From assembly GCA_964510455.1 (NCBI GenBank), contig CAZECO010000003.1, forward strand, positions 1-61,592: a DNA stretch of 61,592 nucleotides, given 5' to 3'. Each line of letters begins with the position of its first letter. Position 1 is the stretch's first letter. Positions 1 through 61,592 of the stretch are shown here, piece after piece. The stretch comes from an uncultured Actinomycetes bacterium (lineage in GTDB: Bacteria > Actinomycetota > Actinomycetes > S36-B12 > GCA-2699445). The translations under genes were made by a program, and so were the position numbers. The notes beneath the pieces are model-generated. The model was not told where the DNA came from. It ran no database searches and saw nothing but the letters and a program-made list of their open reading frames with translations.

Positions 1-110
1 ATCGGTGTGTTGCCGATCGTCTCCAGCACCGATGACAGGATCTGTGTTCCCGGCAGGTGGACGCGCTGTGTGCCGAACCCTGCGGTTCCCGCTGGGGATT
101 CCTTGATCAC
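1..110 (-). CDS. PLP-dependent cysteine synthase / cystathionine beta-synthase family protein, 5' end only (runs off the left edge)
   Basis: Manual translation from GTG at 110 gives MIKESPAGTAGFGTQRVHLPGTQILSSVLETIGNTP. 'SVLETIGNTP' matches the family N-terminal motif. A GGAAGG RBS lies upstream. Not in the ORF track. Confidence 0.7.
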   Translation of the reverse strand, partial: MIKESPAGTAGFGTQRVHLPGTQILSSVLETIGNTP

Positions 111-124
111 GGAACCTTCCCTTC

Positions 125-259
125 TCAGCAGCACGCAGCTGAGCTGATACCCGGACCCGAGACCGGTGGGGCGAGCGCCGACAGCGCCGGCATTTCGGGC
201 GCATCGCCACGGAAGACCCAGTCCTGATCCTGCGTCAGAGGACCTCGCAACCCCACCAT
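125..259 (-). CDS. Leaderless 44-aa short ORF ending in Cys-Cys, candidate leader/attenuator peptide
   Basis: ATG at 259 in the frame of ORF 125..502 reads MVGLRGPLTQDQDWVFRGDAPEMPALSALAPPVSGPGISSAACC*. A TAATCT -10 box lies 7 nt upstream and the stop is 14 nt before the cysteine-synthase-like start. Confidence 0.55.
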   Translation of the reverse strand: MVGLRGPLTQDQDWVFRGDAPEMPALSALAPPVSGPGISSAACC

Positions 260-266
260 GTATATC

Positions 267-272
267 AGATTA
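267..272 (-). promoter_or_regulatory. -10 element (TAATCT) of a probable leaderless promoter
   Basis: TANNNT hexamer in an AT-rich patch, 7 nt upstream of the ATG at 259. Confidence 0.5.
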
Positions 273-425
273 GTAGACAAACGGGAAGGGTGAAGCCAGG
301 TATGACCTCCCGAGTGAGACTGGAGGGACATGCCCCGAGGGTCGGCAAGCGGTCCCGGGCAGTCCGCATTCCTTCGTGCGGCATCGAGGGCGGCGGGGTA
401 GCGTCGGCGGCGGTACCATCGACGG

Positions 426-1733
426 ATGCGTTCCCCGGGCGGCTCGCCGCCTCCAACGGGGCCCTCGATTGACCCGGCGACCCACGAGGTGACCTTCCGC
501 ATCGGGACGGATGTCCGTTGCCGCCCGAGGCGGGTCTGGTACCACCTGCGGGATCATGGGGCCGATCCCACGTTCCACCTCGAGGGCGTCCAATGGGTCG
601 CCAGGATCCCGAGGCCGCCGGTGGCGCGCATGGAGTACCTGGTGATCATGGAATGGCCGGACGGCACTCAGTCGATGGTGCCCGACCCGACGAACCCGCG
701 ACGGGTGCGCTCCGTCTTCGGCGACAAGTCCGAGATCGAGTTCCCCGGCTACAGCCGGCCTTGGTGGTTGTCGGTCGGCGATGCGGCCGATGCCCAGGCG
801 CGCTGGGACGCGGAGGCCCGAACCTTCGTGCCGGTGGCGGTGCGCACCCCTTCGACACCTCAGGATGACCCCGCCATGCGGGTGCCGGCGGCCGGAGAGG
901 TTGTGGTCTCCGTGCGCACTCGCCCCCGGGACTCCGGCGGCGACGATCGGCGCCACTGGGAGCTGGCGAGCTGGGAGGATTCCCCTGGGGCTCCGGTCCC
1001 TGATCGGCGGACGGCTGAGGTCGTCGATGAAGACGCAGCCGTCGCCATCAGCGGGCAGCTGCACGTGCCCGCTGACTCGACCCCCGCCGCGCCGTTGCCT
1101 CTGCTGGTCGTCCACGACGGTCCCGAGTACGCAGACCTCGCACAACTCCTGCGGTACGTGTCGACCCTGGCCGTTATCGAGCCCGGTCTGCGTTGCCGGG
1201 TACTGCTCCTGCAGCCCATCGACCGCGACCGCAGCTACTCCGCCTCGCCCGCCTATGCCCGGGCCCTCGTGAACGGGATGCTGCCCAGGGTGACCGAGGC
1301 ATTCGCCACGTCCGGGCGGCCCGTGGGGATGGGTGCGAGCCTCGGGGGACTGGCGATGCTGCATGCGGCGACCAGCTACCCCGGTACCTTCGCCGGGGTG
1401 TTCAGCCAGGCCGGATCCTTCTTCCGCCCACGCACGGACGGCATGGAGCGCGGCTTTCGCCACTACGACCGGATAGTGCGCTTCGTCGAGGACCTCGACC
1501 TCGATCCCCACCGCCTGGCCGACCTGCTCGTCAGGCTGACCTGCGGCACCGGCGAGGAGAACCTGGCCAATAACCGGTCGCTGGCGCAGCGACTCAACCG
1601 GCTGGGCGTGGCCGTGGAGCTGGTGGAGAATCCCGACGGGCACAACTACACGGCCTGGCGCGACTGCCTGGACCCCGGCCTGCGCCTGTTGTTGCGCGAG
1701 GCGTGGAACGGGACGGGCATCCCTCCCACCTGA
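426..1733 (+). CDS. Enterochelin-esterase-like alpha/beta hydrolase with an N-terminal extra domain
   Basis: Nucleophile motif GASLGG, 'LLVVHDGPEY', 'GTFAGVFSQAGSF' and C-terminal 'DGHNYTAWRD'. Confidence 0.85.
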   Translation: MRSPGGSPPPTGPSIDPATHEVTFRIGTDVRCRPRRVWYHLRDHGADPTFHLEGVQWVARIPRPPVARMEYLVIMEWPDGTQSMVPDPTNPRRVRSVFGDKSEIEFPGYSRPWWLSVGDAADAQARWDAEARTFVPVAVRTPSTPQDDPAMRVPAAGEVVVSVRTRPRDSGGDDRRHWELASWEDSPGAPVPDRRTAEVVDEDAAVAISGQLHVPADSTPAAPLPLLVVHDGPEYADLAQLLRYVSTLAVIEPGLRCRVLLLQPIDRDRSYSASPAYARALVNGMLPRVTEAFATSGRPVGMGASLGGLAMLHAATSYPGTFAGVFSQAGSFFRPRTDGMERGFRHYDRIVRFVEDLDLDPHRLADLLVRLTCGTGEENLANNRSLAQRLNRLGVAVELVENPDGHNYTAWRDCLDPGLRLLLREAWNGTGIPPT

Positions 1734-2052
1734 TACGCGACAGTGGGCGCATGCAGCGCGACAAGTGGCAGGCGTGGTCCCCCAATGCCTCGGGGTGCCG
1801 GACCACATCATGGCTTCCAGCCGCTGGAGTTTCCGTGCTCCACCTCCGCTGCGAGGGTGGCAGCGCCGACGGCGACCACTTGGCATGGTTGCGCCGCCGG
1901 GTATTCATCCAGCCGGCGGTGGGGACCGGCTCGTTCGAGCATCCGTCCCGGGCGCTGCCGGCCTCACGGCCTCTGGTCCATGCGCCGTGGGTCATGGCAG
2001 GGGATGGCCCAGAAGCACATCGCCACGCTCAGCTGGAAGAACCGGAGGAACC

Positions 2053-3342
2053 ATGGACGGCACCACACGATCCCACCTGGTGGGGCTGCTGCTCGGCACG
2101 GAGGACGACTGGCCGACGGCGTTCGAGTCTCTGGTGCGGGCCCTCGGCCCGATCCCGGACGGGCGCGGCACGTCCCACAGGATCACGACCGAACGCACGA
2201 CGATCGAGCCCTTCAACCTTCGAGACCGGCCCCGTCAGGAGTTGGTGATCGACCGGTTGGCCTACTGGTACTACGTGCCCCGCGAGTGGTTGAAGAAGGT
2301 CGCCCTGATGGACGACGTGTACCTGCTCAACAACCCCTTCACGTTCCAGTCGATGGAGAAGCATTCCGCCTACTGCGCGATGATGCGGCTGGGGATGAAG
2401 ATCCCCGAGACCGTGCTGGTTCCCTACAAGAACCCGTTGGACCATGCCAAGTACGCCTACACCGCCGAGCGCTACAACGTGCCCTTCGACCTTGCCGCGC
2501 TCGCCGACGAGGTGGGCTATCCGATGTACATGAAGCCCTTCGACGGGTCGGGCTGGCGGGGCGTTTCGCGCATCGACACGCCGGCCGGCCTGTTCCGCGC
2601 CTACGACGACTCCGGCGAGATGCTGATGCACCTGCAGGCTGCCGAACCCTACGATGTCTTCGCTCGGTCGCTGTCCATCGGACCGGAGACGATGGTCATG
2701 CACTTCCTTCCCGAGCAACCGATGCACGCCCGGTACGCGGTGGACCACAACTTCCTCTCAGCCCAGGCCGGCGACGAGTGCGTCACGATCAGTCGGACGG
2801 TGAACGCCTTCTTCCGGTGGGAGTTCAACTCCTGCGAGATGCTGGTCAGGCGCGGGGCCGATGGTGGACCCGACCAGGTGTTCCCGATCGACTTTGCCAA
2901 CGCCTGTCCGGACGTGGCGATCACTTCGCTGCAGTACTACTTCCCCTGGGCGATGAAAGCGCTGGTCAGGTGGAGCGCCTACTGCCTGGTCACCGAAAGG
3001 CCCACCACGGTGGACATGCAGACCTCCCGGTACTACGAGATAGCCGACCGTGAGGACCTCACATACGAGGAGAAGCTGCCTGGCTACCGGAGGCTCGCGG
3101 ACGAGTACTTCGACGCGGACCGGTACCAGGATTGGTGCGATGCCCGGCTGCGCGACTTCGACGAGATCGCGCTGGAGTGGTTCAGCGGCGCCGAGATGGA
3201 CGCCGTGATCGTCGACACCGTCCGCGCGACCTTCCCGCCGCATGAGCACGACCAGTTCATCGAGCACTACCGGGGCCTGATCGGCTTGTGGTGCCAAGAC
3301 GAGCAGGTGCGCCTGATTCGAGCGGCCGTCGCCGACGCGTGA
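2053..3342 (+). CDS. ATP-grasp domain protein (RimK/glutathione-synthetase-like amidoligase family)
   Basis: ATG at 2053 with a GGAGG RBS. Motifs include 'LLNNPF', 'MKIPETVLVP', 'GYPMYMKPFDGSGWRGVSRI', 'WEFNSCE' and 'IDFANACPD'. Confidence 0.85.
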   Translation: MDGTTRSHLVGLLLGTEDDWPTAFESLVRALGPIPDGRGTSHRITTERTTIEPFNLRDRPRQELVIDRLAYWYYVPREWLKKVALMDDVYLLNNPFTFQSMEKHSAYCAMMRLGMKIPETVLVPYKNPLDHAKYAYTAERYNVPFDLAALADEVGYPMYMKPFDGSGWRGVSRIDTPAGLFRAYDDSGEMLMHLQAAEPYDVFARSLSIGPETMVMHFLPEQPMHARYAVDHNFLSAQAGDECVTISRTVNAFFRWEFNSCEMLVRRGADGGPDQVFPIDFANACPDVAITSLQYYFPWAMKALVRWSAYCLVTERPTTVDMQTSRYYEIADREDLTYEEKLPGYRRLADEYFDADRYQDWCDARLRDFDEIALEWFSGAEMDAVIVDTVRATFPPHEHDQFIEHYRGLIGLWCQDEQVRLIRAAVADA

Positions 3343-3724
3343 GGACCTACGCGGCGGCGGGCGCGCGGAGGCGGCCCGCTTGCCGAGAGGCTCGGGCATG
3401 CGTCGCGACACCTGGGCTCTTCGACGTCCCAGAGTTGGCCCACTCCGGCAACGTCATCGGATACGGCCATCGGGACGGCCCGTGCTGTCCTCCCCTCCGA
3501 AGCAGGTAGCCCGCCTGCGTGGGACCACGCTGCAACCCTCGCGGATGGCCTGTCGTTGTTGGGTGCGGTTCAGGAATTCTGGACCCGCAGGGTTGCGCGG
3601 AGGACCACGCGGTCACTGTGGGGACCGGAGTGAAGGTTCGGCCCATCCCGATCTCCGCTGCCCTGTGCTTGATCGCTACTAGGTCCACATCCTGCGTTTC
3701 GATGAGAACCGCATCCGCGCGGCT

Positions 3725-4100
3725 ATGGCAAGCAATCACGGCCTCGGTCGGCCGGCGCTGCGGCCGCTGCTGGCTGAACTCGCTTCAGATCAGGATCCGG
3801 AGCACTTCCTGCGGTACGACCTGCGACGCATGCGAGGTCTGGGATCGGCCGCACATTGGGTTCCCGCCAGCCTCGACCATCCGCTGCTCGGTCCCCTTGT
3901 GGCTGCACTGACGGGTAAGCCGAATGTGATGGCGGCTGCATCGCGGCACGGGGACCCGTTGGTCCGACTCGGACTGGTGGGCAACCCCGCGGTGCATGCG
4001 GACACGGTCCAGGCGCTGCTGGGGGACCTGGAGTCGGACGTCCATTGCACCGCGGGAGCGCGTCATGGGTGCGCTGATGGTGGCGTAGGGCCAACTGGCA
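3725..4100 (+). pseudogene. Possible fragment of a helical-repeat (LRV/HEAT-like) protein
   Basis: 'DPLVRLGLVGNPAVHADTVQALLGDLESDVH' looks repeat-like; the rest of the ORF does not look like real coding sequence. Confidence 0.25.
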
Positions 4101-4319
4101 TGCTGCGGCAGCCCAATCCGGGGCATGCGCACAACTGCGGGGGATTTCGTCCCGCTGGTCTGTCGGGACTCCACGGCATCATGGAGGCAGGTCAAGAGTG
4201 GACAGCGCCAACGCCCTCCGGCGAGCTGTCCCGGCAACCGGAGCCTCGGCACGGTGCCCCCGGAGGAAGACCGGCCCCACCGGAAGGCGGTGGGGAACCG
4301 ACGGCACCGGGAGTCATCC

Positions 4320-5375
4320 ATGTCCCCACGAACCCGCCTGGCCCTCGCGGCCGGTTTCAACCCACAGTCCCTGCCCGATGCCGCACCGCCTGTGCCGAAC
4401 GCACGGCCGTGGCAGTGGCTGGCCGAACGGGGCGCCGCCCCCGCCGAGCGCCCGGTTAAGGACGAGCGGCGGGGCATCGTTAGCCGCATCTTTCGCCGCC
4501 TCGAGCCGAGCCCTCAGCCCCTCGAACCCACCGAGCTCGAGACGTACCTCGCACGGTTCGTCGCCGGCTTCGGGACCGTGGATCCGTCCGACCGGAACCT
4601 GGCCGTGCGTCCGCTGCCCCGCGAGCAGGTGATCGCCAGCCACCTCGACCAGGACGTGGTCTTCGACTTCGACGGCGCCCCGCGCGTGACGGTCCGGCTG
4701 TCCGCGGCCGAGCCCGACGGGGCTGAGGGAACGTTCCCCTTCACCGGCCCGGTGGCCATCGTCGGCACGGTGCCGCCCGCAAGCAAGGCGGTGGAGGTGC
4801 TCGGCAGGAACCTGCGTGAGGAGCTGCAGGCGCACCTCGACGACAAGGGCATCGGGCATGAGCGGGCGGTCGCCGTGGACCGCGACCGCCGGTGGCTGGA
4901 GGACGCACTGATCGTGGACTACAGCAACGCTGCCGCGGTGCGGTTCGCGGCGGGCTTGTTCCTGCAGCCGTACCTCACGGTGTGGCGCTGCGAGGACGGC
5001 AGGTCGGTCCTGGACGTGGTGGACCTGGCGCGGTGGCCCGAGGAGGCCGTGGTCGCCACCGGGCACGCGGCCCTGGGCCGGCTCGCGCACCGGCCCTGCC
5101 CGCTGATCCCGGGCGCCGGCAGCGCCGACCTGTGCAAGATGCACGGGGGTCCGTACGTCTCCCGTTCGATCACGGCGGCGGCGCGTTGGGAGCGGAAACG
5201 CGCCCGCATGCTCTCAGCTCTGGGCTGCGACACCTGCGGCGACGGCGCGATCAAACTGTTCGGAGGCAGATGCGTCCGCGTCCTCAACGGCGGCCGGAGC
5301 ACCCAGGACGCCCGTCTCGACCCAGGCACCCAGTCACGGCACGACGAACTCGTCGCCTCGCCGGACAAGGACTGA
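4320..5375 (+). CDS. Hypothetical protein with a C-terminal Cys/His cluster
   Basis: Long ORF with GC-biased codons and ATG at 4320 after GGGAG. The C-terminus contains CPLIP...LCKMH...CDTC. Confidence 0.6.
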   Translation: MSPRTRLALAAGFNPQSLPDAAPPVPNARPWQWLAERGAAPAERPVKDERRGIVSRIFRRLEPSPQPLEPTELETYLARFVAGFGTVDPSDRNLAVRPLPREQVIASHLDQDVVFDFDGAPRVTVRLSAAEPDGAEGTFPFTGPVAIVGTVPPASKAVEVLGRNLREELQAHLDDKGIGHERAVAVDRDRRWLEDALIVDYSNAAAVRFAAGLFLQPYLTVWRCEDGRSVLDVVDLARWPEEAVVATGHAALGRLAHRPCPLIPGAGSADLCKMHGGPYVSRSITAAARWERKRARMLSALGCDTCGDGAIKLFGGRCVRVLNGGRSTQDARLDPGTQSRHDELVASPDKD

Positions 5376-5595
5376 TCGTCGACGGGAGGGGGCCGCGAGG
5401 CCGCCGGGCCCGAGCGCACCAGGAGATTCAGATGGTCGAGGAAGAACTCGCGGTGGACTGCAGTGAGGAATCGGCGGGGCGCCCCTTCCGCCGCGACTGC
5501 TGTCCGGGTCCGGGGCATCTCGCCGGTCACTGGCCGGGAAGGAAGTGGAAATCGATGAGCAAGGGTGCCCGTATCGCCTCTGCGAGACTCGGATC

Positions 5596-6087
5596 ATGGA
5601 CGGGTTGAGAGATCTTCGGATGTACGCCATCCGAGAGGCACTCGATGAGATCGTGGGCGCTGACCAGTTGGTCGACGCGGCTGTGCGTGCACTGATCGAG
5701 GGTGTCGATTCGCCATCTCTTCCGTTGCTCGCAGGTCTGTCGCGGCGTGAAGAGGGCGATGCGCACGACTTGTTCCGTGCAGTCACCGTTGAGTTGGACC
5801 TAGCGCCGCCCGAGCCGCTCAACACGCGGGCCGAGCGCTGGAACCTCGTGCGCTGGCTGTGCCAGACCATCGTCGACGAGACCGTCGAGCCCGAGGTTGC
5901 CGGGCGACTGATCTGGTACCAAGGGTGGCATGAGTTGGACTATCCCGAGGCGCTTCAGCCAATGGTGGGATGGGTTAGTGAATGGGACGACTGGAGCCCG
6001 TCGTGGGACGTGAACAGAGACCACTATCGGCAGTTGATAGTTCAGGAGGCTCAGACCTTGCTCGGTGGGTCCTGGCCGCCCGAGTGA
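5596..6087 (+). CDS. Hypothetical acidic helical protein
   Basis: Protein-like composition ('LVDAAVRALIEGVDSPSLPLLAGL...EWDDWSP'); start codon uncertain. Confidence 0.6.
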   Translation: MDGLRDLRMYAIREALDEIVGADQLVDAAVRALIEGVDSPSLPLLAGLSRREEGDAHDLFRAVTVELDLAPPEPLNTRAERWNLVRWLCQTIVDETVEPEVAGRLIWYQGWHELDYPEALQPMVGWVSEWDDWSPSWDVNRDHYRQLIVQEAQTLLGGSWPPE

Positions 6088-6404
6088 CAGTCCTCCCGCC
6101 GTCGCCAGCGCCGCCGAGAAGGTGCGTCTTTTCGCCGCGAAGGACTGAAGCGGGGGAACGAGCTCCCGGGCCTTCTACCTCCCATAACAATAAGTCCGGG
6201 ATGAATGCGCGCCCTGCATAAGCGATGCCTAGCGAGGCGTGCAGGTCACCGTACGCCGCTCCTCGCTGTGGCGGGGGAGGTGGCGGCCGGCAGGCAGAGA
6301 ACAGAAGTGGGTTGGTTCGGGCTAGGACACGATCCAGCGGCTTGATCCAGGTGGGGTCGTGCCTCGGGGGTTAGCACGTCTCGATCCGTTTCCGCACCCG
6401 TTGA

Positions 6405-7996
6405 AGTTGTGTCCCCGATAGTGGTGTAGCGCGGTTGTTGTGATCGTCGTTCGGCATGTCGCCGACGATGGGCGCGGCCATCGCGTGATCCTTCGAGTGA
6501 ACCGTTCAGAGCACTCTCAAAGGAGCATCACGATGACCGCACCTCACATTCTCAACCCTGCTGGTGTTTTGGACCAGGCCCTGTCGGACGCGTCGCCGGA
6601 TCTGATGCGCGATCTGCTGTCGACGGTGATCAACGCGCTGCTGTCGGCCGAGGCCGACGCGGTGTGCGGCGCCGAGTGGGGCCGGCCCAGCGCGGATAGG
6701 GTGAACCGGCGCAACGGGTACCGGCACCGGGAGCTGGACACCCGGGCGGGCACGATCGACGTGGCGATCCCGAAGCTGCGGACCGGTTCGTACTTCCCGG
6801 AGTGGCTGCTGGAGCGGCGCAAGCGCGCGGAGGCCGCGCTGATCAGCGTGGTGGCGACCTGCTACTTGCTGGGCGTCTCGACCCGCCGGATGGACAAGCT
6901 GGTGCAGTCGCTGGGCATCACCGGCCTGTCGAAGTCGCAGGTCTCGCGGATGGCCGCCGACCTCGACGAGCAGGTGGCCGCGTTCCGGACCCGTCCGCTG
7001 GGCGACGCCGGGCCGTTCACGTTCGTGGCCGCGGACGCATTGACGATGAAGGTCCGCGAGCACGGCAGGGTGGTCAACGCGGTCGTGCTCGTCGCCACGG
7101 GGGTGAACGCCGACGGGCACCGCGAGGTGCTGGGCGTGAAGGTCGCCACCAGCGAGACCAAGCAGGCGTGGAACACGTTCTTCGCCGACCTGGTCGCCCG
7201 CGGCCTGACCGGGGTCCGGCTGGTCACCTCCGACGCGCACGCCGGGCTGGTCGAGGCGATCGCGGCGAACCTGCCCGGCGCGTCGTGGCAGCGGTGCCGG
7301 ACGCACTACGCCGCGAACCTCATGAGCGAGTGCCCCAAATCCGCGTGGCCGGCGGTCAAGGCGATGCTGCATAGCGTCTACGACCAGCCCGACGCACCCG
7401 CGGTGCACGCCCAGTACGACAAGCTGCTCGCCTCGGTCGCCGACAAGCTGCCCGACGTGGCCGAGCACCTCGACAGCGCGCGGGCCGACGTGCTGGCGTT
7501 CACCGCCTTCCCCAAGGCGATCTGGCGCCAGATCTGGTCGAACAACCCCAACGAGCGCCTTAACCGGGAGATCCGGCGCAGGACCGACGTGGTGGGCATC
7601 TTCCCCGACCGGGACGCGGTCACCCGCCTGGTCGGGGCCGTGCTCGCCGAACAGCACGACGACTGGATCGAGGGACGGCGCTACTTCTCCCTCGACGTCC
7701 TGGCCCGCGCCCGGACGGCCGAACCGCCCGCCCTGCCCGCACCCGCCCTCGACACGGACCTGGAGCCGGCCGCATGACGCACACCCCGAACAGCCGCGAA
7801 GACGACCTCGCACGCCTCGCCGCCGGCCTCGAGACCGGCTTCTGGGACGACCTCGGCCGACCCGCGCCCTGGCCCGACGACTTCGATGAATGGAGGCCGA
7901 CCAGCAGCGAACCCCTCACACCCGAACCCGGCCAAAACCCCTTCTAGCCAAACCCACTCGAAGAATCAGCCGTACACCACGCCCAGGGACTTGACC
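6405..7996 (+). mobile_element. IS256-family insertion sequence, apparently complete
   Basis: Imperfect terminal inverted repeats (6406-6428 vs 7973-7995, 16/23 match). An 8-bp direct repeat CCCGTTGA flanks it at 6397-6404 and 7997-8004. Confidence 0.9.
6533..7777 (+). CDS. IS256-family (Mutator) DDE transposase
   Basis: 'RNGYRHR', '[14 protein letters not shown]', '[10 protein letters not shown]', 'WQRCRTHY' and '[17 protein letters not shown]'; AGGAG RBS before the ATG at 6533. Confidence 0.97.
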
Positions 7997-8000
7997 CCCG

Positions 8001-8029
8001 TTGACAACCGGGATCGGCGCCCGTAGGTG
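8001..8029 (+). promoter_or_regulatory. Sigma-70-type promoter: TTGACA, 17 bp, TAGGTG, with ATG 5 nt downstream
   Basis: Perfect -35 at 8001-8006, TAGGTG at 8024-8029 and ATG at 8035. The -35 overlaps the right IS256 target duplication. Confidence 0.55.
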
Positions 8030-8034
8030 TACCC

Positions 8035-8420
8035 ATGCCGCAGCCAGCAGCCGTCGTCCAACGACTCCAAGCCGGAGTGCAAGGAGAATAGCTCCGAGAC
8101 CACCACACCGCGGACGCCTTCACGATCGAGCGCCCGAACCTGATCAAGTCGAACGGCGCGACGACTTCCCTGGAGGGAACCTTCGCCAACTCCACTGCAG
8201 GCGCGGGCATGCTCCGCGAGCAGCGCTACGACGTGATCGACATCGTGGAAAGCGGGGACACCGCCATCCTCCGGCTGACGGGACCGGTGTGATCGGCCAG
8301 ACGATCGGCCCCTTCGTCGAAGGTCAAGTGCTGACCGCGCATCGCACAGTTCGTTCGCGTTGAGGATGATCGGATCGCATCCATCGAGACCTACGACTGC
8401 TGTGAGCCGATTGCCAGACG
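8035..8420 (+). pseudogene. SnoaL/NTF2-like protein, disrupted
   Basis: In-frame TAG at 8089 plus frameshifts. Pieces read 'MLREQRYDVIDIVESGDTAILRL(W)TGVIG...HIAQFVRVEDDRIASIETYDC'. Confidence 0.75.
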
Positions 8421-8647
8421 CCGACCTGCCGAACCACAGGCCTGATTTCTGGGGGAGGAGAGGGGGCGGCCCCCGGCGGAGATCTTTCCATCTCGTGGTC
8501 ACGGAGTGCCTGGCTCGCTTTGTGGCTGCACCAGTGCCCTTTCAGCCGCATCCGTCAGGTGGGGGTGGCACCAACTCCGACATCAACTCGTCCGGGACGG
8601 CGAGCGCCCGGTGAGGCCGGGTCGGGCAGCAAGCGGAGCTACACGAT

Positions 8648-8920
8648 GACTCACACCGCGACGCTCAGCAGGTCGCTCGAAAGTGCTGGCCTGGTCGAAA
8701 TCCCTTGCCCCGCAACGGATTTCACCCGAGCGGACGAGGGGACTCGAACCCCTAACCCCTGTTCACAAGTCGACTCCACCCCTGTTCGTCAACGTCCGGC
8801 GCCGTGCGGGTGGGTACGCGAAATGCGTTGCGGCACACGGGATTTCGTCCATCGTCATCCGCCTGCGACCGGCGGCGTTCCGCGACGCTTGTCCTTTGGA
8901 GGACTCACAGATGACTCACA
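8648..8920 (-). other. attP-like site 1: degenerate tRNA-Thr 3'-half core (8728-8769) with GACTCACA arm-type repeats
   Basis: The core's reverse complement is CTTGTGAACAGGGGTTAGGGGTTCGAGTCCCCTCGTCCGCTC. GACTCACA occurs at 8648, 8902 and 8913. Confidence 0.75.
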
Positions 8921-8934
8921 GAAGGCGGCGTCAC

Positions 8935-9070
8935 AGCGAGACCGAAGCATCTGGACCGAGTTCCTGCGCGACCTCCGTCGCCGCGGTCCACGGGGTTCCA
9001 GTTGGTCGTCTCCGATGCCCACACCGGACTGAAGGCCGCGATCAACACGGTGCTGCAGGGAGCGGCCGGG
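8935..9070 (+). pseudogene. IS256 transposase internal fragment
   Basis: Frameshifted 'SETE..WTEFLRDLRRRG...VVSDAHTGLKAAINTVLQGA..QR'. Confidence 0.75.
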
Positions 9071-9260
9071 CAGCGGTCATCCGTGACATGGGAAAGTGGC
9101 GGTCCTGGGGCCAGCGTCGCGGCTGGCGGGATGGCCCCTGGTTCACCTCCGCCCGTTGGGAGAGGACCTTGGCAACGTGACCCGGTGAGGTCCAGCGGCG
9201 GGTCTGGCACCCCCGGCAGACAGGTTGCCGCGTAGAACTCTCACGTTCTATGCTATCCCC

Positions 9261-9581
9261 GTGGACCAAGGCTGGGAGGTCATCCTCGAACCCGAGGTGA
9301 GCGCCTGGATCCTGGGCCTACCCGACATGCTCGCCCAGGGCGGACCCGGGCTGGGCCGGCCGTTGGTCGACTCGATCACCGGCAGTCGACACCAGAACAT
9401 GAAGGAGTTGCGGGTCGGCACCTGCCGGATCCTGTTCGCTTTCGACCCGACCAGGAACGCGATCCTGCTGGTCGCCGGCGACAAACGCGGCCAATGGCGC
9501 ACCTGGTACCCAGCAGCCATCGCCCTTGCCGACCAACGATTCGATGACTGGCTCAAGCACTTGAAAGGCGGCACACCATGA
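9261..9581 (+). CDS. Type II TA toxin, RelE/ParE-like (phage Gp49/HigB-like)
   Basis: 'GPGLGRPLVDSITGSRHQNMKELR..RILFAFDPTRNAILLVAGDK'; overlaps the downstream XRE gene by 4 nt. Confidence 0.85.
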   Translation: MDQGWEVILEPEVSAWILGLPDMLAQGGPGLGRPLVDSITGSRHQNMKELRVGTCRILFAFDPTRNAILLVAGDKRGQWRTWYPAAIALADQRFDDWLKHLKGGTP

Positions 9582-9889
9582 CCGGACACACCACTTGGTC
9601 CGACGTGCGCGAACAGCGCGGCACGACCCCGCAACGCCGCGCAGCAGCCCGCGAAGCCCTCGAGAACCAGATCGCCGGCTACCGCCTCGTCGAGCTGCGC
9701 AAGGCGCGTGGCCTGACCCAACAACAGGTTGCCACCACCATGGGGATCTCCCAACGCCGAGTCTCCGCGATCGAACGCGGCGACATCGACCGCTCCGAGC
9801 TGACAACCCTGCGCACGTACATCGAAGCTCTCGGCGGCCAGATCCACATCGTGGCAGAGTTCGACGACGTCACCACCCAGATCGCCTGA
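9578..9889 (+). CDS. XRE-family HTH antitoxin (HigA-like)
   Basis: 'LVELRKARGLTQQQVATTMGISQRRVSAIERG...LRTYIEALGG'; toxin-first gene order. Confidence 0.9.
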   Translation: MTGHTTWSDVREQRGTTPQRRAAAREALENQIAGYRLVELRKARGLTQQQVATTMGISQRRVSAIERGDIDRSELTTLRTYIEALGGQIHIVAEFDDVTTQIA

Positions 9890-9999
9890 TACCGCCCTCG
9901 CCAACGCCTGACGCGCCACCTGTCACTTGCGTCCCGTTCGGTCGAACTCACGTCCGAGCACGCTGGCAGATCGTCCCACGACACACCCCTTCCCCGTCG

Positions 10000-11478
10000 T
10001 TCTGGCGGAGGCTGCTCGACTGGTCGAGAAGGCACGCGAAGCTTTCCGCCACCGAGTGGGCCGCCCTCGACGTGGCCATCGCCGGGCTGGATGGTTTCAG
10101 CGACGACCAGGCCTACCGGGCGATGGACCTGCTGATCGGGGCCGACGCCACCGCGAAGGTGCAGGAGGCGGTGTTCTTCTCCGTGGCGAACCTGCTGAAC
10201 CTCGAGGTCGACCTGCTGATGTTCGACACGACGTCGTCGTACTTCGAGACCGACCGCCTGGACGAGGGGTTCCGCCGCCGCGGCCATTCCAAGGACCACC
10301 GCCCCGACCTGCCGCAGGTCGTCATCGGGCCGGCCGTGAGCAAGGAGGGGATCCCGGCGCGCTGCTGGTGCTGGCAGCCGGGGAACACCACCGACGTCTC
10401 GGTGCTGCCGGAGGTCCGCGACGGGATGCGGGACTGGAAGCTGGGCCGCGTGGTCACCGTGGCGGACCGCGGCTTCTCCTCCGATGCGAACCCGGCCTGC
10501 CTGCGGCGCGGCGGCGGGCACTGGATCGCCGGGGAGCGGATGCGCGACCGCAGCCCCGCCGCCGCCGCCGCGCTGGCCCGGCAGGGCCGGTTCACCCCCG
10601 TCGACGACCACCTGCTGGTCAAGGAGGCGAAGCTGGACTCCACCCCCGGGATCCGGTGGATCGTCTGCCTCAACCCCGCCGAAGCGGTCAAGGACAAGGC
10701 CACCCGGGAGAACGCGCTGGAACGGATCTCGGCGGAGCTGGACCGGATCGCCGCCGCCCGCGCCAAGACCGCCGCCGCGCTGGCCAGCGCCGGCGCCGCG
10801 AAGGCGAGTACCCGGCTGGAGGCGGAACTCGCCGGGCATGTGAAGGCCGAGTGCGCGCTGCGGGGACCACAAGGCGCTGGGCCGCTACCTGCGGCAGACC
10901 ACGACCGGGCGGCTCGTCATCGACCGTGCCAAGGTCGCGGCGGAGGAGAAGCTGGACGGCAAGTACCTGATCTCCACCTCCGACCCGCACCTGGCGCCCG
11001 CGGAGGCGGCGCTGGCGTACAAGAACCTGCTGGAGGCCGAGCGCGGCTTCCGGGACATGAAGTCCACCCTCGACCTGCGGCCGGTCTACCACCGCATCGA
11101 GCCCCGGATCCGCTCCCACGTGCTGATCTGCTGGCTGGCCCTGCTGCTGGTCCGCATCGCCGAGAACCGCACCGGCGCCACCTGGAACACCATCGCCGCC
11201 ACCATGCAGCGGCTGCACGAGATCACCCTCGCCGGACCCGCCGGCATCCTGGTGCAGAGCACCGACCCCACCCACGAGCAATCCGCGCTTCTCCGCGCCG
11301 GCAACGTGCCCCCGCCGGCCCGCCTGATGCGCGCAAACACGGCCTCACCCGCGTAAACACACCGCGGCGCACCCCTCCCGGGGCGTGGACACACGACCCC
11401 CCGCGCCGCACCAGCCGAAACCCGTTACCCCGCAAACACTATCGGCCAATCGCGTGACCACATCCTGCGGAACTCGGG
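10000..11478 (+). mobile_element. IS1634-family element, 5'-truncated, with a frameshifted transposase
   Basis: 'LLMFDTTSSYFE', 'GHSKDHRPDLPQVV', 'VVTVADRG', then a frameshift near 10862 into 'GKYLISTS...ERGFRDMKSTLDLRPVYHRIEPRIRSHVLIC'. The end reads CTGCGGAACTCGGG at 11465-11478. Confidence 0.85.
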
Positions 11479-11821
11479 TGCAGGGACCGCGATCCGCTGG
11501 CCAGCCCTTGTCCCCGGGTTAGAGCTGGCCAGAAGCCAAGAGGAGCAACACGCCGGTTCCTCTTGCAAACCTCCCCGCCTCGCCCGCCGCGCCCAGCCCC
11601 GGCAGTTCTGGACTGGCACGACTCTGTCCAGGCTGCTCCCACCCTGCGATCCCCGGATCCGGCTGCCTCCAGCTTCCCCCCCACCACTACGACTGCGGTC
11701 TCACACCTCCGTTCGAGCGCCTCGTGGCGCACCGGCTCGCTGCAACACCCCTACAAACTGACTGCATTTGTGCAATCACGGAAGAGTCCCAGGCGACTGC
11801 CGTCCACAAAGTCACGGCGGA

Positions 11822-12229
11822 CTACGTCCAGCGGGCCCCGGTGAGGCGACTCCCAATCTGCTCCTTCAAGCCCTCTGCAAAATGCTTGGGGACTATCGAG
11901 TCAGAGTTTTCAGTGTTGATCCAGTAGGTGCCGGTGAGGTGACCGTAATCGTTGAAGTCGACCTCGGCTCCCCACGTGGAGAGGCCACTGTTGGATCTGA
12001 CCCGGAGGGTAACGGTCATGCCGGATACGGCAACATCCTTGATCCGCGGCGTACGTTTTGCAGCATCGCTAGCCATCACAACGAACTCGCCCTGAGTGAT
12101 GCCCTCATCGAAGCAAAGCGGCGACTCCTTGCGGCGCTTCGTCTCTTTAGCATCCTTGTAGGCCGAGGTGGCGACGGCGGCGAGCACGACGGCACCAACG
12201 CCCACAGCCAGCTTTTCGACAAATCCCAT
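11822..12229 (-). CDS. Hypothetical protein with an N-terminal membrane anchor
   Basis: Hydrophobic N-terminus 'LAVGVGAVVLAAVA' followed by a globular-looking domain; visibly lower GC than the flanks. Confidence 0.6.
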   Translation of the reverse strand: MGFVEKLAVGVGAVVLAAVATSAYKDAKETKRRKESPLCFDEGITQGEFVVMASDAAKRTPRIKDVAVSGMTVTLRVRSNSGLSTWGAEVDFNDYGHLTGTYWINTENSDSIVPKHFAEGLKEQIGSRLTGARWT

Positions 12230-12339
12230 CTCGTACCCGATCGAAGTCGATTTTCCCAGAAAAGCATCTTACGCCTCGCAGCCCACTGACACGTTCTTTC
12301 CAAGAAGCGCCTGCGGGCCCCCATCGCGCCGCACTGACA

Positions 12340-12507
12340 GTGGATCAGTACCAAGCGGCGAAAGACCAGTTGCTCCGCTCCGCCTCGCACCGCCGCCAGA
12401 ACGACGCGTTCGCCCATCTGGATCGACTGGTGGAGCTCCATGAAGCTGGCATCCTGAGCGACGTCGAGTTCGGCGCCGCCAAGCTGAAGGTGCTTGGTCT
12501 GGCGTAG
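12340..12507 (+). pseudogene. Tandem SHOCT-domain C-terminal fragment or 55-aa mini-ORF
   Basis: Manual translation: (ALT)VDQYQAAKDQLL...AFAHLDRLVELHEAGILSDVEFGAAKLKVLGLA*. Below the ORF-track length cutoff. Confidence 0.65.
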
Positions 12508-12591
12508 ACCCGCCAGCGTTGTTGATGTGCCATCCAGGTGTGGGCTGAGTTAGGATCAAACTCCTTCTCCTTTCATAGGTGAGGGTTCTCA

Positions 12592-12624
12592 GAGGCGCCC
12601 CGGCCCTAGTGGCCGGGGCGCCTC
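12592..12624. terminator. 14-bp perfect GC-rich hairpin, probable intrinsic terminator
   Basis: GAGGCGCCCCGGCC-ctagt-GGCCGGGGCGCCTC. Confidence 0.6.
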
Positions 12625-12817
12625 CTGTTTCCGGGGCGGAAGCCCGCGTGGCACCAACAATCTGTCGAACGAGGCAGCGTGGAGAAGGGCGGGAAATCCA
12701 CTTGACGATCATCTCAAAAGTGATGTGATAACGCGGTTGGCTCTGAACTGAACGCCGATTTGGGGTTGGGGCTATTTGGCCCAACCTTGGACATCTCCGG
12801 ACGGATACTCTTCCGGC

Positions 12818-13333
12818 ATGCGCGTCATAGCTGCTACCACGCTCGCCGTAGTAATGACCCTCTCCGCTTGCGGATCCGACGAGCCTGCGAGTTCGCCTTC
12901 CAGCGGCGAACCGACAGCGACGCAGACAGAGACGCAGGGGGCGGAGGCGAAGTCTGCAACCGAGATCGGTAACGCGCTAATGGCCGAGATCCCTGAAATC
13001 TCCAATGTGGTCACGATCACCGAGGACAACGACCCGAACGACAAGATCGGCCGCCCGGGCGGTTACATCGACGGTGCGGTCATGTATGACTCGCGCGCCG
13101 AACCCCTCGGCGAAGAGCCCGGCGTAGACCAGGGTGCGTTCCTTGAGGTATGGCCAGACGAGGCTGCGGCCGCCGCCCGGGCGACGTTCATTCAGGACAC
13201 ACTCCAGGGCAGCGGCGGCGTCCTCGGCACCGAGTACCACTACCAGCACGAGGGGTACCTCTTGCGCGTCACGGGCAAGATCACTCCGTCCGAGGCGAAG
13301 GCGTACGAGTCCGCCTTCAACGCCCAGTTCTAG
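12818..13333 (+). CDS. Putative lipoprotein
   Basis: Signal peptide with lipobox LSAC, a Ser/Thr/Pro-rich linker, then a globular domain. Confidence 0.8.
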   Translation: MRVIAATTLAVVMTLSACGSDEPASSPSSGEPTATQTETQGAEAKSATEIGNALMAEIPEISNVVTITEDNDPNDKIGRPGGYIDGAVMYDSRAEPLGEEPGVDQGAFLEVWPDEAAAAARATFIQDTLQGSGGVLGTEYHYQHEGYLLRVTGKITPSEAKAYESAFNAQF

Positions 13334-13774
13334 TTGCTCGTGAGGGATGAGAACAAGATGATCGAGAGCGATATTCGCAACGGTGCCGGCTGCCCGGTGC
13401 CCGCCGCCGGGCAGGACGAGGACCTCCCGCGATCGACGTACAGGCCGCCGCGCGCGAGCTTCTGATGTTGGAAGGGCGCAAGTGGAATACCTTCGACCGC
13501 GCCGCTATCGACGCGGCGCCAGCGACTCCCACTGCTGGTGTCGGTCATTCAGCCGATCCTGAACTACTCGTTGCCAAACGTGGCTCGAGCCCGAGCTGGC
13601 CGCCCAACGCCGGCGAGGGCCTGTGGCCGGCGTTGGGCCTTGATCTAAGCCGAGCGCAGCCAGCAGTCTGCCCGCCGGGATCCGCGGTCGACCGGCGACA
13701 GTCGCAAAGGCGGATTTCAGCCCAGTTGGTGTACGGGTTGATGTACGAGGTCAATTTCGGGGGACTGCAAACCG

Positions 13775-13823
13775 CGAAATCCCTTGTCCCATAACACACT
13801 TGGTGCGTCCGGAGGGATTCGAA
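13775..13823 (-). other. att-like remnant: 3' end of a different tRNA (TTCGAATCCCTCCGGACGCACCA)
   Basis: T-loop, acceptor strand and CCA on the minus strand at 13801-13823. The adjacent CGAAATCCCTTG motif also occurs beside the Thr-type cores. Confidence 0.55.
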
Positions 13824-14062
13824 CTCCAAGCGACCGGGTCAAAGAGCCCTACCGTGCGCTCTTGGGCTACCGGCACGGTGTTCCGCACAGGGGACGAACT
13901 GGGGGATACACCCGAGGCCAGTCGGAGGATCGCCCGCCGACCCTGGAATCCCGGGGACGCATATGCCGCCCGGAGACCCGAGCCGCGCGCCCCGCGCGTC
14001 GGCCAAATGGGCAGCAGACGCTCAACGCGGACGAGTACAACGTGAGCCACACTCGCGCCTGT

Positions 14063-14359
14063 GACTCACAATGCGACGTTCATCAGCCTGCTCGAAGGTA
14101 CTGGCCTGGCCGAAATCCCTTGCCCCCCAACACATTTCACGAGAGCCGACGCGGGGACTCGAACCCCGAACCCCCTGTTTACAAGTCGACTCCACCCCTG
14201 TTCGCCCGCATCCGGCACCGTGCGTCGATGTACGCGAAATACGTTGCGGCACAAGGGGATTTCGTCCATCGTTGTCCGCTGGCGACCGGCGGCGTTCCGC
14301 GACGTTTATGCTCCGGAGGACTCACAGTTGACTCACACCCGACTCACGGATGACTCACA
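14063..14359 (-). other. attP-like site 2: tRNA-Thr(UGU) 3'-half core (14143-14185) with GACTCACA arm-type repeats
   Basis: The core's reverse complement is CTTGTAAACAGGGGGTTCGGGGTTCGAGTCCCCGCGTCGGCTC. Repeats occur at 14063, 14319, 14330, 14341 (GACTCACG) and 14352. Confidence 0.8.
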
Positions 14360-14519
14360 GGTGGGCGGCGCATGGCTGGCTCGATCTACCGCGTGTTTCC
14401 AGTTCGTCGACCTGCACGATGCCTGGTCGCGGTATCTCCCCCCTCATCGCCAAAAGCCGCTACACCCGCTACACCCGCTACAGACACCGACCAGGCACAC
14501 GCACGCCGAGACGGGGCCT

Positions 14520-15190
14520 GGCGCCGTAGCGGACGAAGCCCTATGCGGACCAGGAACCTGAGCATGAGGGTCTGGTCTTCGGGGTCGTGGTCGTTCATGA
14601 AGCCGTGCCCTGCGCCGGGGTAGATCTTGACGTCGTGCGGCACCTCGAAGCCGGTCAGCAGCCGGTCCAGGCGCCGGCCCGCCTTGTGCCCCAGCGGGGA
14701 CCGGTCGGCGCCGCCGAAGCTGCCGACGATCGGGCACGCCTGCGGCAGCCACTGCTCGGCGTCGGAGGGGCAGCCGCCGTAGTTGACGCTGGAACTGTCG
14801 AAGCCGCGGTCCGCCGCGGGCGCCAACGCGTAGCCCCGCCCTGCAGAAGCCGATGACGCCGACCATGCCGGTGCAGCCGTCGTGGCTGATCAGCCAGCGC
14901 CGGGCCGCGTCGATGTCGTCGAACGACCGGCCTCGGCGGACACCAAGGTCGCGCATGATGGTCCGCAGGCACCCCAGCCGGCTGCCCCAGTAGTACAGGT
15001 CCGGCGCCACCGCGAAGAACCCCTCGCTGGCCAGCCAGTCCGCCTGCGCCCGCAGGTCGTGGCTCATCCCGGTGAAGTCGTGGATCACCACGACGCCCGG
15101 CCAAGGCGGCGGCACCGTGGCCGGGCGGGCCACGTACGCGGGCATCGGTCCGTGCGGTGTGCGGATCTCGATGTCCTGCGCCGCGGTCAT
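14520..15190 (-). pseudogene. Dienelactone hydrolase family, frameshifted
   Basis: 'GVVVIHDFTG...GVIGFC', then a frameshift at the nucleophile elbow, continuing as 'VNYG...IYPGAGHGFMNDH'; the C-terminus degrades near the att-like site. Confidence 0.8.
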
Positions 15191-15293
15191 GGCCGCATTG
15201 TGCCCTCCGGGCACGCTGGCCAGCCTGGTGGAGCGCCGCGCGTACCGCCCACCTCGCCACGGACCCGCGAAATGGGCACTGGGCCGAGCGGTG

Positions 15294-15700
15294 TCAGGAT
15301 GCCGCTGCCGGCCCGATCCCGGCGCCGGCGAGGAAGGCGCGGACCTCGCGCCGGACCAGATCGCCCTGCCCGAGCAGGAGGTGCCCGCCGGACTCGCAGA
15401 TCAGGACCCGTGCCGCGGGGAGCCGGGTGGCGGAGTAGCGGACGACATCGGCGGTCAGGTACGGGTCGTCGGCGGCGGAGACCAGCATCACCGGCATCCG
15501 CAGGTCCTCGATGGGCAGGTCGGGGGCGATGGGTGTGGTCGTGCGCATGTCGTGGCCGAGCCCGACGTGCCGGGCGGCGGCGGGGAAGAACCACTCAACG
15601 ACGTTGCGGCGGAACTCTGGCGTGACCTCACCGGAGAGTGATCGGGGGACGCTAGCGACCCGGACCAGCGGGCCCGGGGGCGGGCCCGCCCGAGCCGCAG
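15294..15700 (-). pseudogene. Alpha/beta hydrolase C-terminal fragment
   Basis: 'MPVMLVSAADDPYL...ESGGHLLLG'; no N-terminal half upstream. Confidence 0.65.
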
Positions 15701-15743
15701 ATGCGCGGGGATGCCGACATGCCGAGATGGGCAGTCCCGGTAT

Positions 15744-15767
15744 TTACTACACTAGATACCGTGAATA
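15744..15767. promoter_or_regulatory. Candidate operator TTACTA-N12-TGAATA
   Basis: AT-rich 6-12-6 motif upstream of the HTH/nirK operon, similar to the sites at 21828 and 33021. Confidence 0.5.
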
Positions 15768-15810
15768 AACTGGTCGGCATGGAACAGCGTCGCCCGCACT
15801 TGGAGGGGCC

Positions 15811-16542
15811 TTGAGCGCCGCTCGCGGGCCCGCCCCCGTCCGCCGCAGCGCCGCCGCGCCCGACCTCTCGGCGGCGCGTGCGCGCCTGCTGGAGCACGTG
15901 CAGCAGCATCAGGGCGATCTCACCGTCGACGAGGTGGCCCGGGAGTTCGACCAGCACCCGAACACCGTGCGCGAGCACCTCGAGGCCCTGGTCGAGGGCG
16001 GCCTGGTGACCCGCGAGCGCATCGCCGGGCCGGGGCGCGGCCGCCCGGCCTGGCGCTACCGGGCCAGCCAGTCGCTGCGCGAGCCCGATCCGCGGGTGCG
16101 CGAGTACGGGGCGCTCGCCGGTGCGCTGGCGGCGCACATCGCGGCACACAGCCCGGATCCGCAGGCGGAGGCACGAACCGCGGGGGAGCGCTGGGGGCGG
16201 GCGCTGGTCGACGGCGGCGCGGGCGAAGCAGGCCTCGACCCCGCCGGCGTCAGGCGCGCGCCCCGTGGTCGGCCCGCCGCCCGGCGACGCGTCGTCGAAC
16301 TGTTGGCCGAGCTCGATTTCGGCCCGCGCGCCAACCGCGCCGACACAAGGATCGTGCTCACGACGTGCCCCCTGCTGGATGTCGCCAAGCGCCATCCCGA
16401 GGTGGTCTGCGCCGCGCACGAGGGAATGGTCGCGGGCGCACTGGACAGCCTGGGCGCGCCCTCCGACGGGGTCGCCCTCACGCCCTTCGGCGCCCCGGAC
16501 GGCTGCATCCTCGTCTTGCAAGCGCCCCGGGAGAGGCCGTGA
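15811..16542 (+). CDS. Winged-HTH transcription regulator with three C-terminal Cys (ArnR/SufR-like)
   Basis: HTH 'LTVDEVAREFDQHPNTVREHLEALV...GRGRPAWRY'; Cys spacing C-x13-C-x2-H-x28-C. Confidence 0.8.
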   Translation: MSAARGPAPVRRSAAAPDLSAARARLLEHVQQHQGDLTVDEVAREFDQHPNTVREHLEALVEGGLVTRERIAGPGRGRPAWRYRASQSLREPDPRVREYGALAGALAAHIAAHSPDPQAEARTAGERWGRALVDGGAGEAGLDPAGVRRAPRGRPAARRRVVELLAELDFGPRANRADTRIVLTTCPLLDVAKRHPEVVCAAHEGMVAGALDSLGAPSDGVALTPFGAPDGCILVLQAPRERP

Positions 16543-17651
16543 CCGCGCCGGCGATCACCGCCCGCGGACCCATCACGGCCGGCACGCGGACGACGATTCC
16601 CCGGCGCCGCCTGGTGCTTCTGGGCCTCGGTGGGATCAGCCTGCTGGCCGGGCTGAACGCGGGCCTGCTGCTTGCCGGCCTACCGGCCCCGATCCGCCTC
16701 GAACGGCTCGAGGCCGTGCACGGACCGCTGATGCTGCTGGGCTTCCTCGGCACCCTCATCGCCCTGGAGCGCGCCATCGCGCTGCGCACCCGGTGGGCGC
16801 TGCTGGCCCCGGGGCTGCTGGGCGGGGGCGGGCTCCTGCTCATCTCGCCGCTCCCGGAGTCCGCCGGCCACGCCGCCCAGACGCTGGGCGCGGCCGCGCT
16901 CTTCGGGGTGTACGCCGCGCTGTGGCGCCGCGGCGGGTCGGAGGCGCTGCTGATCCAGTGGCTCGGGTCGGTGCTCGCGGTGAGCTCGGCATTGCTGTGG
17001 TGGGCCGGGATCCCGACCGGTGCGATCCTGCCCTGCATCGCCGGATTCCTGGTGCTGACGATCGCCGGGGAGCGGCTGGAGTTGGCCCGCGTCGGCGGCC
17101 CGGACCCCGGGGCGGTGCGGCAGTTCGCGATCGCCACCACGCTGGCGGTCCCGCTCGCCGGGGCGGCGCTGCTGTGGCCCACGCCCGGCACGGAGCTGTT
17201 CGCCGGGACGCTGCTGGTCATCGCGGCCTGGTTGGCCCGACACGACGTGGCCGTGCGCCTCGTGCGGGGCACCGGGCTGCCGCGGTACGTGGCGGTGAAC
17301 ATCCTGGCCGGGATCGCGTGGCTGGCGGTCTGCGGGCTCACGCTCCTGCTGCTGGGTCCGCAGCACGACGGACCCGGGTACGACCTTGCGATCCACGCGG
17401 TCGGCCTGGGGTTCGCGATGTCGATGGTGCTGGCGCACGCCCCGATCATCCTGCCGGCGGTCCTGCTGCGGCCCCTGCCGTACCGGCCGGTCCTGTACGC
17501 CGCGACCGTGCTGCTGCAGGGCTCCCTGCTGCTGCGCGCCGCCGCGGATGTGCGCGAGCTCGGGTGGGCGTGGCAGGCCGGCAGCGCGCTCAACGTGGTC
17601 GCGGTGCTGGCGTTCCTGCTGATCTCCGTGACCCTGGTGGTGCGGCGATGA
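16539..17651 (+). CDS. Polytopic membrane protein with intramembrane His (NnrS-like)
   Basis: About 12 hydrophobic segments, 'HGPLMLLGFLGTLIALERA' and 'HAVGLGF..MVLAHAPIILP'. GTG overlaps the upstream stop. Confidence 0.75.
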   Translation: MTAPAITARGPITAGTRTTIPRRRLVLLGLGGISLLAGLNAGLLLAGLPAPIRLERLEAVHGPLMLLGFLGTLIALERAIALRTRWALLAPGLLGGGGLLLISPLPESAGHAAQTLGAAALFGVYAALWRRGGSEALLIQWLGSVLAVSSALLWWAGIPTGAILPCIAGFLVLTIAGERLELARVGGPDPGAVRQFAIATTLAVPLAGAALLWPTPGTELFAGTLLVIAAWLARHDVAVRLVRGTGLPRYVAVNILAGIAWLAVCGLTLLLLGPQHDGPGYDLAIHAVGLGFAMSMVLAHAPIILPAVLLRPLPYRPVLYAATVLLQGSLLLRAAADVRELGWAWQAGSALNVVAVLAFLLISVTLVVRR

Positions 17652-20197
17652 CCCGGGCGGGCTGGCATGTGCGGATGGGTTCGGTCGTGCTGGCGTGGAT
17701 CGCCGCGGCCGGCATGGTGTCGGTGCTGCATCGGCAGGTGCCCGCCGCGGGCTGGCTGATGGTGCATCTGCTGCTCCTGGGGGCGGTGAGCAACGCGCTG
17801 CTGGTGTGGAGCTGGCACTTCACGCAGGCGGTCCTGCGGCTGCCGGCGCCGGACCGGCGTGCGGAGGCGGCGCGGCTGATCGTTTTCAATGCGGGCGCGC
17901 TGGCCGTGGTCGGCGGCGTGATCGCCGATGCGCAGGGCCTCGTGGCGCTGGGTGGAGCGGTGGCGGCGGCCGCGGTCGTGACGCATGTGGTCGTGCTGGT
18001 CCGGGCGCTGCGCGGGGCGCTGCCGAGCCGGTTCGCCGTGACCGTGCGCTTCTATGTGGCCGCCGGAGCGCTGGCCGTGCCGACGATCGGCCTCGGGGTC
18101 GCCCTGGCCCGGGGCGCGCTGTCCGGCCTGGACCCCTCCGGAGTCGTCCTGGCCCACGCCGCGCTCGGCCTGCTCGGCTGGGTGGGACTGCCGATCCTGG
18201 GCACCCTGCTGACCCTGTGGCCGACCATGCTGCGCACCCGCATCGCCGGCACCGCGGAGCGGCACGCCCGGCAGGCCCTGCCCGCACTGGTGCTCGCGAC
18301 GCTGGTCGCCGCCGGCGGCCTGCTCGGCGGCGCGCCGATCATCGGCGGGCTCGGTGTGGCCGCGTACCTCTTGGCCGCGGTCTGGAGCATGGGGCCGATG
18401 GTGACGGAGATGCGCCGGCGCCCGCCCGCCTCCTTCGCCACCTGGTCGACGCTGGCCGGTGTCTGTTGGATCGGCGCGGCCCTGTTCGCCTTCGCGGTCG
18501 CGCTGCTCGCCTCGACGGGTTCCGCGGGCGGCAGGCTGACGGCCGCAGCCGTCGTCGGCGGGGTGCTGCAGGTGCTGCTCGGCTCGCTGTCCTACCTGCT
18601 GCCGGTGATGGCGGGCGGCGGGCCGGTCGCGGTCCGGGCCCGCAACGAGCGGGTCGACCGGGCGATGGCCCTCCGATTGGTGGTGACCAACCTGGCGCTG
18701 GCGCTATGCGTGTTGCCGAGCCCGTCGGCGGTGCGCGTGGTGGCGTCCGTCGCGGTGCTCGGCGCACTCGGCGCAACTGTCGCCGCGATCGGTACCTCGA
18801 TACGCGGGCAGCGTTCCGCGGCGAAGGGCGACCCGGCTGCTGTTCCGCCGGGCTGGGCCGCCCGTCACGGCTCGGGGCTGGCCGTCGGCCTGGCGATCGT
18901 GATGCTCGCGCTGTCGGCCGGCGTCGCCTTCGACCCTGCGGCGCTCGGCAGCGGTGCCTCGGGCGCCGCCCCCTCGGACGCCGGAGCCGCGCCGACGGGC
19001 GTCACGACCCGAGTGGAGGTTGCGGTCGAGGGAATGCGCTTCGTCCCGGACACCATCAGCGTCCCTGCCGGCAACTCCCTGGTGATCACGCTGACCAACA
19101 CCGGCGACGATGTCCACGACCTGACCTTGGAGACTGGGCAGCGCACCCCGCGCCTGAGCCCGGGCGAATCCGCGACGATGGACCTCGGGGTGATCGGCCG
19201 CGACCTGTCCGGTTGGTGCTCCATCGCCGGCCATCGGCAGATGGGAATGGTGCTGGCCATCGACGTGCCGGGGTCACAGACGGCCACCCATGATCATGCG
19301 AGTTCGGCGGACGGCGAGGCGCCGCGGGTGGACCTGATGGCGTCCCCGGGCGCCGGCTTCTCGGCCCGCGACGCGCGCCTGGCCCCGGCTCCGCCGGAAC
19401 GCGAGCACCACGTCCGCCTGGTCGTCACGGAGGTCGTCGCGGAGGTCGCCCCCGGGGTGCGGCAGACCCGCTGGACGTTCGGCGGCACGGTCCCGGGACC
19501 GGTGCTGCGGGGGAAGGTCGGCGACACGTTCGTCGTCACGCTCGTCAACGACGGCAGCATCGGCCACTCCATCGACTTCCACGCCGGCGCGCTGGCGCCC
19601 GACGGTCCGATGCGCACGATCGCGCCCGGCGAGGAGCTGGAGTACCGGTTCACCGCGAACCGGGCGGGGATCTGGATGTACCACTGCTCGACCATGCCGA
19701 TGTCGATGCACATCGCCAACGGGATGTTCGGGGCCGTCGTGATCGACCCGCCGGACCTGCCCGAGGTGGACCGGGAGTTCCTGCTGGTGCAGTCCGAGGC
19801 CTACCTGGGGCCGCAGGAGGGCACCGCAGACGCGGAGGCGATCGCCGCTGGCGAGGCGGACCTGGTGACGTTCAACGGGTACCCGATGCAGTACGACCAC
19901 GCGCCGCTGCAGGCCGGCGTCGGCGAGCGGATCCGCATCTGGGTGCTCGCCGCCGGGCCGAACCGGGGCAGCTCGTTCCACGTCGTCGGCGGCCAGTTCG
20001 ACACCGTCTACCGGGAAGGGGCGGTGGAACTGGCCCCCGGAAGCGGGGGAGCGCAGGCCTTGGGCCTGTTCCCGGCCCAGGGCGGATACGTCGAACTGGT
20101 GCTGCCCGAGGCCGGCAACTACCCGTTCGTCACGCACGCCATGAGCGATGCCGAGCGCGGGGCGCACGGCATCCTGCACGCCGGGCCGGTCGGCTGA
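17648..20197 (+). CDS. nirK: Copper nitrite reductase fused to an N-terminal polytopic membrane domain and a cupredoxin domain (849 aa)
   Basis: Cupredoxin type-1 site 'WCSIAGHRQMGM'. NirK motifs 'HSIDFHAG', 'MYHCSTMPMSMHIANGM', 'SSFHVVG' and 'YPFVTHAM'. ATG at 17648 is coupled to the upstream stop. Confidence 0.85.
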   Translation: MTRAGWHVRMGSVVLAWIAAAGMVSVLHRQVPAAGWLMVHLLLLGAVSNALLVWSWHFTQAVLRLPAPDRRAEAARLIVFNAGALAVVGGVIADAQGLVALGGAVAAAAVVTHVVVLVRALRGALPSRFAVTVRFYVAAGALAVPTIGLGVALARGALSGLDPSGVVLAHAALGLLGWVGLPILGTLLTLWPTMLRTRIAGTAERHARQALPALVLATLVAAGGLLGGAPIIGGLGVAAYLLAAVWSMGPMVTEMRRRPPASFATWSTLAGVCWIGAALFAFAVALLASTGSAGGRLTAAAVVGGVLQVLLGSLSYLLPVMAGGGPVAVRARNERVDRAMALRLVVTNLALALCVLPSPSAVRVVASVAVLGALGATVAAIGTSIRGQRSAAKGDPAAVPPGWAARHGSGLAVGLAIVMLALSAGVAFDPAALGSGASGAAPSDAGAAPTGVTTRVEVAVEGMRFVPDTISVPAGNSLVITLTNTGDDVHDLTLETGQRTPRLSPGESATMDLGVIGRDLSGWCSIAGHRQMGMVLAIDVPGSQTATHDHASSADGEAPRVDLMASPGAGFSARDARLAPAPPEREHHVRLVVTEVVAEVAPGVRQTRWTFGGTVPGPVLRGKVGDTFVVTLVNDGSIGHSIDFHAGALAPDGPMRTIAPGEELEYRFTANRAGIWMYHCSTMPMSMHIANGMFGAVVIDPPDLPEVDREFLLVQSEAYLGPQEGTADAEAIAAGEADLVTFNGYPMQYDHAPLQAGVGERIRIWVLAAGPNRGSSFHVVGGQFDTVYREGAVELAPGSGGAQALGLFPAQGGYVELVLPEAGNYPFVTHAMSDAERGAHGILHAGPVG

Positions 20198-20262
20198 TCT
20201 CCGAGGCCGGGGCCGGTGACGTTCAGAAGCGTCTGCAGGTCATGACCGGCAGCCCGGCTAGC

Positions 20263-21441
20263 CTACGAGGCAACGGGCAGCAGGCGCTCGATGTCGTCGG
20301 CGAACCCAAAGCTGCCGGGCTGGTAGGCGCACAACGGGTCGTCGCCGAGCAGGTCGCCGGTGGCGCCAAAGGCCCGCGGGCGCGAACCCCCGCACACCCG
20401 GCGGAACTCGCAGGCTCCGCAGCGGTCAGTCGGCGCGTCGGGATCGCGCAGCTGCCGGAAGAGCGTCGAGTCCCGGTAGATGCTGGTCAGTGGCCGGTCC
20501 TGCACGTTGCCGGCGGACACCGGGAGGAATCCGCTGGGGTACACCTGTCCGGTGTGGGAGACGAAGGCGAATCCCCGGCCGGCGCTGATCGGCAGGGGCG
20601 GGCGGCGAGGTCCCTCATCGTTCTCAGGCAGCCCCAACTCCCGCATCCGCTGCACGAGGTAGTCGTATTCGACACCGGTCAGTCCGGCTCCCTTCAGCGG
20701 GATGCCCCGGTCAGCGAGGATGCGCCGTTGGAAGCTGACGCGACGGAACGCGGGCGCCTCGGTGGTCTTCACCGACACGATCCGGTTGGCGTCGTAGCAG
20801 AAGTGCAGAACGTCCTCGGTTTGCTGCGCCCTCAGTTGCGGCAGGTGCGTTCCGCGGCCGGTGGGGACGAGGAAGAACAACGACCAGGTCAGCGCTCCGC
20901 GGGAGTGGATCAGGGCCAGCAGGTCGGGCAGTTGGCGGAAGTTGGAGGGCGTCACGGCTGTGTTGATCTGGACCCGCAGCCCCAGCTCCTTGGCCCTCGC
21001 CCACCCGGCCAGCGTGAGGTTGAAGCTCCCCTCGACGCCGCGGAACCCGTCGTGGGTGGGAGCATCGGCGCCGTCGATGCTCAGCGAGATCGCGCTCGCG
21101 CCGGCCTCCCGCAACCGGCGCAGGTTCGGCTCGTTCAAGGCGGGCGTCCCGGACGGCGACACCGCGACCGGCAGCCCGATGCCCGCCCCGTGGGCTACGA
21201 GTTCGTACAGGTCGGGCCGCATGAACGGGTCCCCGCCGGTGATGACGAAGAAGGGGGGCGGTTGGCCGACCGAGCGGACATCGTCCATCAGGTCGCACGC
21301 CTGCTGCGTCGTCAGCTCCCAGGGGCTGCGCTGCGGGATCGCCTCCGCCCGGCAGTGCAGACAGGCCAGCGCGCAGGCCCGCGTGGCCTCCCAGATGACG
21401 ATGAACGGGCGCTGGGCCAGATCCATGTGCGCCGTGCGCAT
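20263..21441 (-). CDS. Radical SAM/SPASM-type protein (TIGR04053-like, NirJ/Ahb-related clade)
   Basis: CALACLHC in 'IVIWEATRAC..C..CRA' and C-terminal 'CGACEFRRVCGGSRPRA...DPLC'. Confidence 0.85.
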   Translation of the reverse strand: MRTAHMDLAQRPFIVIWEATRACALACLHCRAEAIPQRSPWELTTQQACDLMDDVRSVGQPPPFFVITGGDPFMRPDLYELVAHGAGIGLPVAVSPSGTPALNEPNLRRLREAGASAISLSIDGADAPTHDGFRGVEGSFNLTLAGWARAKELGLRVQINTAVTPSNFRQLPDLLALIHSRGALTWSLFFLVPTGRGTHLPQLRAQQTEDVLHFCYDANRIVSVKTTEAPAFRRVSFQRRILADRGIPLKGAGLTGVEYDYLVQRMRELGLPENDEGPRRPPLPISAGRGFAFVSHTGQVYPSGFLPVSAGNVQDRPLTSIYRDSTLFRQLRDPDAPTDRCGACEFRRVCGGSRPRAFGATGDLLGDDPLCAYQPGSFGFADDIERLLPVAS

Positions 21442-21485
21442 GACGGGCCGCCCGGTCCTACCGACGCCCGCCCCCGGGCCAGGCA

Positions 21486-21785
21486 TCAGGGGGTGCGGAC
21501 CAGCCGCAGCCGCCATTCCTGCGGCCCCCGCTGCAGGTACTCGACCTGAATCGCGCCGTCGTAGCGCTGCTCGGCCTGGGCCAGCAGCGGCAGCGGGTCG
21601 TGCGGGGCGATCAGCACCAGCCCGCCTCCCGGCGCGATGGAGTCCAGGGCGCCGAAGATCGTGGCATGCCTGATCGCGTGCGGGATGGCTCGGGCGTCCA
21701 GCACCGGCTCGGCATCGTGCTCGTGCCCGCAGCCGCACTGGTGCTCGGCCTGCGCCAGCGGGATCTCGGTACGTGAGTCGGTCAT
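21486..21785 (-). CDS. DUF2249 domain protein
   Basis: 'VLDARAIPHAIRHATIFGAL...LIAPHDPLPLL..QRGPQEW' with an N-terminal 'HQCGCGH'. Confidence 0.85.
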   Translation of the reverse strand: MTDSRTEIPLAQAEHQCGCGHEHDAEPVLDARAIPHAIRHATIFGALDSIAPGGGLVLIAPHDPLPLLAQAEQRYDGAIQVEYLQRGPQEWRLRLVRTP

Positions 21786-21827
21786 CAGGTTCCCTTTCGT
21801 CATGGGTCAATCAGCCTAGGATTCAGT

Positions 21828-21851
21828 TTACTACGGTGCTTGCCGTAAAAA
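21828..21851. promoter_or_regulatory. Candidate operator TTACTA-N12-TAAAAA
   Basis: AT-rich 6-12-6 motif upstream of DUF2249 and the radical SAM gene. Confidence 0.5.
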
Positions 21852-21870
21852 AAGATATGGGACGGCCAGG

Positions 21871-22650
21871 TCAACCCAGCGCCAGCGCCGTACCGATCAC
21901 CACGAGCACTGACACCAGGGACTCGACCGCGCCGATCACCCCGGGCCTGCTCCCGGCGGGCACGGCGTAGGCGCGCGTCGCGGCGGCGCCGAAGGGCAGG
22001 AGCAGCCACGGCGACAATAGGCCCAGGCCGAGCGCGGCGGTGTGGAACACCCGCGACGCCACCGCCCACCGGCGGTCCCCGGCCTCCCTGATGAGCGACT
22101 TGACGTGCAGAACGGATCCGGTGAAGAACACCAGGCAGATGCCCGCCGCCGCCCACGCTTCGGCGGGCGGTCGGGCGTCGATCGTGATGGCCCACATCAG
22201 CGGGACCGCCAGCGCCGCCTGGGCCACCAGCAGCAGGTCGTTGCCGACCCCGCGCTCCCGTCCGGCCCGGGCCAGCCACAGGCTGGCCGACCAGGCGAGG
22301 GCGAGCACCGGCGCCAGCACGATCAGCCAGGGCCGAAGCACCAGCAGGACGGCGGCGGGGACTAGGGCCATCGCAATCCAGGGTGCTGCTGCCGACAGCT
22401 CGCGCTTGGCGAGCCGCGACCACGTGCCGCGCCGCCATCGGATCACCACCGCCCGGCTGGCGAAGAAGCTGGCCGGGTAGGACAGGAACCAGGCCAGGGC
22501 GAAGCACACGCCGATCGCGGTCCAGCCCGCCAGGATGAACACCAGCAGGACCGGGACGGCCAGGAACGCCCAGGCGCCGTGCTGGTTGGGGATGGCCAGG
22601 CTCCGCCGGCGCGGACGCGCCTTGGGCGGCGCCGACGTCGTGGTGGTCAC
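21871..22650 (-). CDS. YwiC-like membrane protein
   Basis: 'IPNQHGAW' signature, multiple TM segments and 'FFTGSVLHVKSLIRE'; start overlaps the narI stop. Confidence 0.85.
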   Translation of the reverse strand: MTTTTSAPPKARPRRRSLAIPNQHGAWAFLAVPVLLVFILAGWTAIGVCFALAWFLSYPASFFASRAVVIRWRRGTWSRLAKRELSAAAPWIAMALVPAAVLLVLRPWLIVLAPVLALAWSASLWLARAGRERGVGNDLLLVAQAALAVPLMWAITIDARPPAEAWAAAGICLVFFTGSVLHVKSLIREAGDRRWAVASRVFHTAALGLGLLSPWLLLPFGAAATRAYAVPAGSRPGVIGAVESLVSVLVVIGTALALG

Positions 22651-23390
22651 CCGACCTTCTCCCAGCCGCGCCTCGGGGGCCGGTTGCCCGCGTCGTGCGG
22701 TCCGCGGTCCCGGTAGACGACGTACGGCCGGAACAGGTAGCCGATCGGCGCGCTGAAGGCGTGCACCAGCCGGGTGAACGGCCACACCATGAACAGCGCC
22801 AGGCCCGCGACGGCGTGCACGCGGAACGCCAGCGGCGCACCCGCCATCAGCTCCGGCTGCGGGTTGAGCAGGAAGATCGACCGGAACCAGACCGAGACGT
22901 CCTCGCGGTAGTTGTGGCCCTCGCCGATCACCCCGGCGCCGACCATGGTGGCGATGACGCCCAGGCAGATCGCCGATACCAGGAACACGTACATGGTCTT
23001 GTCGTTCTTCGTCGTCGCGGCGAAGACCGGGCCCACCGTGCGGCGGCGGTAGATGAGCAGCGCGATGCCGGCGACGGTCGCGAACCCGGCGAAGGCGCCC
23101 AGCGTCACGGCGAAGAAGTGGTACACGGATTCGGAGATCCCCAGCGCCTCGGTCCAGGACTCGGGAACGAGCAGCCCCATCACATGCCCCATGGCGACGG
23201 CCAGGATGCCGAAGTGGAACAGCGGGCTGGCGATGCGGATCAGCTTGCGCTCGTACAGCTGGCTGGAGCGGGTCGTCCAGCCGAACTTGTCGTACCGGTA
23301 GCGCCAGATCGTGCCCACCACGAACACCGCGATCGTCACGTAGGGCAGCACCACCCACAGCAGGATGTCCAGGGTGGTCGAATCGCTCAT
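22647..23390 (-). CDS. narI: Respiratory nitrate reductase gamma subunit
   Basis: 'WRYRYDKFGWTTRSSQLYE', 'LFHFGIL..GH' and 'WPFTRLVHAFSAP'. Confidence 0.97.
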   Translation of the reverse strand: MSDSTTLDILLWVVLPYVTIAVFVVGTIWRYRYDKFGWTTRSSQLYERKLIRIASPLFHFGILAVAMGHVMGLLVPESWTEALGISESVYHFFAVTLGAFAGFATVAGIALLIYRRRTVGPVFAATTKNDKTMYVFLVSAICLGVIATMVGAGVIGEGHNYREDVSVWFRSIFLLNPQPELMAGAPLAFRVHAVAGLALFMVWPFTRLVHAFSAPIGYLFRPYVVYRDRGPHDAGNRPPRRGWEKVG

Positions 23391-24025
23391 CGCCGGGCCC
23401 CGATCGTGACCAGCGGGAGGGTCGCCGAGTACGGCTCCAGCCCGACCCGCTCCACCGGCGGCCCGCCCGCGGCCAGTTGCGCCATCCGGGCGCGGACCTC
23501 GGGGGTCAGCGCAGGCAGGGTCGCGATGACTGCGTCGACCACATGCGAATAGGGCGAGTCCAGACCGACCAGGGCCTCGCGCAGCAGCCGCACCGGTCCG
23601 GCGTGCTCGGCGAGCAGCGCATCGCCGGTGAGCCGGTCGCCGACCGCGGCGAACTCCAGCACGACCGACAGGTGGTCCGCCAGCTCCTTGTCGCCCGGGT
23701 CGAAACCCGCCTCCAGGTAGGCCTGCTTGAAGCGCAGGATCGCCACCCCGCGGTTGCGGGTGTCGCCGTCGGTCCAGTACGTCAGGTACGGGCAGGCGCG
23801 GCGCTTCATGTCGAAGACCGACACATGGTGCCGCTGCACGTCCATGAGCGGCGTCTCGGCGAGGTGATCGAGGAACGCGCCGAGCGGATCGCCCAGGGCG
23901 GGCGGCAGGGTCGCGACTGCCGCGCCGATCCGCGGCAGGCGGGCCGCGAGCTCCTCGTCCGGGTACCACAGCAGCCACGATGCGGCTAGCCGCGCCGCCG
24001 CCACCTGATCGGCGTGATGGTTCAT
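23387..24025 (-). CDS. narJ: Nitrate reductase molybdenum cofactor assembly chaperone
   Basis: 'YLTYWTDGDTRNRG' and 'ELADHLSVVLEFAA'; lies between narH and narI. Confidence 0.95.
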   Translation of the reverse strand: MNHHADQVAAARLAASWLLWYPDEELAARLPRIGAAVATLPPALGDPLGAFLDHLAETPLMDVQRHHVSVFDMKRRACPYLTYWTDGDTRNRGVAILRFKQAYLEAGFDPGDKELADHLSVVLEFAAVGDRLTGDALLAEHAGPVRLLREALVGLDSPYSHVVDAVIATLPALTPEVRARMAQLAAGGPPVERVGLEPYSATLPLVTIGARR

Positions 24026-25698
24026 TCGTCCTCCCCCTTGGTGCGCCGCGGCGGAATCGTCGGGATGCCCAGCGGCACCCCGACGCCGTCCCAATTCAGC
24101 AGGCCGACCCGGGCGCCGCGATCCTCCGCGGGCACGATCGTCTCCGACGTCTGCCGCTGCTTCAGGGCGTGGAACGTCTCCACCGCCACGGGCTGCGGAC
24201 GTCCCGACGCCTCGCCGAACGGGCCGGACTCGTACATGCCCGGGGCGCCCTCGTAGTCCAGCGAGCAGGCCAGCTCGTCCAGCGTCCGGGCCGTCTCGGT
24301 GTGCGCCTTCGGGATGACGTAGCGGTCCTCGTACTTGGCGATCGCGAGCAGCCGGTACAGCTCGTACATCTGCTCCTCGGTCATCCCGACCGCCTCGCAC
24401 AGCTCGGGACGCGCCTCGTTGCCCAGGTTGTGGTCGCGCATGTACGAGCGCATCGCCGCCAGGATGTGCAGCGAACGCTTGACCGGCACCACGTCGCCAG
24501 CGGTGAACAACTCGGCGAGGTACTCGATCGGGATCCGCAGCGAGGACAGCGCCCCGAACAGGTTCCCGGCGTCCTCGGCGTCGTGGCCGGTGTCCCGCAG
24601 CGCGTCCACGACCGGGGACAGCGGTGGGATGTACCAGACCATGGGCATCGTCCGGTACTCCGGGTGCAGCGGCAGGGCGACGCGATACTCGCAGGCCAGC
24701 CGGTAGACCGGCGACCGGCCCGCCGCCTCGATCCAGTCGTCCGGGATGCCGTCCCGCCGGGCGGCATCGATAACGGCCGGATCGTTCGGGTCCAGCAACA
24801 GGTCCAGTTGCGCCTCGTACAGGTCGCGCTCGTTGGGTGTCGAGGCGGCCGCGGTCACGCGATCGGCGTCGTACAGGAACAGTCCGAGGTAGCGAAGCCG
24901 GCCCACGCAGGTCTCCGAGCAGACGGTCGGCAGCCCAACCTCGATCCTGGGGTAGCACATGGTGCATTTCTCGGCCTTGCCAGTGCGGTGGTTGAAGAAC
25001 ACCTTCTTGTACGGGCAGCCCGAGACGCACATCCGCCAACCGCGGCAAGCGTCCTGGTCGACCAGCACGATGCCGTCCTCACTGCGCTTGTACATCGCCC
25101 CGGAGGGACAGGACGCGACGCAGGAGGGGTTCAGGCAGTGCTCGCAGATCCGCGGCAGGTAGAACATGAACGCCTGCTCGAACTCCAACTTCACGCGATC
25201 GCCGACCTCGCCCTTGATCTTCTTCAGGACCGGGTCGTTGGGCGCGAGTTCGGGGCCGCCAGCCAGATCGTCGTCCCAGTTGGCCGACCACTCGATCTTC
25301 ATCGGCTTGCCGCTGATCAGCGACTTCGGCCTGGCGACCGGGGTGTGCTCCCCCAGCGGGGCGGAGATCAGCGTGTCGTACTCGTAGGTCCACGGCTCGT
25401 AGTAGTCGCTCATGAGCGGAAGCTTGGGGTTGCTGAAGATCTTCGAGAGCCGATGCAGCCGCCCGCCGGCCCGCAGCCGCAGTTTCCCGCGCTTGACGAT
25501 CCAGCCGCCCTGCCACTTCTCCTGGTCCTGATACGTGCGCGGGTAGCCCTGGCCGGGCCGGGTCTCCACGTTGTTGAACCACGCGTACTCCATGCCGGCC
25601 CGGTTGGTCCAAGCCTGCTTGCAGGTCACCGAGCACGTGTGGCACCCGATGCACTTGTCGAGGTTCATCACCATGCCGACTTGCGCCATAACCTTCAT
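24022..25698 (-). CDS. narH: Respiratory nitrate reductase beta subunit
   Basis: 'MKVMAQVGMVMNLDKCIGCHTCSVTCK', 'CEHCLNPSCVASC' and 'CRGWRMCVSGC'; GAGGAG RBS. Confidence 0.98.
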   Translation of the reverse strand: MKVMAQVGMVMNLDKCIGCHTCSVTCKQAWTNRAGMEYAWFNNVETRPGQGYPRTYQDQEKWQGGWIVKRGKLRLRAGGRLHRLSKIFSNPKLPLMSDYYEPWTYEYDTLISAPLGEHTPVARPKSLISGKPMKIEWSANWDDDLAGGPELAPNDPVLKKIKGEVGDRVKLEFEQAFMFYLPRICEHCLNPSCVASCPSGAMYKRSEDGIVLVDQDACRGWRMCVSGCPYKKVFFNHRTGKAEKCTMCYPRIEVGLPTVCSETCVGRLRYLGLFLYDADRVTAAASTPNERDLYEAQLDLLLDPNDPAVIDAARRDGIPDDWIEAAGRSPVYRLACEYRVALPLHPEYRTMPMVWYIPPLSPVVDALRDTGHDAEDAGNLFGALSSLRIPIEYLAELFTAGDVVPVKRSLHILAAMRSYMRDHNLGNEARPELCEAVGMTEEQMYELYRLLAIAKYEDRYVIPKAHTETARTLDELACSLDYEGAPGMYESGPFGEASGRPQPVAVETFHALKQRQTSETIVPAEDRGARVGLLNWDGVGVPLGIPTIPPRRTKGEDE

Positions 25699-25861
25699 CT
25701 GGTCGTCCTCCTCGTGCGTGGGGAGCATTGGGCCGTCCGGAATCGATGATGATGCGCGACGCCGGAGGATGGCGATTCTGGGCGGATTCGACCGGATGTG
25801 GCTGATTCCAGGCGCCAATCGTGCAACCGCCGACGATCTGCGACTCGGCTGCCCTGGTCCA

Positions 25862-28800
25862 TCAGTACGTCACGTCCTGCGAGCGCCGGCGGATCACGGT
25901 GATCTCGTCGCGCTGATTGCCCGTCGGACCGAGGTAGTTCATCGCGAAGGTCAGTTGCGCATAGCCCCCGATCACATGCGTCGGTTTGATCAGCAGCCGC
26001 GTCAACGAGTTGTGGATGCCGCCGCGCTTCCCGGACGTCTCAGCTTGCGGCACGTCCACCGTACGGTCCTTCGCGTGGTACATGTACACCGTCCCCGCGG
26101 GCATCCGGTGGCTGACGATCGCCCGGGCGACGACCACGCCGTTGCGGTTGTACGCCTCGATCCAATCGTTGTCCTTCACCCCGATCGCCTCAGCGTCCTG
26201 CGGGCTCATCCACAGATCCGGCCCGCCGCGGGACAGCGACAGCATGAACAGGTTGTCCTGGTACTCCGAGTGGATCGACCACTTGGAGTGCGGCGTGAGG
26301 TACCGCACGGTCACCTCGCGCCCGGCCCCGGTGCCCTGGTCGCCATACAGCCGGTGCATGTTCAGCGGCGGCCGGAAGGTGGGCAGCTGCTCGCCGACCT
26401 CGCTCATCCAGTCATGGTCGAGGAAGAAGTGCTGCCGTCCGGTGAGGGTGTGCCACGGCTTGAGGTGCTCGACGTTGATGGCGAACGCCGTGTACCGGCG
26501 GCCGCCGTGCTCGCTGCCGGACCACTCGGGGCTGGTGATCACCGGTACCGGCCGTGCCTGGGTGTCGGCGAACGTGATCCGCTTGCCCTCGTGCTCCTGC
26601 GCCAGGAACGCCATGGGCTGGCCGGTGCGCCGCTCCAGATCCTGGAAGCCCTCCACCGCGACCCGGCCGTTTGTGGTGCCGGACAGCGCCAGGATCGCCT
26701 CGCACGCCTGCACATCGGTCACCAGCGCTGGCCGCCCGGCAGCCGGGCCGGACGGGATGACGCCGTTGATCCGGGCGAGCAGGGCGACCTCGGGGGAGGT
26801 GTTGACGGCCACGGCCTTGTGGTTCGTGCCGACCGTGTCCAGCAGCGGGCCCAGTGCGGACATCTTGGCGCCGATCGCGGTGTAGTCGCGCTCGACGGGG
26901 ATGAACTTGGGCGCGGTGGCGCCGGGGATGAGGTCGACCTCGCCGGTGCGCCAGTCACGGACCACGCCGCCCGGGACGGCCATCGCGTCCGGGGTGTCAT
27001 GGGTCAACGGAATGCTCATCACGTCCTGCTCGACCCCGAGGTGCCCCTCCGCCAGCGTCGAGACCGCCCGGCCCAGGCTCTGGAAGATCTCGTAGTCGCT
27101 GCGGGTCTCCCACGGCGGGTCGATGGCCGGCGTGAAGGCGTGCACGTAGGGGTGCATGTCGGTGCTGGACAGGTCGTGCTTCTCATACCAGGTCGCCGCG
27201 GGCAGCAGGATGTCGCCGAACAGCCCGGTGGACGTCATGCGGAAATCGATGGAGACCAGCAGATCGAGCTTGCCGATCGGCTCGTCGTCGCGCCAGGTCA
27301 CGTCCTTGGGCCGCTCGGTCTCGGGCGTCTCGTCGGCGCGGACGGAGTGGTCGGTGCCCAGCAGATGCTTCAGGAAGTACTCGTTGCCCTTGCTGGAGGA
27401 GCCCAGCAGGTTTGCCCGCCAGACGGTCAGTACCCGCGGCCAGTTCTCCGGCGCGTCCGGATCCTCCACGGCGAACTTGAGATCCCCCGACTTCAACTGC
27501 TCGGTGATGTACTGCGCCACGGGTTGCCCTGCGGCCTTGGCGTCGGCCGTGATCTGCAGGGGGTTGCGATTGAAGGAGGGGAAAGACGGCATCCACCCCG
27601 AGCGGGCCGATTGCGCCAGGGTGTCCATCATGGCCATCCCCTTGAACCGACCCTCGCCCAAGGGGGACGCGAGCAGGTCCGCTCCGAGCCGGTCGTAGCG
27701 CCATTGGCTGGTGTTCACGTACCAGAAGGCTGTGCCGATCATCTGCCTGGCCGGCCGCTGCCAGTCCAGTCCGAACGCCAATTGTGCCCAGCCCGTTACC
27801 GGCCGGCACTTCTCCTGGCCGACGTAGTGGGCCCAGCCGCCGCCGTTGATGCCCTGGCAGCCGGTCAAGGTGATCATGGCCAAGAAGGTGCGGTAGATCG
27901 TGTCGGAGTGGAACCAGTGGTTGGTGCCCGCCCCGAGGATGATCATGGAGCGCCCGCCGGAGTCCTCGGCGTTCTGCGCGAACTCCCGGCCCACCCGGAT
28001 CGCCTGGGACGCCGGGACGCCGGTGATCTCCTCCTGCCAGGCGGGTGTGTACGGTGCGGGGTCGTCGTAGCCGGTCGGCCAATCGCCCGGCAGGCCGTCG
28101 CGGCCCACGCCGTACTGGGCCAGCATCAGGTCGAAGACGGTAGTCACGAGACGCTCGCCGCTGACAGTGTGGATCGGGACGGCCGGAACCCCGCGGGAGT
28201 GCACGCCGCCGCCCTCGGAGTTCTCCTGCCCGATGTCGAACCGGGGCATCAGCACCTCGAGGTTCTTCGATCCGCCAGCATGCAGCAGCGTCAGGGCCGG
28301 GTCGACCCCTTCCAGGTCGAGGTTCCACTTGCCCACCCCCGACTCGTTGAACCGGAAGCCCAGGGACCCGTTGGGAACGTGCGGCCGTCCGGCCTTGCGG
28401 TCCACCAGCACCGTCTTGAACGCCGCACCCTCGGCCGTGTCGCCCAGGTCGGCCGCAGTGAGGAACTTGTCCGCGACGTAGGCGCCGTCCTTCTCCCGCA
28501 GCGCGACCAAGAACGGCAGGTCGGAGTACTTCTTGACGTACTCGACGAACCGCGGCACCTGGCGGTCGATGTAGAACTCCTTGAGGATGACGTGCCCCAT
28601 CGCCATGCCCAGCGCACCATCGGTGCCCGGATGGGGATTGAGCCACTCGTCGGCGAACTTGGTGTTGTCCGCGTAGTCCGGCGACACCGTGACGACCTTC
28701 TGGCCCCGGTAGCGCGCTTCGGTCATGAAATGGGCATCGGGTGTGCGGGTGACCGGCACGTTCGCGCCCCACATGATCAGGTACGAGGCGTTCCACCAAT

Positions 28801-29560
28801 CGGCCGACTCCGGCACATCGGTCTGGTCGCCGAACACCTGCGGGGAAGCCACTGGAAGGTCGCAGTACCAGTCGTAGAAGCTGAGCATCGCCCCCCCCAT
28901 GAGGCTGATGAACCGGCTGCCCGCGGCGTGCGAGGCCATGGACATGGCCGGGATGGGGGAGAAGCCGAAGATCCGGTCCGGCCCGTGCTGCTTCACGGTG
29001 TGCACATGCGCGGCCGCCGCGATTTCCAGCACCTCGCCCCAGGATGCCCGCACCAGGCCACCCTTGCCCCGAGCCTTCTGGTAGCGGGCGCGGACGACTG
29101 GATCGCCGACCACCGCGGCCCAGGCGTTCACCGGGTCGGGGTGCACCCGCTTGGCCGCCCGATACGACTCGAGCAGCACGCCGCGCACGTACGGGTAGCG
29201 CACGCGGGTGGGGGAGTACGTGTACCAGGAGAAAGCCGCCCCGCGGGGGCAGCCTCGCGGCTCGTATTCGGGGGAGTCTGGGCCGACACTGGGGTAGTCG
29301 GTCTGCTGGGACTCCCAGGTGATGATCCCGTCCTTGACGTACACCTTCCAGGAGCACGAACCGGTGCAGTTGACCCCGTGCGTGGACCGCACGACCTTGT
29401 CGTGGCTCCACCGGTCGCGGTAGAACGCGTCGCCGTCGCGACCACCTACCCGGGTGACCGTCCGCTGATCGGCGGAGACCTCACCTGGGGTGAAGAACCG
29501 GCCCGCACCCACCAAGAATTCCTTCACGGCATCGGACGGGGCCTGCGGCGCGGGGCTCAT
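25862..29560 (-). CDS. narG: Respiratory nitrate reductase alpha subunit (1232 aa)
   Basis: 'DKVVRSTHGVNCTGSCSWK', 'HYVGQEK' and 'RYLTPHSKWSIHS'; GAGGAG RBS before the ATG at 29560. Confidence 0.98.
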   Translation of the reverse strand: MSPAPQAPSDAVKEFLVGAGRFFTPGEVSADQRTVTRVGGRDGDAFYRDRWSHDKVVRSTHGVNCTGSCSWKVYVKDGIITWESQQTDYPSVGPDSPEYEPRGCPRGAAFSWYTYSPTRVRYPYVRGVLLESYRAAKRVHPDPVNAWAAVVGDPVVRARYQKARGKGGLVRASWGEVLEIAAAAHVHTVKQHGPDRIFGFSPIPAMSMASHAAGSRFISLMGGAMLSFYDWYCDLPVASPQVFGDQTDVPESADWWNASYLIMWGANVPVTRTPDAHFMTEARYRGQKVVTVSPDYADNTKFADEWLNPHPGTDGALGMAMGHVILKEFYIDRQVPRFVEYVKKYSDLPFLVALREKDGAYVADKFLTAADLGDTAEGAAFKTVLVDRKAGRPHVPNGSLGFRFNESGVGKWNLDLEGVDPALTLLHAGGSKNLEVLMPRFDIGQENSEGGGVHSRGVPAVPIHTVSGERLVTTVFDLMLAQYGVGRDGLPGDWPTGYDDPAPYTPAWQEEITGVPASQAIRVGREFAQNAEDSGGRSMIILGAGTNHWFHSDTIYRTFLAMITLTGCQGINGGGWAHYVGQEKCRPVTGWAQLAFGLDWQRPARQMIGTAFWYVNTSQWRYDRLGADLLASPLGEGRFKGMAMMDTLAQSARSGWMPSFPSFNRNPLQITADAKAAGQPVAQYITEQLKSGDLKFAVEDPDAPENWPRVLTVWRANLLGSSSKGNEYFLKHLLGTDHSVRADETPETERPKDVTWRDDEPIGKLDLLVSIDFRMTSTGLFGDILLPAATWYEKHDLSSTDMHPYVHAFTPAIDPPWETRSDYEIFQSLGRAVSTLAEGHLGVEQDVMSIPLTHDTPDAMAVPGGVVRDWRTGEVDLIPGATAPKFIPVERDYTAIGAKMSALGPLLDTVGTNHKAVAVNTSPEVALLARINGVIPSGPAAGRPALVTDVQACEAILALSGTTNGRVAVEGFQDLERRTGQPMAFLAQEHEGKRITFADTQARPVPVITSPEWSGSEHGGRRYTAFAINVEHLKPWHTLTGRQHFFLDHDWMSEVGEQLPTFRPPLNMHRLYGDQGTGAGREVTVRYLTPHSKWSIHSEYQDNLFMLSLSRGGPDLWMSPQDAEAIGVKDNDWIEAYNRNGVVVARAIVSHRMPAGTVYMYHAKDRTVDVPQAETSGKRGGIHNSLTRLLIKPTHVIGGYAQLTFAMNYLGPTGNQRDEITVIRRRSQDVTY

Positions 29561-30291
29561 TCGGGACTCCTCATCGTGATCGTACGAACGGGCCGCTGAT
29601 CGCTGCGGCGCAGGTGGGCCGTGCAAACGCCCGGCCGAGGGAAGACGTCGAACCGCTCCAACTCCACCGGCTGCCCGCTGGCCTCCAGCAGTTGTAGCAG
29701 CAGGGCGGCATGGATGTCGCAGATCACGGGCCGATCCGCGACCAAGTCCGCGTAGGGGCACGACCGCAGATCGATCCGGTCGCCCAGCGGGGTGACGGTC
29801 GCCTGGAAGCCCAGGGCGGCCAGCGAATCGGCCGCCGCGAGCACGGCATCGTCCGCGCTCTGCGCGGGCCGGGGACGGTGATCCGGCTCGAGCTGCGCAG
29901 CCCAACGGCTGGCGGCTTCATGCGCAAGCGCCGCGGAGTCCGCACCCTGCAGCGCGTCCACCAGGGCGTCGGCGAGCTGCTTGCGCTGGCGCATGGCTTC
30001 GGTCTCCACCGCCCGGTACAGCCACGGCGGTCGCCCGCGGCCGACGGACCGGCCCTGCTCCCGCGTGATCCGGCCGGTTGCGAGGAGCAGGTCGAGGTGC
30101 GGACGGACGGTATTGGCGTGCAGTCCTGTCGCTGCGCAGATGCCGTCCATGGGGATCGGCGCGCCGGCCTCGGCGATCGCCCGGAAGACCGCGTCGCGTG
30201 AGGAGGACGTCTTTTCCTGGCCTCCGCTGTGGCTGATCCTGCCGAGCCGCGAAAGCGTCCTGCCGATCGCTGCGGCTGAGGCGGGGGGCAC
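29557..30291 (-). CDS. Second ArnR/SufR-like winged-HTH regulator with three C-terminal Cys
   Basis: 'GLHANTVRPHLDLL...GRGRPPWLY'; Cys spacing C-x12-C-x2-H-x28-C; stop overlaps the narG start; start codon uncertain. Confidence 0.8.
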   Translation of the reverse strand: MPPASAAAIGRTLSRLGRISHSGGQEKTSSSRDAVFRAIAEAGAPIPMDGICAATGLHANTVRPHLDLLLATGRITREQGRSVGRGRPPWLYRAVETEAMRQRKQLADALVDALQGADSAALAHEAASRWAAQLEPDHRPRPAQSADDAVLAAADSLAALGFQATVTPLGDRIDLRSCPYADLVADRPVICDIHAALLLQLLEASGQPVELERFDVFPRPGVCTAHLRRSDQRPVRTITMRSPE

Positions 30292-30651
30292 GGGACAGTT
30301 TTACCACACTGCCGGTGTGTTGATATGCACGGGGTTTATCGTTCCGTGTGACGAAATGCGGAAGCCGGTGGTGAGGATGCGGACAGCTGGCCATGTCGAA
30401 CCGCGGCTGCGCAGTGGATGCTGCGGCAGGGCGCGCCCCGGGGCGTTGATCGCAGTAATCTGCCAGCCCTGCGGTGAAACTCTGCGATTCAACCGTCGCG
30501 GTAGCGAGCCGCCGGCCCGACCCGGGCGGGCGGGCCCGCGCGGCCCGGGGCCGCAGTCCACGGAAGCGGTACCGGCCGGGCCCCCGCAGGCCGCGACGTC
30601 CAGAAAGCCGGGGCCTGACGGTCACGGATCCGTCGGGCCTATCCTGCCGAC

Positions 30652-31731
30652 GTGGACATGGAAATCTTGGGTCGCACCGAGCGCGCGGTGCGGGGGCTGA
30701 CGCCGGGCTACTTCGCGCTGGTCATGGGCACCGGCATCGTGTCCGTCGGGCTCAACCTCGAGCAGCATCGGACGGCTTCACTCGTCCTGATGTGGCTGGC
30801 ATGCGGGGCCTACGCCACGCTCATCGTGCTCAACGTGTGGCGGTTCACGGCCTTCCGGGATGCGGTGGTTGAAGACTTCCAGGACCCACGGCGAGCGTTC
30901 GGCTTCTTCACCTTCATCGCTGGGACGAACGTCATCGGCGTCCGCCTCGCGACTGAGGGCTACTACGGGGCGGCGACGCCGCTGTTCGTCGTGTCCCTGC
31001 TGCTGTGGCTTGTCCTGGGATACGTCATCCCCTGGACAGCGGTGCTCGGTCGTACGGAGCGTCCCCTGGTGGCTATGGCCAACGGCACCTGGTTCATCTG
31101 GGTGGTGGCCAGCCAGTCCGTGGCGGTGGCCGCGGCCACTCTGGAGCCGGTCACTGGATCTGGGCGTCGCGAACTGGCGATCGTGGCCGTATTCGCCTGG
31201 TCCGTGGGAGTGGTCCTCTACGGTGCGGCGGGGGTCTTCGTGGCGGCCCGGATGATGCTGTACGAATTCGGTCCTGTTGACCTCACCCCGCCCTACTGGG
31301 TTGCCATGGGTGCGTGTGCGATCACCGTGCTGGCCGGGGCGCGCATCGTTGAGATGCTAGACGCCCCGATGGTCAACGTAACCCGGGGGCTGGTCGCGGG
31401 AGTGTCTGTGATGTTCTGGTGCTTCGCCACCTGGCTCATCCCGGCGCTGGTTGCCGCTGGATGGTGGCGCCACCGGCTCCATCGGATCCCGCTGAACTAC
31501 GAGGCCACGCTGTGGAGCATCGTCTTCCCCCTCGGGATGTATGCCGCGGCCGGAATCTACATCGGACAGGCCGACGAACTGCCCGTCGTGGCGGGAATCG
31601 GAGCGGGGTGGCTGCTCCTTGTGGCATTGCCCGTCTGGCTCCTCACCTTTGCAGCCATGCTGATCCACCTGGTTCGCACTGTACTGCGCACCCCCGCGTC
31701 GACCACTAGTGTGCCGGGTCCCGCCGGGTGA
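30652..31731 (+). CDS. TDT/SLAC1-family (tellurite-resistance/C4-dicarboxylate) anion transporter
   Basis: 'LTPGYFALVMGTGIVS', 'PPYWVAMGA.AIT' and 'WSIVFPLGMYAAA'. Confidence 0.85.
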   Translation: MDMEILGRTERAVRGLTPGYFALVMGTGIVSVGLNLEQHRTASLVLMWLACGAYATLIVLNVWRFTAFRDAVVEDFQDPRRAFGFFTFIAGTNVIGVRLATEGYYGAATPLFVVSLLLWLVLGYVIPWTAVLGRTERPLVAMANGTWFIWVVASQSVAVAAATLEPVTGSGRRELAIVAVFAWSVGVVLYGAAGVFVAARMMLYEFGPVDLTPPYWVAMGACAITVLAGARIVEMLDAPMVNVTRGLVAGVSVMFWCFATWLIPALVAAGWWRHRLHRIPLNYEATLWSIVFPLGMYAAAGIYIGQADELPVVAGIGAGWLLLVALPVWLLTFAAMLIHLVRTVLRTPASTTSVPGPAG

Positions 31732-31732
31732 G

Positions 31733-32944
31733 TCAGAGCACCCGGGGTCGAATCACCAACCACGTGTAGGCCAGCGCCGCCAGCGCTGCGAACGCGAGCA
31801 GGACGAAGCCGATCGAATAATCGCCGAGCGCGCCATAAATGGCTCCCATGAGCAGCGGGGGGAAGAAGCCGCCCAGGCCCCCGGCTGCGCCGACCACCCC
31901 GGTGACCGAGCCGACCTTGTCCGGTGGCGCGAGCCGGGAGACCAGCGCGAACACTGCACCGGTGCCCAGGCCCAGGGCCGCTGCCAGTCCGAGGAAGGCG
32001 AGGGTCCCGACCGGGACCAGAGGGAATTCGAAGGAGGCAATTCCCGCCAGCACGAAGGCGAGGGTGTAGGACGCCGCGAGCACCGTGACGGGGTGGGTCC
32101 GGTCCGAGAGCCAGCCACCGACGGGTCGCATGATCACCGCGAAGACGACGAAGCCCGCGGTGCGGGTCGCGGCGTCGCCCTGGGTCAGCTCATAGGCGTT
32201 CTTGAGGTAGGTCGGCAGGTACACGCTGAAGGCCACGAATCCACCGAAGGAGACCGCGTAGAGCAGGGCCAGTTCGATGGTGGGGCGAAGCTTGAGCGTG
32301 GCCCAGGTCCGTGCGATCCAGCTCCCCTGGGCGCGCGGGCGGTCGCTGCGATCACGCAGGATCAGCCAGGCCGCGACCGCATAGATGGCCAGAAGCGCCG
32401 CCACCAGGTTGAAGGGGAATGCGGGGCCGACGGATTCGGTCAGGCGGACGGTGGTGAAGGCCGAGATGGCGGTTCCACCCATGCCCGCACCGAAGATGCC
32501 CAACGCCGTTCCCCGCCGGGCGGGTGGGAACCAGGAGTTCACGAAGGGGATGCCGATGGCGAAAGTCGTGCCACCCACTCCGAGGAAGAATCCGGCGACC
32601 AGGTATTCGGCATAGGTGGTCGCAACATTGCCCAGGTACATTACGGGCGCGATGGTGAGCACCGCCATGAGGGGGAACATGACCCTGGCTCCGAGGCGGT
32701 CGGTCAGGGCGCCTACCGGGATGCGGCCCAGCGATCCGACGATCACGGGAACCGCGATCAGTACCGACTGCTGGAAGGAGGTGAGCCCGAGCTGGTCACG
32801 CAGGGCGGGCCCGAGGGGACTGAGCAGTGCCCACGCCCAGAACGTCAGGGCGAAGCCGATGGTCGACATGGCGAGCATCGGGTTGGGTGACCTGCTCTGC
32901 TCGAGGCTCGCCGGATGCCGAGCCTCCGCCAGGTGTTCCTGCAT
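31733..32944 (-). CDS. narK: NarK/NasA-family MFS nitrate/nitrite transporter
   Basis: 'GSLGRIPVGALTDR', 'FAIGIPFVNSWFPPARRG' and 'GVVGAAGGLGGFFPP'. Confidence 0.92.
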   Translation of the reverse strand: MQEHLAEARHPASLEQSRSPNPMLAMSTIGFALTFWAWALLSPLGPALRDQLGLTSFQQSVLIAVPVIVGSLGRIPVGALTDRLGARVMFPLMAVLTIAPVMYLGNVATTYAEYLVAGFFLGVGGTTFAIGIPFVNSWFPPARRGTALGIFGAGMGGTAISAFTTVRLTESVGPAFPFNLVAALLAIYAVAAWLILRDRSDRPRAQGSWIARTWATLKLRPTIELALLYAVSFGGFVAFSVYLPTYLKNAYELTQGDAATRTAGFVVFAVIMRPVGGWLSDRTHPVTVLAASYTLAFVLAGIASFEFPLVPVGTLAFLGLAAALGLGTGAVFALVSRLAPPDKVGSVTGVVGAAGGLGGFFPPLLMGAIYGALGDYSIGFVLLAFAALAALAYTWLVIRPRVL

Positions 32945-33020
32945 CTTCTCTCCTCGTTCCCCGGAGTACTCTCCCGCACAGTACAGGGTTTGGTTACAGC
33001 TGCGACGGTAGAGACCGTGA

Positions 33021-33044
33021 TTATTATGACCTCGGCTTTAATAA
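33021..33044. promoter_or_regulatory. Perfect palindromic operator candidate TTATTA-N12-TAATAA
   Basis: Inverted repeat in the AT-rich region upstream of narK. Confidence 0.6.
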
Positions 33045-33383
33045 GATAGGCGCGTCGCAGTGAGCGACCTGCACCCCCCGGAGGCCGCACGGGCGATGCC
33101 CCTCGCCCGTACCAGTCCGGGCGTGGACCACGAATCGCCTCCCTGTTCGACGCCGAGGAAGTCCAGGAGTTCCGGGGGCCACAATGCGAGCCTCCTGGGA
33201 CGGCGCCGATCGCTCAGCAGCGGATCGCGACCGGCGTGTCGGCGGTAGTCACCACCGCCATCCCACTTGGACCCGTGCGGCGCGACAGTGGCCTCCAGCG
33301 TCCGCCGTCAGTGTTGACAGCCCCCTGAGGCTCGACCAATGTCGGGGATAGGCGTGGCGTACGAGGATCGGAAGGACCTGCCG

Positions 33384-33743
33384 ATGTCCGAGCACAAGGT
33401 ACAGGTGGGCCGCGTCTACGACGCCCGGGCCCGGGAAGACGGCACCCGCGTTCTGGTTGATCGGCTCTGGCCCCGTGGCCTGTCCAAGGCAGCGGCGGAC
33501 ATCGACGAGTGGTGCAAGGGGGTCGCACCGTCGGCAGAGCTGCGTACCTGGTACGGCCATGACCCGGAGAAGTTTGCGGAGTTCACGCGACGCTATCGAG
33601 CCGAACTCGATGATCCCGCGGCCCAGGAGGTGATCGAACACCTGCGCGCCCTGGCCCGGCAGGGCAACATCACGCTGCTGACAGGCAGCAAGGAGGTCGA
33701 CCTCAGCGACGCCGTCGTGCTGGCCGAGCTGCTGGGCGAGTGA
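33384..33743 (+). CDS. DUF488 (YeaO-like) protein
   Basis: 'RVYD...DGTRVLVDRLWPRG...APSAELRTWYGHDPEKF'. Confidence 0.9.
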   Translation: MSEHKVQVGRVYDARAREDGTRVLVDRLWPRGLSKAAADIDEWCKGVAPSAELRTWYGHDPEKFAEFTRRYRAELDDPAAQEVIEHLRALARQGNITLLTGSKEVDLSDAVVLAELLGE

Positions 33744-33908
33744 GCCTCGGACGATCACCCGCGCTGCCATTCAGGCGCCTGGAGTCAACCGGCTTGCGGT
33801 GCTGCGTTCGGTGCCGGAGGCGCCGGAGCACACCGGCCTGGTCGGGGAAGCGCTGACATTGTGGTCCTACGCGCGCCGCAATCGCGGAAGAGCGTTCCTG
33901 ATGCGCGG

Positions 33909-35081
33909 TCATCCCGGCAGTGGCAACAGGGGGACCCGCTGCCCGACCGCAGCGCCGCCCGGCGGTACCACCGCGAAACCGTCGGAGTCCGCAAGTCCTC
34001 GCAGCATCGCCGACCCCAGGTGCGCAACGGGGGTCGCGCGCCCTTCGCGGACCACGCATGCCACCAGACGGTGCTCCTGGGTAGGCGCCTTCGTGGGGTG
34101 CGTGAGTTCAACTGTCGACAGTTGCTCCGGGGGCCGGCCAAGCAGGGAGTCGATGAGCGGCGCACCCAGGGTCAGCAGCGACACGATGGCGCTCTGCGGG
34201 TTGCCGGGCAGGCCGAGCAACCACCGGGCGCCGGCATCCGTGCCGAGGTCCGCCAGGGCCATCGGATGGCCCGGCCGGACCGCGACCGAGTCGATGACGA
34301 AGGCCCCGTCCAGCGCCGCAACCGCCGGATGCAGATGGTCCACCGGGCCGGCCGCCGTGCCTCCGGTGGTGATGACCAGGTCGGCGTCCGGCCGCGCCGC
34401 GGCGATCGCTGCGATGTGCGCAGCCAGCGTGTCGGACGCCCGCGCCACCGAGACGGTGGCGACCCCCAGGCGCTCCAACCAGCCCGGCAGCTGCGGCCCG
34501 AGGGAATCGCGGACCTGGCCCGTGCCAGCGACACCCGATTCGGTCAGCTCGTCGCCGAACAGCACGATCGCAGCGCGCACCCGTTGTCGAACCTCGATCG
34601 CATCGAGACCCGCGGCGGCGAACATGCCGAGGTGGGCGGGAGTGAGGGTTGTGCCTGCGCCCGCAAGCACATCGCCTGCCCGGCATTCCTCGCCGCGAGG
34701 GCGGATGTCGGTCCCCACTGCCGGCGCGGGGGCGGATACCGATCCGTCCGCGAGCGAGCCGTCCTCCCGCCGCACCACTGCGGTCGCCCCGTCGGGCACA
34801 GCCGCACCGGTGGCGATGACACACGCTTCGCCCGGACGCAGCAGGACATCGGGTGCGCGGCCCGCTAGCACCGTGCCGATCAGCCGCCAGGGTCCAGGTC
34901 CGGCGACCGCCCAGCCGTCCATCGCCGAGGTGGGATACGCGGGCAGGTCGGTCAAGGCGCGGGCGGCCGCTGCCAGCACCGTCCGGTCGGCCACGGTGAG
35001 AGGGACCGTCTGCGCCGACAGCACGGTGCCGCACGCCGCAGCCCGGCGGGCGCTATACCAATCGGGCTCGTGCAGGGTCAT
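33909..35081 (-). CDS. moeA: Molybdopterin molybdotransferase
   Basis: 'SAMDGWAV', 'IATGAAVP', 'LVITTGGTAAG..D', 'VRPGHP' and 'LPGNPQSA'. Confidence 0.93.
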   Translation of the reverse strand: MTLHEPDWYSARRAAACGTVLSAQTVPLTVADRTVLAAAARALTDLPAYPTSAMDGWAVAGPGPWRLIGTVLAGRAPDVLLRPGEACVIATGAAVPDGATAVVRREDGSLADGSVSAPAPAVGTDIRPRGEECRAGDVLAGAGTTLTPAHLGMFAAAGLDAIEVRQRVRAAIVLFGDELTESGVAGTGQVRDSLGPQLPGWLERLGVATVSVARASDTLAAHIAAIAAARPDADLVITTGGTAAGPVDHLHPAVAALDGAFVIDSVAVRPGHPMALADLGTDAGARWLLGLPGNPQSAIVSLLTLGAPLIDSLLGRPPEQLSTVELTHPTKAPTQEHRLVACVVREGRATPVAHLGSAMLRGLADSDGFAVVPPGGAAVGQRVPLLPLPG

Positions 35082-35088
35082 GGGAGCG

Positions 35089-35889
35089 CTATTCGTCGGC
35101 GATCCAGCCGGACGCCAAGTCACGGATCTTGTCCGCCGCCTCGTGCAGCGGCATCCCCGATCCCACGGCGAGGCCGAGCAGGTAGGTCGTCACGGGCGCC
35201 GCGGGGCGCTGAACATTATGGGCGACATCCTTGGCCACATCGAGGACGACGTCGACGTCGAGTTCCCCTGTCATGTTGAGGTCGAGACGTACCGCGTCGA
35301 TCCAGCCCTGCATCATCACTGCTCCTCGTGCCCTGGCCAGATCGGCCGGAGTATCGACATCCATCGTCGGGTCAACGGTAGTCGTGCGCGGTTTGTAGCG
35401 AACGCTGTGGAGGTTCCGGACCAGTCGGCGCATGGCGACGCCGTCGGGATCGCCGAGTTCTGTGACAGATGCGCGCAGCGACGCGGTGCGGTAGGCGGCG
35501 CACACCGGCTGCTCCCGCCCCGTTGAGTCGGTCGCCAGCACCGCATCGGCACCGGAATCGGCCAGCCGGTGCACGAGCCGCTCGGGGAGATCGCCGAGGA
35601 AAGGCAGATCCGTGGCGAGCAGCGCCAGCAGGTCCGTCGCGACGTGGGGCAGGGCCGCCGCCAGTCCGGCGACCGGTCCGCCGCCGGGCGGTTCCTCGCG
35701 GGTCAGCACGACCGGTCGCGCGAAGTCGACCGCGGGAGCCGGGCCGACGATCACGATCGGCACCGCGCCCGGGATCGCCGCGACGACCCGCTCGACCATT
35801 GCGGCGCCACCGATTGTCGCGTGCGCCTTGTCCCGGCCCATGCGGACGCTGCGACCCCCGGTGAGGATCACGGCGGTCCAGGCAGTCAC
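35089..35889 (-). CDS. mobA: Molybdenum cofactor guanylyltransferase fused to DUF6457
   Basis: 'ILTGGRSVRMGRDKA', 'GPVAGL' and 'ATDLP'; C-terminal 'VLDVAKDVAHNVQRPAAPVTTYLLG'. Confidence 0.88.
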   Translation of the reverse strand: MTAWTAVILTGGRSVRMGRDKAHATIGGAAMVERVVAAIPGAVPIVIVGPAPAVDFARPVVLTREEPPGGGPVAGLAAALPHVATDLLALLATDLPFLGDLPERLVHRLADSGADAVLATDSTGREQPVCAAYRTASLRASVTELGDPDGVAMRRLVRNLHSVRYKPRTTTVDPTMDVDTPADLARARGAVMMQGWIDAVRLDLNMTGELDVDVVLDVAKDVAHNVQRPAAPVTTYLLGLAVGSGMPLHEAADKIRDLASGWIADE

Positions 35890-35919
35890 AGGCCCGACAA
35901 TAGGCCAGCGGCGGAGGTG

Positions 35920-36495
35920 TCAGTCCGACCCGTCGCGGGCGCGCCGGTAGCGCTCGAAGATCACCCGCGAGCCGAAAGTCCTGGTCTCGATCAAGTCGAG
36001 CCGGATGTCTTCGGCGACCGGCGGCAGGAAGGGCGTGCCGCCACCGACGACGACCGGATAGCGGAACATGCGCAGCTCGTCGACGAGGCCGAGCTCGATC
36101 GCCGCCGCGGCAAGGCCGGCCCCGCCGATCTCGACGTCCTTGTCGGTCGCGCCGAGCGCCGCAGCAGCCTCCGCGGCCAGCGATCCCCCGGCGAGCCGGG
36201 CATTGCCCTGAACACTGTCGAGCGTGCGGCTGAAGACGACCTTCGGGATCGCGCACCAGAGGTCGGCGAACGCGGCGTCGAGCTCGTTCTCGCGCATCGA
36301 CGGATCGGAGTCCCACACCAGCATGGTCTCGTACAGCCTGCGACCCAACAGAGCGCCGCCAATCTCGCGGGTCTGCTCGATGTGGAAGCGGAACAGCTCC
36401 TCGTCAGGGACCGACCATTCGAACCCGCCTTCGCGGTCGGCGATGAAGCCGTCGACCGAGACGCCCATCGAGTACAGCAGCATGGATTCGAGCAT
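35920..36495 (-). CDS. Dihydrofolate reductase-like (RibD C-terminal) protein
   Basis: 'YSMGVSVDGFI', 'LLGRRLYE', 'PKVVFSRTL' and 'GLVDELRMFRYPVVVGGG'; start codon uncertain. Confidence 0.9.
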   Translation of the reverse strand: MLESMLLYSMGVSVDGFIADREGGFEWSVPDEELFRFHIEQTREIGGALLGRRLYETMLVWDSDPSMRENELDAAFADLWCAIPKVVFSRTLDSVQGNARLAGGSLAAEAAAALGATDKDVEIGGAGLAAAAIELGLVDELRMFRYPVVVGGGTPFLPPVAEDIRLDLIETRTFGSRVIFERYRRARDGSD

Positions 36496-36880
36496 ATAGC
36501 GCGAGAGCGGGCGGTGATCGCGATGAAGTTCGCCGTTGGGCCGGCATCTGGGCTCGCCTTCCTGCCTTGGCGGACCGGACGCGAGATCCCAGCGATCGAG
36601 CTGCCATAGCCAAAGCCGCCGAGATCCCGGCAAGACCACCCTCACCGGAACCCTGCTGTGGACGGCTCAACACGCCCGCCGTGTTTGGGTTCCGCCTGCC
36701 GCATACGGGGAGCGGACCCCCAACACGACGGCCCCGGACCATCCCCCGCTGAGAGGGCTCCGAACTCCGCCACCCGCGACCCCATGGAGGCCCGTTCGCT
36801 CTGAAGGACCGCAACTCACCGCCCCGGAAACTATTCGGCGTCCTCGTCGCAGCAGGTCACAAAGGGGTGGCACGAGTCGA

Positions 36881-36928
36881 CCCGGTGACCATCGCGGCAG
36901 TCCAAGCTGTCACAGGCGCGACAATAGG
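36881..36928 (-). repeat. Diverged duplicate of the mobA 5' end and promoter (matches 35857-35904)
   Basis: CCTATTGTCG(C/G)GCCT GTG, then [11 protein letters not shown] versus mobA MTAWTAVILTG, with synonymous third-position changes. Confidence 0.75.
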
Positions 36929-36947
36929 GCTGTCGAAGGGATCTCAT

Positions 36948-37409
36948 ATGACCGACCTGACGCATCTCGACGCTGCCGGCCACGCGCGGATGGTCGATGT
37001 GGCGCAACGGGCGGTCACCGCGCGCACCGCCGTCGCCACCGGTGTCGTGCGGACGACGGCGGCATCGATGATCGCGGCCGGCACCGTGCCGAAGGGCGAT
37101 GTGCTGGCGAGCGCCCGGATCGCGGGAATCATGGGCGCCAAGCGCACACCCGATCTGATCCCGCTGTGCCACCCGATCGCTGTCCACGGGGTCACGGTGG
37201 ACCTGGCGGTCGTCGACGACGAGGTCCGCATCACCGCGCAAGTGCGGACCGCTGATCGCACCGGGGTGGAGATGGAGGCCCTGACCGCGGTGGCCGTGGC
37301 GGGGCTGACCGTGATCGACATGATCAAGGCGGTGGATCCCGCCGCATCGCTGGAGGCCGTGCGGGTGGAGTCCAAGGACGGCGGCCGCAGCGGGCGGTGG
37401 CAGCGATGA
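36948..37409 (+). CDS. moaC: Cyclic pyranopterin monophosphate synthase
   Basis: '[15 protein letters not shown]', 'LIPLCH' and 'TGVEMEAL'. Confidence 0.96.
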
Positions 37410-38323
37410 GGGCTGCCGTGATCACCTGCTCGGACTCGGTGGCCGCCGGCCGTAACCACGACGACTCCGGCGCTGCTGCCGCTGCTGCCCTGCGCGGCCT
37501 CGGCTGGACGGTCGGGGACGTGGATGCGGTGGCCGACGAGGCGGCGACGATCGCAACAGCGGTGCGCCGGGCCATCAGCGACGGGGCCCGGGTCGTGGTG
37601 ACCAACGGCGGCACCGGGCTCGGCCCGCGCGACGTGACAGTGCTGACCGTGGCAGGGCTCGGCGGCGTGGTCGTGCCCGGGATAGGCGAGGCGATCCGGG
37701 CGGCATCCCGCGGAGGTGTGCCCACGGCGGACCTGTCGCGGGCGGGGGCGTACCAGGTCGGGTCCGCGCTGGTGCTGTGCCTGCCCGGCAGCCCGGGCGG
37801 CGTGGCCGACGGGATGGCGGTCGCCGGGCCGCTGCTGGAGCATGCGGTGTCGATGATGGACGGCGGGGGGCACGTCGCTCATCTGCTACCCGACCCTCGG
37901 CCGGTCGAACCCCGCAGGGCGGTGCTGACCGACGCTTCGATCGACCTGGCATCCCTGGTGGATGCGGTGGCCAGAGACGCCGCGGGCGCCGTGATCACCT
38001 TCGAGGGCAGGGTCCGCAACACCGACCACGGCCGGCAGGTCGCGTCCCTCAGCTATGAGGCGCACCCCGACGCTCAGCGGGTGCTGGCGCAGATCGTCGC
38101 GCGGGCCGAGCGCCAGCGGAAGGTGCTCGTCGCCGCGGCCGCGCATCGCACCGGGGAGTTGCGGATCGGTGACCTGGCGTTCGCCGCAGTGGTTGCGACG
38201 CCGCACCGTCGGGAGGGCTTCGCGGCGCTGTCGTGGTTGGTCGATGAGGTGAAGAGCGAACTGCCGGTGTGGAAGCTGCAGGTGTTCGCCGATGGGACGC
38301 GGGAATGGGTGAACTGCGCATGA
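37406..38323 (+). CDS. moaE: MoaB/Mog domain fused to molybdopterin synthase catalytic subunit MoaE
   Basis: N-terminal '[13 protein letters not shown]' and 'LPGSPGG'; C-terminal '[27 protein letters not shown]'. Confidence 0.9.
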
Positions 38324-39309
38324 GCGGATTCGTCGACGGCTACGGCCGGGTCCACGCCGATCTGCGGGTGTCTCTGACGGACCGCTGCTCGTTGCGGTGC
38401 ACGTACTGCATGCCCGCGGAGGGGCTGCCGTGGCTGCCCGGGGCGGACCTGCTCTCGACCCCGGAGCTGCTGCGGCTGGTGACCATCGCGGTGTCGCAGG
38501 GCGTGCGCAGCATCCGGCTGACCGGCGGAGAGCCGTTGCTGCGGCCCGATGTGGTGCAGATCGTGCGGGCGATCGCGTCCCTGCCGCAGCGGCCGTCGGT
38601 CTCGCTGACGACCAACGGCCTGCGCTTGCCGGGTCTGGCGGCGCCGCTGGCGGACGCCGGCCTCCGCCGGGTGAACGTCAGTCTGGACACCTTGAATCGG
38701 GAGACGTTCAAGCGCCTGGCGCACCGGGATCGGCTCGTGGACACGCTGGCGGGCATCGCGGCCGCCCAGGTGGCGGGATTGCATCCGGTGAAGATCAATG
38801 CGGTCCTGATCCGCGGCGTCAACGACCATCAGGCGCCTGACCTGCTGCGCTGGGCACTGGCGGAAGGCCTGTCCCTACGGTTTATCGAGCAGATGCCGCT
38901 GGATCCGCAGCACGGCTGGAACCGTGCGGACATGGTGACGGGCGATGAGATCCGGGCGCGGTTGGCCGAGGCCGGCTTCCTCCTCACGCCGGGGGACGGC
39001 CGTGGCAGCGCACCTGCGGAGGAATTCCTGGTCGACGCGGGCCCCGCGACCGTCGGCATCGTGGCCTCGGTGACGGCGCCGTTCTGCGGCGACTGCAACC
39101 GGGTTCGGCTCACCGCCGATGGCCAGTGGCGCAACTGCCTGTTCGCCCGGTCCGAGACGGACCTCCGCACTCCGATCCGCGAGGGCGCCTCAGATGCGGA
39201 TCTGGCCCTGGTGATGCGGCTCGGTGTGGCTGGCAAGGCGGCGGCCCACGGCATCGATGACCCTTCGTTCGCGCAGCCGCAGCGTCCCATGTCGGCGATC
39301 GGGGGCTGA
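38320..39309 (+). CDS. moaA: GTP 3',8-cyclase
   Basis: 'LRVSLTDRCSLRCTYC', 'PFCGDCNRVRLTADG..RNCLF' and C-terminal 'MSAIGG'. Confidence 0.97.
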   Translation: MSGFVDGYGRVHADLRVSLTDRCSLRCTYCMPAEGLPWLPGADLLSTPELLRLVTIAVSQGVRSIRLTGGEPLLRPDVVQIVRAIASLPQRPSVSLTTNGLRLPGLAAPLADAGLRRVNVSLDTLNRETFKRLAHRDRLVDTLAGIAAAQVAGLHPVKINAVLIRGVNDHQAPDLLRWALAEGLSLRFIEQMPLDPQHGWNRADMVTGDEIRARLAEAGFLLTPGDGRGSAPAEEFLVDAGPATVGIVASVTAPFCGDCNRVRLTADGQWRNCLFARSETDLRTPIREGASDADLALVMRLGVAGKAAAHGIDDPSFAQPQRPMSAIGG

Positions 39310-39312
39310 ACG

Positions 39313-39567
39313 ATGGTGACGGTGCGCCTGTTCGCGGCGGCCCGCGAGGCCCTCGGAGCGGCGGAGGTCGAGGTCCCGCACGGACCGGTCCGCGACGTGT
39401 GCTCGCGGATCGAGGGGTCGGTGGAGGCGCAGCGGCGCCCTCGGGTCGCCGCGGTGCTGGCGATGAGCACGCTGCTGTGCGACGGGGTCCGCCACCGGGC
39501 AGCAGATGACGCAATGCTGCCTGCCGGGTCGGTCCTCGACGTCCTGCCGCCGTTTGCCGGGGGGTGA
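39313..39567 (+). CDS. moaD: MoaD/ThiS sulfur carrier
   Basis: 'VRLFAAARE' and C-terminal 'DVLPPFAGG'. Confidence 0.93.
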   Translation: MVTVRLFAAAREALGAAEVEVPHGPVRDVCSRIEGSVEAQRRPRVAAVLAMSTLLCDGVRHRAADDAMLPAGSVLDVLPPFAGG

Positions 39568-39569
39568 CG

Positions 39570-40718
39570 ATGACCGCGACGCTCGAAGCACCCGTGGCCG
39601 TGCAAACGTCATGGTGGCGGGAGGCCGGGGGATCGGTGGCCGACCTCGGGGTGCTGATCCCGATCGCGGTTGCGCTCATCGTCGCCAACGGGTTGTCGGT
39701 CACGGCGGTGCTGCTGCCCGCCGGTTGTGCCTATCTATTGGTCGCCCGCGTCTACCGGGTTCCCGTCGCAGTTCAGCCGTTGAAGGCGTTCGGCGCGTTG
39801 GCCATCGCAGTGGGGGCGGGAGTAGATCTGATCGCCGCGGGTGCGCTCCTGATGGGCGTCCTCTTCATCGGCCTCGGTGCCAGCGGGGCCGTGGACCGGC
39901 TTGCGAAGTTCTTCCCCCTTCCGGTCATCAGAGGAGTCCAGTTGGCGGTCGGGCTGACGTTCGGCAAGATCGCGTGGGGACTCATCACAAACCCGCCAGC
40001 CAACTTCTCGCACCAACCGCCGCAGACCTTGGTCGCGCTGGGCGCGGTGATCGGGGTTGCGCTGCTCCTGATGTGGCGTGGTGCGGCCGCCCTGGCGCTG
40101 GTCGCCGCCGGATTGGGGATCGCGATCATCGTGAGCATCGACTCCCTCGGCGTCGGGCTCGGTCCGACAGCCCTGGCAGTGCCCTCGATCGACTGGCAGA
40201 CGCTGGGTCTCGCCCTGACGCTCTTGGTGCTGCCGCAGGTGCCGTTGACGTTCGCCAACTCGTGCCTGGCTCCGGCCGACGCGGCCGCGGCGTACTACGG
40301 GCCAGCCGCAGCCGCGGTGCGACCCGGTCGCCTCGCGCTCACACTCGGCGGGACCAACGTGGCGGTGGCGGCGATCGGCGGGATGCCGTTGTGCCACGGC
40401 GCAGGAGGAATGAGCGCGCACTACGCGTTCGGCGCACGGACGTGGCGAGCCCCGGTGATCATCGGGTCCGCGCTCGTAGCGGCGTCCCTGCTGCTGGCCG
40501 CCCCCCTTGCGGTTGTGCTGCGATCCTTCCCGTTGCCCGTCTTGGCTGCGCTACTCGTCGTGGCAGGCGTCACGCATGCCCAACTGGTACGCGACGTTCG
40601 AGGGCCGGTCCCGTGGATGGTAGTCCTCGGCATAGGCCTGGCGGGACTGTTCGGATACCTGCTGTGGGGCGTGCTCGTCGGGGTGGTCATCACGGCGATC
40701 AGGAGGCGTGTCCCGTGA
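39570..40718 (+). CDS. Putative molybdate transporter (MOT1-like)
   Basis: 'ADLGVLIP', 'PVAVQPLKA', 'LPQVPLTFANS' and 'GMPLCHGAGGMSAHYAFGAR'; last gene of the moa operon. Confidence 0.8.
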   Translation: MTATLEAPVAVQTSWWREAGGSVADLGVLIPIAVALIVANGLSVTAVLLPAGCAYLLVARVYRVPVAVQPLKAFGALAIAVGAGVDLIAAGALLMGVLFIGLGASGAVDRLAKFFPLPVIRGVQLAVGLTFGKIAWGLITNPPANFSHQPPQTLVALGAVIGVALLLMWRGAAALALVAAGLGIAIIVSIDSLGVGLGPTALAVPSIDWQTLGLALTLLVLPQVPLTFANSCLAPADAAAAYYGPAAAAVRPGRLALTLGGTNVAVAAIGGMPLCHGAGGMSAHYAFGARTWRAPVIIGSALVAASLLLAAPLAVVLRSFPLPVLAALLVVAGVTHAQLVRDVRGPVPWMVVLGIGLAGLFGYLLWGVLVGVVITAIRRRVP

Positions 40719-40850
40719 AGGCGCCCTGCGACGGGTAAGGCAGGTGCGGCCGAGCACTTGGGGACAGTAGCGAACAGGCGGTGTCGGGAAACCGTTGCAG
40801 TACTTCACCGGCTGTGTGTCCCCATTCAGCCTCGAAGCCCTGAGCAGCAC

Positions 40851-41011
40851 TGCCCACGCCGGCCTGAAGGCCGCGATCAACACGGTGCTACAGGGAGCGG
40901 CCGGGCAGCGGTCATCCGTGACATGGGAAAGTGGCAGTCCTGCGGCCAGCATCGCAGCTGGCGGGATGGCCCCCCTGGCTCACCTCCGCCGTTGGGAGAG
41001 GACCTTGGCAA
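40851..41011 (+). repeat. Partial copy of the repeat's right part (IS256 fragment; matches 9016-9175)
   Basis: Near-identical from 'CTGAAGGCCGCGATCAACACGG' to 'GGACCTTGGCAA'. Confidence 0.85.
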
Positions 41012-41012
41012 G

Positions 41013-41150
41013 CATGATCGACAAGGACGTGACATTGACTCGGTTCGCCGGGATCGGCTGGGGTGGTGAGCACCACCAGTTCTGTGTGGTCGACACCACG
41101 GGTACCAGGCTCACCCAGCTGTGGGGCACCCACGACCTCGCCGGGCGAGC
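41013..41150 (+). pseudogene. Possible IS110 transposase N-terminal fragment
   Basis: 'RFAGIGWGGEHHQFCVVD' resembles the IS110 'GIDW..EHH..CVVD' start. Confidence 0.45.
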
Positions 41151-41299
41151 CGACGTGGACAGAGAACTGACCCGGTCCGCCCCACTGATGCTGGATCGCG
41201 AGCGAACGAAGCGAAGGGCTGCTCATCGAGCACTTGCAGGTCCGCGGGCACGCCGTGTTCCCAGTCTCGCTGCGATTCCCTTGGTGGCCCGAGCCTGCT

Positions 41300-41935
41300 C
41301 GAGCAGGTGCAGCGAATCGAAGCGCTGCTGGAAGCAGCCAACGATCGAGTCACGCTGGGCGGGGCCTTCGCCGAGCGCGTCGTTCGCCAGCTCCCGGCGC
41401 GAGCTGCACGCGAGGCCGTCCTCAACGGAGTGGTTCACCGGGACTGGAACCTCCACGATCCAACGACCGTGACCTGGGTCGAGGCCGATGTCTCTCTGAC
41501 CGTTGTCTCCCCTGGCGGGTTCGTCGGCGGCGTGAACGCGGACAACGTGCTGACCCAGCGGTTCAGCCGCTCGCCCGCACTGGCCGATGCGATCCGGGCC
41601 CTCGGACTCGTGGACAAGCAGGGCATTGGCGTGGACCGCATGTACCGGGAGATGGTCACCCTCGGCCACCGCTCCTCGTCGAAGAACCCGGACCACGGGT
41701 CCGGGCACGCCTGGTTGGGGGGTCCCCGGTGGTGCCCATCATGCGTCTGACCTCCCGCATCCAGCCTGGTGCCCGGCAACGAGACGTTCAGATCGCCCTC
41801 ATCGTGTTCATCCTCCTGCATCAGCCGTTCACGACCCCCGATCACATGGCCACGGTGCTACAACGCACGCTCGGCGAAGCCGAGGAAGCCCTGGACAGCG
41901 CCAGCCGGTGCGTCATCGATGAGCAACCCGTCATC
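41300..41935 (+). pseudogene. Fragment of an ATP-binding protein with a RecG-C-terminal/HATPase_c_4-like domain
   Basis: 'AREAVLNGVVHRDW', 'VVSPGGF..V' and 'LGLVDKQGIGVDRMY'; no N-terminus and frameshifted. Confidence 0.7.
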
Positions 41936-41939
41936 GACC

Positions 41940-42650
41940 CCTGCGTCGTCAACGGGGCCAAGACGTTCATCACCTCCGGCGTCCGTGGCGACTTCGTCAC
42001 CACGGCGGTCCGTACTGGTGGGCCAGGCTTCGGCGGCATCAGCCTGCTGGTCATCGAGCAGGGCACGCCCGGCTTCACGGTCGCCCGGCCGCCGCAGAAG
42101 ATGGGCTGGCACTGCTCGGACACCGCCGAGCTCAGCTTCACCGACCTTCGAGCCCCCGCGGGCCAACCTCATCGGGGAGGAGAACGGCGGGTTCGTGCTG
42201 CTCATGCAGAAGCCCGTCGACGAACGCCTCGGCCTGGCGGTCCAGGGATACGCCACCGCGCAGCGCGCCCTCGACCTGGCCGTCCGCTACGCCAGGGCCC
42301 GCGATACCTTCGGCAAGCCGCTGGCCAGCCGACAGCTGATCCGGCACAAGCTCGTGGAGATGCATCGGCGCACCCATGCCGCTCGCACCGTGACCCGCGT
42401 CGCGATCGAGCGATCGCTGGAGCCTCCCGCCACGGATCGCGGGGTGACCCGCGACGCCGTCATGGCCAAGAACACGGCCGTGGAGGCGGTGGAGTGGGTG
42501 GTCAGCGAATCGGTCCAGATCCACGGCGGCACGGGCTATATGCGCGAATCCGAGATCGACCGCCACTACCGTGACGCCCGCATCCTGGGCATCGGCGGCG
42601 GCGCCACGGAGGTCCTGACCGAACTCGCCGCGAAGCCCCTCGGATACTGA
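41940..42650 (+). pseudogene. Acyl-CoA dehydrogenase C-terminal part, frameshifted
   Basis: 'VNGAKTFITSG', 'KMGWHCSDTAELSF' and 'QIHGGTGYMRESEIDRHYRDARILGIGGGATE'. Confidence 0.85.
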
Positions 42651-42910
42651 GCGACCACCTACCCGGGACGGGGCCGAAGTGCTGCGCGATCGCGATCAGG
42701 GCCATGAACCGCCGGGTTCCGGTGGGCGATCATCTGCGACCCGCTGTTCAACACCGCGCGCAGCAGCGGTGTCAGACCGGCGTCGGCGTCAGGATCGATC
42801 CGCCCCGATGCCGCCAGGGCCATCGCCTGGTCCAGGATGCCGCGGCCTGGGCCTGGGTCGTGGTCTCCTCCGAGGAGACCAGATGGATCAACACTTGCGT
42901 GACACCAGAT

Positions 42911-43110
42911 CCCGGCTGATCGTCGACCGGCCCACCCCCGCGGTCTCCGCGGCCGCGTTGACCGTGGTCTCACCACGGACCAACTGCAACCAGATCTCGC
43001 ACTTCACCGACGGCGCCAACAACTTCTTCACCCGCTGCTGCGGGCCGCCGCACTCGCCGGGACATCCTGGCTCGGACTACTCATCGACACTCACTTTCGG
43101 GTCAGGCAGA
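42911..43110 (-). pseudogene. IS3-like OrfA fragment
   Basis: 'VKKLLAPSVKCEIWLQLVRGETTVNAAAETAGVGRSTI', an HTH, ending abruptly. Confidence 0.45.
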
Positions 43111-43335
43111 GACCCTTACAGCGTGGTCTGATCCAACCCGCGAAATGCGACACGATCCCTGACGGAAGGCCGGTGCGCGTGTGCGTGCGGTGCGTGTTTC
43201 GTTGAGTGTGGCTGTACTTGTGCGTGTCGGGCGAAACTTGCCGTGCATGGCCAACGGCAGGGCATGATGGATGCGAGCGGCCCGCGGTGGCGTGGCCTGC
43301 TCGTAGTCCGAGCGCCTTCGAGGCCAGGAGGATTC

Positions 43336-44241
43336 ATGACGGGCCACACCGAACCCGACATCGGCGTTGGGCGTGTCCCGCGCGTGCTGGTCGGCTACGA
43401 CGGCTCACCAGCCGCGGCGGAGGCGATCACCGTCGGCGCCTCGCTGCTGCCTGGGGCCACGGCGTGGGTCGCTTATCTGTGGTCGCCGCCCTTCGCGAGC
43501 CCAGAACTGTTCGCGCGGCTGCGACGAAGGGCCCGCAACCTGAATGAGCTCATCGAACTCGTAGAGGCACAGGGCGGCGCCGAGGCGAAGCGCCTGGTCG
43601 CGACCGGGGTCGCCGTGGCCCGGGCCAACGTATGGTCCGCAGACAGCGTGGTGCGCCGAACGTTGGGCGGTGCGGGCCTCGAGATGGCGGCACTGGCCGA
43701 GGAACTCGAGGCTGACGTCATCGTTGTCGGCTCCCGGGGGCTCGGCGGCCGCCGGGCCGTGCTCGGCAGCGTGTCCGAAGTCATCGTGCACTACAGCACG
43801 ACCCCAGTCCTGGTCGTGCCCCGCCCGCTGGCCACCACCGCCTACGATGCGCTCGCCGCCGGTCCCCTCGTGGTCGGCTGGGACGACTCGCCAGGGGGGA
43901 ACGTCGCCCTGGCATCGGCAGCCGAGCTGTTTCCCGACCGCGAGCTGATCGTCGTCGAGGTCCGTTCCCAGGACGACGAGGAGGACCTCCGACAGCCGGA
44001 CGAGCTTCCAGCGCGGGCTCGCTTCGTCCGACTGCCGCTGATCAACCGGATCGGGTACGGCCGGGCTGTCGCCGAGCAGTTGGACACCATCGCAGACGAG
44101 CGCGCCGCTGCGGCCATCGTCGTCGGGTCACGAGGCCGCGGCGCCATGCGAGAACTCCTGCTCGGCAGCGTGGCCAAGGCGACTCTCCACAACGTCCGGC
44201 GGCCAGTCCTCGTTGCACCCCAGCCTCGGTACGAGGGCTAG
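43336..44241 (+). CDS. Tandem universal stress protein
   Basis: Two USP domains ('VLVGYDGS', 'VIVVGSRG.G...LGSVS', 'LVVGWDDS' and 'IVVGSRGRG..LLLGSVA'); AGGAGG RBS. Confidence 0.93.
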   Translation: MTGHTEPDIGVGRVPRVLVGYDGSPAAAEAITVGASLLPGATAWVAYLWSPPFASPELFARLRRRARNLNELIELVEAQGGAEAKRLVATGVAVARANVWSADSVVRRTLGGAGLEMAALAEELEADVIVVGSRGLGGRRAVLGSVSEVIVHYSTTPVLVVPRPLATTAYDALAAGPLVVGWDDSPGGNVALASAAELFPDRELIVVEVRSQDDEEDLRQPDELPARARFVRLPLINRIGYGRAVAEQLDTIADERAAAAIVVGSRGRGAMRELLLGSVAKATLHNVRRPVLVAPQPRYEG

Positions 44242-44333
44242 TTCCGCTGCCGGGACCCCGAATCAGCACCGCAGGCACGGGGTGGGTTCGAGGCGCGCCG
44301 GGGTGCGCGCACCTATCTCACCTGGGCCGGGCT

Positions 44334-45310
44334 GGGGCGTGTCTGCCTGTTCCAGTGGGGATGGTCCGGGATTGTTGGGTCATGTCGCGTCCTGCTTCCG
44401 ATGCTCAGTGGGCTCGGATCGAGCCGTTGATGCCGTCTTCCCAGGGGCGGCGCGGTCGTCCGTGGCGTAATCACCGGCAGGTGTTGGAGGGCATCCTCTG
44501 CCGGTTCCGGACCGGGATCCCGTGGCACGATGTGCCCGCCGACGGGCCGTGGACCACCGTGTGGGAGCGCCACGACCGGTTCAGCGACAACGGAACTTAC
44601 GACAGGACCCCTGGCCGCCTGTCGCCGAGGCTGACGCCGTGGGCGACCTGGACTGGATGGGCAGTGTGGACACCACGATCAACCGTGCCCATCAGCGTGC
44701 CACCAACCGCAGCCGGGTCGAACGGCCCGCGGGCCTCACGGGGGTGAATCGAACTCCAAGAGTTCGGCCGCCGAGCCGGCTCGTGAGCCGCTCGACCATG
44801 CGATCGGGCGTTCTCGCGGGGCCTCTCGACCAAGATCCACAGCTCGTCGACGGCCAGAAGCGCCCGCTGGTCATCGCGTTCACTGCGGGCCAAGCCGGCG
44901 ATTCCCCGGATGCTCAAGCACCTGCTGGCCGACCTTGCGGCGCCCCAACTCACCGCCACCGGGCAGCCCGCGCCGGGTCGTACCGGGCCACGCCCCGGGC
45001 GCTGCTCGGCGACAAGGCCTACTCCTCGCGCGGCACCCGGCAGATGGTGTCGGCCAGGGGCCTCAAGGCCGTCATCCCTCAGCGCGCCGACGAGGTCTGC
45101 CATCTCCTCGACCGTGGCTCGGCCGGGGGCAGACCACCCGGGCTTCGACCCCGTCGCCTACAAAAGGCGCAACACCGTGGAGCGATCCTTCAACGACACA
45201 AACCGACGCGCGGCGTGGCCACCGCTAAGAGAAACTCGCCACCAACTACCGAGGAGGCTTCGTTCCGCGCCCCATCGTCATCTGGATCAACGAATTGCCG
45301 GACACGCCTA
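44334..45310 (+). mobile_element. IS5-family element with a multiply frameshifted transposase
   Basis: 'SDAQWARIEPLMP...GRPWRNHRQVLEGIL..FRTGIPW', 'LLGDKAYSS' and 'YKRRNTVERSF'; inverted ends GGCGTGTC (44336) and GACACGCC (45301). Confidence 0.85.
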
Positions 45311-45316
45311 GCGGTA

Positions 45317-47057
45317 TCAGGCTGGGAGGGTGTAGCGGGCCTGGACCAGGTCGAGGACGATCTGTCTACTCTGCCATGGCTCGACGTCGTTGCGTCGTTC
45401 GATCTGCTCAGTCGCGTCGGCGAGATAGTCGTCGCGCACTGCGTGGCGGAACCACGCCGAGTAGTCACCTCGGCGCAGGTGGAACATCCAGGTCTGCTCG
45501 TCGACTCCCTCGGCGAGCTGGCAGAAGACGGCCAGGTTCTGTGCCTTGAGGTTGAGCCTGTCGTCCGGACCGCGGAAGTAGAAGCTGTGCCAGCGCAAGT
45601 CGCCCTCAGCGTACTTGCGCCGGTGGCGGATGCGCTCCGCGCGCCCCGCCTGGGGTCGCATCGAGAACGCCCTCGGCGTGGCGTCCGCGAGCATCCAGGC
45701 GACCACACGCCCCGGCTGATAGCTGAGTTCGTCACCATCGGGCGCCGGACGCCCGGCGGCCTCGGCGAATGCGGTGAGCGTCTCGTGGGGTGACGGCCCT
45801 ACCGCCACCACGACGTCGACCGGGTGGAGCACATTCGGCTCGACGTGCGCCGGATGAACGGTGACAAGGATCGTCTCGGCCAGCGTCATGGGCAGAACCG
45901 CCGGGCTGTGCCCCCAGGTCTCAGGCAGCAGGTGGTGGGCCTCGTCCAGGACGATCCAGTGCGGACGACCAGTTCGGGCGCGCATAGCCTGTAGCGCCGG
46001 TACGAGCTGGGCTAGGAAGGCGGGCCGGTCACCCAGTGGGATGCCGAGGATGTTGACGCTGACGTTGACCTTCGGGTCCTCAAGGATGCCCGTGATCTCG
46101 CTGACGCTCGGTGCACGCCACTGGTTGCCGAGGGCCACGACGTCGCGCAGCGTGGAGTAGTCGCCCTCCGGGTCGATGACGCACACCTGATAGTCCTTGT
46201 CGATCAGCCGCTCGATGACGCCGGCCACGAATGTCGACTTGCCACTGGCCGACGGACCGGCGACCAACATGTTGTGCCCGTACGGCGCAAGGTGCACCTC
46301 CGCTCCCTGGGCATCGGTGCCCAACCTGATCCAGTGCTGGGGCAGCTTGCCCCCCAGCCGGCTCAGGTCGTCGGCGATGACCTCGTCGATCAACTCGACG
46401 ACCCCCGCGCCGTTCTCTCCCTGGGTGACGAAGGCTGCGGCCTCCTTGATCGACGGCGACGCGTTGGCCACCGCCACTGGACACTCACTGTGGCGCAAGA
46501 ACGAATGATCGTTCTCGGCGTCGCCGATCGCCACGACCTCGTGTCGCGACAGGCTCATGTCACGCAACGCGTGGGCCAATCCGCTGGCCTTGTTGACACC
46601 GGCAGGCAGCAGCATCACCGCACTGCGGTTGCCGATCACCTGCACCTCCAGGCCCAGCTCCCAGATGACCTCCTGAACTGCGGCACGGTGATTGGCCCGA
46701 GTGCCGACCACTACCTGACCGATCTCGAGCGGATCAACCCCTCGGTCCCTGAGGGCGTCAAGCAGACGAGTGGGCAACGGATCGGTGAGCCGGGTGCGTT
46801 CGCGGGTCTTCGGGTTGTATTTGACCGCACCGTTCTCGGCGACAACGCGGGCGAACAGCTCTACGCAGGTGCAGTCCTCGAGCAGGTGGTCCACTCGGCG
46901 CCCCGTGACCAGGATCGCCCGGCGACCGGACGTCCTCAGGCGCTCCAGGGCCGCCACGGCAGCGTCCGGTACCGTGTCGTGCCGGGCCAGCGTCCGGTAC
47001 CGTGTCGTGCCGGGCCAGCGTCCCGTCGAAGTCAATCGCGACTGCCAGATACCGCAA
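45317..47057 (-). pseudogene. HAD-IIB (Cof-like) phosphatase fused to a P-loop ATPase, frameshifted by a 28-bp tandem duplication
   Basis: TTG start 'MRYLAVAIDFDGTL', 'GVNKASG', 'GDAENDH', Walker A 'GPSASGKST' and 'LDEAHH'; duplication at 46961-47016. Confidence 0.85.
46961..47016. repeat. Exact 28-bp tandem duplication
   Basis: AGCGTCCGGTACCGTGTCGTGCCGGGCC twice, followed by AGCGTCC. Confidence 0.95.
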
Positions 47058-47740
47058 ACAACCCTCCCGACCCCGCAGGCACCCACCCCGAGCCTGCGCC
47101 AGACCCGGTTACGCACCGAGCACGCTCTGTCGGCGATGACCTCGACCATACGGTCTAACCCGCTGGCCCATCCAGCGGTGGACTGATCTTGGAGGTCGGT
47201 GGATGTCAGCGCCTTCCTCGACCAGCACGTCCTTTGGAAGTCGCCGACGGCGGTGAGCCAGCGATGCGCAGGCTGCAGAGCCCGGTCGTGCTGGGCCTGG
47301 GATCGTGATGGTCGCGGGCATGCCCGGACATGCGGCGCTGAGGCTGCCGGATCCCAGCGCTGGCGGAGCCAGCTGTCAGTGGGCATGATGGTGCTCGTCG
47401 GACGCCATGGAGGCCACGATGAAACCGGCACCCACTGCTGAAGGAACCGACACGGGTCCGCACATTCATGACGGAAGCGGCGCCAACAAATTCGTCGCTG
47501 GGAAAGCGAAGGGGGCTCCTTGGGCCCGGCCCATTAGGGATCCGGAAGCAATCGCGCAAGACAAAGCAAACCCTGACCTGGCGGTCCCCCGCAGTGCATC
47601 ACTTCGGCTCCCTGGTGTTGTAAACTCGCCGACGAGACTGACCAGGGGCACCGCCAGCGCGTCCTGAATCCGGGCTCGGCGCTCCTGGCTGCGCTCCCCA
47701 GCCTCGGCCCGCATGGCCCGTGCCCGGGGACCCCTCGCGC

Positions 47741-48759
47741 GCGCGACGACTTCCTTGGAGGGGATTCTCGCCAACTCCACCGCAGGTGGGGCATGCTCCG
47801 CGAGCAGCGCTACGACGTAATCGACATGGAGAGCGGGGACACCGCCATCCTCCGGCTTACGTGGACCGGTGTGATCGGCCAGACGATCGGCCCCTTCGTC
47901 GAAGGTCAAGTGCTGACCGCGCACATCGCACAGTTCGTTCGAGTTGAGGATGATCGGATCGCATCCATCGAGACCTACGACCTGCTATGAGCCGATGCCA
48001 GACGCCGGCCTGCCGAACCACAGGCCTGATTTGTGGGGGAGAACAGGCGGCGGCCCCCGGCGGAGATCTTTTCATCTCGTGGTCACGGAGTGCCTGGCTC
48101 GCTTAGTTTGCTGCACCAGTGCCCTTTCAACCGCATCCGTCAGGTGGGCGTGGCACTAACTCCGAAATCAACTCGTCCGGGACGGCGAGCGCCCGGTGAG
48201 GCCGGGTCGGGCAGCAAGCGGAGCTACACGATGACTCACAACGCGACGCTCAGCAGCCTGCTCGAAAGTGCTGGCCTGGTCGAAACCCCTTGCGCTGCAA
48301 CGGATTTCACGAGAGCCGACGAGGGGACTCGAACCCCTAACACCCTGTTTACAAGTCGACTCCACCCCTGTTCGTCAAGGTCCGGCGCCATGCGTGTGGG
48401 TATGCGAAAAGCGCTGCGGCACACGGGATTTCGTCCATCGTCATCCGCTTGCGACCGGCGGCGTTCCGCGACGCTTGTGCTTTGGAGGACTCACAGAGGA
48501 CTCACAGAGGACTCACAAAGGGGCGGCGTCACAGCGAGACCGAAGCAGATGGACCGAATTCCTGCGCGACCTCCGTTTCCGCGGTCTACGGGTTCCAGCT
48601 GGTCGTCTCCGATGCCCACACGGCCTGAAGGCCGCGATCAACACGGTGCTGCAGGGAGCGGCCGGGGCATCGGTCATCCGTGACATGGCACAGTGGCGGT
48701 CCTGCGGCCAGCATCGCGGCTGGCGGCATGGTCCCCCTGGTTCACCTCCGCCGTGGGAG
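47741..48759 (+). repeat. ~1-kb diverged direct repeat, copy 2 (SnoaL fragment + att-like site + IS256 fragment)
   Basis: Co-linear with 8156-9162. Confidence 0.9.
48233..48517 (-). other. attP-like site 3: tRNA-Thr(UGU) 3'-half core (48313-48355) with GACTCACA arm-type repeats
   Basis: The core's reverse complement is CTTGTAAACAGGGTGTTAGGGGTTCGAGTCCCCTCGTCGGCTC. Repeats occur at 48233, 48488, 48499 and 48510. Confidence 0.8.
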
Positions 48760-48900
48760 CCATCTCCCGGTGCCCGGGCCTCGAACGGAAATCGCTCGGC
48801 CCACTCGACCGCCTCGCCCACCGACCGCACGTCGAGGATCCAGTAGCCCGCGATCAACTGCTTCGACTCCGTGAACGGACCGTCGATGACGGCGCGGTCC
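48760..48900 (-). pseudogene. YciI (DGPF-motif) protein C-terminal fragment
   Basis: 'VIDGPFTESKQLIAGYWILDVRSVGEAVEWAERFP'. Confidence 0.75.
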
Positions 48901-49045
48901 CGGCAGAGGCTCCCAAAGCGGTGAAGGGGACCGTGCTGCTGCCGTTGTTTAGGCTCGTGTTCCCCCGAGTATTTCCGCGGCAGTCGGCAGCGGTGTTGGA
49001 TCTATACGCGACATCGGAACGCGACCGCGCCTGATAGCCCAGCGT

Positions 49046-49306
49046 TCAGGGGCCGTTCGCGCGCCATGCATCGATCGCGGCACGACACTTGTCAGCCGCG
49101 GCCTCGTCGCGGGGCAGGTGCAGGTTGATGATCATCGAGTCGGGCTCGGATACCCACCCGGTGAACGTGAGTGTTCCACCGTGCCTGCGAAGCGCGTGGA
49201 TGAGCGGTCCGAGGTCTCGTCCCGGCTCTGGGGTGCCTGGCTCGGTTGTCACGAACACCGACGATATCCCCAAACAGCGCCGTGGTTCTTCAGGAGATGC
49301 GGTCAT
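49046..49306 (-). CDS. Small hypothetical protein
   Basis: Isolated 86-aa ORF with plausible composition; no recognised motif. Confidence 0.35.
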   Translation of the reverse strand: MTASPEEPRRCLGISSVFVTTEPGTPEPGRDLGPLIHALRRHGGTLTFTGWVSEPDSMIINLHLPRDEAAADKCRAAIDAWRANGP

Positions 49307-49393
49307 GTTCGCGGCCGACGGGTGGTGCCTCTAGGTGGGGTGTGGGCGCAGGGCATGTGTTCTGACCCGCTGCGGACGGGGGTTGGTGCGCCG

Positions 49394-50542
49394 TCAGGCG
49401 GGCCACCTGCGGGGGGCGTCGGCGGGGGCTGACCCGTCCTGCGGGGCGGCGGGAAGGCGCAGCGCCATAGTGGTGCCCGCGCCACGGCCTCCGCTGGCGG
49501 CGGTCAGGCTTCCGCCGTGGTCGGCGGCGATCGCCCTGGCGATGGTGAGGCCGAGCCCGCTGCCGCTGCCGTCGCCGGAGGTGCGGGCGCCGTCGACGCG
49601 GTGGAACCGGTCGAAGATCGCGTCGAGCTGGTCGCCGGGGATGCCCTCGCCGTTGTCGGCGACGGTGAACTGGACCTGTCCGTCGGATGCCTGAGAACAC
49701 GTCAACTGCACGGCGCCTCCCGGGGGCGTGTGGCGCAGCGCGTTGTCCAGCAGGTTGGCGAGCACCTGCCCGATGCGGTCGGCGTCGGCCATGACGAGCG
49801 GCTGGCGCGCGGCGGGCCGGCGATCCAGTGCGACGCCTTTGGCGGTGTAGCGGGGGACGGCGGCCTCGTAGGCTGCGTCGAGCAGCGCGACCGGCCGCTC
49901 GGGGGCCAGTTGCAGGTCTAGGGCGTGCTCCTGCGCGGCGGCGGCAAGTTTGATGTCGCTGGCCAGCCTGCGGAGCCGGTCGACCTGCCCCCGCATGACG
50001 GCGTATGTGTCGGGATCGGCGTACACGAGCCCGTCCTCCAGGCCGTCGATGTGGGCCTCCAGGGTCGCGAGCGGGGTGCGGATCTCGTGGGCGAGGTCGG
50101 CCAGCAGTCGGGTGCGGGCGGTGTCGGTGGCCGCGAGCCGGGCAGCCATGTCCCCGAAGGACCGGGCCAGGGTGGTGAGCTCTCTGCCGTAGCCGTCCGT
50201 CGGCACGGTCACCTGGTACTGGCCGGCGGCGATGGATGCCGCGGCGTCGGCGAGCTCCTCGATCGGCCGGCTGACGCGCCGGGTCAGCAGCCAGAACAGC
50301 AGCGCCGCGGTGACCAGCGCCGCTGCGCCGGCGAACGCCATCGCGATGGCGAAGGTCGCCTCGAACGCCTCCTGCGCATGCTGCTGGACGATCGGGGACG
50401 TCTCCCCGGCGTGCTCGAGGTGGTACCGGAACAGGCCCCGGGCGACCAGCAGGCCGGTGGCGACCAGCGTCGCGCCCGCCACGGCCAGGACGATGAGCTG
50501 AGCGGCCAGCAGCCGGGCGGCGATGCCGCTGCGGCCGATCAC
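49394..50542 (-). CDS. HAMP-domain sensor histidine kinase
   Basis: H box 'DLAHEIRTPLA', 'QVLANLLDNALRH', 'VADNGEGI' and 'GSGLGLTIA'; two TM segments. Confidence 0.95.
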   Translation of the reverse strand: MIGRSGIAARLLAAQLIVLAVAGATLVATGLLVARGLFRYHLEHAGETSPIVQQHAQEAFEATFAIAMAFAGAAALVTAALLFWLLTRRVSRPIEELADAAASIAAGQYQVTVPTDGYGRELTTLARSFGDMAARLAATDTARTRLLADLAHEIRTPLATLEAHIDGLEDGLVYADPDTYAVMRGQVDRLRRLASDIKLAAAAQEHALDLQLAPERPVALLDAAYEAAVPRYTAKGVALDRRPAARQPLVMADADRIGQVLANLLDNALRHTPPGGAVQLTCSQASDGQVQFTVADNGEGIPGDQLDAIFDRFHRVDGARTSGDGSGSGLGLTIARAIAADHGGSLTAASGGRGAGTTMALRLPAAPQDGSAPADAPRRWPA

Positions 50543-51246
50543 GGGCCCGCAATGCCGTAGCCGACGCCGCGGACGGTGCGGATGAACGCCGGTTCCGCGG
50601 CGTCGTCGCCGAGTTTGCGGCGCAGGTGCCCGATGTGGACGTCGACGATGTGCTCGTCGCCGAACCAGTCCGACCCCCACACCTCGTCGATGAGCTGACG
50701 CCTGGTGAACGCCCGCCGCGGGCTGGCCGCTAGCACTGCCAGCAGGTCGAACTCGGTGCGGGTGAGTTCCAGCTCCAGCTGGTCGCCGGACAACCAGGCT
50801 TTCCGCGAAGCGGTGTCAATGTCCAGGCCCGCTGCCGAGAGCCGCTCGCCCCCTGCCTGCTCCGGGACCACGGCTCCGGTGCGGGGGCGGCGCAGCATGG
50901 CCCGGACGCGGGCGACCAGCTCGCGCGGCGAGAAGGGCTTCACCAGGTAGTCGTCGGCCCCGACGGACAGCCCGACGACCTTGTCGATCTCCTCGTCGCG
51001 GGCGGTGAGCATGATGATGTAGCAGTCGCTGAACTGCCGGATCCGGCGGCAGGCCTCGATCCCGTCGAACCCCGGCAGCATCACATCCAGCACGACAAGC
51101 TCGGGATCGGTGCCGCGGGCGGCCTCCACGGCGGCCGGGCCGTCGTGGGCGAGGTCGACGGCGAAGCCCTCGGCCTCCAGGTAGGAGCCGACGACCCGGG
51201 CCAGCGGCCGCTCGTCGTCGACCACCAGGACGCGGCGCTGGTCCAC
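50539..51246 (-). CDS. OmpR-family response regulator
   Basis: 'VLVVDDE', 'VLDVMLPGFDG', 'GADDYLVKPF' and 'TVRGVGY'. Confidence 0.96.
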   Translation of the reverse strand: MDQRRVLVVDDERPLARVVGSYLEAEGFAVDLAHDGPAAVEAARGTDPELVVLDVMLPGFDGIEACRRIRQFSDCYIIMLTARDEEIDKVVGLSVGADDYLVKPFSPRELVARVRAMLRRPRTGAVVPEQAGGERLSAAGLDIDTASRKAWLSGDQLELELTRTEFDLLAVLAASPRRAFTRRQLIDEVWGSDWFGDEHIVDVHIGHLRRKLGDDAAEPAFIRTVRGVGYGIAGP

Positions 51247-51266
51247 CCTGCCTCCTCCCGCTGTGT

Positions 51267-51536
51267 TCAGGCCGGCGCCGGCCGATCGGCCGCACCGGTC
51301 CCGTCGCCCAGGAGGCGCCGCGCCTCGATGTACTCCTGCTGGGAGATCTCGCCCGCCGCGAACCTGCCGTCCAGCACCTGCCGCGCCGTCGGCGCAGGCG
51401 CCTGCCGTTCAGCCCGGCCGTCCCGCCGCGTCAGCGCCACCACCGCCCAGACCGCCACCGCGACGAGGACCGCCCAGCCGAGCATCATCACCACCATCCA
51501 GCCGTAGGACCATCCGTCGTCGTACCAGCCCATCAT
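51267..51536 (-). CDS. SHOCT-domain small membrane protein
   Basis: 'MMGW..GW..MMLGW' TM segment, then 'VLDGRFAAGEISQQEYIEARRLL'. Confidence 0.85.
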   Translation of the reverse strand: MMGWYDDGWSYGWMVVMMLGWAVLVAVAVWAVVALTRRDGRAERQAPAPTARQVLDGRFAAGEISQQEYIEARRLLGDGTGAADRPAPA

Positions 51537-51598
51537 GGTGCACCTCCTGCTTCCGGCTCCACCATCGCCCCGCGCGGTATCCCTGCGGTCCAGCGTCC

Positions 51599-51640
51599 AT
51601 GAAGTTTCGATGAAGGCCAGCTTCTTCATGGAACCTTCAT
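51599..51640. promoter_or_regulatory. Two oppositely oriented ATGAAG-N5-ATGAAG direct repeats (response-regulator boxes)
   Basis: ATGAAG at 51599 and 51610; CTTCAT at 51624 and 51635; both with an 11-bp period, between divergent operons. Confidence 0.7.
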
Positions 51641-51685
51641 CCGATCTGGACAGAACCTCCAGCCGGTCCGGACACAGTTGCCGTC

Positions 51686-53143
51686 ATGGAGCCCACCGCC
51701 GCCCTGAGCCGCCGGCAGGTGCTGGCCGGGCTGCTCGGCGCCGGCGCGGCCGCGGGCCTGGCTGCCTGCACCCGCGGCGCGCCGGACCCGGTGGGGCCGT
51801 CGCAGGTGGCGGCGGCCGAATCGGCCCGCCCCACCACCGGGGCGGTCCGCGCCTACCAGCTGGCCGCGGGGCAGGTGGACGTCGACCTCGGCGGCTGGGT
51901 CGTGACGACGTGGGCGTACGGCGGCACGGTCCCCGGGCCGCCGATCCGCGCGACCGCAGGGGACCTGGTACGGGTCGCGTTCGCCAACGACCTTCCCGAG
52001 GAGACGTCGGTGCACTGGCACGGGCTGGCGATCCGCAACGACATGGACGGCGTCCCGCACGTCACCTCAGACCCGGTCCAGCCGGGCGAGGACTTCGCCT
52101 TCGAGTTCGTGGTGCCCGATCCGGGCACCTACTGGTTCCACCCGCACACCGGCCTGCAGACCGACCGCGGCCTGTACGCGCCGTTCATCGTCGACGACCC
52201 CGCCGACCCGGGCGGCCACGACGCCGAGTGGGTCGTGGTGCTGGACGACTGGACCGACGGGGTCGGGCCCTCGCCGGAGGACATCTACGCCGGCCTGCGC
52301 AGCGGTGGCGGCGGCATGATGGGCATGCACGGCGGCGGGATGGGCGGCATGGACGCCGGCGACGTCGACTACCCCCTGTACCTGATCAACGGCCGGGCCC
52401 CGGCCGACCCGGACGTGCTGCAGGCGAAACCGGGCCAGCGGATGCGGCTGCGGATCATCAACGCCGCCTCCGACACGATCTTCGACGTTGCTCTGGGCGG
52501 GCACGACCTGACCGTCACCCACAGCGACGGCTACCCCGTCGAAACGCTGTCGGCAGGCGCGGTGCGGATCGCCATGGGCGAGCGGTACGACGCCACCGCG
52601 ACCCTGGCCGACGGGGTGTTCCCGCTGGTCGCGCGGCCGCTCGGCAAATCGGGCGGCGCCCGCGCGCTGGTCAGCACCGGCAGCGGCGCCGTGCCGGAAC
52701 GCGGGGTCCTGCCGGAGGGCCTCGACCGGCCGCCGGTGACCGTCGCGGGGCTGCGGGCGGCAGCCGGCGCCGCGCTGCCGGACCGGGATCCGGACAGGGT
52801 GCAGGACCTGGTCCTGGGCGGGTCGATGGGTCCGTACGTGTGGACGATCAACGGCCGCACCTACGACGACACGGCGCCGCTGACGATCCGGCAGGGGCAG
52901 GCCGGGCGGCTGCGGATCGTGAACCGGTCGATGATGCAGCACCCGGTGCACCTGCACGGGCACACCTTCCAGCTCGGGCCAGCCGGCGGCACAGGCGCCC
53001 GCAAGGACACACTCCTGGTCCCGGCGATGGGGGTCGCGGAGGTCGATTTCACCGCCGCCAACCCGGGGCAGTGGATGATCCACTGCCACAACACCTACCA
53101 CGCCGAGGCGGGCATGATGACCCGCCTGGACTACACCACCTGA
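51686..53143 (+). CDS. Multicopper oxidase with a Tat/lipoprotein signal
   Basis: 'LSRRQVL..LAAC'; Cu motifs HWHG, WFHPH, HPVHLHGH and HCHNTYHAEAGM. Confidence 0.95.
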   Translation: MEPTAALSRRQVLAGLLGAGAAAGLAACTRGAPDPVGPSQVAAAESARPTTGAVRAYQLAAGQVDVDLGGWVVTTWAYGGTVPGPPIRATAGDLVRVAFANDLPEETSVHWHGLAIRNDMDGVPHVTSDPVQPGEDFAFEFVVPDPGTYWFHPHTGLQTDRGLYAPFIVDDPADPGGHDAEWVVVLDDWTDGVGPSPEDIYAGLRSGGGGMMGMHGGGMGGMDAGDVDYPLYLINGRAPADPDVLQAKPGQRMRLRIINAASDTIFDVALGGHDLTVTHSDGYPVETLSAGAVRIAMGERYDATATLADGVFPLVARPLGKSGGARALVSTGSGAVPERGVLPEGLDRPPVTVAGLRAAAGAALPDRDPDRVQDLVLGGSMGPYVWTINGRTYDDTAPLTIRQGQAGRLRIVNRSMMQHPVHLHGHTFQLGPAGGTGARKDTLLVPAMGVAEVDFTAANPGQWMIHCHNTYHAEAGMMTRLDYTT

Positions 53144-53155
53144 AGGGAACCACCG

Positions 53156-53794
53156 ATGAAGCACACCAGGAAGCTGGCCGCTCTCGGGATAGCGGTCGCG
53201 CTCGCCGTCGGGCTGTCCGCCTGCACTGACGACTCGACCGATGACGAGGCGGCCGCATCGGACGGGGCCACGGCCACGGCGTCGGCCTCGGACGTCTCCT
53301 TCGCGCAGGCGATGATCCCGCACCACCAGCAGGCCGTGGCCATGGCCGACATGGCGCTGGACCCCGACTCGCAGGCGTCCGCCGACGTGCAAGACCTCGC
53401 CACACAGATCAAGGCCGCGCAGGACCCCGAGATCGAGCAGATGACCATGATGCTGGAGGGCTGGGACCAGCCGACGGCCATGCCCGGCGCCACCTCGCCC
53501 GAAGGCATGGAGGGCATGGGCCACGACATGGGAGGCATGACCGTTTCGGGGATGATGAGCGATGAGGACATGGTGGCCCTTGACCAGATGACCGGTGCCG
53601 AGTTCGACCAGGCGTGGCTGCAGATGATGACCGAGCACCACCAGGGCGCCATCGACATGGCCGAGCAGGCAGCCTCGACGACCCTGGACCCGCAGGTCGC
53701 GGCACTGGCGAACGACATCATCACCGCGCAGCAGGCCGAGATCGCCACCATGGAGGAGATGATGGGCTCGATGCAGGGGACGCCGGCACCATGA
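53156..53794 (+). CDS. DUF305 lipoprotein
   Basis: Lipobox LSAC; paired 'MIPHHQQAV.MA' and 'MTEHHQGAIDMA'; Met-rich. Confidence 0.92.
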   Translation: MKHTRKLAALGIAVALAVGLSACTDDSTDDEAAASDGATATASASDVSFAQAMIPHHQQAVAMADMALDPDSQASADVQDLATQIKAAQDPEIEQMTMMLEGWDQPTAMPGATSPEGMEGMGHDMGGMTVSGMMSDEDMVALDQMTGAEFDQAWLQMMTEHHQGAIDMAEQAASTTLDPQVAALANDIITAQQAEIATMEEMMGSMQGTPAP

Positions 53795-54687
53795 GGCTCC
53801 CCGCCGAGACCCCAGCCGCCCTCGCCGCGCTGACCGCGGCAGCCCTGGTCGCCGGCTGCAGCGCAGCAACCGAGGACGATGTGCCCGCGAATCCGTCGCC
53901 CACCGCGTCCTCGCCGGCCGCTGCCGCCGCACCGGTGTCCGCGGACGGCATCGACATCGGGCACGTGCACAACGTCAGCCTCGACGGCGACGCCGTCCTG
54001 CTGGGCACCCACGGGGGCCTGTACAGGCAGGACCCCGGCCAGGCCCCGGCGCTGGTCGGGGAACCGTTCGACGTAATGGGGCTCACCCTCGCCGCCGACT
54101 GGTGGCTGGCCTCGGGCCACCCCGGCCCGGGGATGGCCGCCCCCGCCGACCTCGGGCTGCTGGCGTCAACCGCCGGCGGCGCCACCTGGCAGCAGGTGTC
54201 ACTGGCAGGCGAGGCCGACTTCCACCGGCTGACCGCCAGCGGCGCAACCGTCCTGGGCGTCAACTCCGGCGACGGGCTGCTGTGGCGGTCCACCGACGAG
54301 GGAGTGCAGTGGGCCACGCACGGCGCGGGGCCGTTCGACCTGGCGCTGAACCCCGCCGACCCGGCGCAGGGCATTGCCACCACCTCCAGCGGGCTGCTCG
54401 GCAGCCGCAACGGCGGCCTGACCTGGGCCCCCATCCCCGATGCTCCGCTGATCGCGTACGTGGCCTGGACCGGCGTTGGTATCGTCGGCGCTGCCCCCGA
54501 CGGCCAGATCCTGCGCTCCACCGACGGCGGGGCGACCTGGACCCCGGCCGGCCGTGTGGACGGGCAGCCCTCCGCCCTGGCCGCCTCCGGCGAGCGGGTC
54601 GCGGTGCTGCAGGGCGACACCCTGTGGGAGAGCATCGATGCAGGGGCCACGTTCACCGCGCGGATCACCGGACTAGCGGGCAACTGA
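53791..54687 (+). CDS. F510_1955-like BNR-repeat lipoprotein
   Basis: Lipobox VAGC, 'HVHNV', 'LGTHGGL', 'DVMG', 'SGHPG' and S/T-x-D-G-G-x-T-W repeats. Confidence 0.85.
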   Translation: MRLPAETPAALAALTAAALVAGCSAATEDDVPANPSPTASSPAAAAAPVSADGIDIGHVHNVSLDGDAVLLGTHGGLYRQDPGQAPALVGEPFDVMGLTLAADWWLASGHPGPGMAAPADLGLLASTAGGATWQQVSLAGEADFHRLTASGATVLGVNSGDGLLWRSTDEGVQWATHGAGPFDLALNPADPAQGIATTSSGLLGSRNGGLTWAPIPDAPLIAYVAWTGVGIVGAAPDGQILRSTDGGATWTPAGRVDGQPSALAASGERVAVLQGDTLWESIDAGATFTARITGLAGN

Positions 54688-54696
54688 GGAGGAGCC

Positions 54697-57183
54697 ATGA
54701 GCCAGCACCATTCCGCCACCGGTACCGGGACAGGTGCAATGGACGGTTTCGTGTGCCCGATGCACTCCGAGGTCACCGGCAGCGGGCCCACCGACTGCCC
54801 CAAGTGCGGCATGCGCCTGGTGCCGGCCGCCGGCGCGGCAGCAGGGGAGCACCACCACGACCACGACCAGGCCCCCAGCCACCACGACCCTCACGGCGTG
54901 CACGGCGGCGGGGCGGCATACGACGCCGCGTACGGATGCCCGATGCACCCTGAGGTGACCGGCGATGGGCCGGCGATGTGCCCCAAGTGCGGCATGCGCC
55001 TGGTGCCCGCCGCCGACACGGCAGCCGATGGCCACGGCGCGTCTCCGGCCAAGCCGCCCGCGATGACGGCACCTGCGCCGCGCGCCGCGAACGCCCGCCA
55101 GTACACGTGCCCAATGCACCCGGAGATCGTGCGGGACAAGCCGGGCCGCTGCCCGATCTGCGGCATGCACCTGGAACCGATGGTCCCAACCGCCGACGAC
55201 GACACCGCGATGCGTGAGTACCGGGACATGTCGCGCCGGTTCTGGATCTCGGTGCCGCTGTCCTTGGTGCTGCTCTCGATCACCGTGCTCGGCTTCCCGC
55301 CGCTGACGGCGGAGGTCCAGCCGTGGGCGGAGCTGGCGCTCGCGACCCCGGTGGTGCTGTGGTGCGCGGGACAGTTCTTCCTCTGGTTCGCCGCCTCGGT
55401 CCGCAACCGCAGCCCGAACATGTGGACCCTGATCGGCCTCGGCGTCGGCGCCGCCTACACCTACTCGGTGGTCGCCACTCTCGCCCCGGGCATGTTCCCC
55501 GAGTCGCTGCGCGACGACGACGGCATGGTTCCGGTGTACTTCGAGGCGGCAGCGGTCATCTGTACCCTCACCCTGCTGGGGCAGGTGCTGGAGCTGCGCG
55601 CCCGCGCCACCACCGGCGACGCGATCAGGGGTCTGCTGGACCTCGCGCCGGCGACCGCCCGCCGGATCCGCCCGGACGGCGGCGACGAGGAGGTCCCGCT
55701 CGCGGCGGTCGTGGTCGGCGACCGGGTCCGCGTTCGGCCCGGGGAGAAGGTCCCCGTCGACGGGATCGTGGACTCCGGACAGTCAGCGGTCGACGAGTCG
55801 ATGCTCACCGGGGAACCGGTCCCCGCCGACAAGCAGCCCGGCGACCGGGTCATCGGCGGCACCCTCAACACCACCGGCGCCCTCGTCGTGACAGCCGCCC
55901 AAGTCGGCGCCGACACCGTGCTGTCCCGGGTGGTAGAGATGGTCGCCAGCGCGCAGCGGTCCAAAGCACCGATGCAGCGGCTGGCCGACCGCGTCGCAGG
56001 CAGGTTCGTGCTCGCCGTCATCGGCATCGCGAGCGCCGCGTTCCTGGTCTGGGGGCTGCTCGGCCCCGACCCAAGCTGGGGCTACGCCATCGTCACCGCA
56101 GTCTCGGTGCTGATCATCGCCTGCCCATGCGCCCTGGGCCTGGCCACTCCAATGTCGGTCATGGTCGGCACCGGCCTGGGCGCCAAGCATGGGGTCCTGT
56201 TCTCCGACGCTGCCGCGATGGAGAAGCTGCGGCAGATCGACACCATCGTCGTGGACAAGACCGGCACCCTCACCATCGGCCGGCCAACCGTCAGCGCGGT
56301 CCTGCCCGCGGACGGCTGGACCGAGCAGCAGGTCCTGCACTACGCGGCCAGCGCCAACCGGGCCAGCGAGCACCCCATCGCGCGTGCGGTGCATGCTGCG
56401 GCGCAACGCGCAGGCCTGCAGCTGGCCGAGCCCGATCAGTTCGAGGCGGCCCCCGGGTCCGGGGTGCGGGCAACGATCGATGGGCGGGCGATCGTCGTGG
56501 GCAACATGGAGATGTTGCACGAGGACGACATCCGCCACGACCACGCCCTCGACAAGCGGGCCGAGCCCGGCGCCACCGTCATCAGCGTCGCCGTCGACGG
56601 CTCCCGGATCGGGATCATCTCCCTCACCGACGCCATCAAAGACACCACACCGCACGCCGTCGAGGCACTCCACGCCGACGGCATGACCATCGTGATGGCC
56701 ACCGGCGACTCCCGCGCGCCCGCGCAGCGGGTCGCGGAGGAGCTCGGTATCGACGCCTGGCACGCAGGGGTGAAGCCCGACGACAAGCTCCGCATCGTCG
56801 GCGACCTGCAACGGGAAGGCCGCCTGGTCGCGATGGCTGGCGACGGCATCAACGACGCCCCTGCCCTGGCGCAGGCCGACATCGGCATCGCCATGGGCAC
56901 CGGCAGCGACATCGCCATCGACGCCGCCCAGATCACCCTCGTCAAAGGCGACCTGCGCGGCATCACCGCAGCCCGCAGGGTGTCCACCGCGACCGTGCGG
57001 AACATGAAGCAGAACCTCGGCTTCGCTTTCCTCTACAACACCCTCGGCATCCCCATCGCCGCCGGCGTGCTCTACCCCGCCACCGGCCTGTTGCTGTCAC
57101 CGATGATCGCCGCCGCCGCGATGAGCCTGTCCAGCGTCTCCGTCATCGTCAACGCCCTACGGCTGCGACGCGCGAAGGTGTGA
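54697..57183 (+). CDS. copA: Copper-translocating P1B-type ATPase with three N-terminal CPMH..CPxCGM metal-binding repeats
   Basis: [31 protein letters not shown] and M..SS motifs. Confidence 0.95.
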
Positions 57184-57314
57184 GGCCGCCGGGAGGCCGA
57201 CGATCCGGCTCGTTGCCCGCTCAAGCAGGCACGGCAGCCAGCCGCTGAATGCCTGCCACCAGAAGCACCTGATTGGTACGCCTTTGAGGGAGCCGGATGC
57301 GACACGATCCCGGC

Positions 57315-57959
57315 ATGAGCGTCCACAGCGGCCCGGACTACACCAGCCCGGCGGCCCGCCGCGCGGTCGGTTATGCGTGGTTCACCATCGGCTACAACAT
57401 CGTCGAGGGCGTCGTCGCGGTCGCCGCCGGCATCGCGGCGTCCGCAGTGTCGCTGATCGGGTTCGGCATCGACTCCGGTATCGAGGTCGCCGCCGCCGTG
57501 ATCGTCCTGACCAGGCTGCTGACCGAGATGAAGGGTGGCGTGCCGGACCTGGGCAAGGAGCGCCGGGCGCTGCGGTTCATCGCCCTCACCTTCTTCGCGC
57601 TGGCGGGCTACGTGATCGTCAGGGGCGTCGTCTCGCTGGTCTCCGGGGAAGTTCCCGACACCAGCTGGGCCGGCATCGCGGTCACCGGGGCGTCCATCGT
57701 CGTCATGCCGTGGCTGGCGCGGGCCAAGCGCCGTGCCGGGCTGGAGATGAACTCCCGCCTGGTTGTCGCCGACGCCGCCGAGACCCGGCTGTGCGCGTGG
57801 CTAAGCGTCTCCACCTTCATCGGGCTGGCCGCGTTCGCCGCGTTCGGCTGGACTTGGCTGGACCCGGTTGCTGGGTTCGTCATCGCCGCCTTCGCGATCA
57901 TGGAGGGCAGGGAGGCATGGCAGGGCGAACTGGTCGAGTCCGACGACGATGACGACTGA
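57315..57959 (+). CDS. Cation-efflux (CDF-like) transporter, TM domain only
   Basis: 'YNIVEGVVAV.AG..AS.VSLIGFGIDS.IE' and 'WTWLDPVA'. Confidence 0.85.
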   Translation: MSVHSGPDYTSPAARRAVGYAWFTIGYNIVEGVVAVAAGIAASAVSLIGFGIDSGIEVAAAVIVLTRLLTEMKGGVPDLGKERRALRFIALTFFALAGYVIVRGVVSLVSGEVPDTSWAGIAVTGASIVVMPWLARAKRRAGLEMNSRLVVADAAETRLCAWLSVSTFIGLAAFAAFGWTWLDPVAGFVIAAFAIMEGREAWQGELVESDDDDD

Positions 57960-58405
57960 CCGGGGCCGATCGGGGGTCAGCGGTGGATCGAGTGCCCGGG
58001 GACCATGCCCGCGGGTTCGATCTGGATATGGAGCGCACGGCTGAGCGGTCCACCGCGACCACCCGGCCCACCCGATCGCGCAGCCATGCGACAGTGCCGG
58101 ATCGGCTACCTCGACCGCACCCGTCGCCCCTAGGTGCGTGGCCGTCACCAGCCCGCGTCCCCGTAGGCAGACACGTTCCTGCGCCTTGCCCGCACCGGTG
58201 GCGACGGTTGGGCTACATCGGATCAACATGGATTCTTCGCCGGAACCAGCAGGCTCAGGGACGACTATCAGTCCGTGGGAATGGTCACCGGCACTGGTAT
58301 CTAGAACCTGGGACAGTCCCGGCATTGTGGTATTTTCTGTGGCATATCAGGCGTTCCCAGCGGCCGGACGTGATGGCCCGGGAGCCGACCAGTTTGGGGG
58401 GCCAC

Positions 58406-59791
58406 ATGCGACGAGCGCAACACCTGACGGGAGTCCGGGGACGGAGCCTGGTGGCGCTCATGGGCCTTCTTCTGCTGGCGCCCGCCGTGCCGGCGGCCGG
58501 TGCCGCGCCTACGGTGGAGCGGACCGAAGCGGTCTTCGTCCAGTGCGCTGTGCAGGCCGGAGAGGCGCTGGTCGAGGTGGAAGCCAGCATCGACGGGGTT
58601 GGTGGCGAGACGAGAGTCGAGGTCTTCGTCTTGACCCCGACGGAGTTCGTGGCGCCGGACTTCGCGCAGCAGGCAGACATCGTCGTCGAGCCGAGCTCGG
58701 TCAGCGCGTCGCTCCCGATGCTGCGGTATCCGGCGGGTGAGCTCGCTGAGCCCGCCGGTGTGGCGCTCGTCGAGCTTGCGTTCGCACCTGTCGGCGAGCC
58801 GACGGTCATCCGGGAGCGCGTCGACACCGGAGAGAACGTCCGCAGTCGGACCACGGGGACGTCGCAGCAGCTCTCAGTGACCGGCTCAGTCATCGTTGCA
58901 GGTCTGACCGTCACCGATCTCAGCGGCTGCCAGGCAGAGCGCGTCGACAGGACCAGCTCGCAGACCAATCCTGACACCGTCGTCTCCGGCGCCGGTGGCG
59001 GGTGGGGGTACGACGCGCACTGCGTTGTGGACCAGGGCGACGGCTACCTCGAGCTCATCGTCGAGGGGAAGGAATCGGTCGGCTCCTTCGGAGTCGTGAC
59101 GACGGATGGCGTTTTCGAAGGTTCGATCCTCAACGGGGCCGCGCATCCCGGAGTGCTCACCGCCACGTACGATGCCACCGTCGACGGCATGTCGGTCGGT
59201 ACCGCGTCGACGCGCATCACCTCAAGCGACCTGATCAGCGAGGACAAGACGCTGGACACGCTCGGCCCATTCCGCCGGATGGTCCGTGACAGGACCTTCG
59301 ACGCCTCCGGGGAGCTGACCATGCCGGACGGCAGGGTCATCCCGCTCGCATGCGAGCTGTTCGAGTCGAACGGTTACGCGATCCTCCACTCACCGTCCGG
59401 TCCCCGCCCGAGCAACGATCTGCCGCAGGGTGCGCTGCCCTTGGCCGCCGGGCAGCAGGTCCAGGCCCGGACCAGTGGTGCCGCGCGGGAGCCGGAGGTC
59501 GGCAGCCAATGCGCGGAGGAGGGGCTGACCCACACGGTTTGGTACACGTTCACCGGAATCGGTGGCGACGTCACACTGGACACAGCGGGCAGTGACTTCG
59601 ACACCGTCATCGAGGTCTTCGTCTTGGGCCCGGACGGTGAGCCGGCCGGCGTCGGATGCGCCGACTACGCCGAGGACGGCAGCCGCATCGCCCGGCTCAC
59701 GTTGCCCACCACCGAAGGATCGACCTACCTCGTCCAAGTCGGCGGCTCAGACGGACACTCCGGTCGACTCACCCTGACCCGCAGCCCCTGA
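58406..59791 (+). CDS. Secreted hypothetical protein with a C-terminal beta-sandwich (PPC-like) module
   Basis: Signal peptide; C-terminal 'PSNDL...TVWYTFT..VTLDTAGSDFDTVIEVF..TYLVQVGG'. Confidence 0.75.
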   Translation: MRRAQHLTGVRGRSLVALMGLLLLAPAVPAAGAAPTVERTEAVFVQCAVQAGEALVEVEASIDGVGGETRVEVFVLTPTEFVAPDFAQQADIVVEPSSVSASLPMLRYPAGELAEPAGVALVELAFAPVGEPTVIRERVDTGENVRSRTTGTSQQLSVTGSVIVAGLTVTDLSGCQAERVDRTSSQTNPDTVVSGAGGGWGYDAHCVVDQGDGYLELIVEGKESVGSFGVVTTDGVFEGSILNGAAHPGVLTATYDATVDGMSVGTASTRITSSDLISEDKTLDTLGPFRRMVRDRTFDASGELTMPDGRVIPLACELFESNGYAILHSPSGPRPSNDLPQGALPLAAGQQVQARTSGAAREPEVGSQCAEEGLTHTVWYTFTGIGGDVTLDTAGSDFDTVIEVFVLGPDGEPAGVGCADYAEDGSRIARLTLPTTEGSTYLVQVGGSDGHSGRLTLTRSP

Positions 59792-59933
59792 CACGACGGA
59801 CCCTCCCAACGGGACCTGAGCAGCAGCGAGCGCCACCGACCGCGTCGAGTCCGATAGGCCGGCGGATCGCGCGTGGGAAAGCAGCCAAGAGCCCCTAGGG
59901 CACGAGGTTGACTATGCTGCCTGCTGTTCCGAT

Positions 59934-60452
59934 GTGCCCAGTGTGGAGAGGTTCCTAACATTGGCCTTATGTGTTTATTGGGTCAACGCCCTTCCGCCCG
60001 TCACTCAGGGACTCTTCGTCGAGGGCGGTTACGTTGGCGACATCGAAGACATCGGAACCAGCTGGGTGGCCACGCAGATCCTCGTGGTATCGGACCTTGT
60101 ACGGTCGCGCCAGTGGTGGACACAGGTCCTCGGCGCCGAGGTGTACCGCGAGTACGGCGGCTCCAGCGTGGTCCTGCGCTTCGCCGGGATGTGGCTCCTG
60201 CTGGTAACGGGTGGGGAGCCCACGGCGGACAAGCCTGAGGTCGTATTGGCGCCGCCCGCTTCCGCGTCCATGGCTGACCACCTCATCACGGTCCGGGTCC
60301 AGGACTGCCAGGCAGAGTACGAGTCGGTTCGGGCCCGTGGCGGAGAGTTCCTGACGCCTCCGCACAAGTGGGGCGCCGAGGTCCGATGCTTCCTGCGCGA
60401 TCCCGACGGGCATCTGATCGAGCTGTCGGGGTTGTTGGCGGCGACGCCCTGA
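59934..60452 (+). CDS. VOC/glyoxalase family protein (true start probably near 60030)
   Basis: 'ILVVSDLVRSRQWW..VLG' and 'WGAEVRCFLRDPDGHLIEL'. Confidence 0.85.
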   Translation: MPSVERFLTLALCVYWVNALPPVTQGLFVEGGYVGDIEDIGTSWVATQILVVSDLVRSRQWWTQVLGAEVYREYGGSSVVLRFAGMWLLLVTGGEPTADKPEVVLAPPASASMADHLITVRVQDCQAEYESVRARGGEFLTPPHKWGAEVRCFLRDPDGHLIELSGLLAATP

Positions 60453-60689
60453 ACGTGTGCTGCACTCGACGCCAGACGCGGTGGCGGGTGACCTGATGTA
60501 GCGGTGGCAGGCAAATCCTGAATTCGCATGTCCGCGTCCCGCGTCCCGATTATCCGTACGACTCGCAGCCCCATCCGTCGCCATCAGCATCGAGGCGGTG
60601 GTGGTCGGGGTATCCCGCGACGCAGGCAATTGCATACTCATGACTCAATGCCCAGCGTTCCATGCGACTTTCGCGTGGTAGACAGCGCC

Positions 60690-60950
60690 AGTGCCCCGAC
60701 GTCGTCGACATCTTCCCCAACCGGGAATCCGCGATCCGCCTGGTAGGCGCGGTCCTGGCCGAGCAGCACGACGAATGGGCCGAGATGCGCCGCTACATGG
60801 GCCTCGACGTCCTCCCCCGAGCACGCCTGACCGTCATCAACGGCGGCAACGACACGACCATCCCGGAGGTGACCACGGGACCCGCCCTCACCGCATAACA
60901 TCAACCCCACCGAGGGTCACGAACGCGACCGTTCGTACACCACCCCAGGC
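60690..60950 (+). mobile_element. IS256 3' remnant
   Basis: '[33 protein letters not shown]' followed by the end-like sequence TCGTACACCAC. Confidence 0.8.
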
Positions 60951-61538
60951 CGATGGCGAGTCAGATGACTCCGTGCTCGCCGAAGGCGGGCGCGAAGGCT
61001 TCACCCGGCATGGCGTACCGACCGCGAACACCTACGTGCCTGGGCAGTACAAGGCGTTCTGGGTTACCGGCTGCCCCAACCCCTAGGACATCTGATGGAT
61101 CGATCTTCACCAACAAGCGGGCCGGATCAGGGACGCAGGAGAAACTCGGCAACTGGGTCGCGCCCGCCTGTCGAGTCAGGGACCGGCTCCGACGGCGTCT
61201 CAGCGACCCACGTCGCCGGATCGGGCCGCTCAGGCAGACCCACGACCTCCAGTTGTGGCTCGTCCACCGGGTTGGTGGTGGCGTCGGACACAGGCCCTCC
61301 CAACCGACTACTGCTGTTACGTCGTTCTTAGACTAAGCCCGCCAGGCTGTGGGCGACGAAGTCACATCCGGATCAAACGCCAGCCATTCACCGTCTTACG
61401 GGCAAAGGACTATCGGCTGTGGACAGCGGTGGTGCCTGGCATGCTCCCGAGCCGTCTGCTCCATGTGACAGACCGGGAGGTCGTCACCAGCGCGTCGGCA
61501 TCTTGTCGCGGGGTCCACAAGAGGAGCATGGCGGAATG

Positions 61539-61592
61539 TGTCGGCGTCGGCTGAATACTGACCCCGGAGCGTCGGCCGAATCTTGACCCCTC
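61539..61592 (+). mobile_element. IS21-family terminal sequence, cut by the window edge
   Basis: Starts TGTCGGCGTCGG with repeated (C/T)TGACCCC blocks. Confidence 0.6.

Follow-up and report, generated by a model that had tools for sequence, protein, structure and literature searches.

What is a radical SAM enzyme, encoded together with a small DUF2249 protein, doing among the nitrate and nitrite respiration genes of an uncultured actinobacterium? The question is raised by a stretch of 61,592 nucleotides (the window; positions 1 to 61,592 of contig CAZECO010000003.1, assembly GCA_964510455.1) from an uncultured member of the Actinomycetes. A first-pass annotation, made from the letters of the window, had described the two genes as one unit and had proposed that the enzyme supplies or matures heme under anoxic conditions. 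The two-gene unit was confirmed overall, and the proposal that the enzyme is AhbD-like and supplies heme under anoxia is supported by homology and context (membership in TIGR04053, the Haloferax larsenii gene as a proxy, and coproheme from CpfC). The reading which we prefer, at a probability of roughly two in three, is that of an AhbD-type, O2-independent heme b synthase without AuxI (with its radical SAM cluster and a single [4Fe-4S] cluster at the C-terminus) that sustains heme b in nitrate/nitrite respiration, with the DUF2249 protein as a putative accessory. How heme is completed without oxygen or peroxide in Gram-positive bacteria using the coproporphyrin pathway is still debated, and reviews name AhbD for this step on genomic grounds alone.

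Organization of the locus and its expression signals

Gene calls and Pfam matches bear out the nar/nir setting that had been assigned to the pair. The narGHJI genes occupy 22647–29626 of the minus strand and comprise narG (25862–29626, with a TIGR01580 match at 25883–29500), narH (24022–25818), narJ (23387–24025) and narI (22647–23390). They are followed on the same strand by a ywiC-like gene (21871–22650; PF14256, E 2.7e-17) and, downstream of it, by the genes for the 99 amino acid DUF2249 protein (21486–21785; PF10006, E 1.9e-25) and the radical SAM enzyme (20263–21486; Pfam Radical_SAM, E 4.5e-16). The latter gene has a GC3 of 0.90, similar to that of the adjacent genes. Converging on it from the plus strand is an operon (15811–20197) which specifies a wHTH regulator (15811–16542), a 370 amino acid membrane protein (16539–17651) and a membrane-cupredoxin-NirK fusion (17648–20197; TIGR02376, E 1.4e-46 over residues 582–843; Cupredoxin_1 at residues 453–513).

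The radical SAM open reading frame ends at 20263 and its likely start is the ATG at 21486, giving a protein of 407 amino acids; the alternative ATG at 21441 specifies 392 amino acids, and residue numbers in this paper follow the shorter form. The two genes had been described before as co-transcribed: the stop codon of the DUF2249 gene and the start codon of the enzyme gene overlap by one base (TGATG), and the two proteins would be translated together. The DUF2249 ATG has GAAAGGGA just before it, and a further ATG lies upstream at 21803.

The first-pass annotation had also placed a candidate operator ahead of the pair, and this proved to be real. The 85 bp gap between the ywiC-like and DUF2249 genes contains an AT-rich operator-like motif, TTTACTAC-N10-GTAAAAAAA (21827–21853, plus strand), matched upstream of the HTH-membrane-NirK operon by TTTACTAC-N10-GTGAATAAA (15743–15769, plus strand). 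The 8-mer TTTACTAC is rare; with both strands counted it occurs three times in the 3.9-Mb assembly, at 21827 (the DUF2249 promoter), at 15743 (the nirK-operon promoter) and on contig C363, where the copy belongs to a strain-variant nirK promoter. Each site is followed by 10 bases and then GTrAAwAAA. A related sequence, AATACTAC-N10-GTGGAAAAT, occurs on contig C1, at the locus of the paralog. Simple scans of 20100–22000 revealed no sigma-70 promoter or intrinsic terminator, and the hairpin between the convergent genes was no better than those of shuffled sequences (z = -1.5). The shared motif, which would be read by one of the wHTH regulators of the cluster, and/or read-through from narGHJI-ywiC probably tie expression of the pair to that of the nirK operon.

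The radical SAM enzyme and its clusters

The enzyme passes the NCBIfam model TIGR04053 with 457.7 bits (cut-off 395) over all positions, 1–366 of 366, and with 458.8 bits in the genome-wide search. The next-best model is that of AhbD (TIGR04545), which gave 304.4 bits in two stretches where the cut-off is 500, and the NirJ model (TIGR04051) gave 167 bits, well short of the 515 required for NirJ membership. After TIGR04053 the closest HMM families, namely AhbD, NirJ2, NirJ and AhbC, are all tetrapyrrole enzymes. As an enzyme it is unremarkable, belonging to a family that already has a name; the only fresh lead is its conserved pairing with DUF2249.

The radical SAM cluster motif, C23-x3-C27-x2-C30 (21352–21375, minus strand), is invariant in 29 relatives and has the CX3CX2C form of AhbD. 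The second motif reported by the first-pass annotation, CGACEFRRVCGGS...C, is present as C341-x2-C344-x5-C350-x2-S353-x17-C371 (20329–20421, minus strand) and represents AuxII; S353 takes the place of the fourth AuxI cysteine of full-SPASM AhbD. Its spacing, C341-x2-C344-x5-C350-x20-C371, agrees with the CX2CX5CX20-38C AuxII motif found in all AhbD (PMC10452713). All seven cysteines of the two clusters are kept, together with 90-odd invariant residues of the family.

The cysteines of the first auxiliary cluster are indeed missing, as in a Twitch-like, AuxI-less SPASM enzyme. In an alignment of 144 relatives the AuxI columns read E228 (20758–20760), I285, S303 and S353, of which I285 and S303 lie in the stretch ISAGRGFAFVSHTGQVYPSGFLP (residues 285–307; 20521–20589, minus strand). 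Since E228, S303 and S353 do not vary among 29 close relatives, the loss of AuxI is a trait of the family and not a local defect, and the idea of a degenerate enzyme was rejected. An altered SPASM domain is thus no novelty here: it is common to about 100 of the 144 aligned relatives and corresponds to the published AuxI-less subtype, the AhbD of non-methanogenic archaea, in which Glu, Ser and Ser replace the AuxI cysteines (PMC10452713). E228, S303 and S353 stand where full-SPASM sequences have cysteine, the correspondence to C223, C274 and C324 of Methanosarcina barkeri AhbD being taken from the motif description in that paper rather than from an alignment with the M. barkeri sequence. By the same token the protein does not belong to the full-SPASM subtype (TIGR04545), as it scores below 500 bits, is without the four AuxI cysteines and does not group with the full-SPASM clade. 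A phylogeny had been suggested as a check. In the tree the full-SPASM sequences cluster in a single clade (support 98), all passing the AhbD model with 525–574 bits, and this clade is the sister group; the window protein lies outside it, among AuxI-less sequences that include the TIGR04053 proteins of haloarchaea, Thermus, Deinococcus and Bacillus.

An AF2 model of the enzyme (pLDDT 87.6, pTM 0.88) found BlsE, PqqE, SkfB, SuiB and anSME as the nearest solved folds with Foldseek, and a sequence search of the PDB returned no close relative, the best being PqqE at 2e-19. Since these are generic SPASM/Twitch enzymes, structure does not separate a heme from a peptide substrate.

Heme supply and the competing explanations

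The genome encodes ChdC (240 bits) and CgoX (235 bits), adjacent on contig C118, and a ferrochelatase on contig C7 (242 bits) which is of the CpfC type by context. A coproheme source for an AhbD-like enzyme is therefore at hand in CpfC, CgoX and ChdC. At 97% completeness, no match to AhbA/B, AhbC, CgoN or cd1 NirS was found in the genome; the searches gave no cd1 NirS over its cut-off and no AhbA/B (NirDLGH) domain. Coproheme must consequently come from CpfC, and the enzyme is best read as an O2-independent coproheme decarboxylase that backs up ChdC, an idea already present in reviews. ChdC, the usual last enzyme of the coproporphyrin pathway, needs peroxide, so that under anoxia it would be the radical SAM enzyme that sustains heme b. 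CgoX is nominally O2-dependent, and CgoN was not found. An entirely anoxic pathway is thus not demonstrated, also because ChdC may work anaerobically with FMN (PMC13564367). AhbD occurs in facultative Gram-positive bacteria which use the coproporphyrin pathway and have no other Ahb enzymes (PMC13564367; PMC12670364).

If the enzyme acts as characterised AhbD does, the 5'-deoxyadenosyl radical would take hydrogen from the ring A and ring B propionates of coproheme, supplied by the coproporphyrin-dependent pathway (CgoX, CpfC). Each propionate would become a vinyl group by oxidative decarboxylation, yielding heme b, and the leftover electron would leave via the AuxII cluster to some acceptor. 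Heme b would so be kept available without oxygen for NarI, and possibly for the heme-binding membrane partners of NirK.

Deletion of ahbD in H. volcanii abolishes growth by denitrification or DMSO respiration, and only these, and protoheme rescues the mutant (PMC5746218). In our literature searches no bacterial TIGR04053 protein with a biochemical assay turned up, the name TIGR04053 itself giving nothing. In two Actinomycetota genomes (G040 and G275) which possess AhbA/B, the TIGR04053 gene stands in tandem with an AhbC-like gene and fills the AhbD slot. M. barkeri AhbD deprived of AuxI stalls at the monovinyl intermediate (PMC10452713). This stall counts against an AhbD-type synthase here, as it leaves both decarboxylations by an AuxI-less enzyme unexplained.

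Neighbourhoods were drawn from the loci of the genome searches and from annotated plasmid records. In the sample of Actinomycetota, 22 of 30 narG genomes had no TIGR04053 gene and only 8 of 24 genomes with TIGR04053 carried narG, which rules out a strict link to nitrate reductase; a DUF2249 gene lay within 3 kb in 3 of the 24. The absence of the family from most narG-bearing Actinomycetota sampled and the missed TIGR04545 cut-off are both points against the heme b synthase. A scan of the genome contigs for related loci gave two, one of them informative (L062). TIGR04053 accompanies narGHJI and the NirK fusion in three large genomes belonging to the same class, and six haloarchaeal plasmids have it in nirK/qNor islands. 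Such settings of anaerobic respiration, met again in Thermus, in Bacillus cereus and at both paralogs of the present genome, speak for the AhbD-type synthase.

Other tetrapyrrole chemistry, be it a side-chain removal like that of NirJ or AhbC or a modified heme made for the membrane domains of the NirK fusion, is unlikely. NirJ2, NirJ and AhbC are equally relatives of the family, but the NirJ and AhbC scores lie far below that of AhbD. The Thermus gene, found with norCB-nirS, directly follows an annotated "nitrite reductase" of 536 amino acids which is too large for NirK and which we read as a cd1-type nirS; in the present genome, however, no siroheme-derived substrate or heme d1 client is evident, because cd1 NirS, AhbA/B and AhbC were not found. 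The genome has a second, divergent and intact TIGR04053 paralog, so that each of the two stands at a NirK-fusion operon, the second likewise with a DUF2249 gene, and in relatives of the same class the TIGR04053 gene and the start of the NirK-fusion gene overlap. Yet the family also occurs where there is no NirK, beside nrdDG, FprA and Fnr in Bacillus cereus and in the housekeeping surroundings of a Nanopelagicales MAG, and the haloarchaeal ortholog acts as a heme b synthase in vivo (PMC5746218).

The DUF2249 protein matches PF10006 with 88.9 bits (gathering cut-off 29.5) over profile positions 1–69 of 70, and the N-terminal cysteine motif that had been pointed out is there as HQCGCGHEH. A C-x-C lies 12–15 residues before the domain in 120 of the 120 best homologs, as CxCG in 106 of them. 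Residues C17, C19, H36, H40 and H62 are invariant among 34 DUF2249 sequences, which would fit a metal site, and CxC and IPHAIRHA are invariant motifs peculiar to the actinobacterial subfamily. Modelled with AF2, the core (residues 27–99) reaches a pLDDT of about 96 and the N-terminus with the CxC one of 56–62; Foldseek returned no hit at E ≤ 0.001, and the TusA/SirA-like proteins (2lxr, 3hz7, YeeD) that ranked high were weak matches. The first-pass annotation had proposed a metal or Fe-S helper; the protein may be a small, putatively metal-binding accessory such as a redox partner, sensor or chaperone.

That the enzyme modifies the CxCG stretch of this protein, for instance by a thioether or cross-link, heme not being its substrate, is quite improbable. 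Peptide-modification pairs are classically laid out in this way, with a small protein that carries a Cys motif coupled in translation to an enzyme of the SPASM type, and the stop/start overlap and the fixed spacing of the CxC in 120/120 homologs conform to it; but the DUF2249 core is predicted to fold as a domain of 70 residues, unlike a leader-core peptide, and the DUF2249 neighbours in haloarchaea have no cysteine. The adjacent pair recurs in the Nanopelagicales MAG, distant from any nar/nir gene, whereas a DUF2249 or CGCGG gene is absent from the vicinity of most TIGR04053 genes, and none annotated as DUF2249 was seen near those of Bacillus, Thermus or Deinococcus. The large same-class genomes carry a literal CGCGG before DUF2249. 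NCBIfam TIGR03995, named "CGCGG family putative rSAM-modified RiPP protein", shares the haloarchaeal islands, but in five plasmids it lies 1–42 kb from the enzyme; in the present genome it is ruled out, there being no HMM match. While the peptide maturases SkfB, SuiB and anSME are among the nearest solved folds, the closest HMM families all act on tetrapyrroles, and the protoheme rescue of the H. volcanii ahbD deletion is hard to explain with a protein as the only substrate (PMC5746218).

In Thermus, haloarchaea and Bacillus, TIGR04053 genes are carried by megaplasmids and transferable islands, and they are absent from most narG-bearing Actinomycetota sampled. This could suggest that the gene travels with a mobile denitrification island, dispensable or in decay, and contributes nothing here, a reading to which we give very little credence in view of the open reading frame, its neighbour-like GC3, the retained cysteines and invariant residues, and the second paralog, divergent but also intact.

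To return to the AhbD-type synthase, with ChdC, two AhbD-like paralogs and no siroheme route found, the locus is a clean actinobacterial case, linked physically and probably through regulation to nitrate/nitrite respiration, and hence well suited to supply the biochemistry and genetics that are still missing. Its coupling to a Cys/His-bearing DUF2249 offers a concrete hypothesis for a domain recurrent in bacterial and archaeal denitrification clusters, and bears on electron disposal by AuxI-less AhbD enzymes. A bolder form of this is doubtful: the CxCG-DUF2249 protein would be the dedicated partner of such synthases, binding a metal or small Fe-S cluster via C17, C19, H36, H40 and H62 and replacing AuxI, either by taking the electron from each decarboxylation or by passing on coproheme/heme. 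Standing in for AuxI, it would explain how AuxI-less enzymes complete both decarboxylations.

Comparison with known systems

ChdC (HemQ) would share the net reaction, the substrate and the cell with the radical SAM enzyme, but has an unrelated fold and employs an H2O2-driven ferryl/tyrosyl radical, whereas radical SAM chemistry needs no O2-derived oxidant. The AhbD proteins of M. barkeri and Desulfovibrio vulgaris (TIGR04545), the sister group in the tree, have the same CX3CX2C and C-terminal CX2CX5C...C motifs; unlike the window protein, which has none of the four AuxI cysteines, M. barkeri AhbD needs AuxI to proceed past the monovinyl intermediate.

Thermus thermophilus DrpA and the DUF2249 proteins of Haloferax mediterranei are likewise small, single-domain, encoded with nar/nir genes and induced in nitrate respiration. 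They differ in having been proposed as nitrate sensors, and none has been reported coupled to a radical SAM gene. On joint loss of DrpA and DrpB the nitrate reductase protein is present but poorly active, a phenotype that would also fit a role in cofactor supply; if the partner proposal is true, the DUF2249 proteins of denitrifiers, DrpA included, would be cofactor-supply factors and not nitrate sensors. The QCGCGGH of TIGR03995 resembles both HQCGCGHEH and the CGCGG of the same-class relatives, and the family is found together with TIGR04053 and DUF2249 in the haloarchaeal islands, but its motif is C-terminal on a different domain and the window protein does not match its HMM.

The closest parallel is with the haloarchaea. 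The H. larsenii gene syntenic with H. volcanii ahbD (HVO_2144), with which it shares halocyanin, norB and multicopper oxidase neighbours, reaches 501.6 bits against TIGR04053, and its product shares 44% identity with the window protein. The AhbD of non-methanogenic archaea shows the same arrangement of cysteines, with Glu/Ser/Ser in the AuxI positions; that of haloarchaea lies in a nirK-containing respiration island with an adjoining DUF2249 gene, and H. volcanii, too, has a ChdC-type enzyme for aerobic conditions (PMC5746218). In haloarchaea, however, the full siroheme (Ahb) route feeds AhbD, whereas here AhbA/B and AhbC were not found. Their DUF2249 gene is divergently transcribed and specifies no cysteine, the CGCGG being on a separate protein, while in the window a single protein combines CxCG and DUF2249, and its gene and that of the enzyme are coupled in translation. 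If the partner proposal holds, a single three-part system would exist in two versions, as the separate CGCGG protein plus Cys-free DUF2249 beside ahbD in haloarchaea and as the fusion in actinobacteria.

Locus organization and candidate operator

Genes in the window were called from third-position GC and an ORF listing. On the minus strand narG (25862-29626), narH (24022-25818), narJ (23387-24025), narI (22647-23390) and a YwiC-like membrane gene (21871-22650) are followed, after an AT-rich gap of 85 bp, by a gene for a 99-amino acid DUF2249 protein (21486-21785; PF10006, E 1.9e-25) and by the radical SAM gene, which ends at 20263 and has its first ATG at 21486 and a second possible start at 21441. 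The A of that first ATG is also the A of the DUF2249 TGA stop, and the two genes are therefore translationally coupled. A wHTH regulator, a 370-amino acid membrane protein and a membrane-cupredoxin-NirK fusion (15811-20197, plus strand) converge on the radical SAM gene. The coordinates and peptide strings quoted in the first-pass annotation proved correct on re-check. Just upstream of the nar block lies a SLAC1/TehA-type anion channel gene (30652-31731; PF03595, 1.8e-43), whose product may export nitrite or anions. The wHTH regulator encoded first in the nirK operon (15811-16542) gives a weak SufR-like match (30.9 bits) over most of its length, and has a 50%-identical paralog at a second locus, on contig C1 of the same assembly.

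A scan of the DUF2249-radical SAM unit found no consensus sigma-70 promoter or terminator, and read-through from narGHJI-ywiC is possible. The candidate operator proposed ahead of DUF2249 is upheld: the gap carries TTTACTAC-N10-GTAAAAAAA at 21827 and the nirK-operon promoter TTTACTAC-N10-GTGAATAAA at 15743, and the full assembly has just three copies of the 8-mer TTTACTAC, the remaining one in a strain-variant nirK promoter. The shared motif supports co-regulation of the unit with nirK, as judged from sequence. At the C1 locus AATACTAC-N10-GTGGAAAAT lies between DUF2249 and its HTH gene.

The assembly (3.9 Mb, 526 contigs, 97% complete) includes some strain-variant fragments. On short contigs (among C363, C349, C452, C459 and C460) the HTH, membrane, NirK, NarH, NarJ and NarI genes recur at 84-100% identity, and contig C7 has a second narG (91% identity); the assembly is therefore either a strain-variant mix or holds a second nar/nir cluster.

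Family and SPASM type of the radical SAM enzyme

The enzyme exceeds the cut-off of NCBIfam TIGR04053 (457.7 bits vs 395). The next-best models are without exception those of tetrapyrrole enzymes: AhbD (TIGR04545) reaches 304 bits, below its cut-off of 500, with NirJ2 (193 bits), NirJ (167 bits) and AhbC (157 bits) ranked lower. More than 7000 database proteins match, the best from uncultured Actinomycetota (65-68% identity), followed by those of Streptomyces, Nonomuraea and Streptosporangium (56-60%); some are already labelled 'AdoMet-dependent heme synthase' by one source. A confident AF2 model (pLDDT 87.6, pTM 0.88) resembles Twitch/SPASM enzymes, e.g. BlsE, PqqE, SkfB, SuiB and anSME; no solved structure of a close relative was found.

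Seven cysteines are invariant in 29 close relatives (numbered from ATG 21441): C23, C27 and C30 of the radical SAM cluster, and C341, C344, C350 and C371. When 144 diverse relatives are aligned, 26 of the sequences show Cys in three or all of four further columns; in the window enzyme, and in about 100 more, these columns read E228, a variable residue, S303 and S353. According to Fix et al. 2023 (PMC10452713) the AuxII motif CX2CX5CX20-38C is common to all AhbD, the four AuxI cysteines are restricted to methanogens and sulfate reducers, and AhbD of non-methanogenic archaea has conserved Glu, Ser and Ser in place of three of them. The window enzyme agrees with this last account. The 'altered SPASM' first remarked on is thus real at the AuxI positions, but is an already published family trait. 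In a FastTree phylogeny of the 144 sequences the full-SPASM members form one clade (support 98), whose Actinomycetota pass the AhbD model (525 and 574 bits). The window enzyme lies outside it, in a nine-row clade (support 100) that also holds three same-class genomes and one of another family. That the enzyme catalyses some other reaction on a tetrapyrrole, for the benefit of the NirK membrane partners, would accord with the runner-up models and is unlikely, the NirJ and AhbC scores being far lower than that for AhbD.

Heme pathway and the DUF2249 partner

ChdC and CgoX adjoin on contig C118, and ferrochelatase is on C7. Neither an AhbA/B domain, AhbC or CgoN, nor cd1 NirS above its cut-off, was found in the 97% complete assembly; thus coproheme would come by the coproporphyrin route only, and there would be no heme d1 client. 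Reviews report AhbD from facultative Gram-positives that use this route but lack the remaining Ahb enzymes, and regard it as the anaerobic alternative to ChdC (PMC13564367; PMC12670364), an idea already in the literature. AhbA/B is missing from 19 of the 24 TIGR04053-bearing genomes in a 301-genome sample, a tally that takes in one unpublished genome (G082), which none of the present conclusions depends on. In one anonymous Actinomycetota family (f18) a two-domain AhbA/B-like gene (ca. 354 amino acids) occurs in 22/22 genomes, narG in 10/22, and TIGR04053 or AhbD above the reporting threshold in 0/22. We consider it probable, at roughly two chances in three, that the radical SAM enzyme is an AuxI-less AhbD-type heme b synthase backing up ChdC in nitrate/nitrite respiration.

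C17, C19, H36, H40 and H62 are invariant in the actinobacterial DUF2249 subfamily, and a CxC lies 12-15 residues ahead of the domain in all 120 best homologs (CxCG in 106, CGCGG in 12, CGCGH in 7). The core is modelled as beta-alpha-beta-alpha-beta-beta (pLDDT ~96) with weak TusA/SirA-like fold matches; confidence in the CxC stretch is low. Thermus DrpA, a DUF2249 protein, has been proposed as a nitrate sensor, and in a drpAB double mutant nitrate reductase is present as protein but shows little activity (PMC6282519); in Haloferax mediterranei its four DUF2249 genes are induced under denitrification (PMC11218638). The DUF2249 neighbours of haloarchaeal ahbD are without any cysteine. The same islands encode a separate TIGR03995 'CGCGG family putative rSAM-modified RiPP protein', which has QCGCGGH close to the C-terminal end and is found in nirK/qNor islands together with TIGR04053 and DUF2249 (loci L058, 471-770, and L059, 5584-5910; 135-139 bits), and each of five haloarchaeal plasmids searched has one copy, lying 1-42 kb away from the enzyme gene. 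TIGR03995 was not found in our genome. Motif and DUF2249 are therefore on separate proteins in haloarchaea, whereas the actinobacterial protein carries both DUF2249 and a CGCG-type motif; this arrangement suggests that motif, DUF2249 and TIGR04053 enzyme may work together. A protein-modification cassette, with the radical SAM enzyme acting on the CxCG stretch, would suit the RiPP label and is rather improbable, the nearest models of the enzyme all being tetrapyrrole ones.

Neighbourhoods and relation to known AhbD systems

A second TIGR04053 paralog, on contig C1 (442 bits, 44.5% identity, different tree clade), adjoins an HTH-membrane-NirK-fusion operon and a DUF2249 gene. A cytochrome P450 gene (L005, 11162-12313; C1 ~45161-46312) lies between DUF2249 and paralog, and on Deinococcus ficus pDFI2 one, adjoining CbiX and cobA, is convergent with the TIGR04053 gene. 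Within a NirK cluster such a P450 may serve as a P450nor-like NO reductase, or may just be one more client for heme. In three same-class genomes of 8.5-9.9 Mb narGHJI is followed by a divergent set: a hemerythrin-like-DUF2249 fusion (which one of these genomes lacks), a gene for a small membrane protein, and then the radical SAM and NirK-fusion genes, the former overlapping the start of the latter. In two of these (G054, L037 7851-8357; G024, L038 7864-8817) the hemerythrin-like domain is N-terminal to DUF2249, with a Gly/Cys-rich linker bearing a literal CGCGG, and a membrane protein of 160-179 amino acids follows. Downstream of the NirK fusion the large genomes encode an Acg-family FMN oxidoreductase (289 bits).

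Across the 301 genomes TIGR04053 is above cut-off in 24, narG in 30 and both in 8, an only moderate association; DUF2249 is above cut-off in 18, in 3 of them within 3 kb of the enzyme. In a Nanopelagicales MAG (JAXLSJ010000007.1; L062, 9689-11179) the radical SAM gene (65% identity) is 3 bases from DUF2249, among leucine/branched-chain amino-acid biosynthesis genes and gltX, with no nar, nir or other respiration gene within 10 kb. That the window gene is a passenger is very improbable: its reading frame is open and all seven cluster cysteines are kept. TIGR04053 genes are found on plasmids of haloarchaea, Thermus, Deinococcus and the Bacillus cereus group. Six haloarchaeal plasmids have them in nirK/qNor or nosZ islands, five with DUF2249 directly adjoining; in Thermus norC and norB are followed by a 536-amino acid gene whose annotation, 'nitrite reductase', is read as nirS, and then by TIGR04053 and cytochrome c; in Bacillus cereus the neighbours are nrdDG, YwiC, FprA and Fnr. 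YwiC-like membrane genes recur near TIGR04053 and nar/nir/nor in the window (21871-22650), a Thermus thermophilus megaplasmid and a Bacillus cereus plasmid (L053, 2178-3275; L055, 12081-12806).

In two Actinomycetota genomes (G040 and G275), which also encode AhbA/B, the TIGR04053 gene forms a tandem with one resembling AhbC (439 bits) and fills the AhbD slot. Literature searches gave no report of a biochemically assayed bacterial TIGR04053 protein; this and the conserved DUF2249 coupling give the locus its interest. The nearest tested counterpart is archaeal. Haloferax larsenii has, in sequence, DUF2249, radical SAM (TIGR04053 501.6 bits; AhbD model 343 bits), halocyanin, norB, HTH genes and multicopper oxidase, an arrangement that agrees with the one reported for H. 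volcanii ahbD, HVO_2144 (PMC5746218). There, a strain deleted for ahbD fails to grow only under denitrification or DMSO respiration, protoheme restores growth, and the ChdC-like PitA is required aerobically (PMC5746218).
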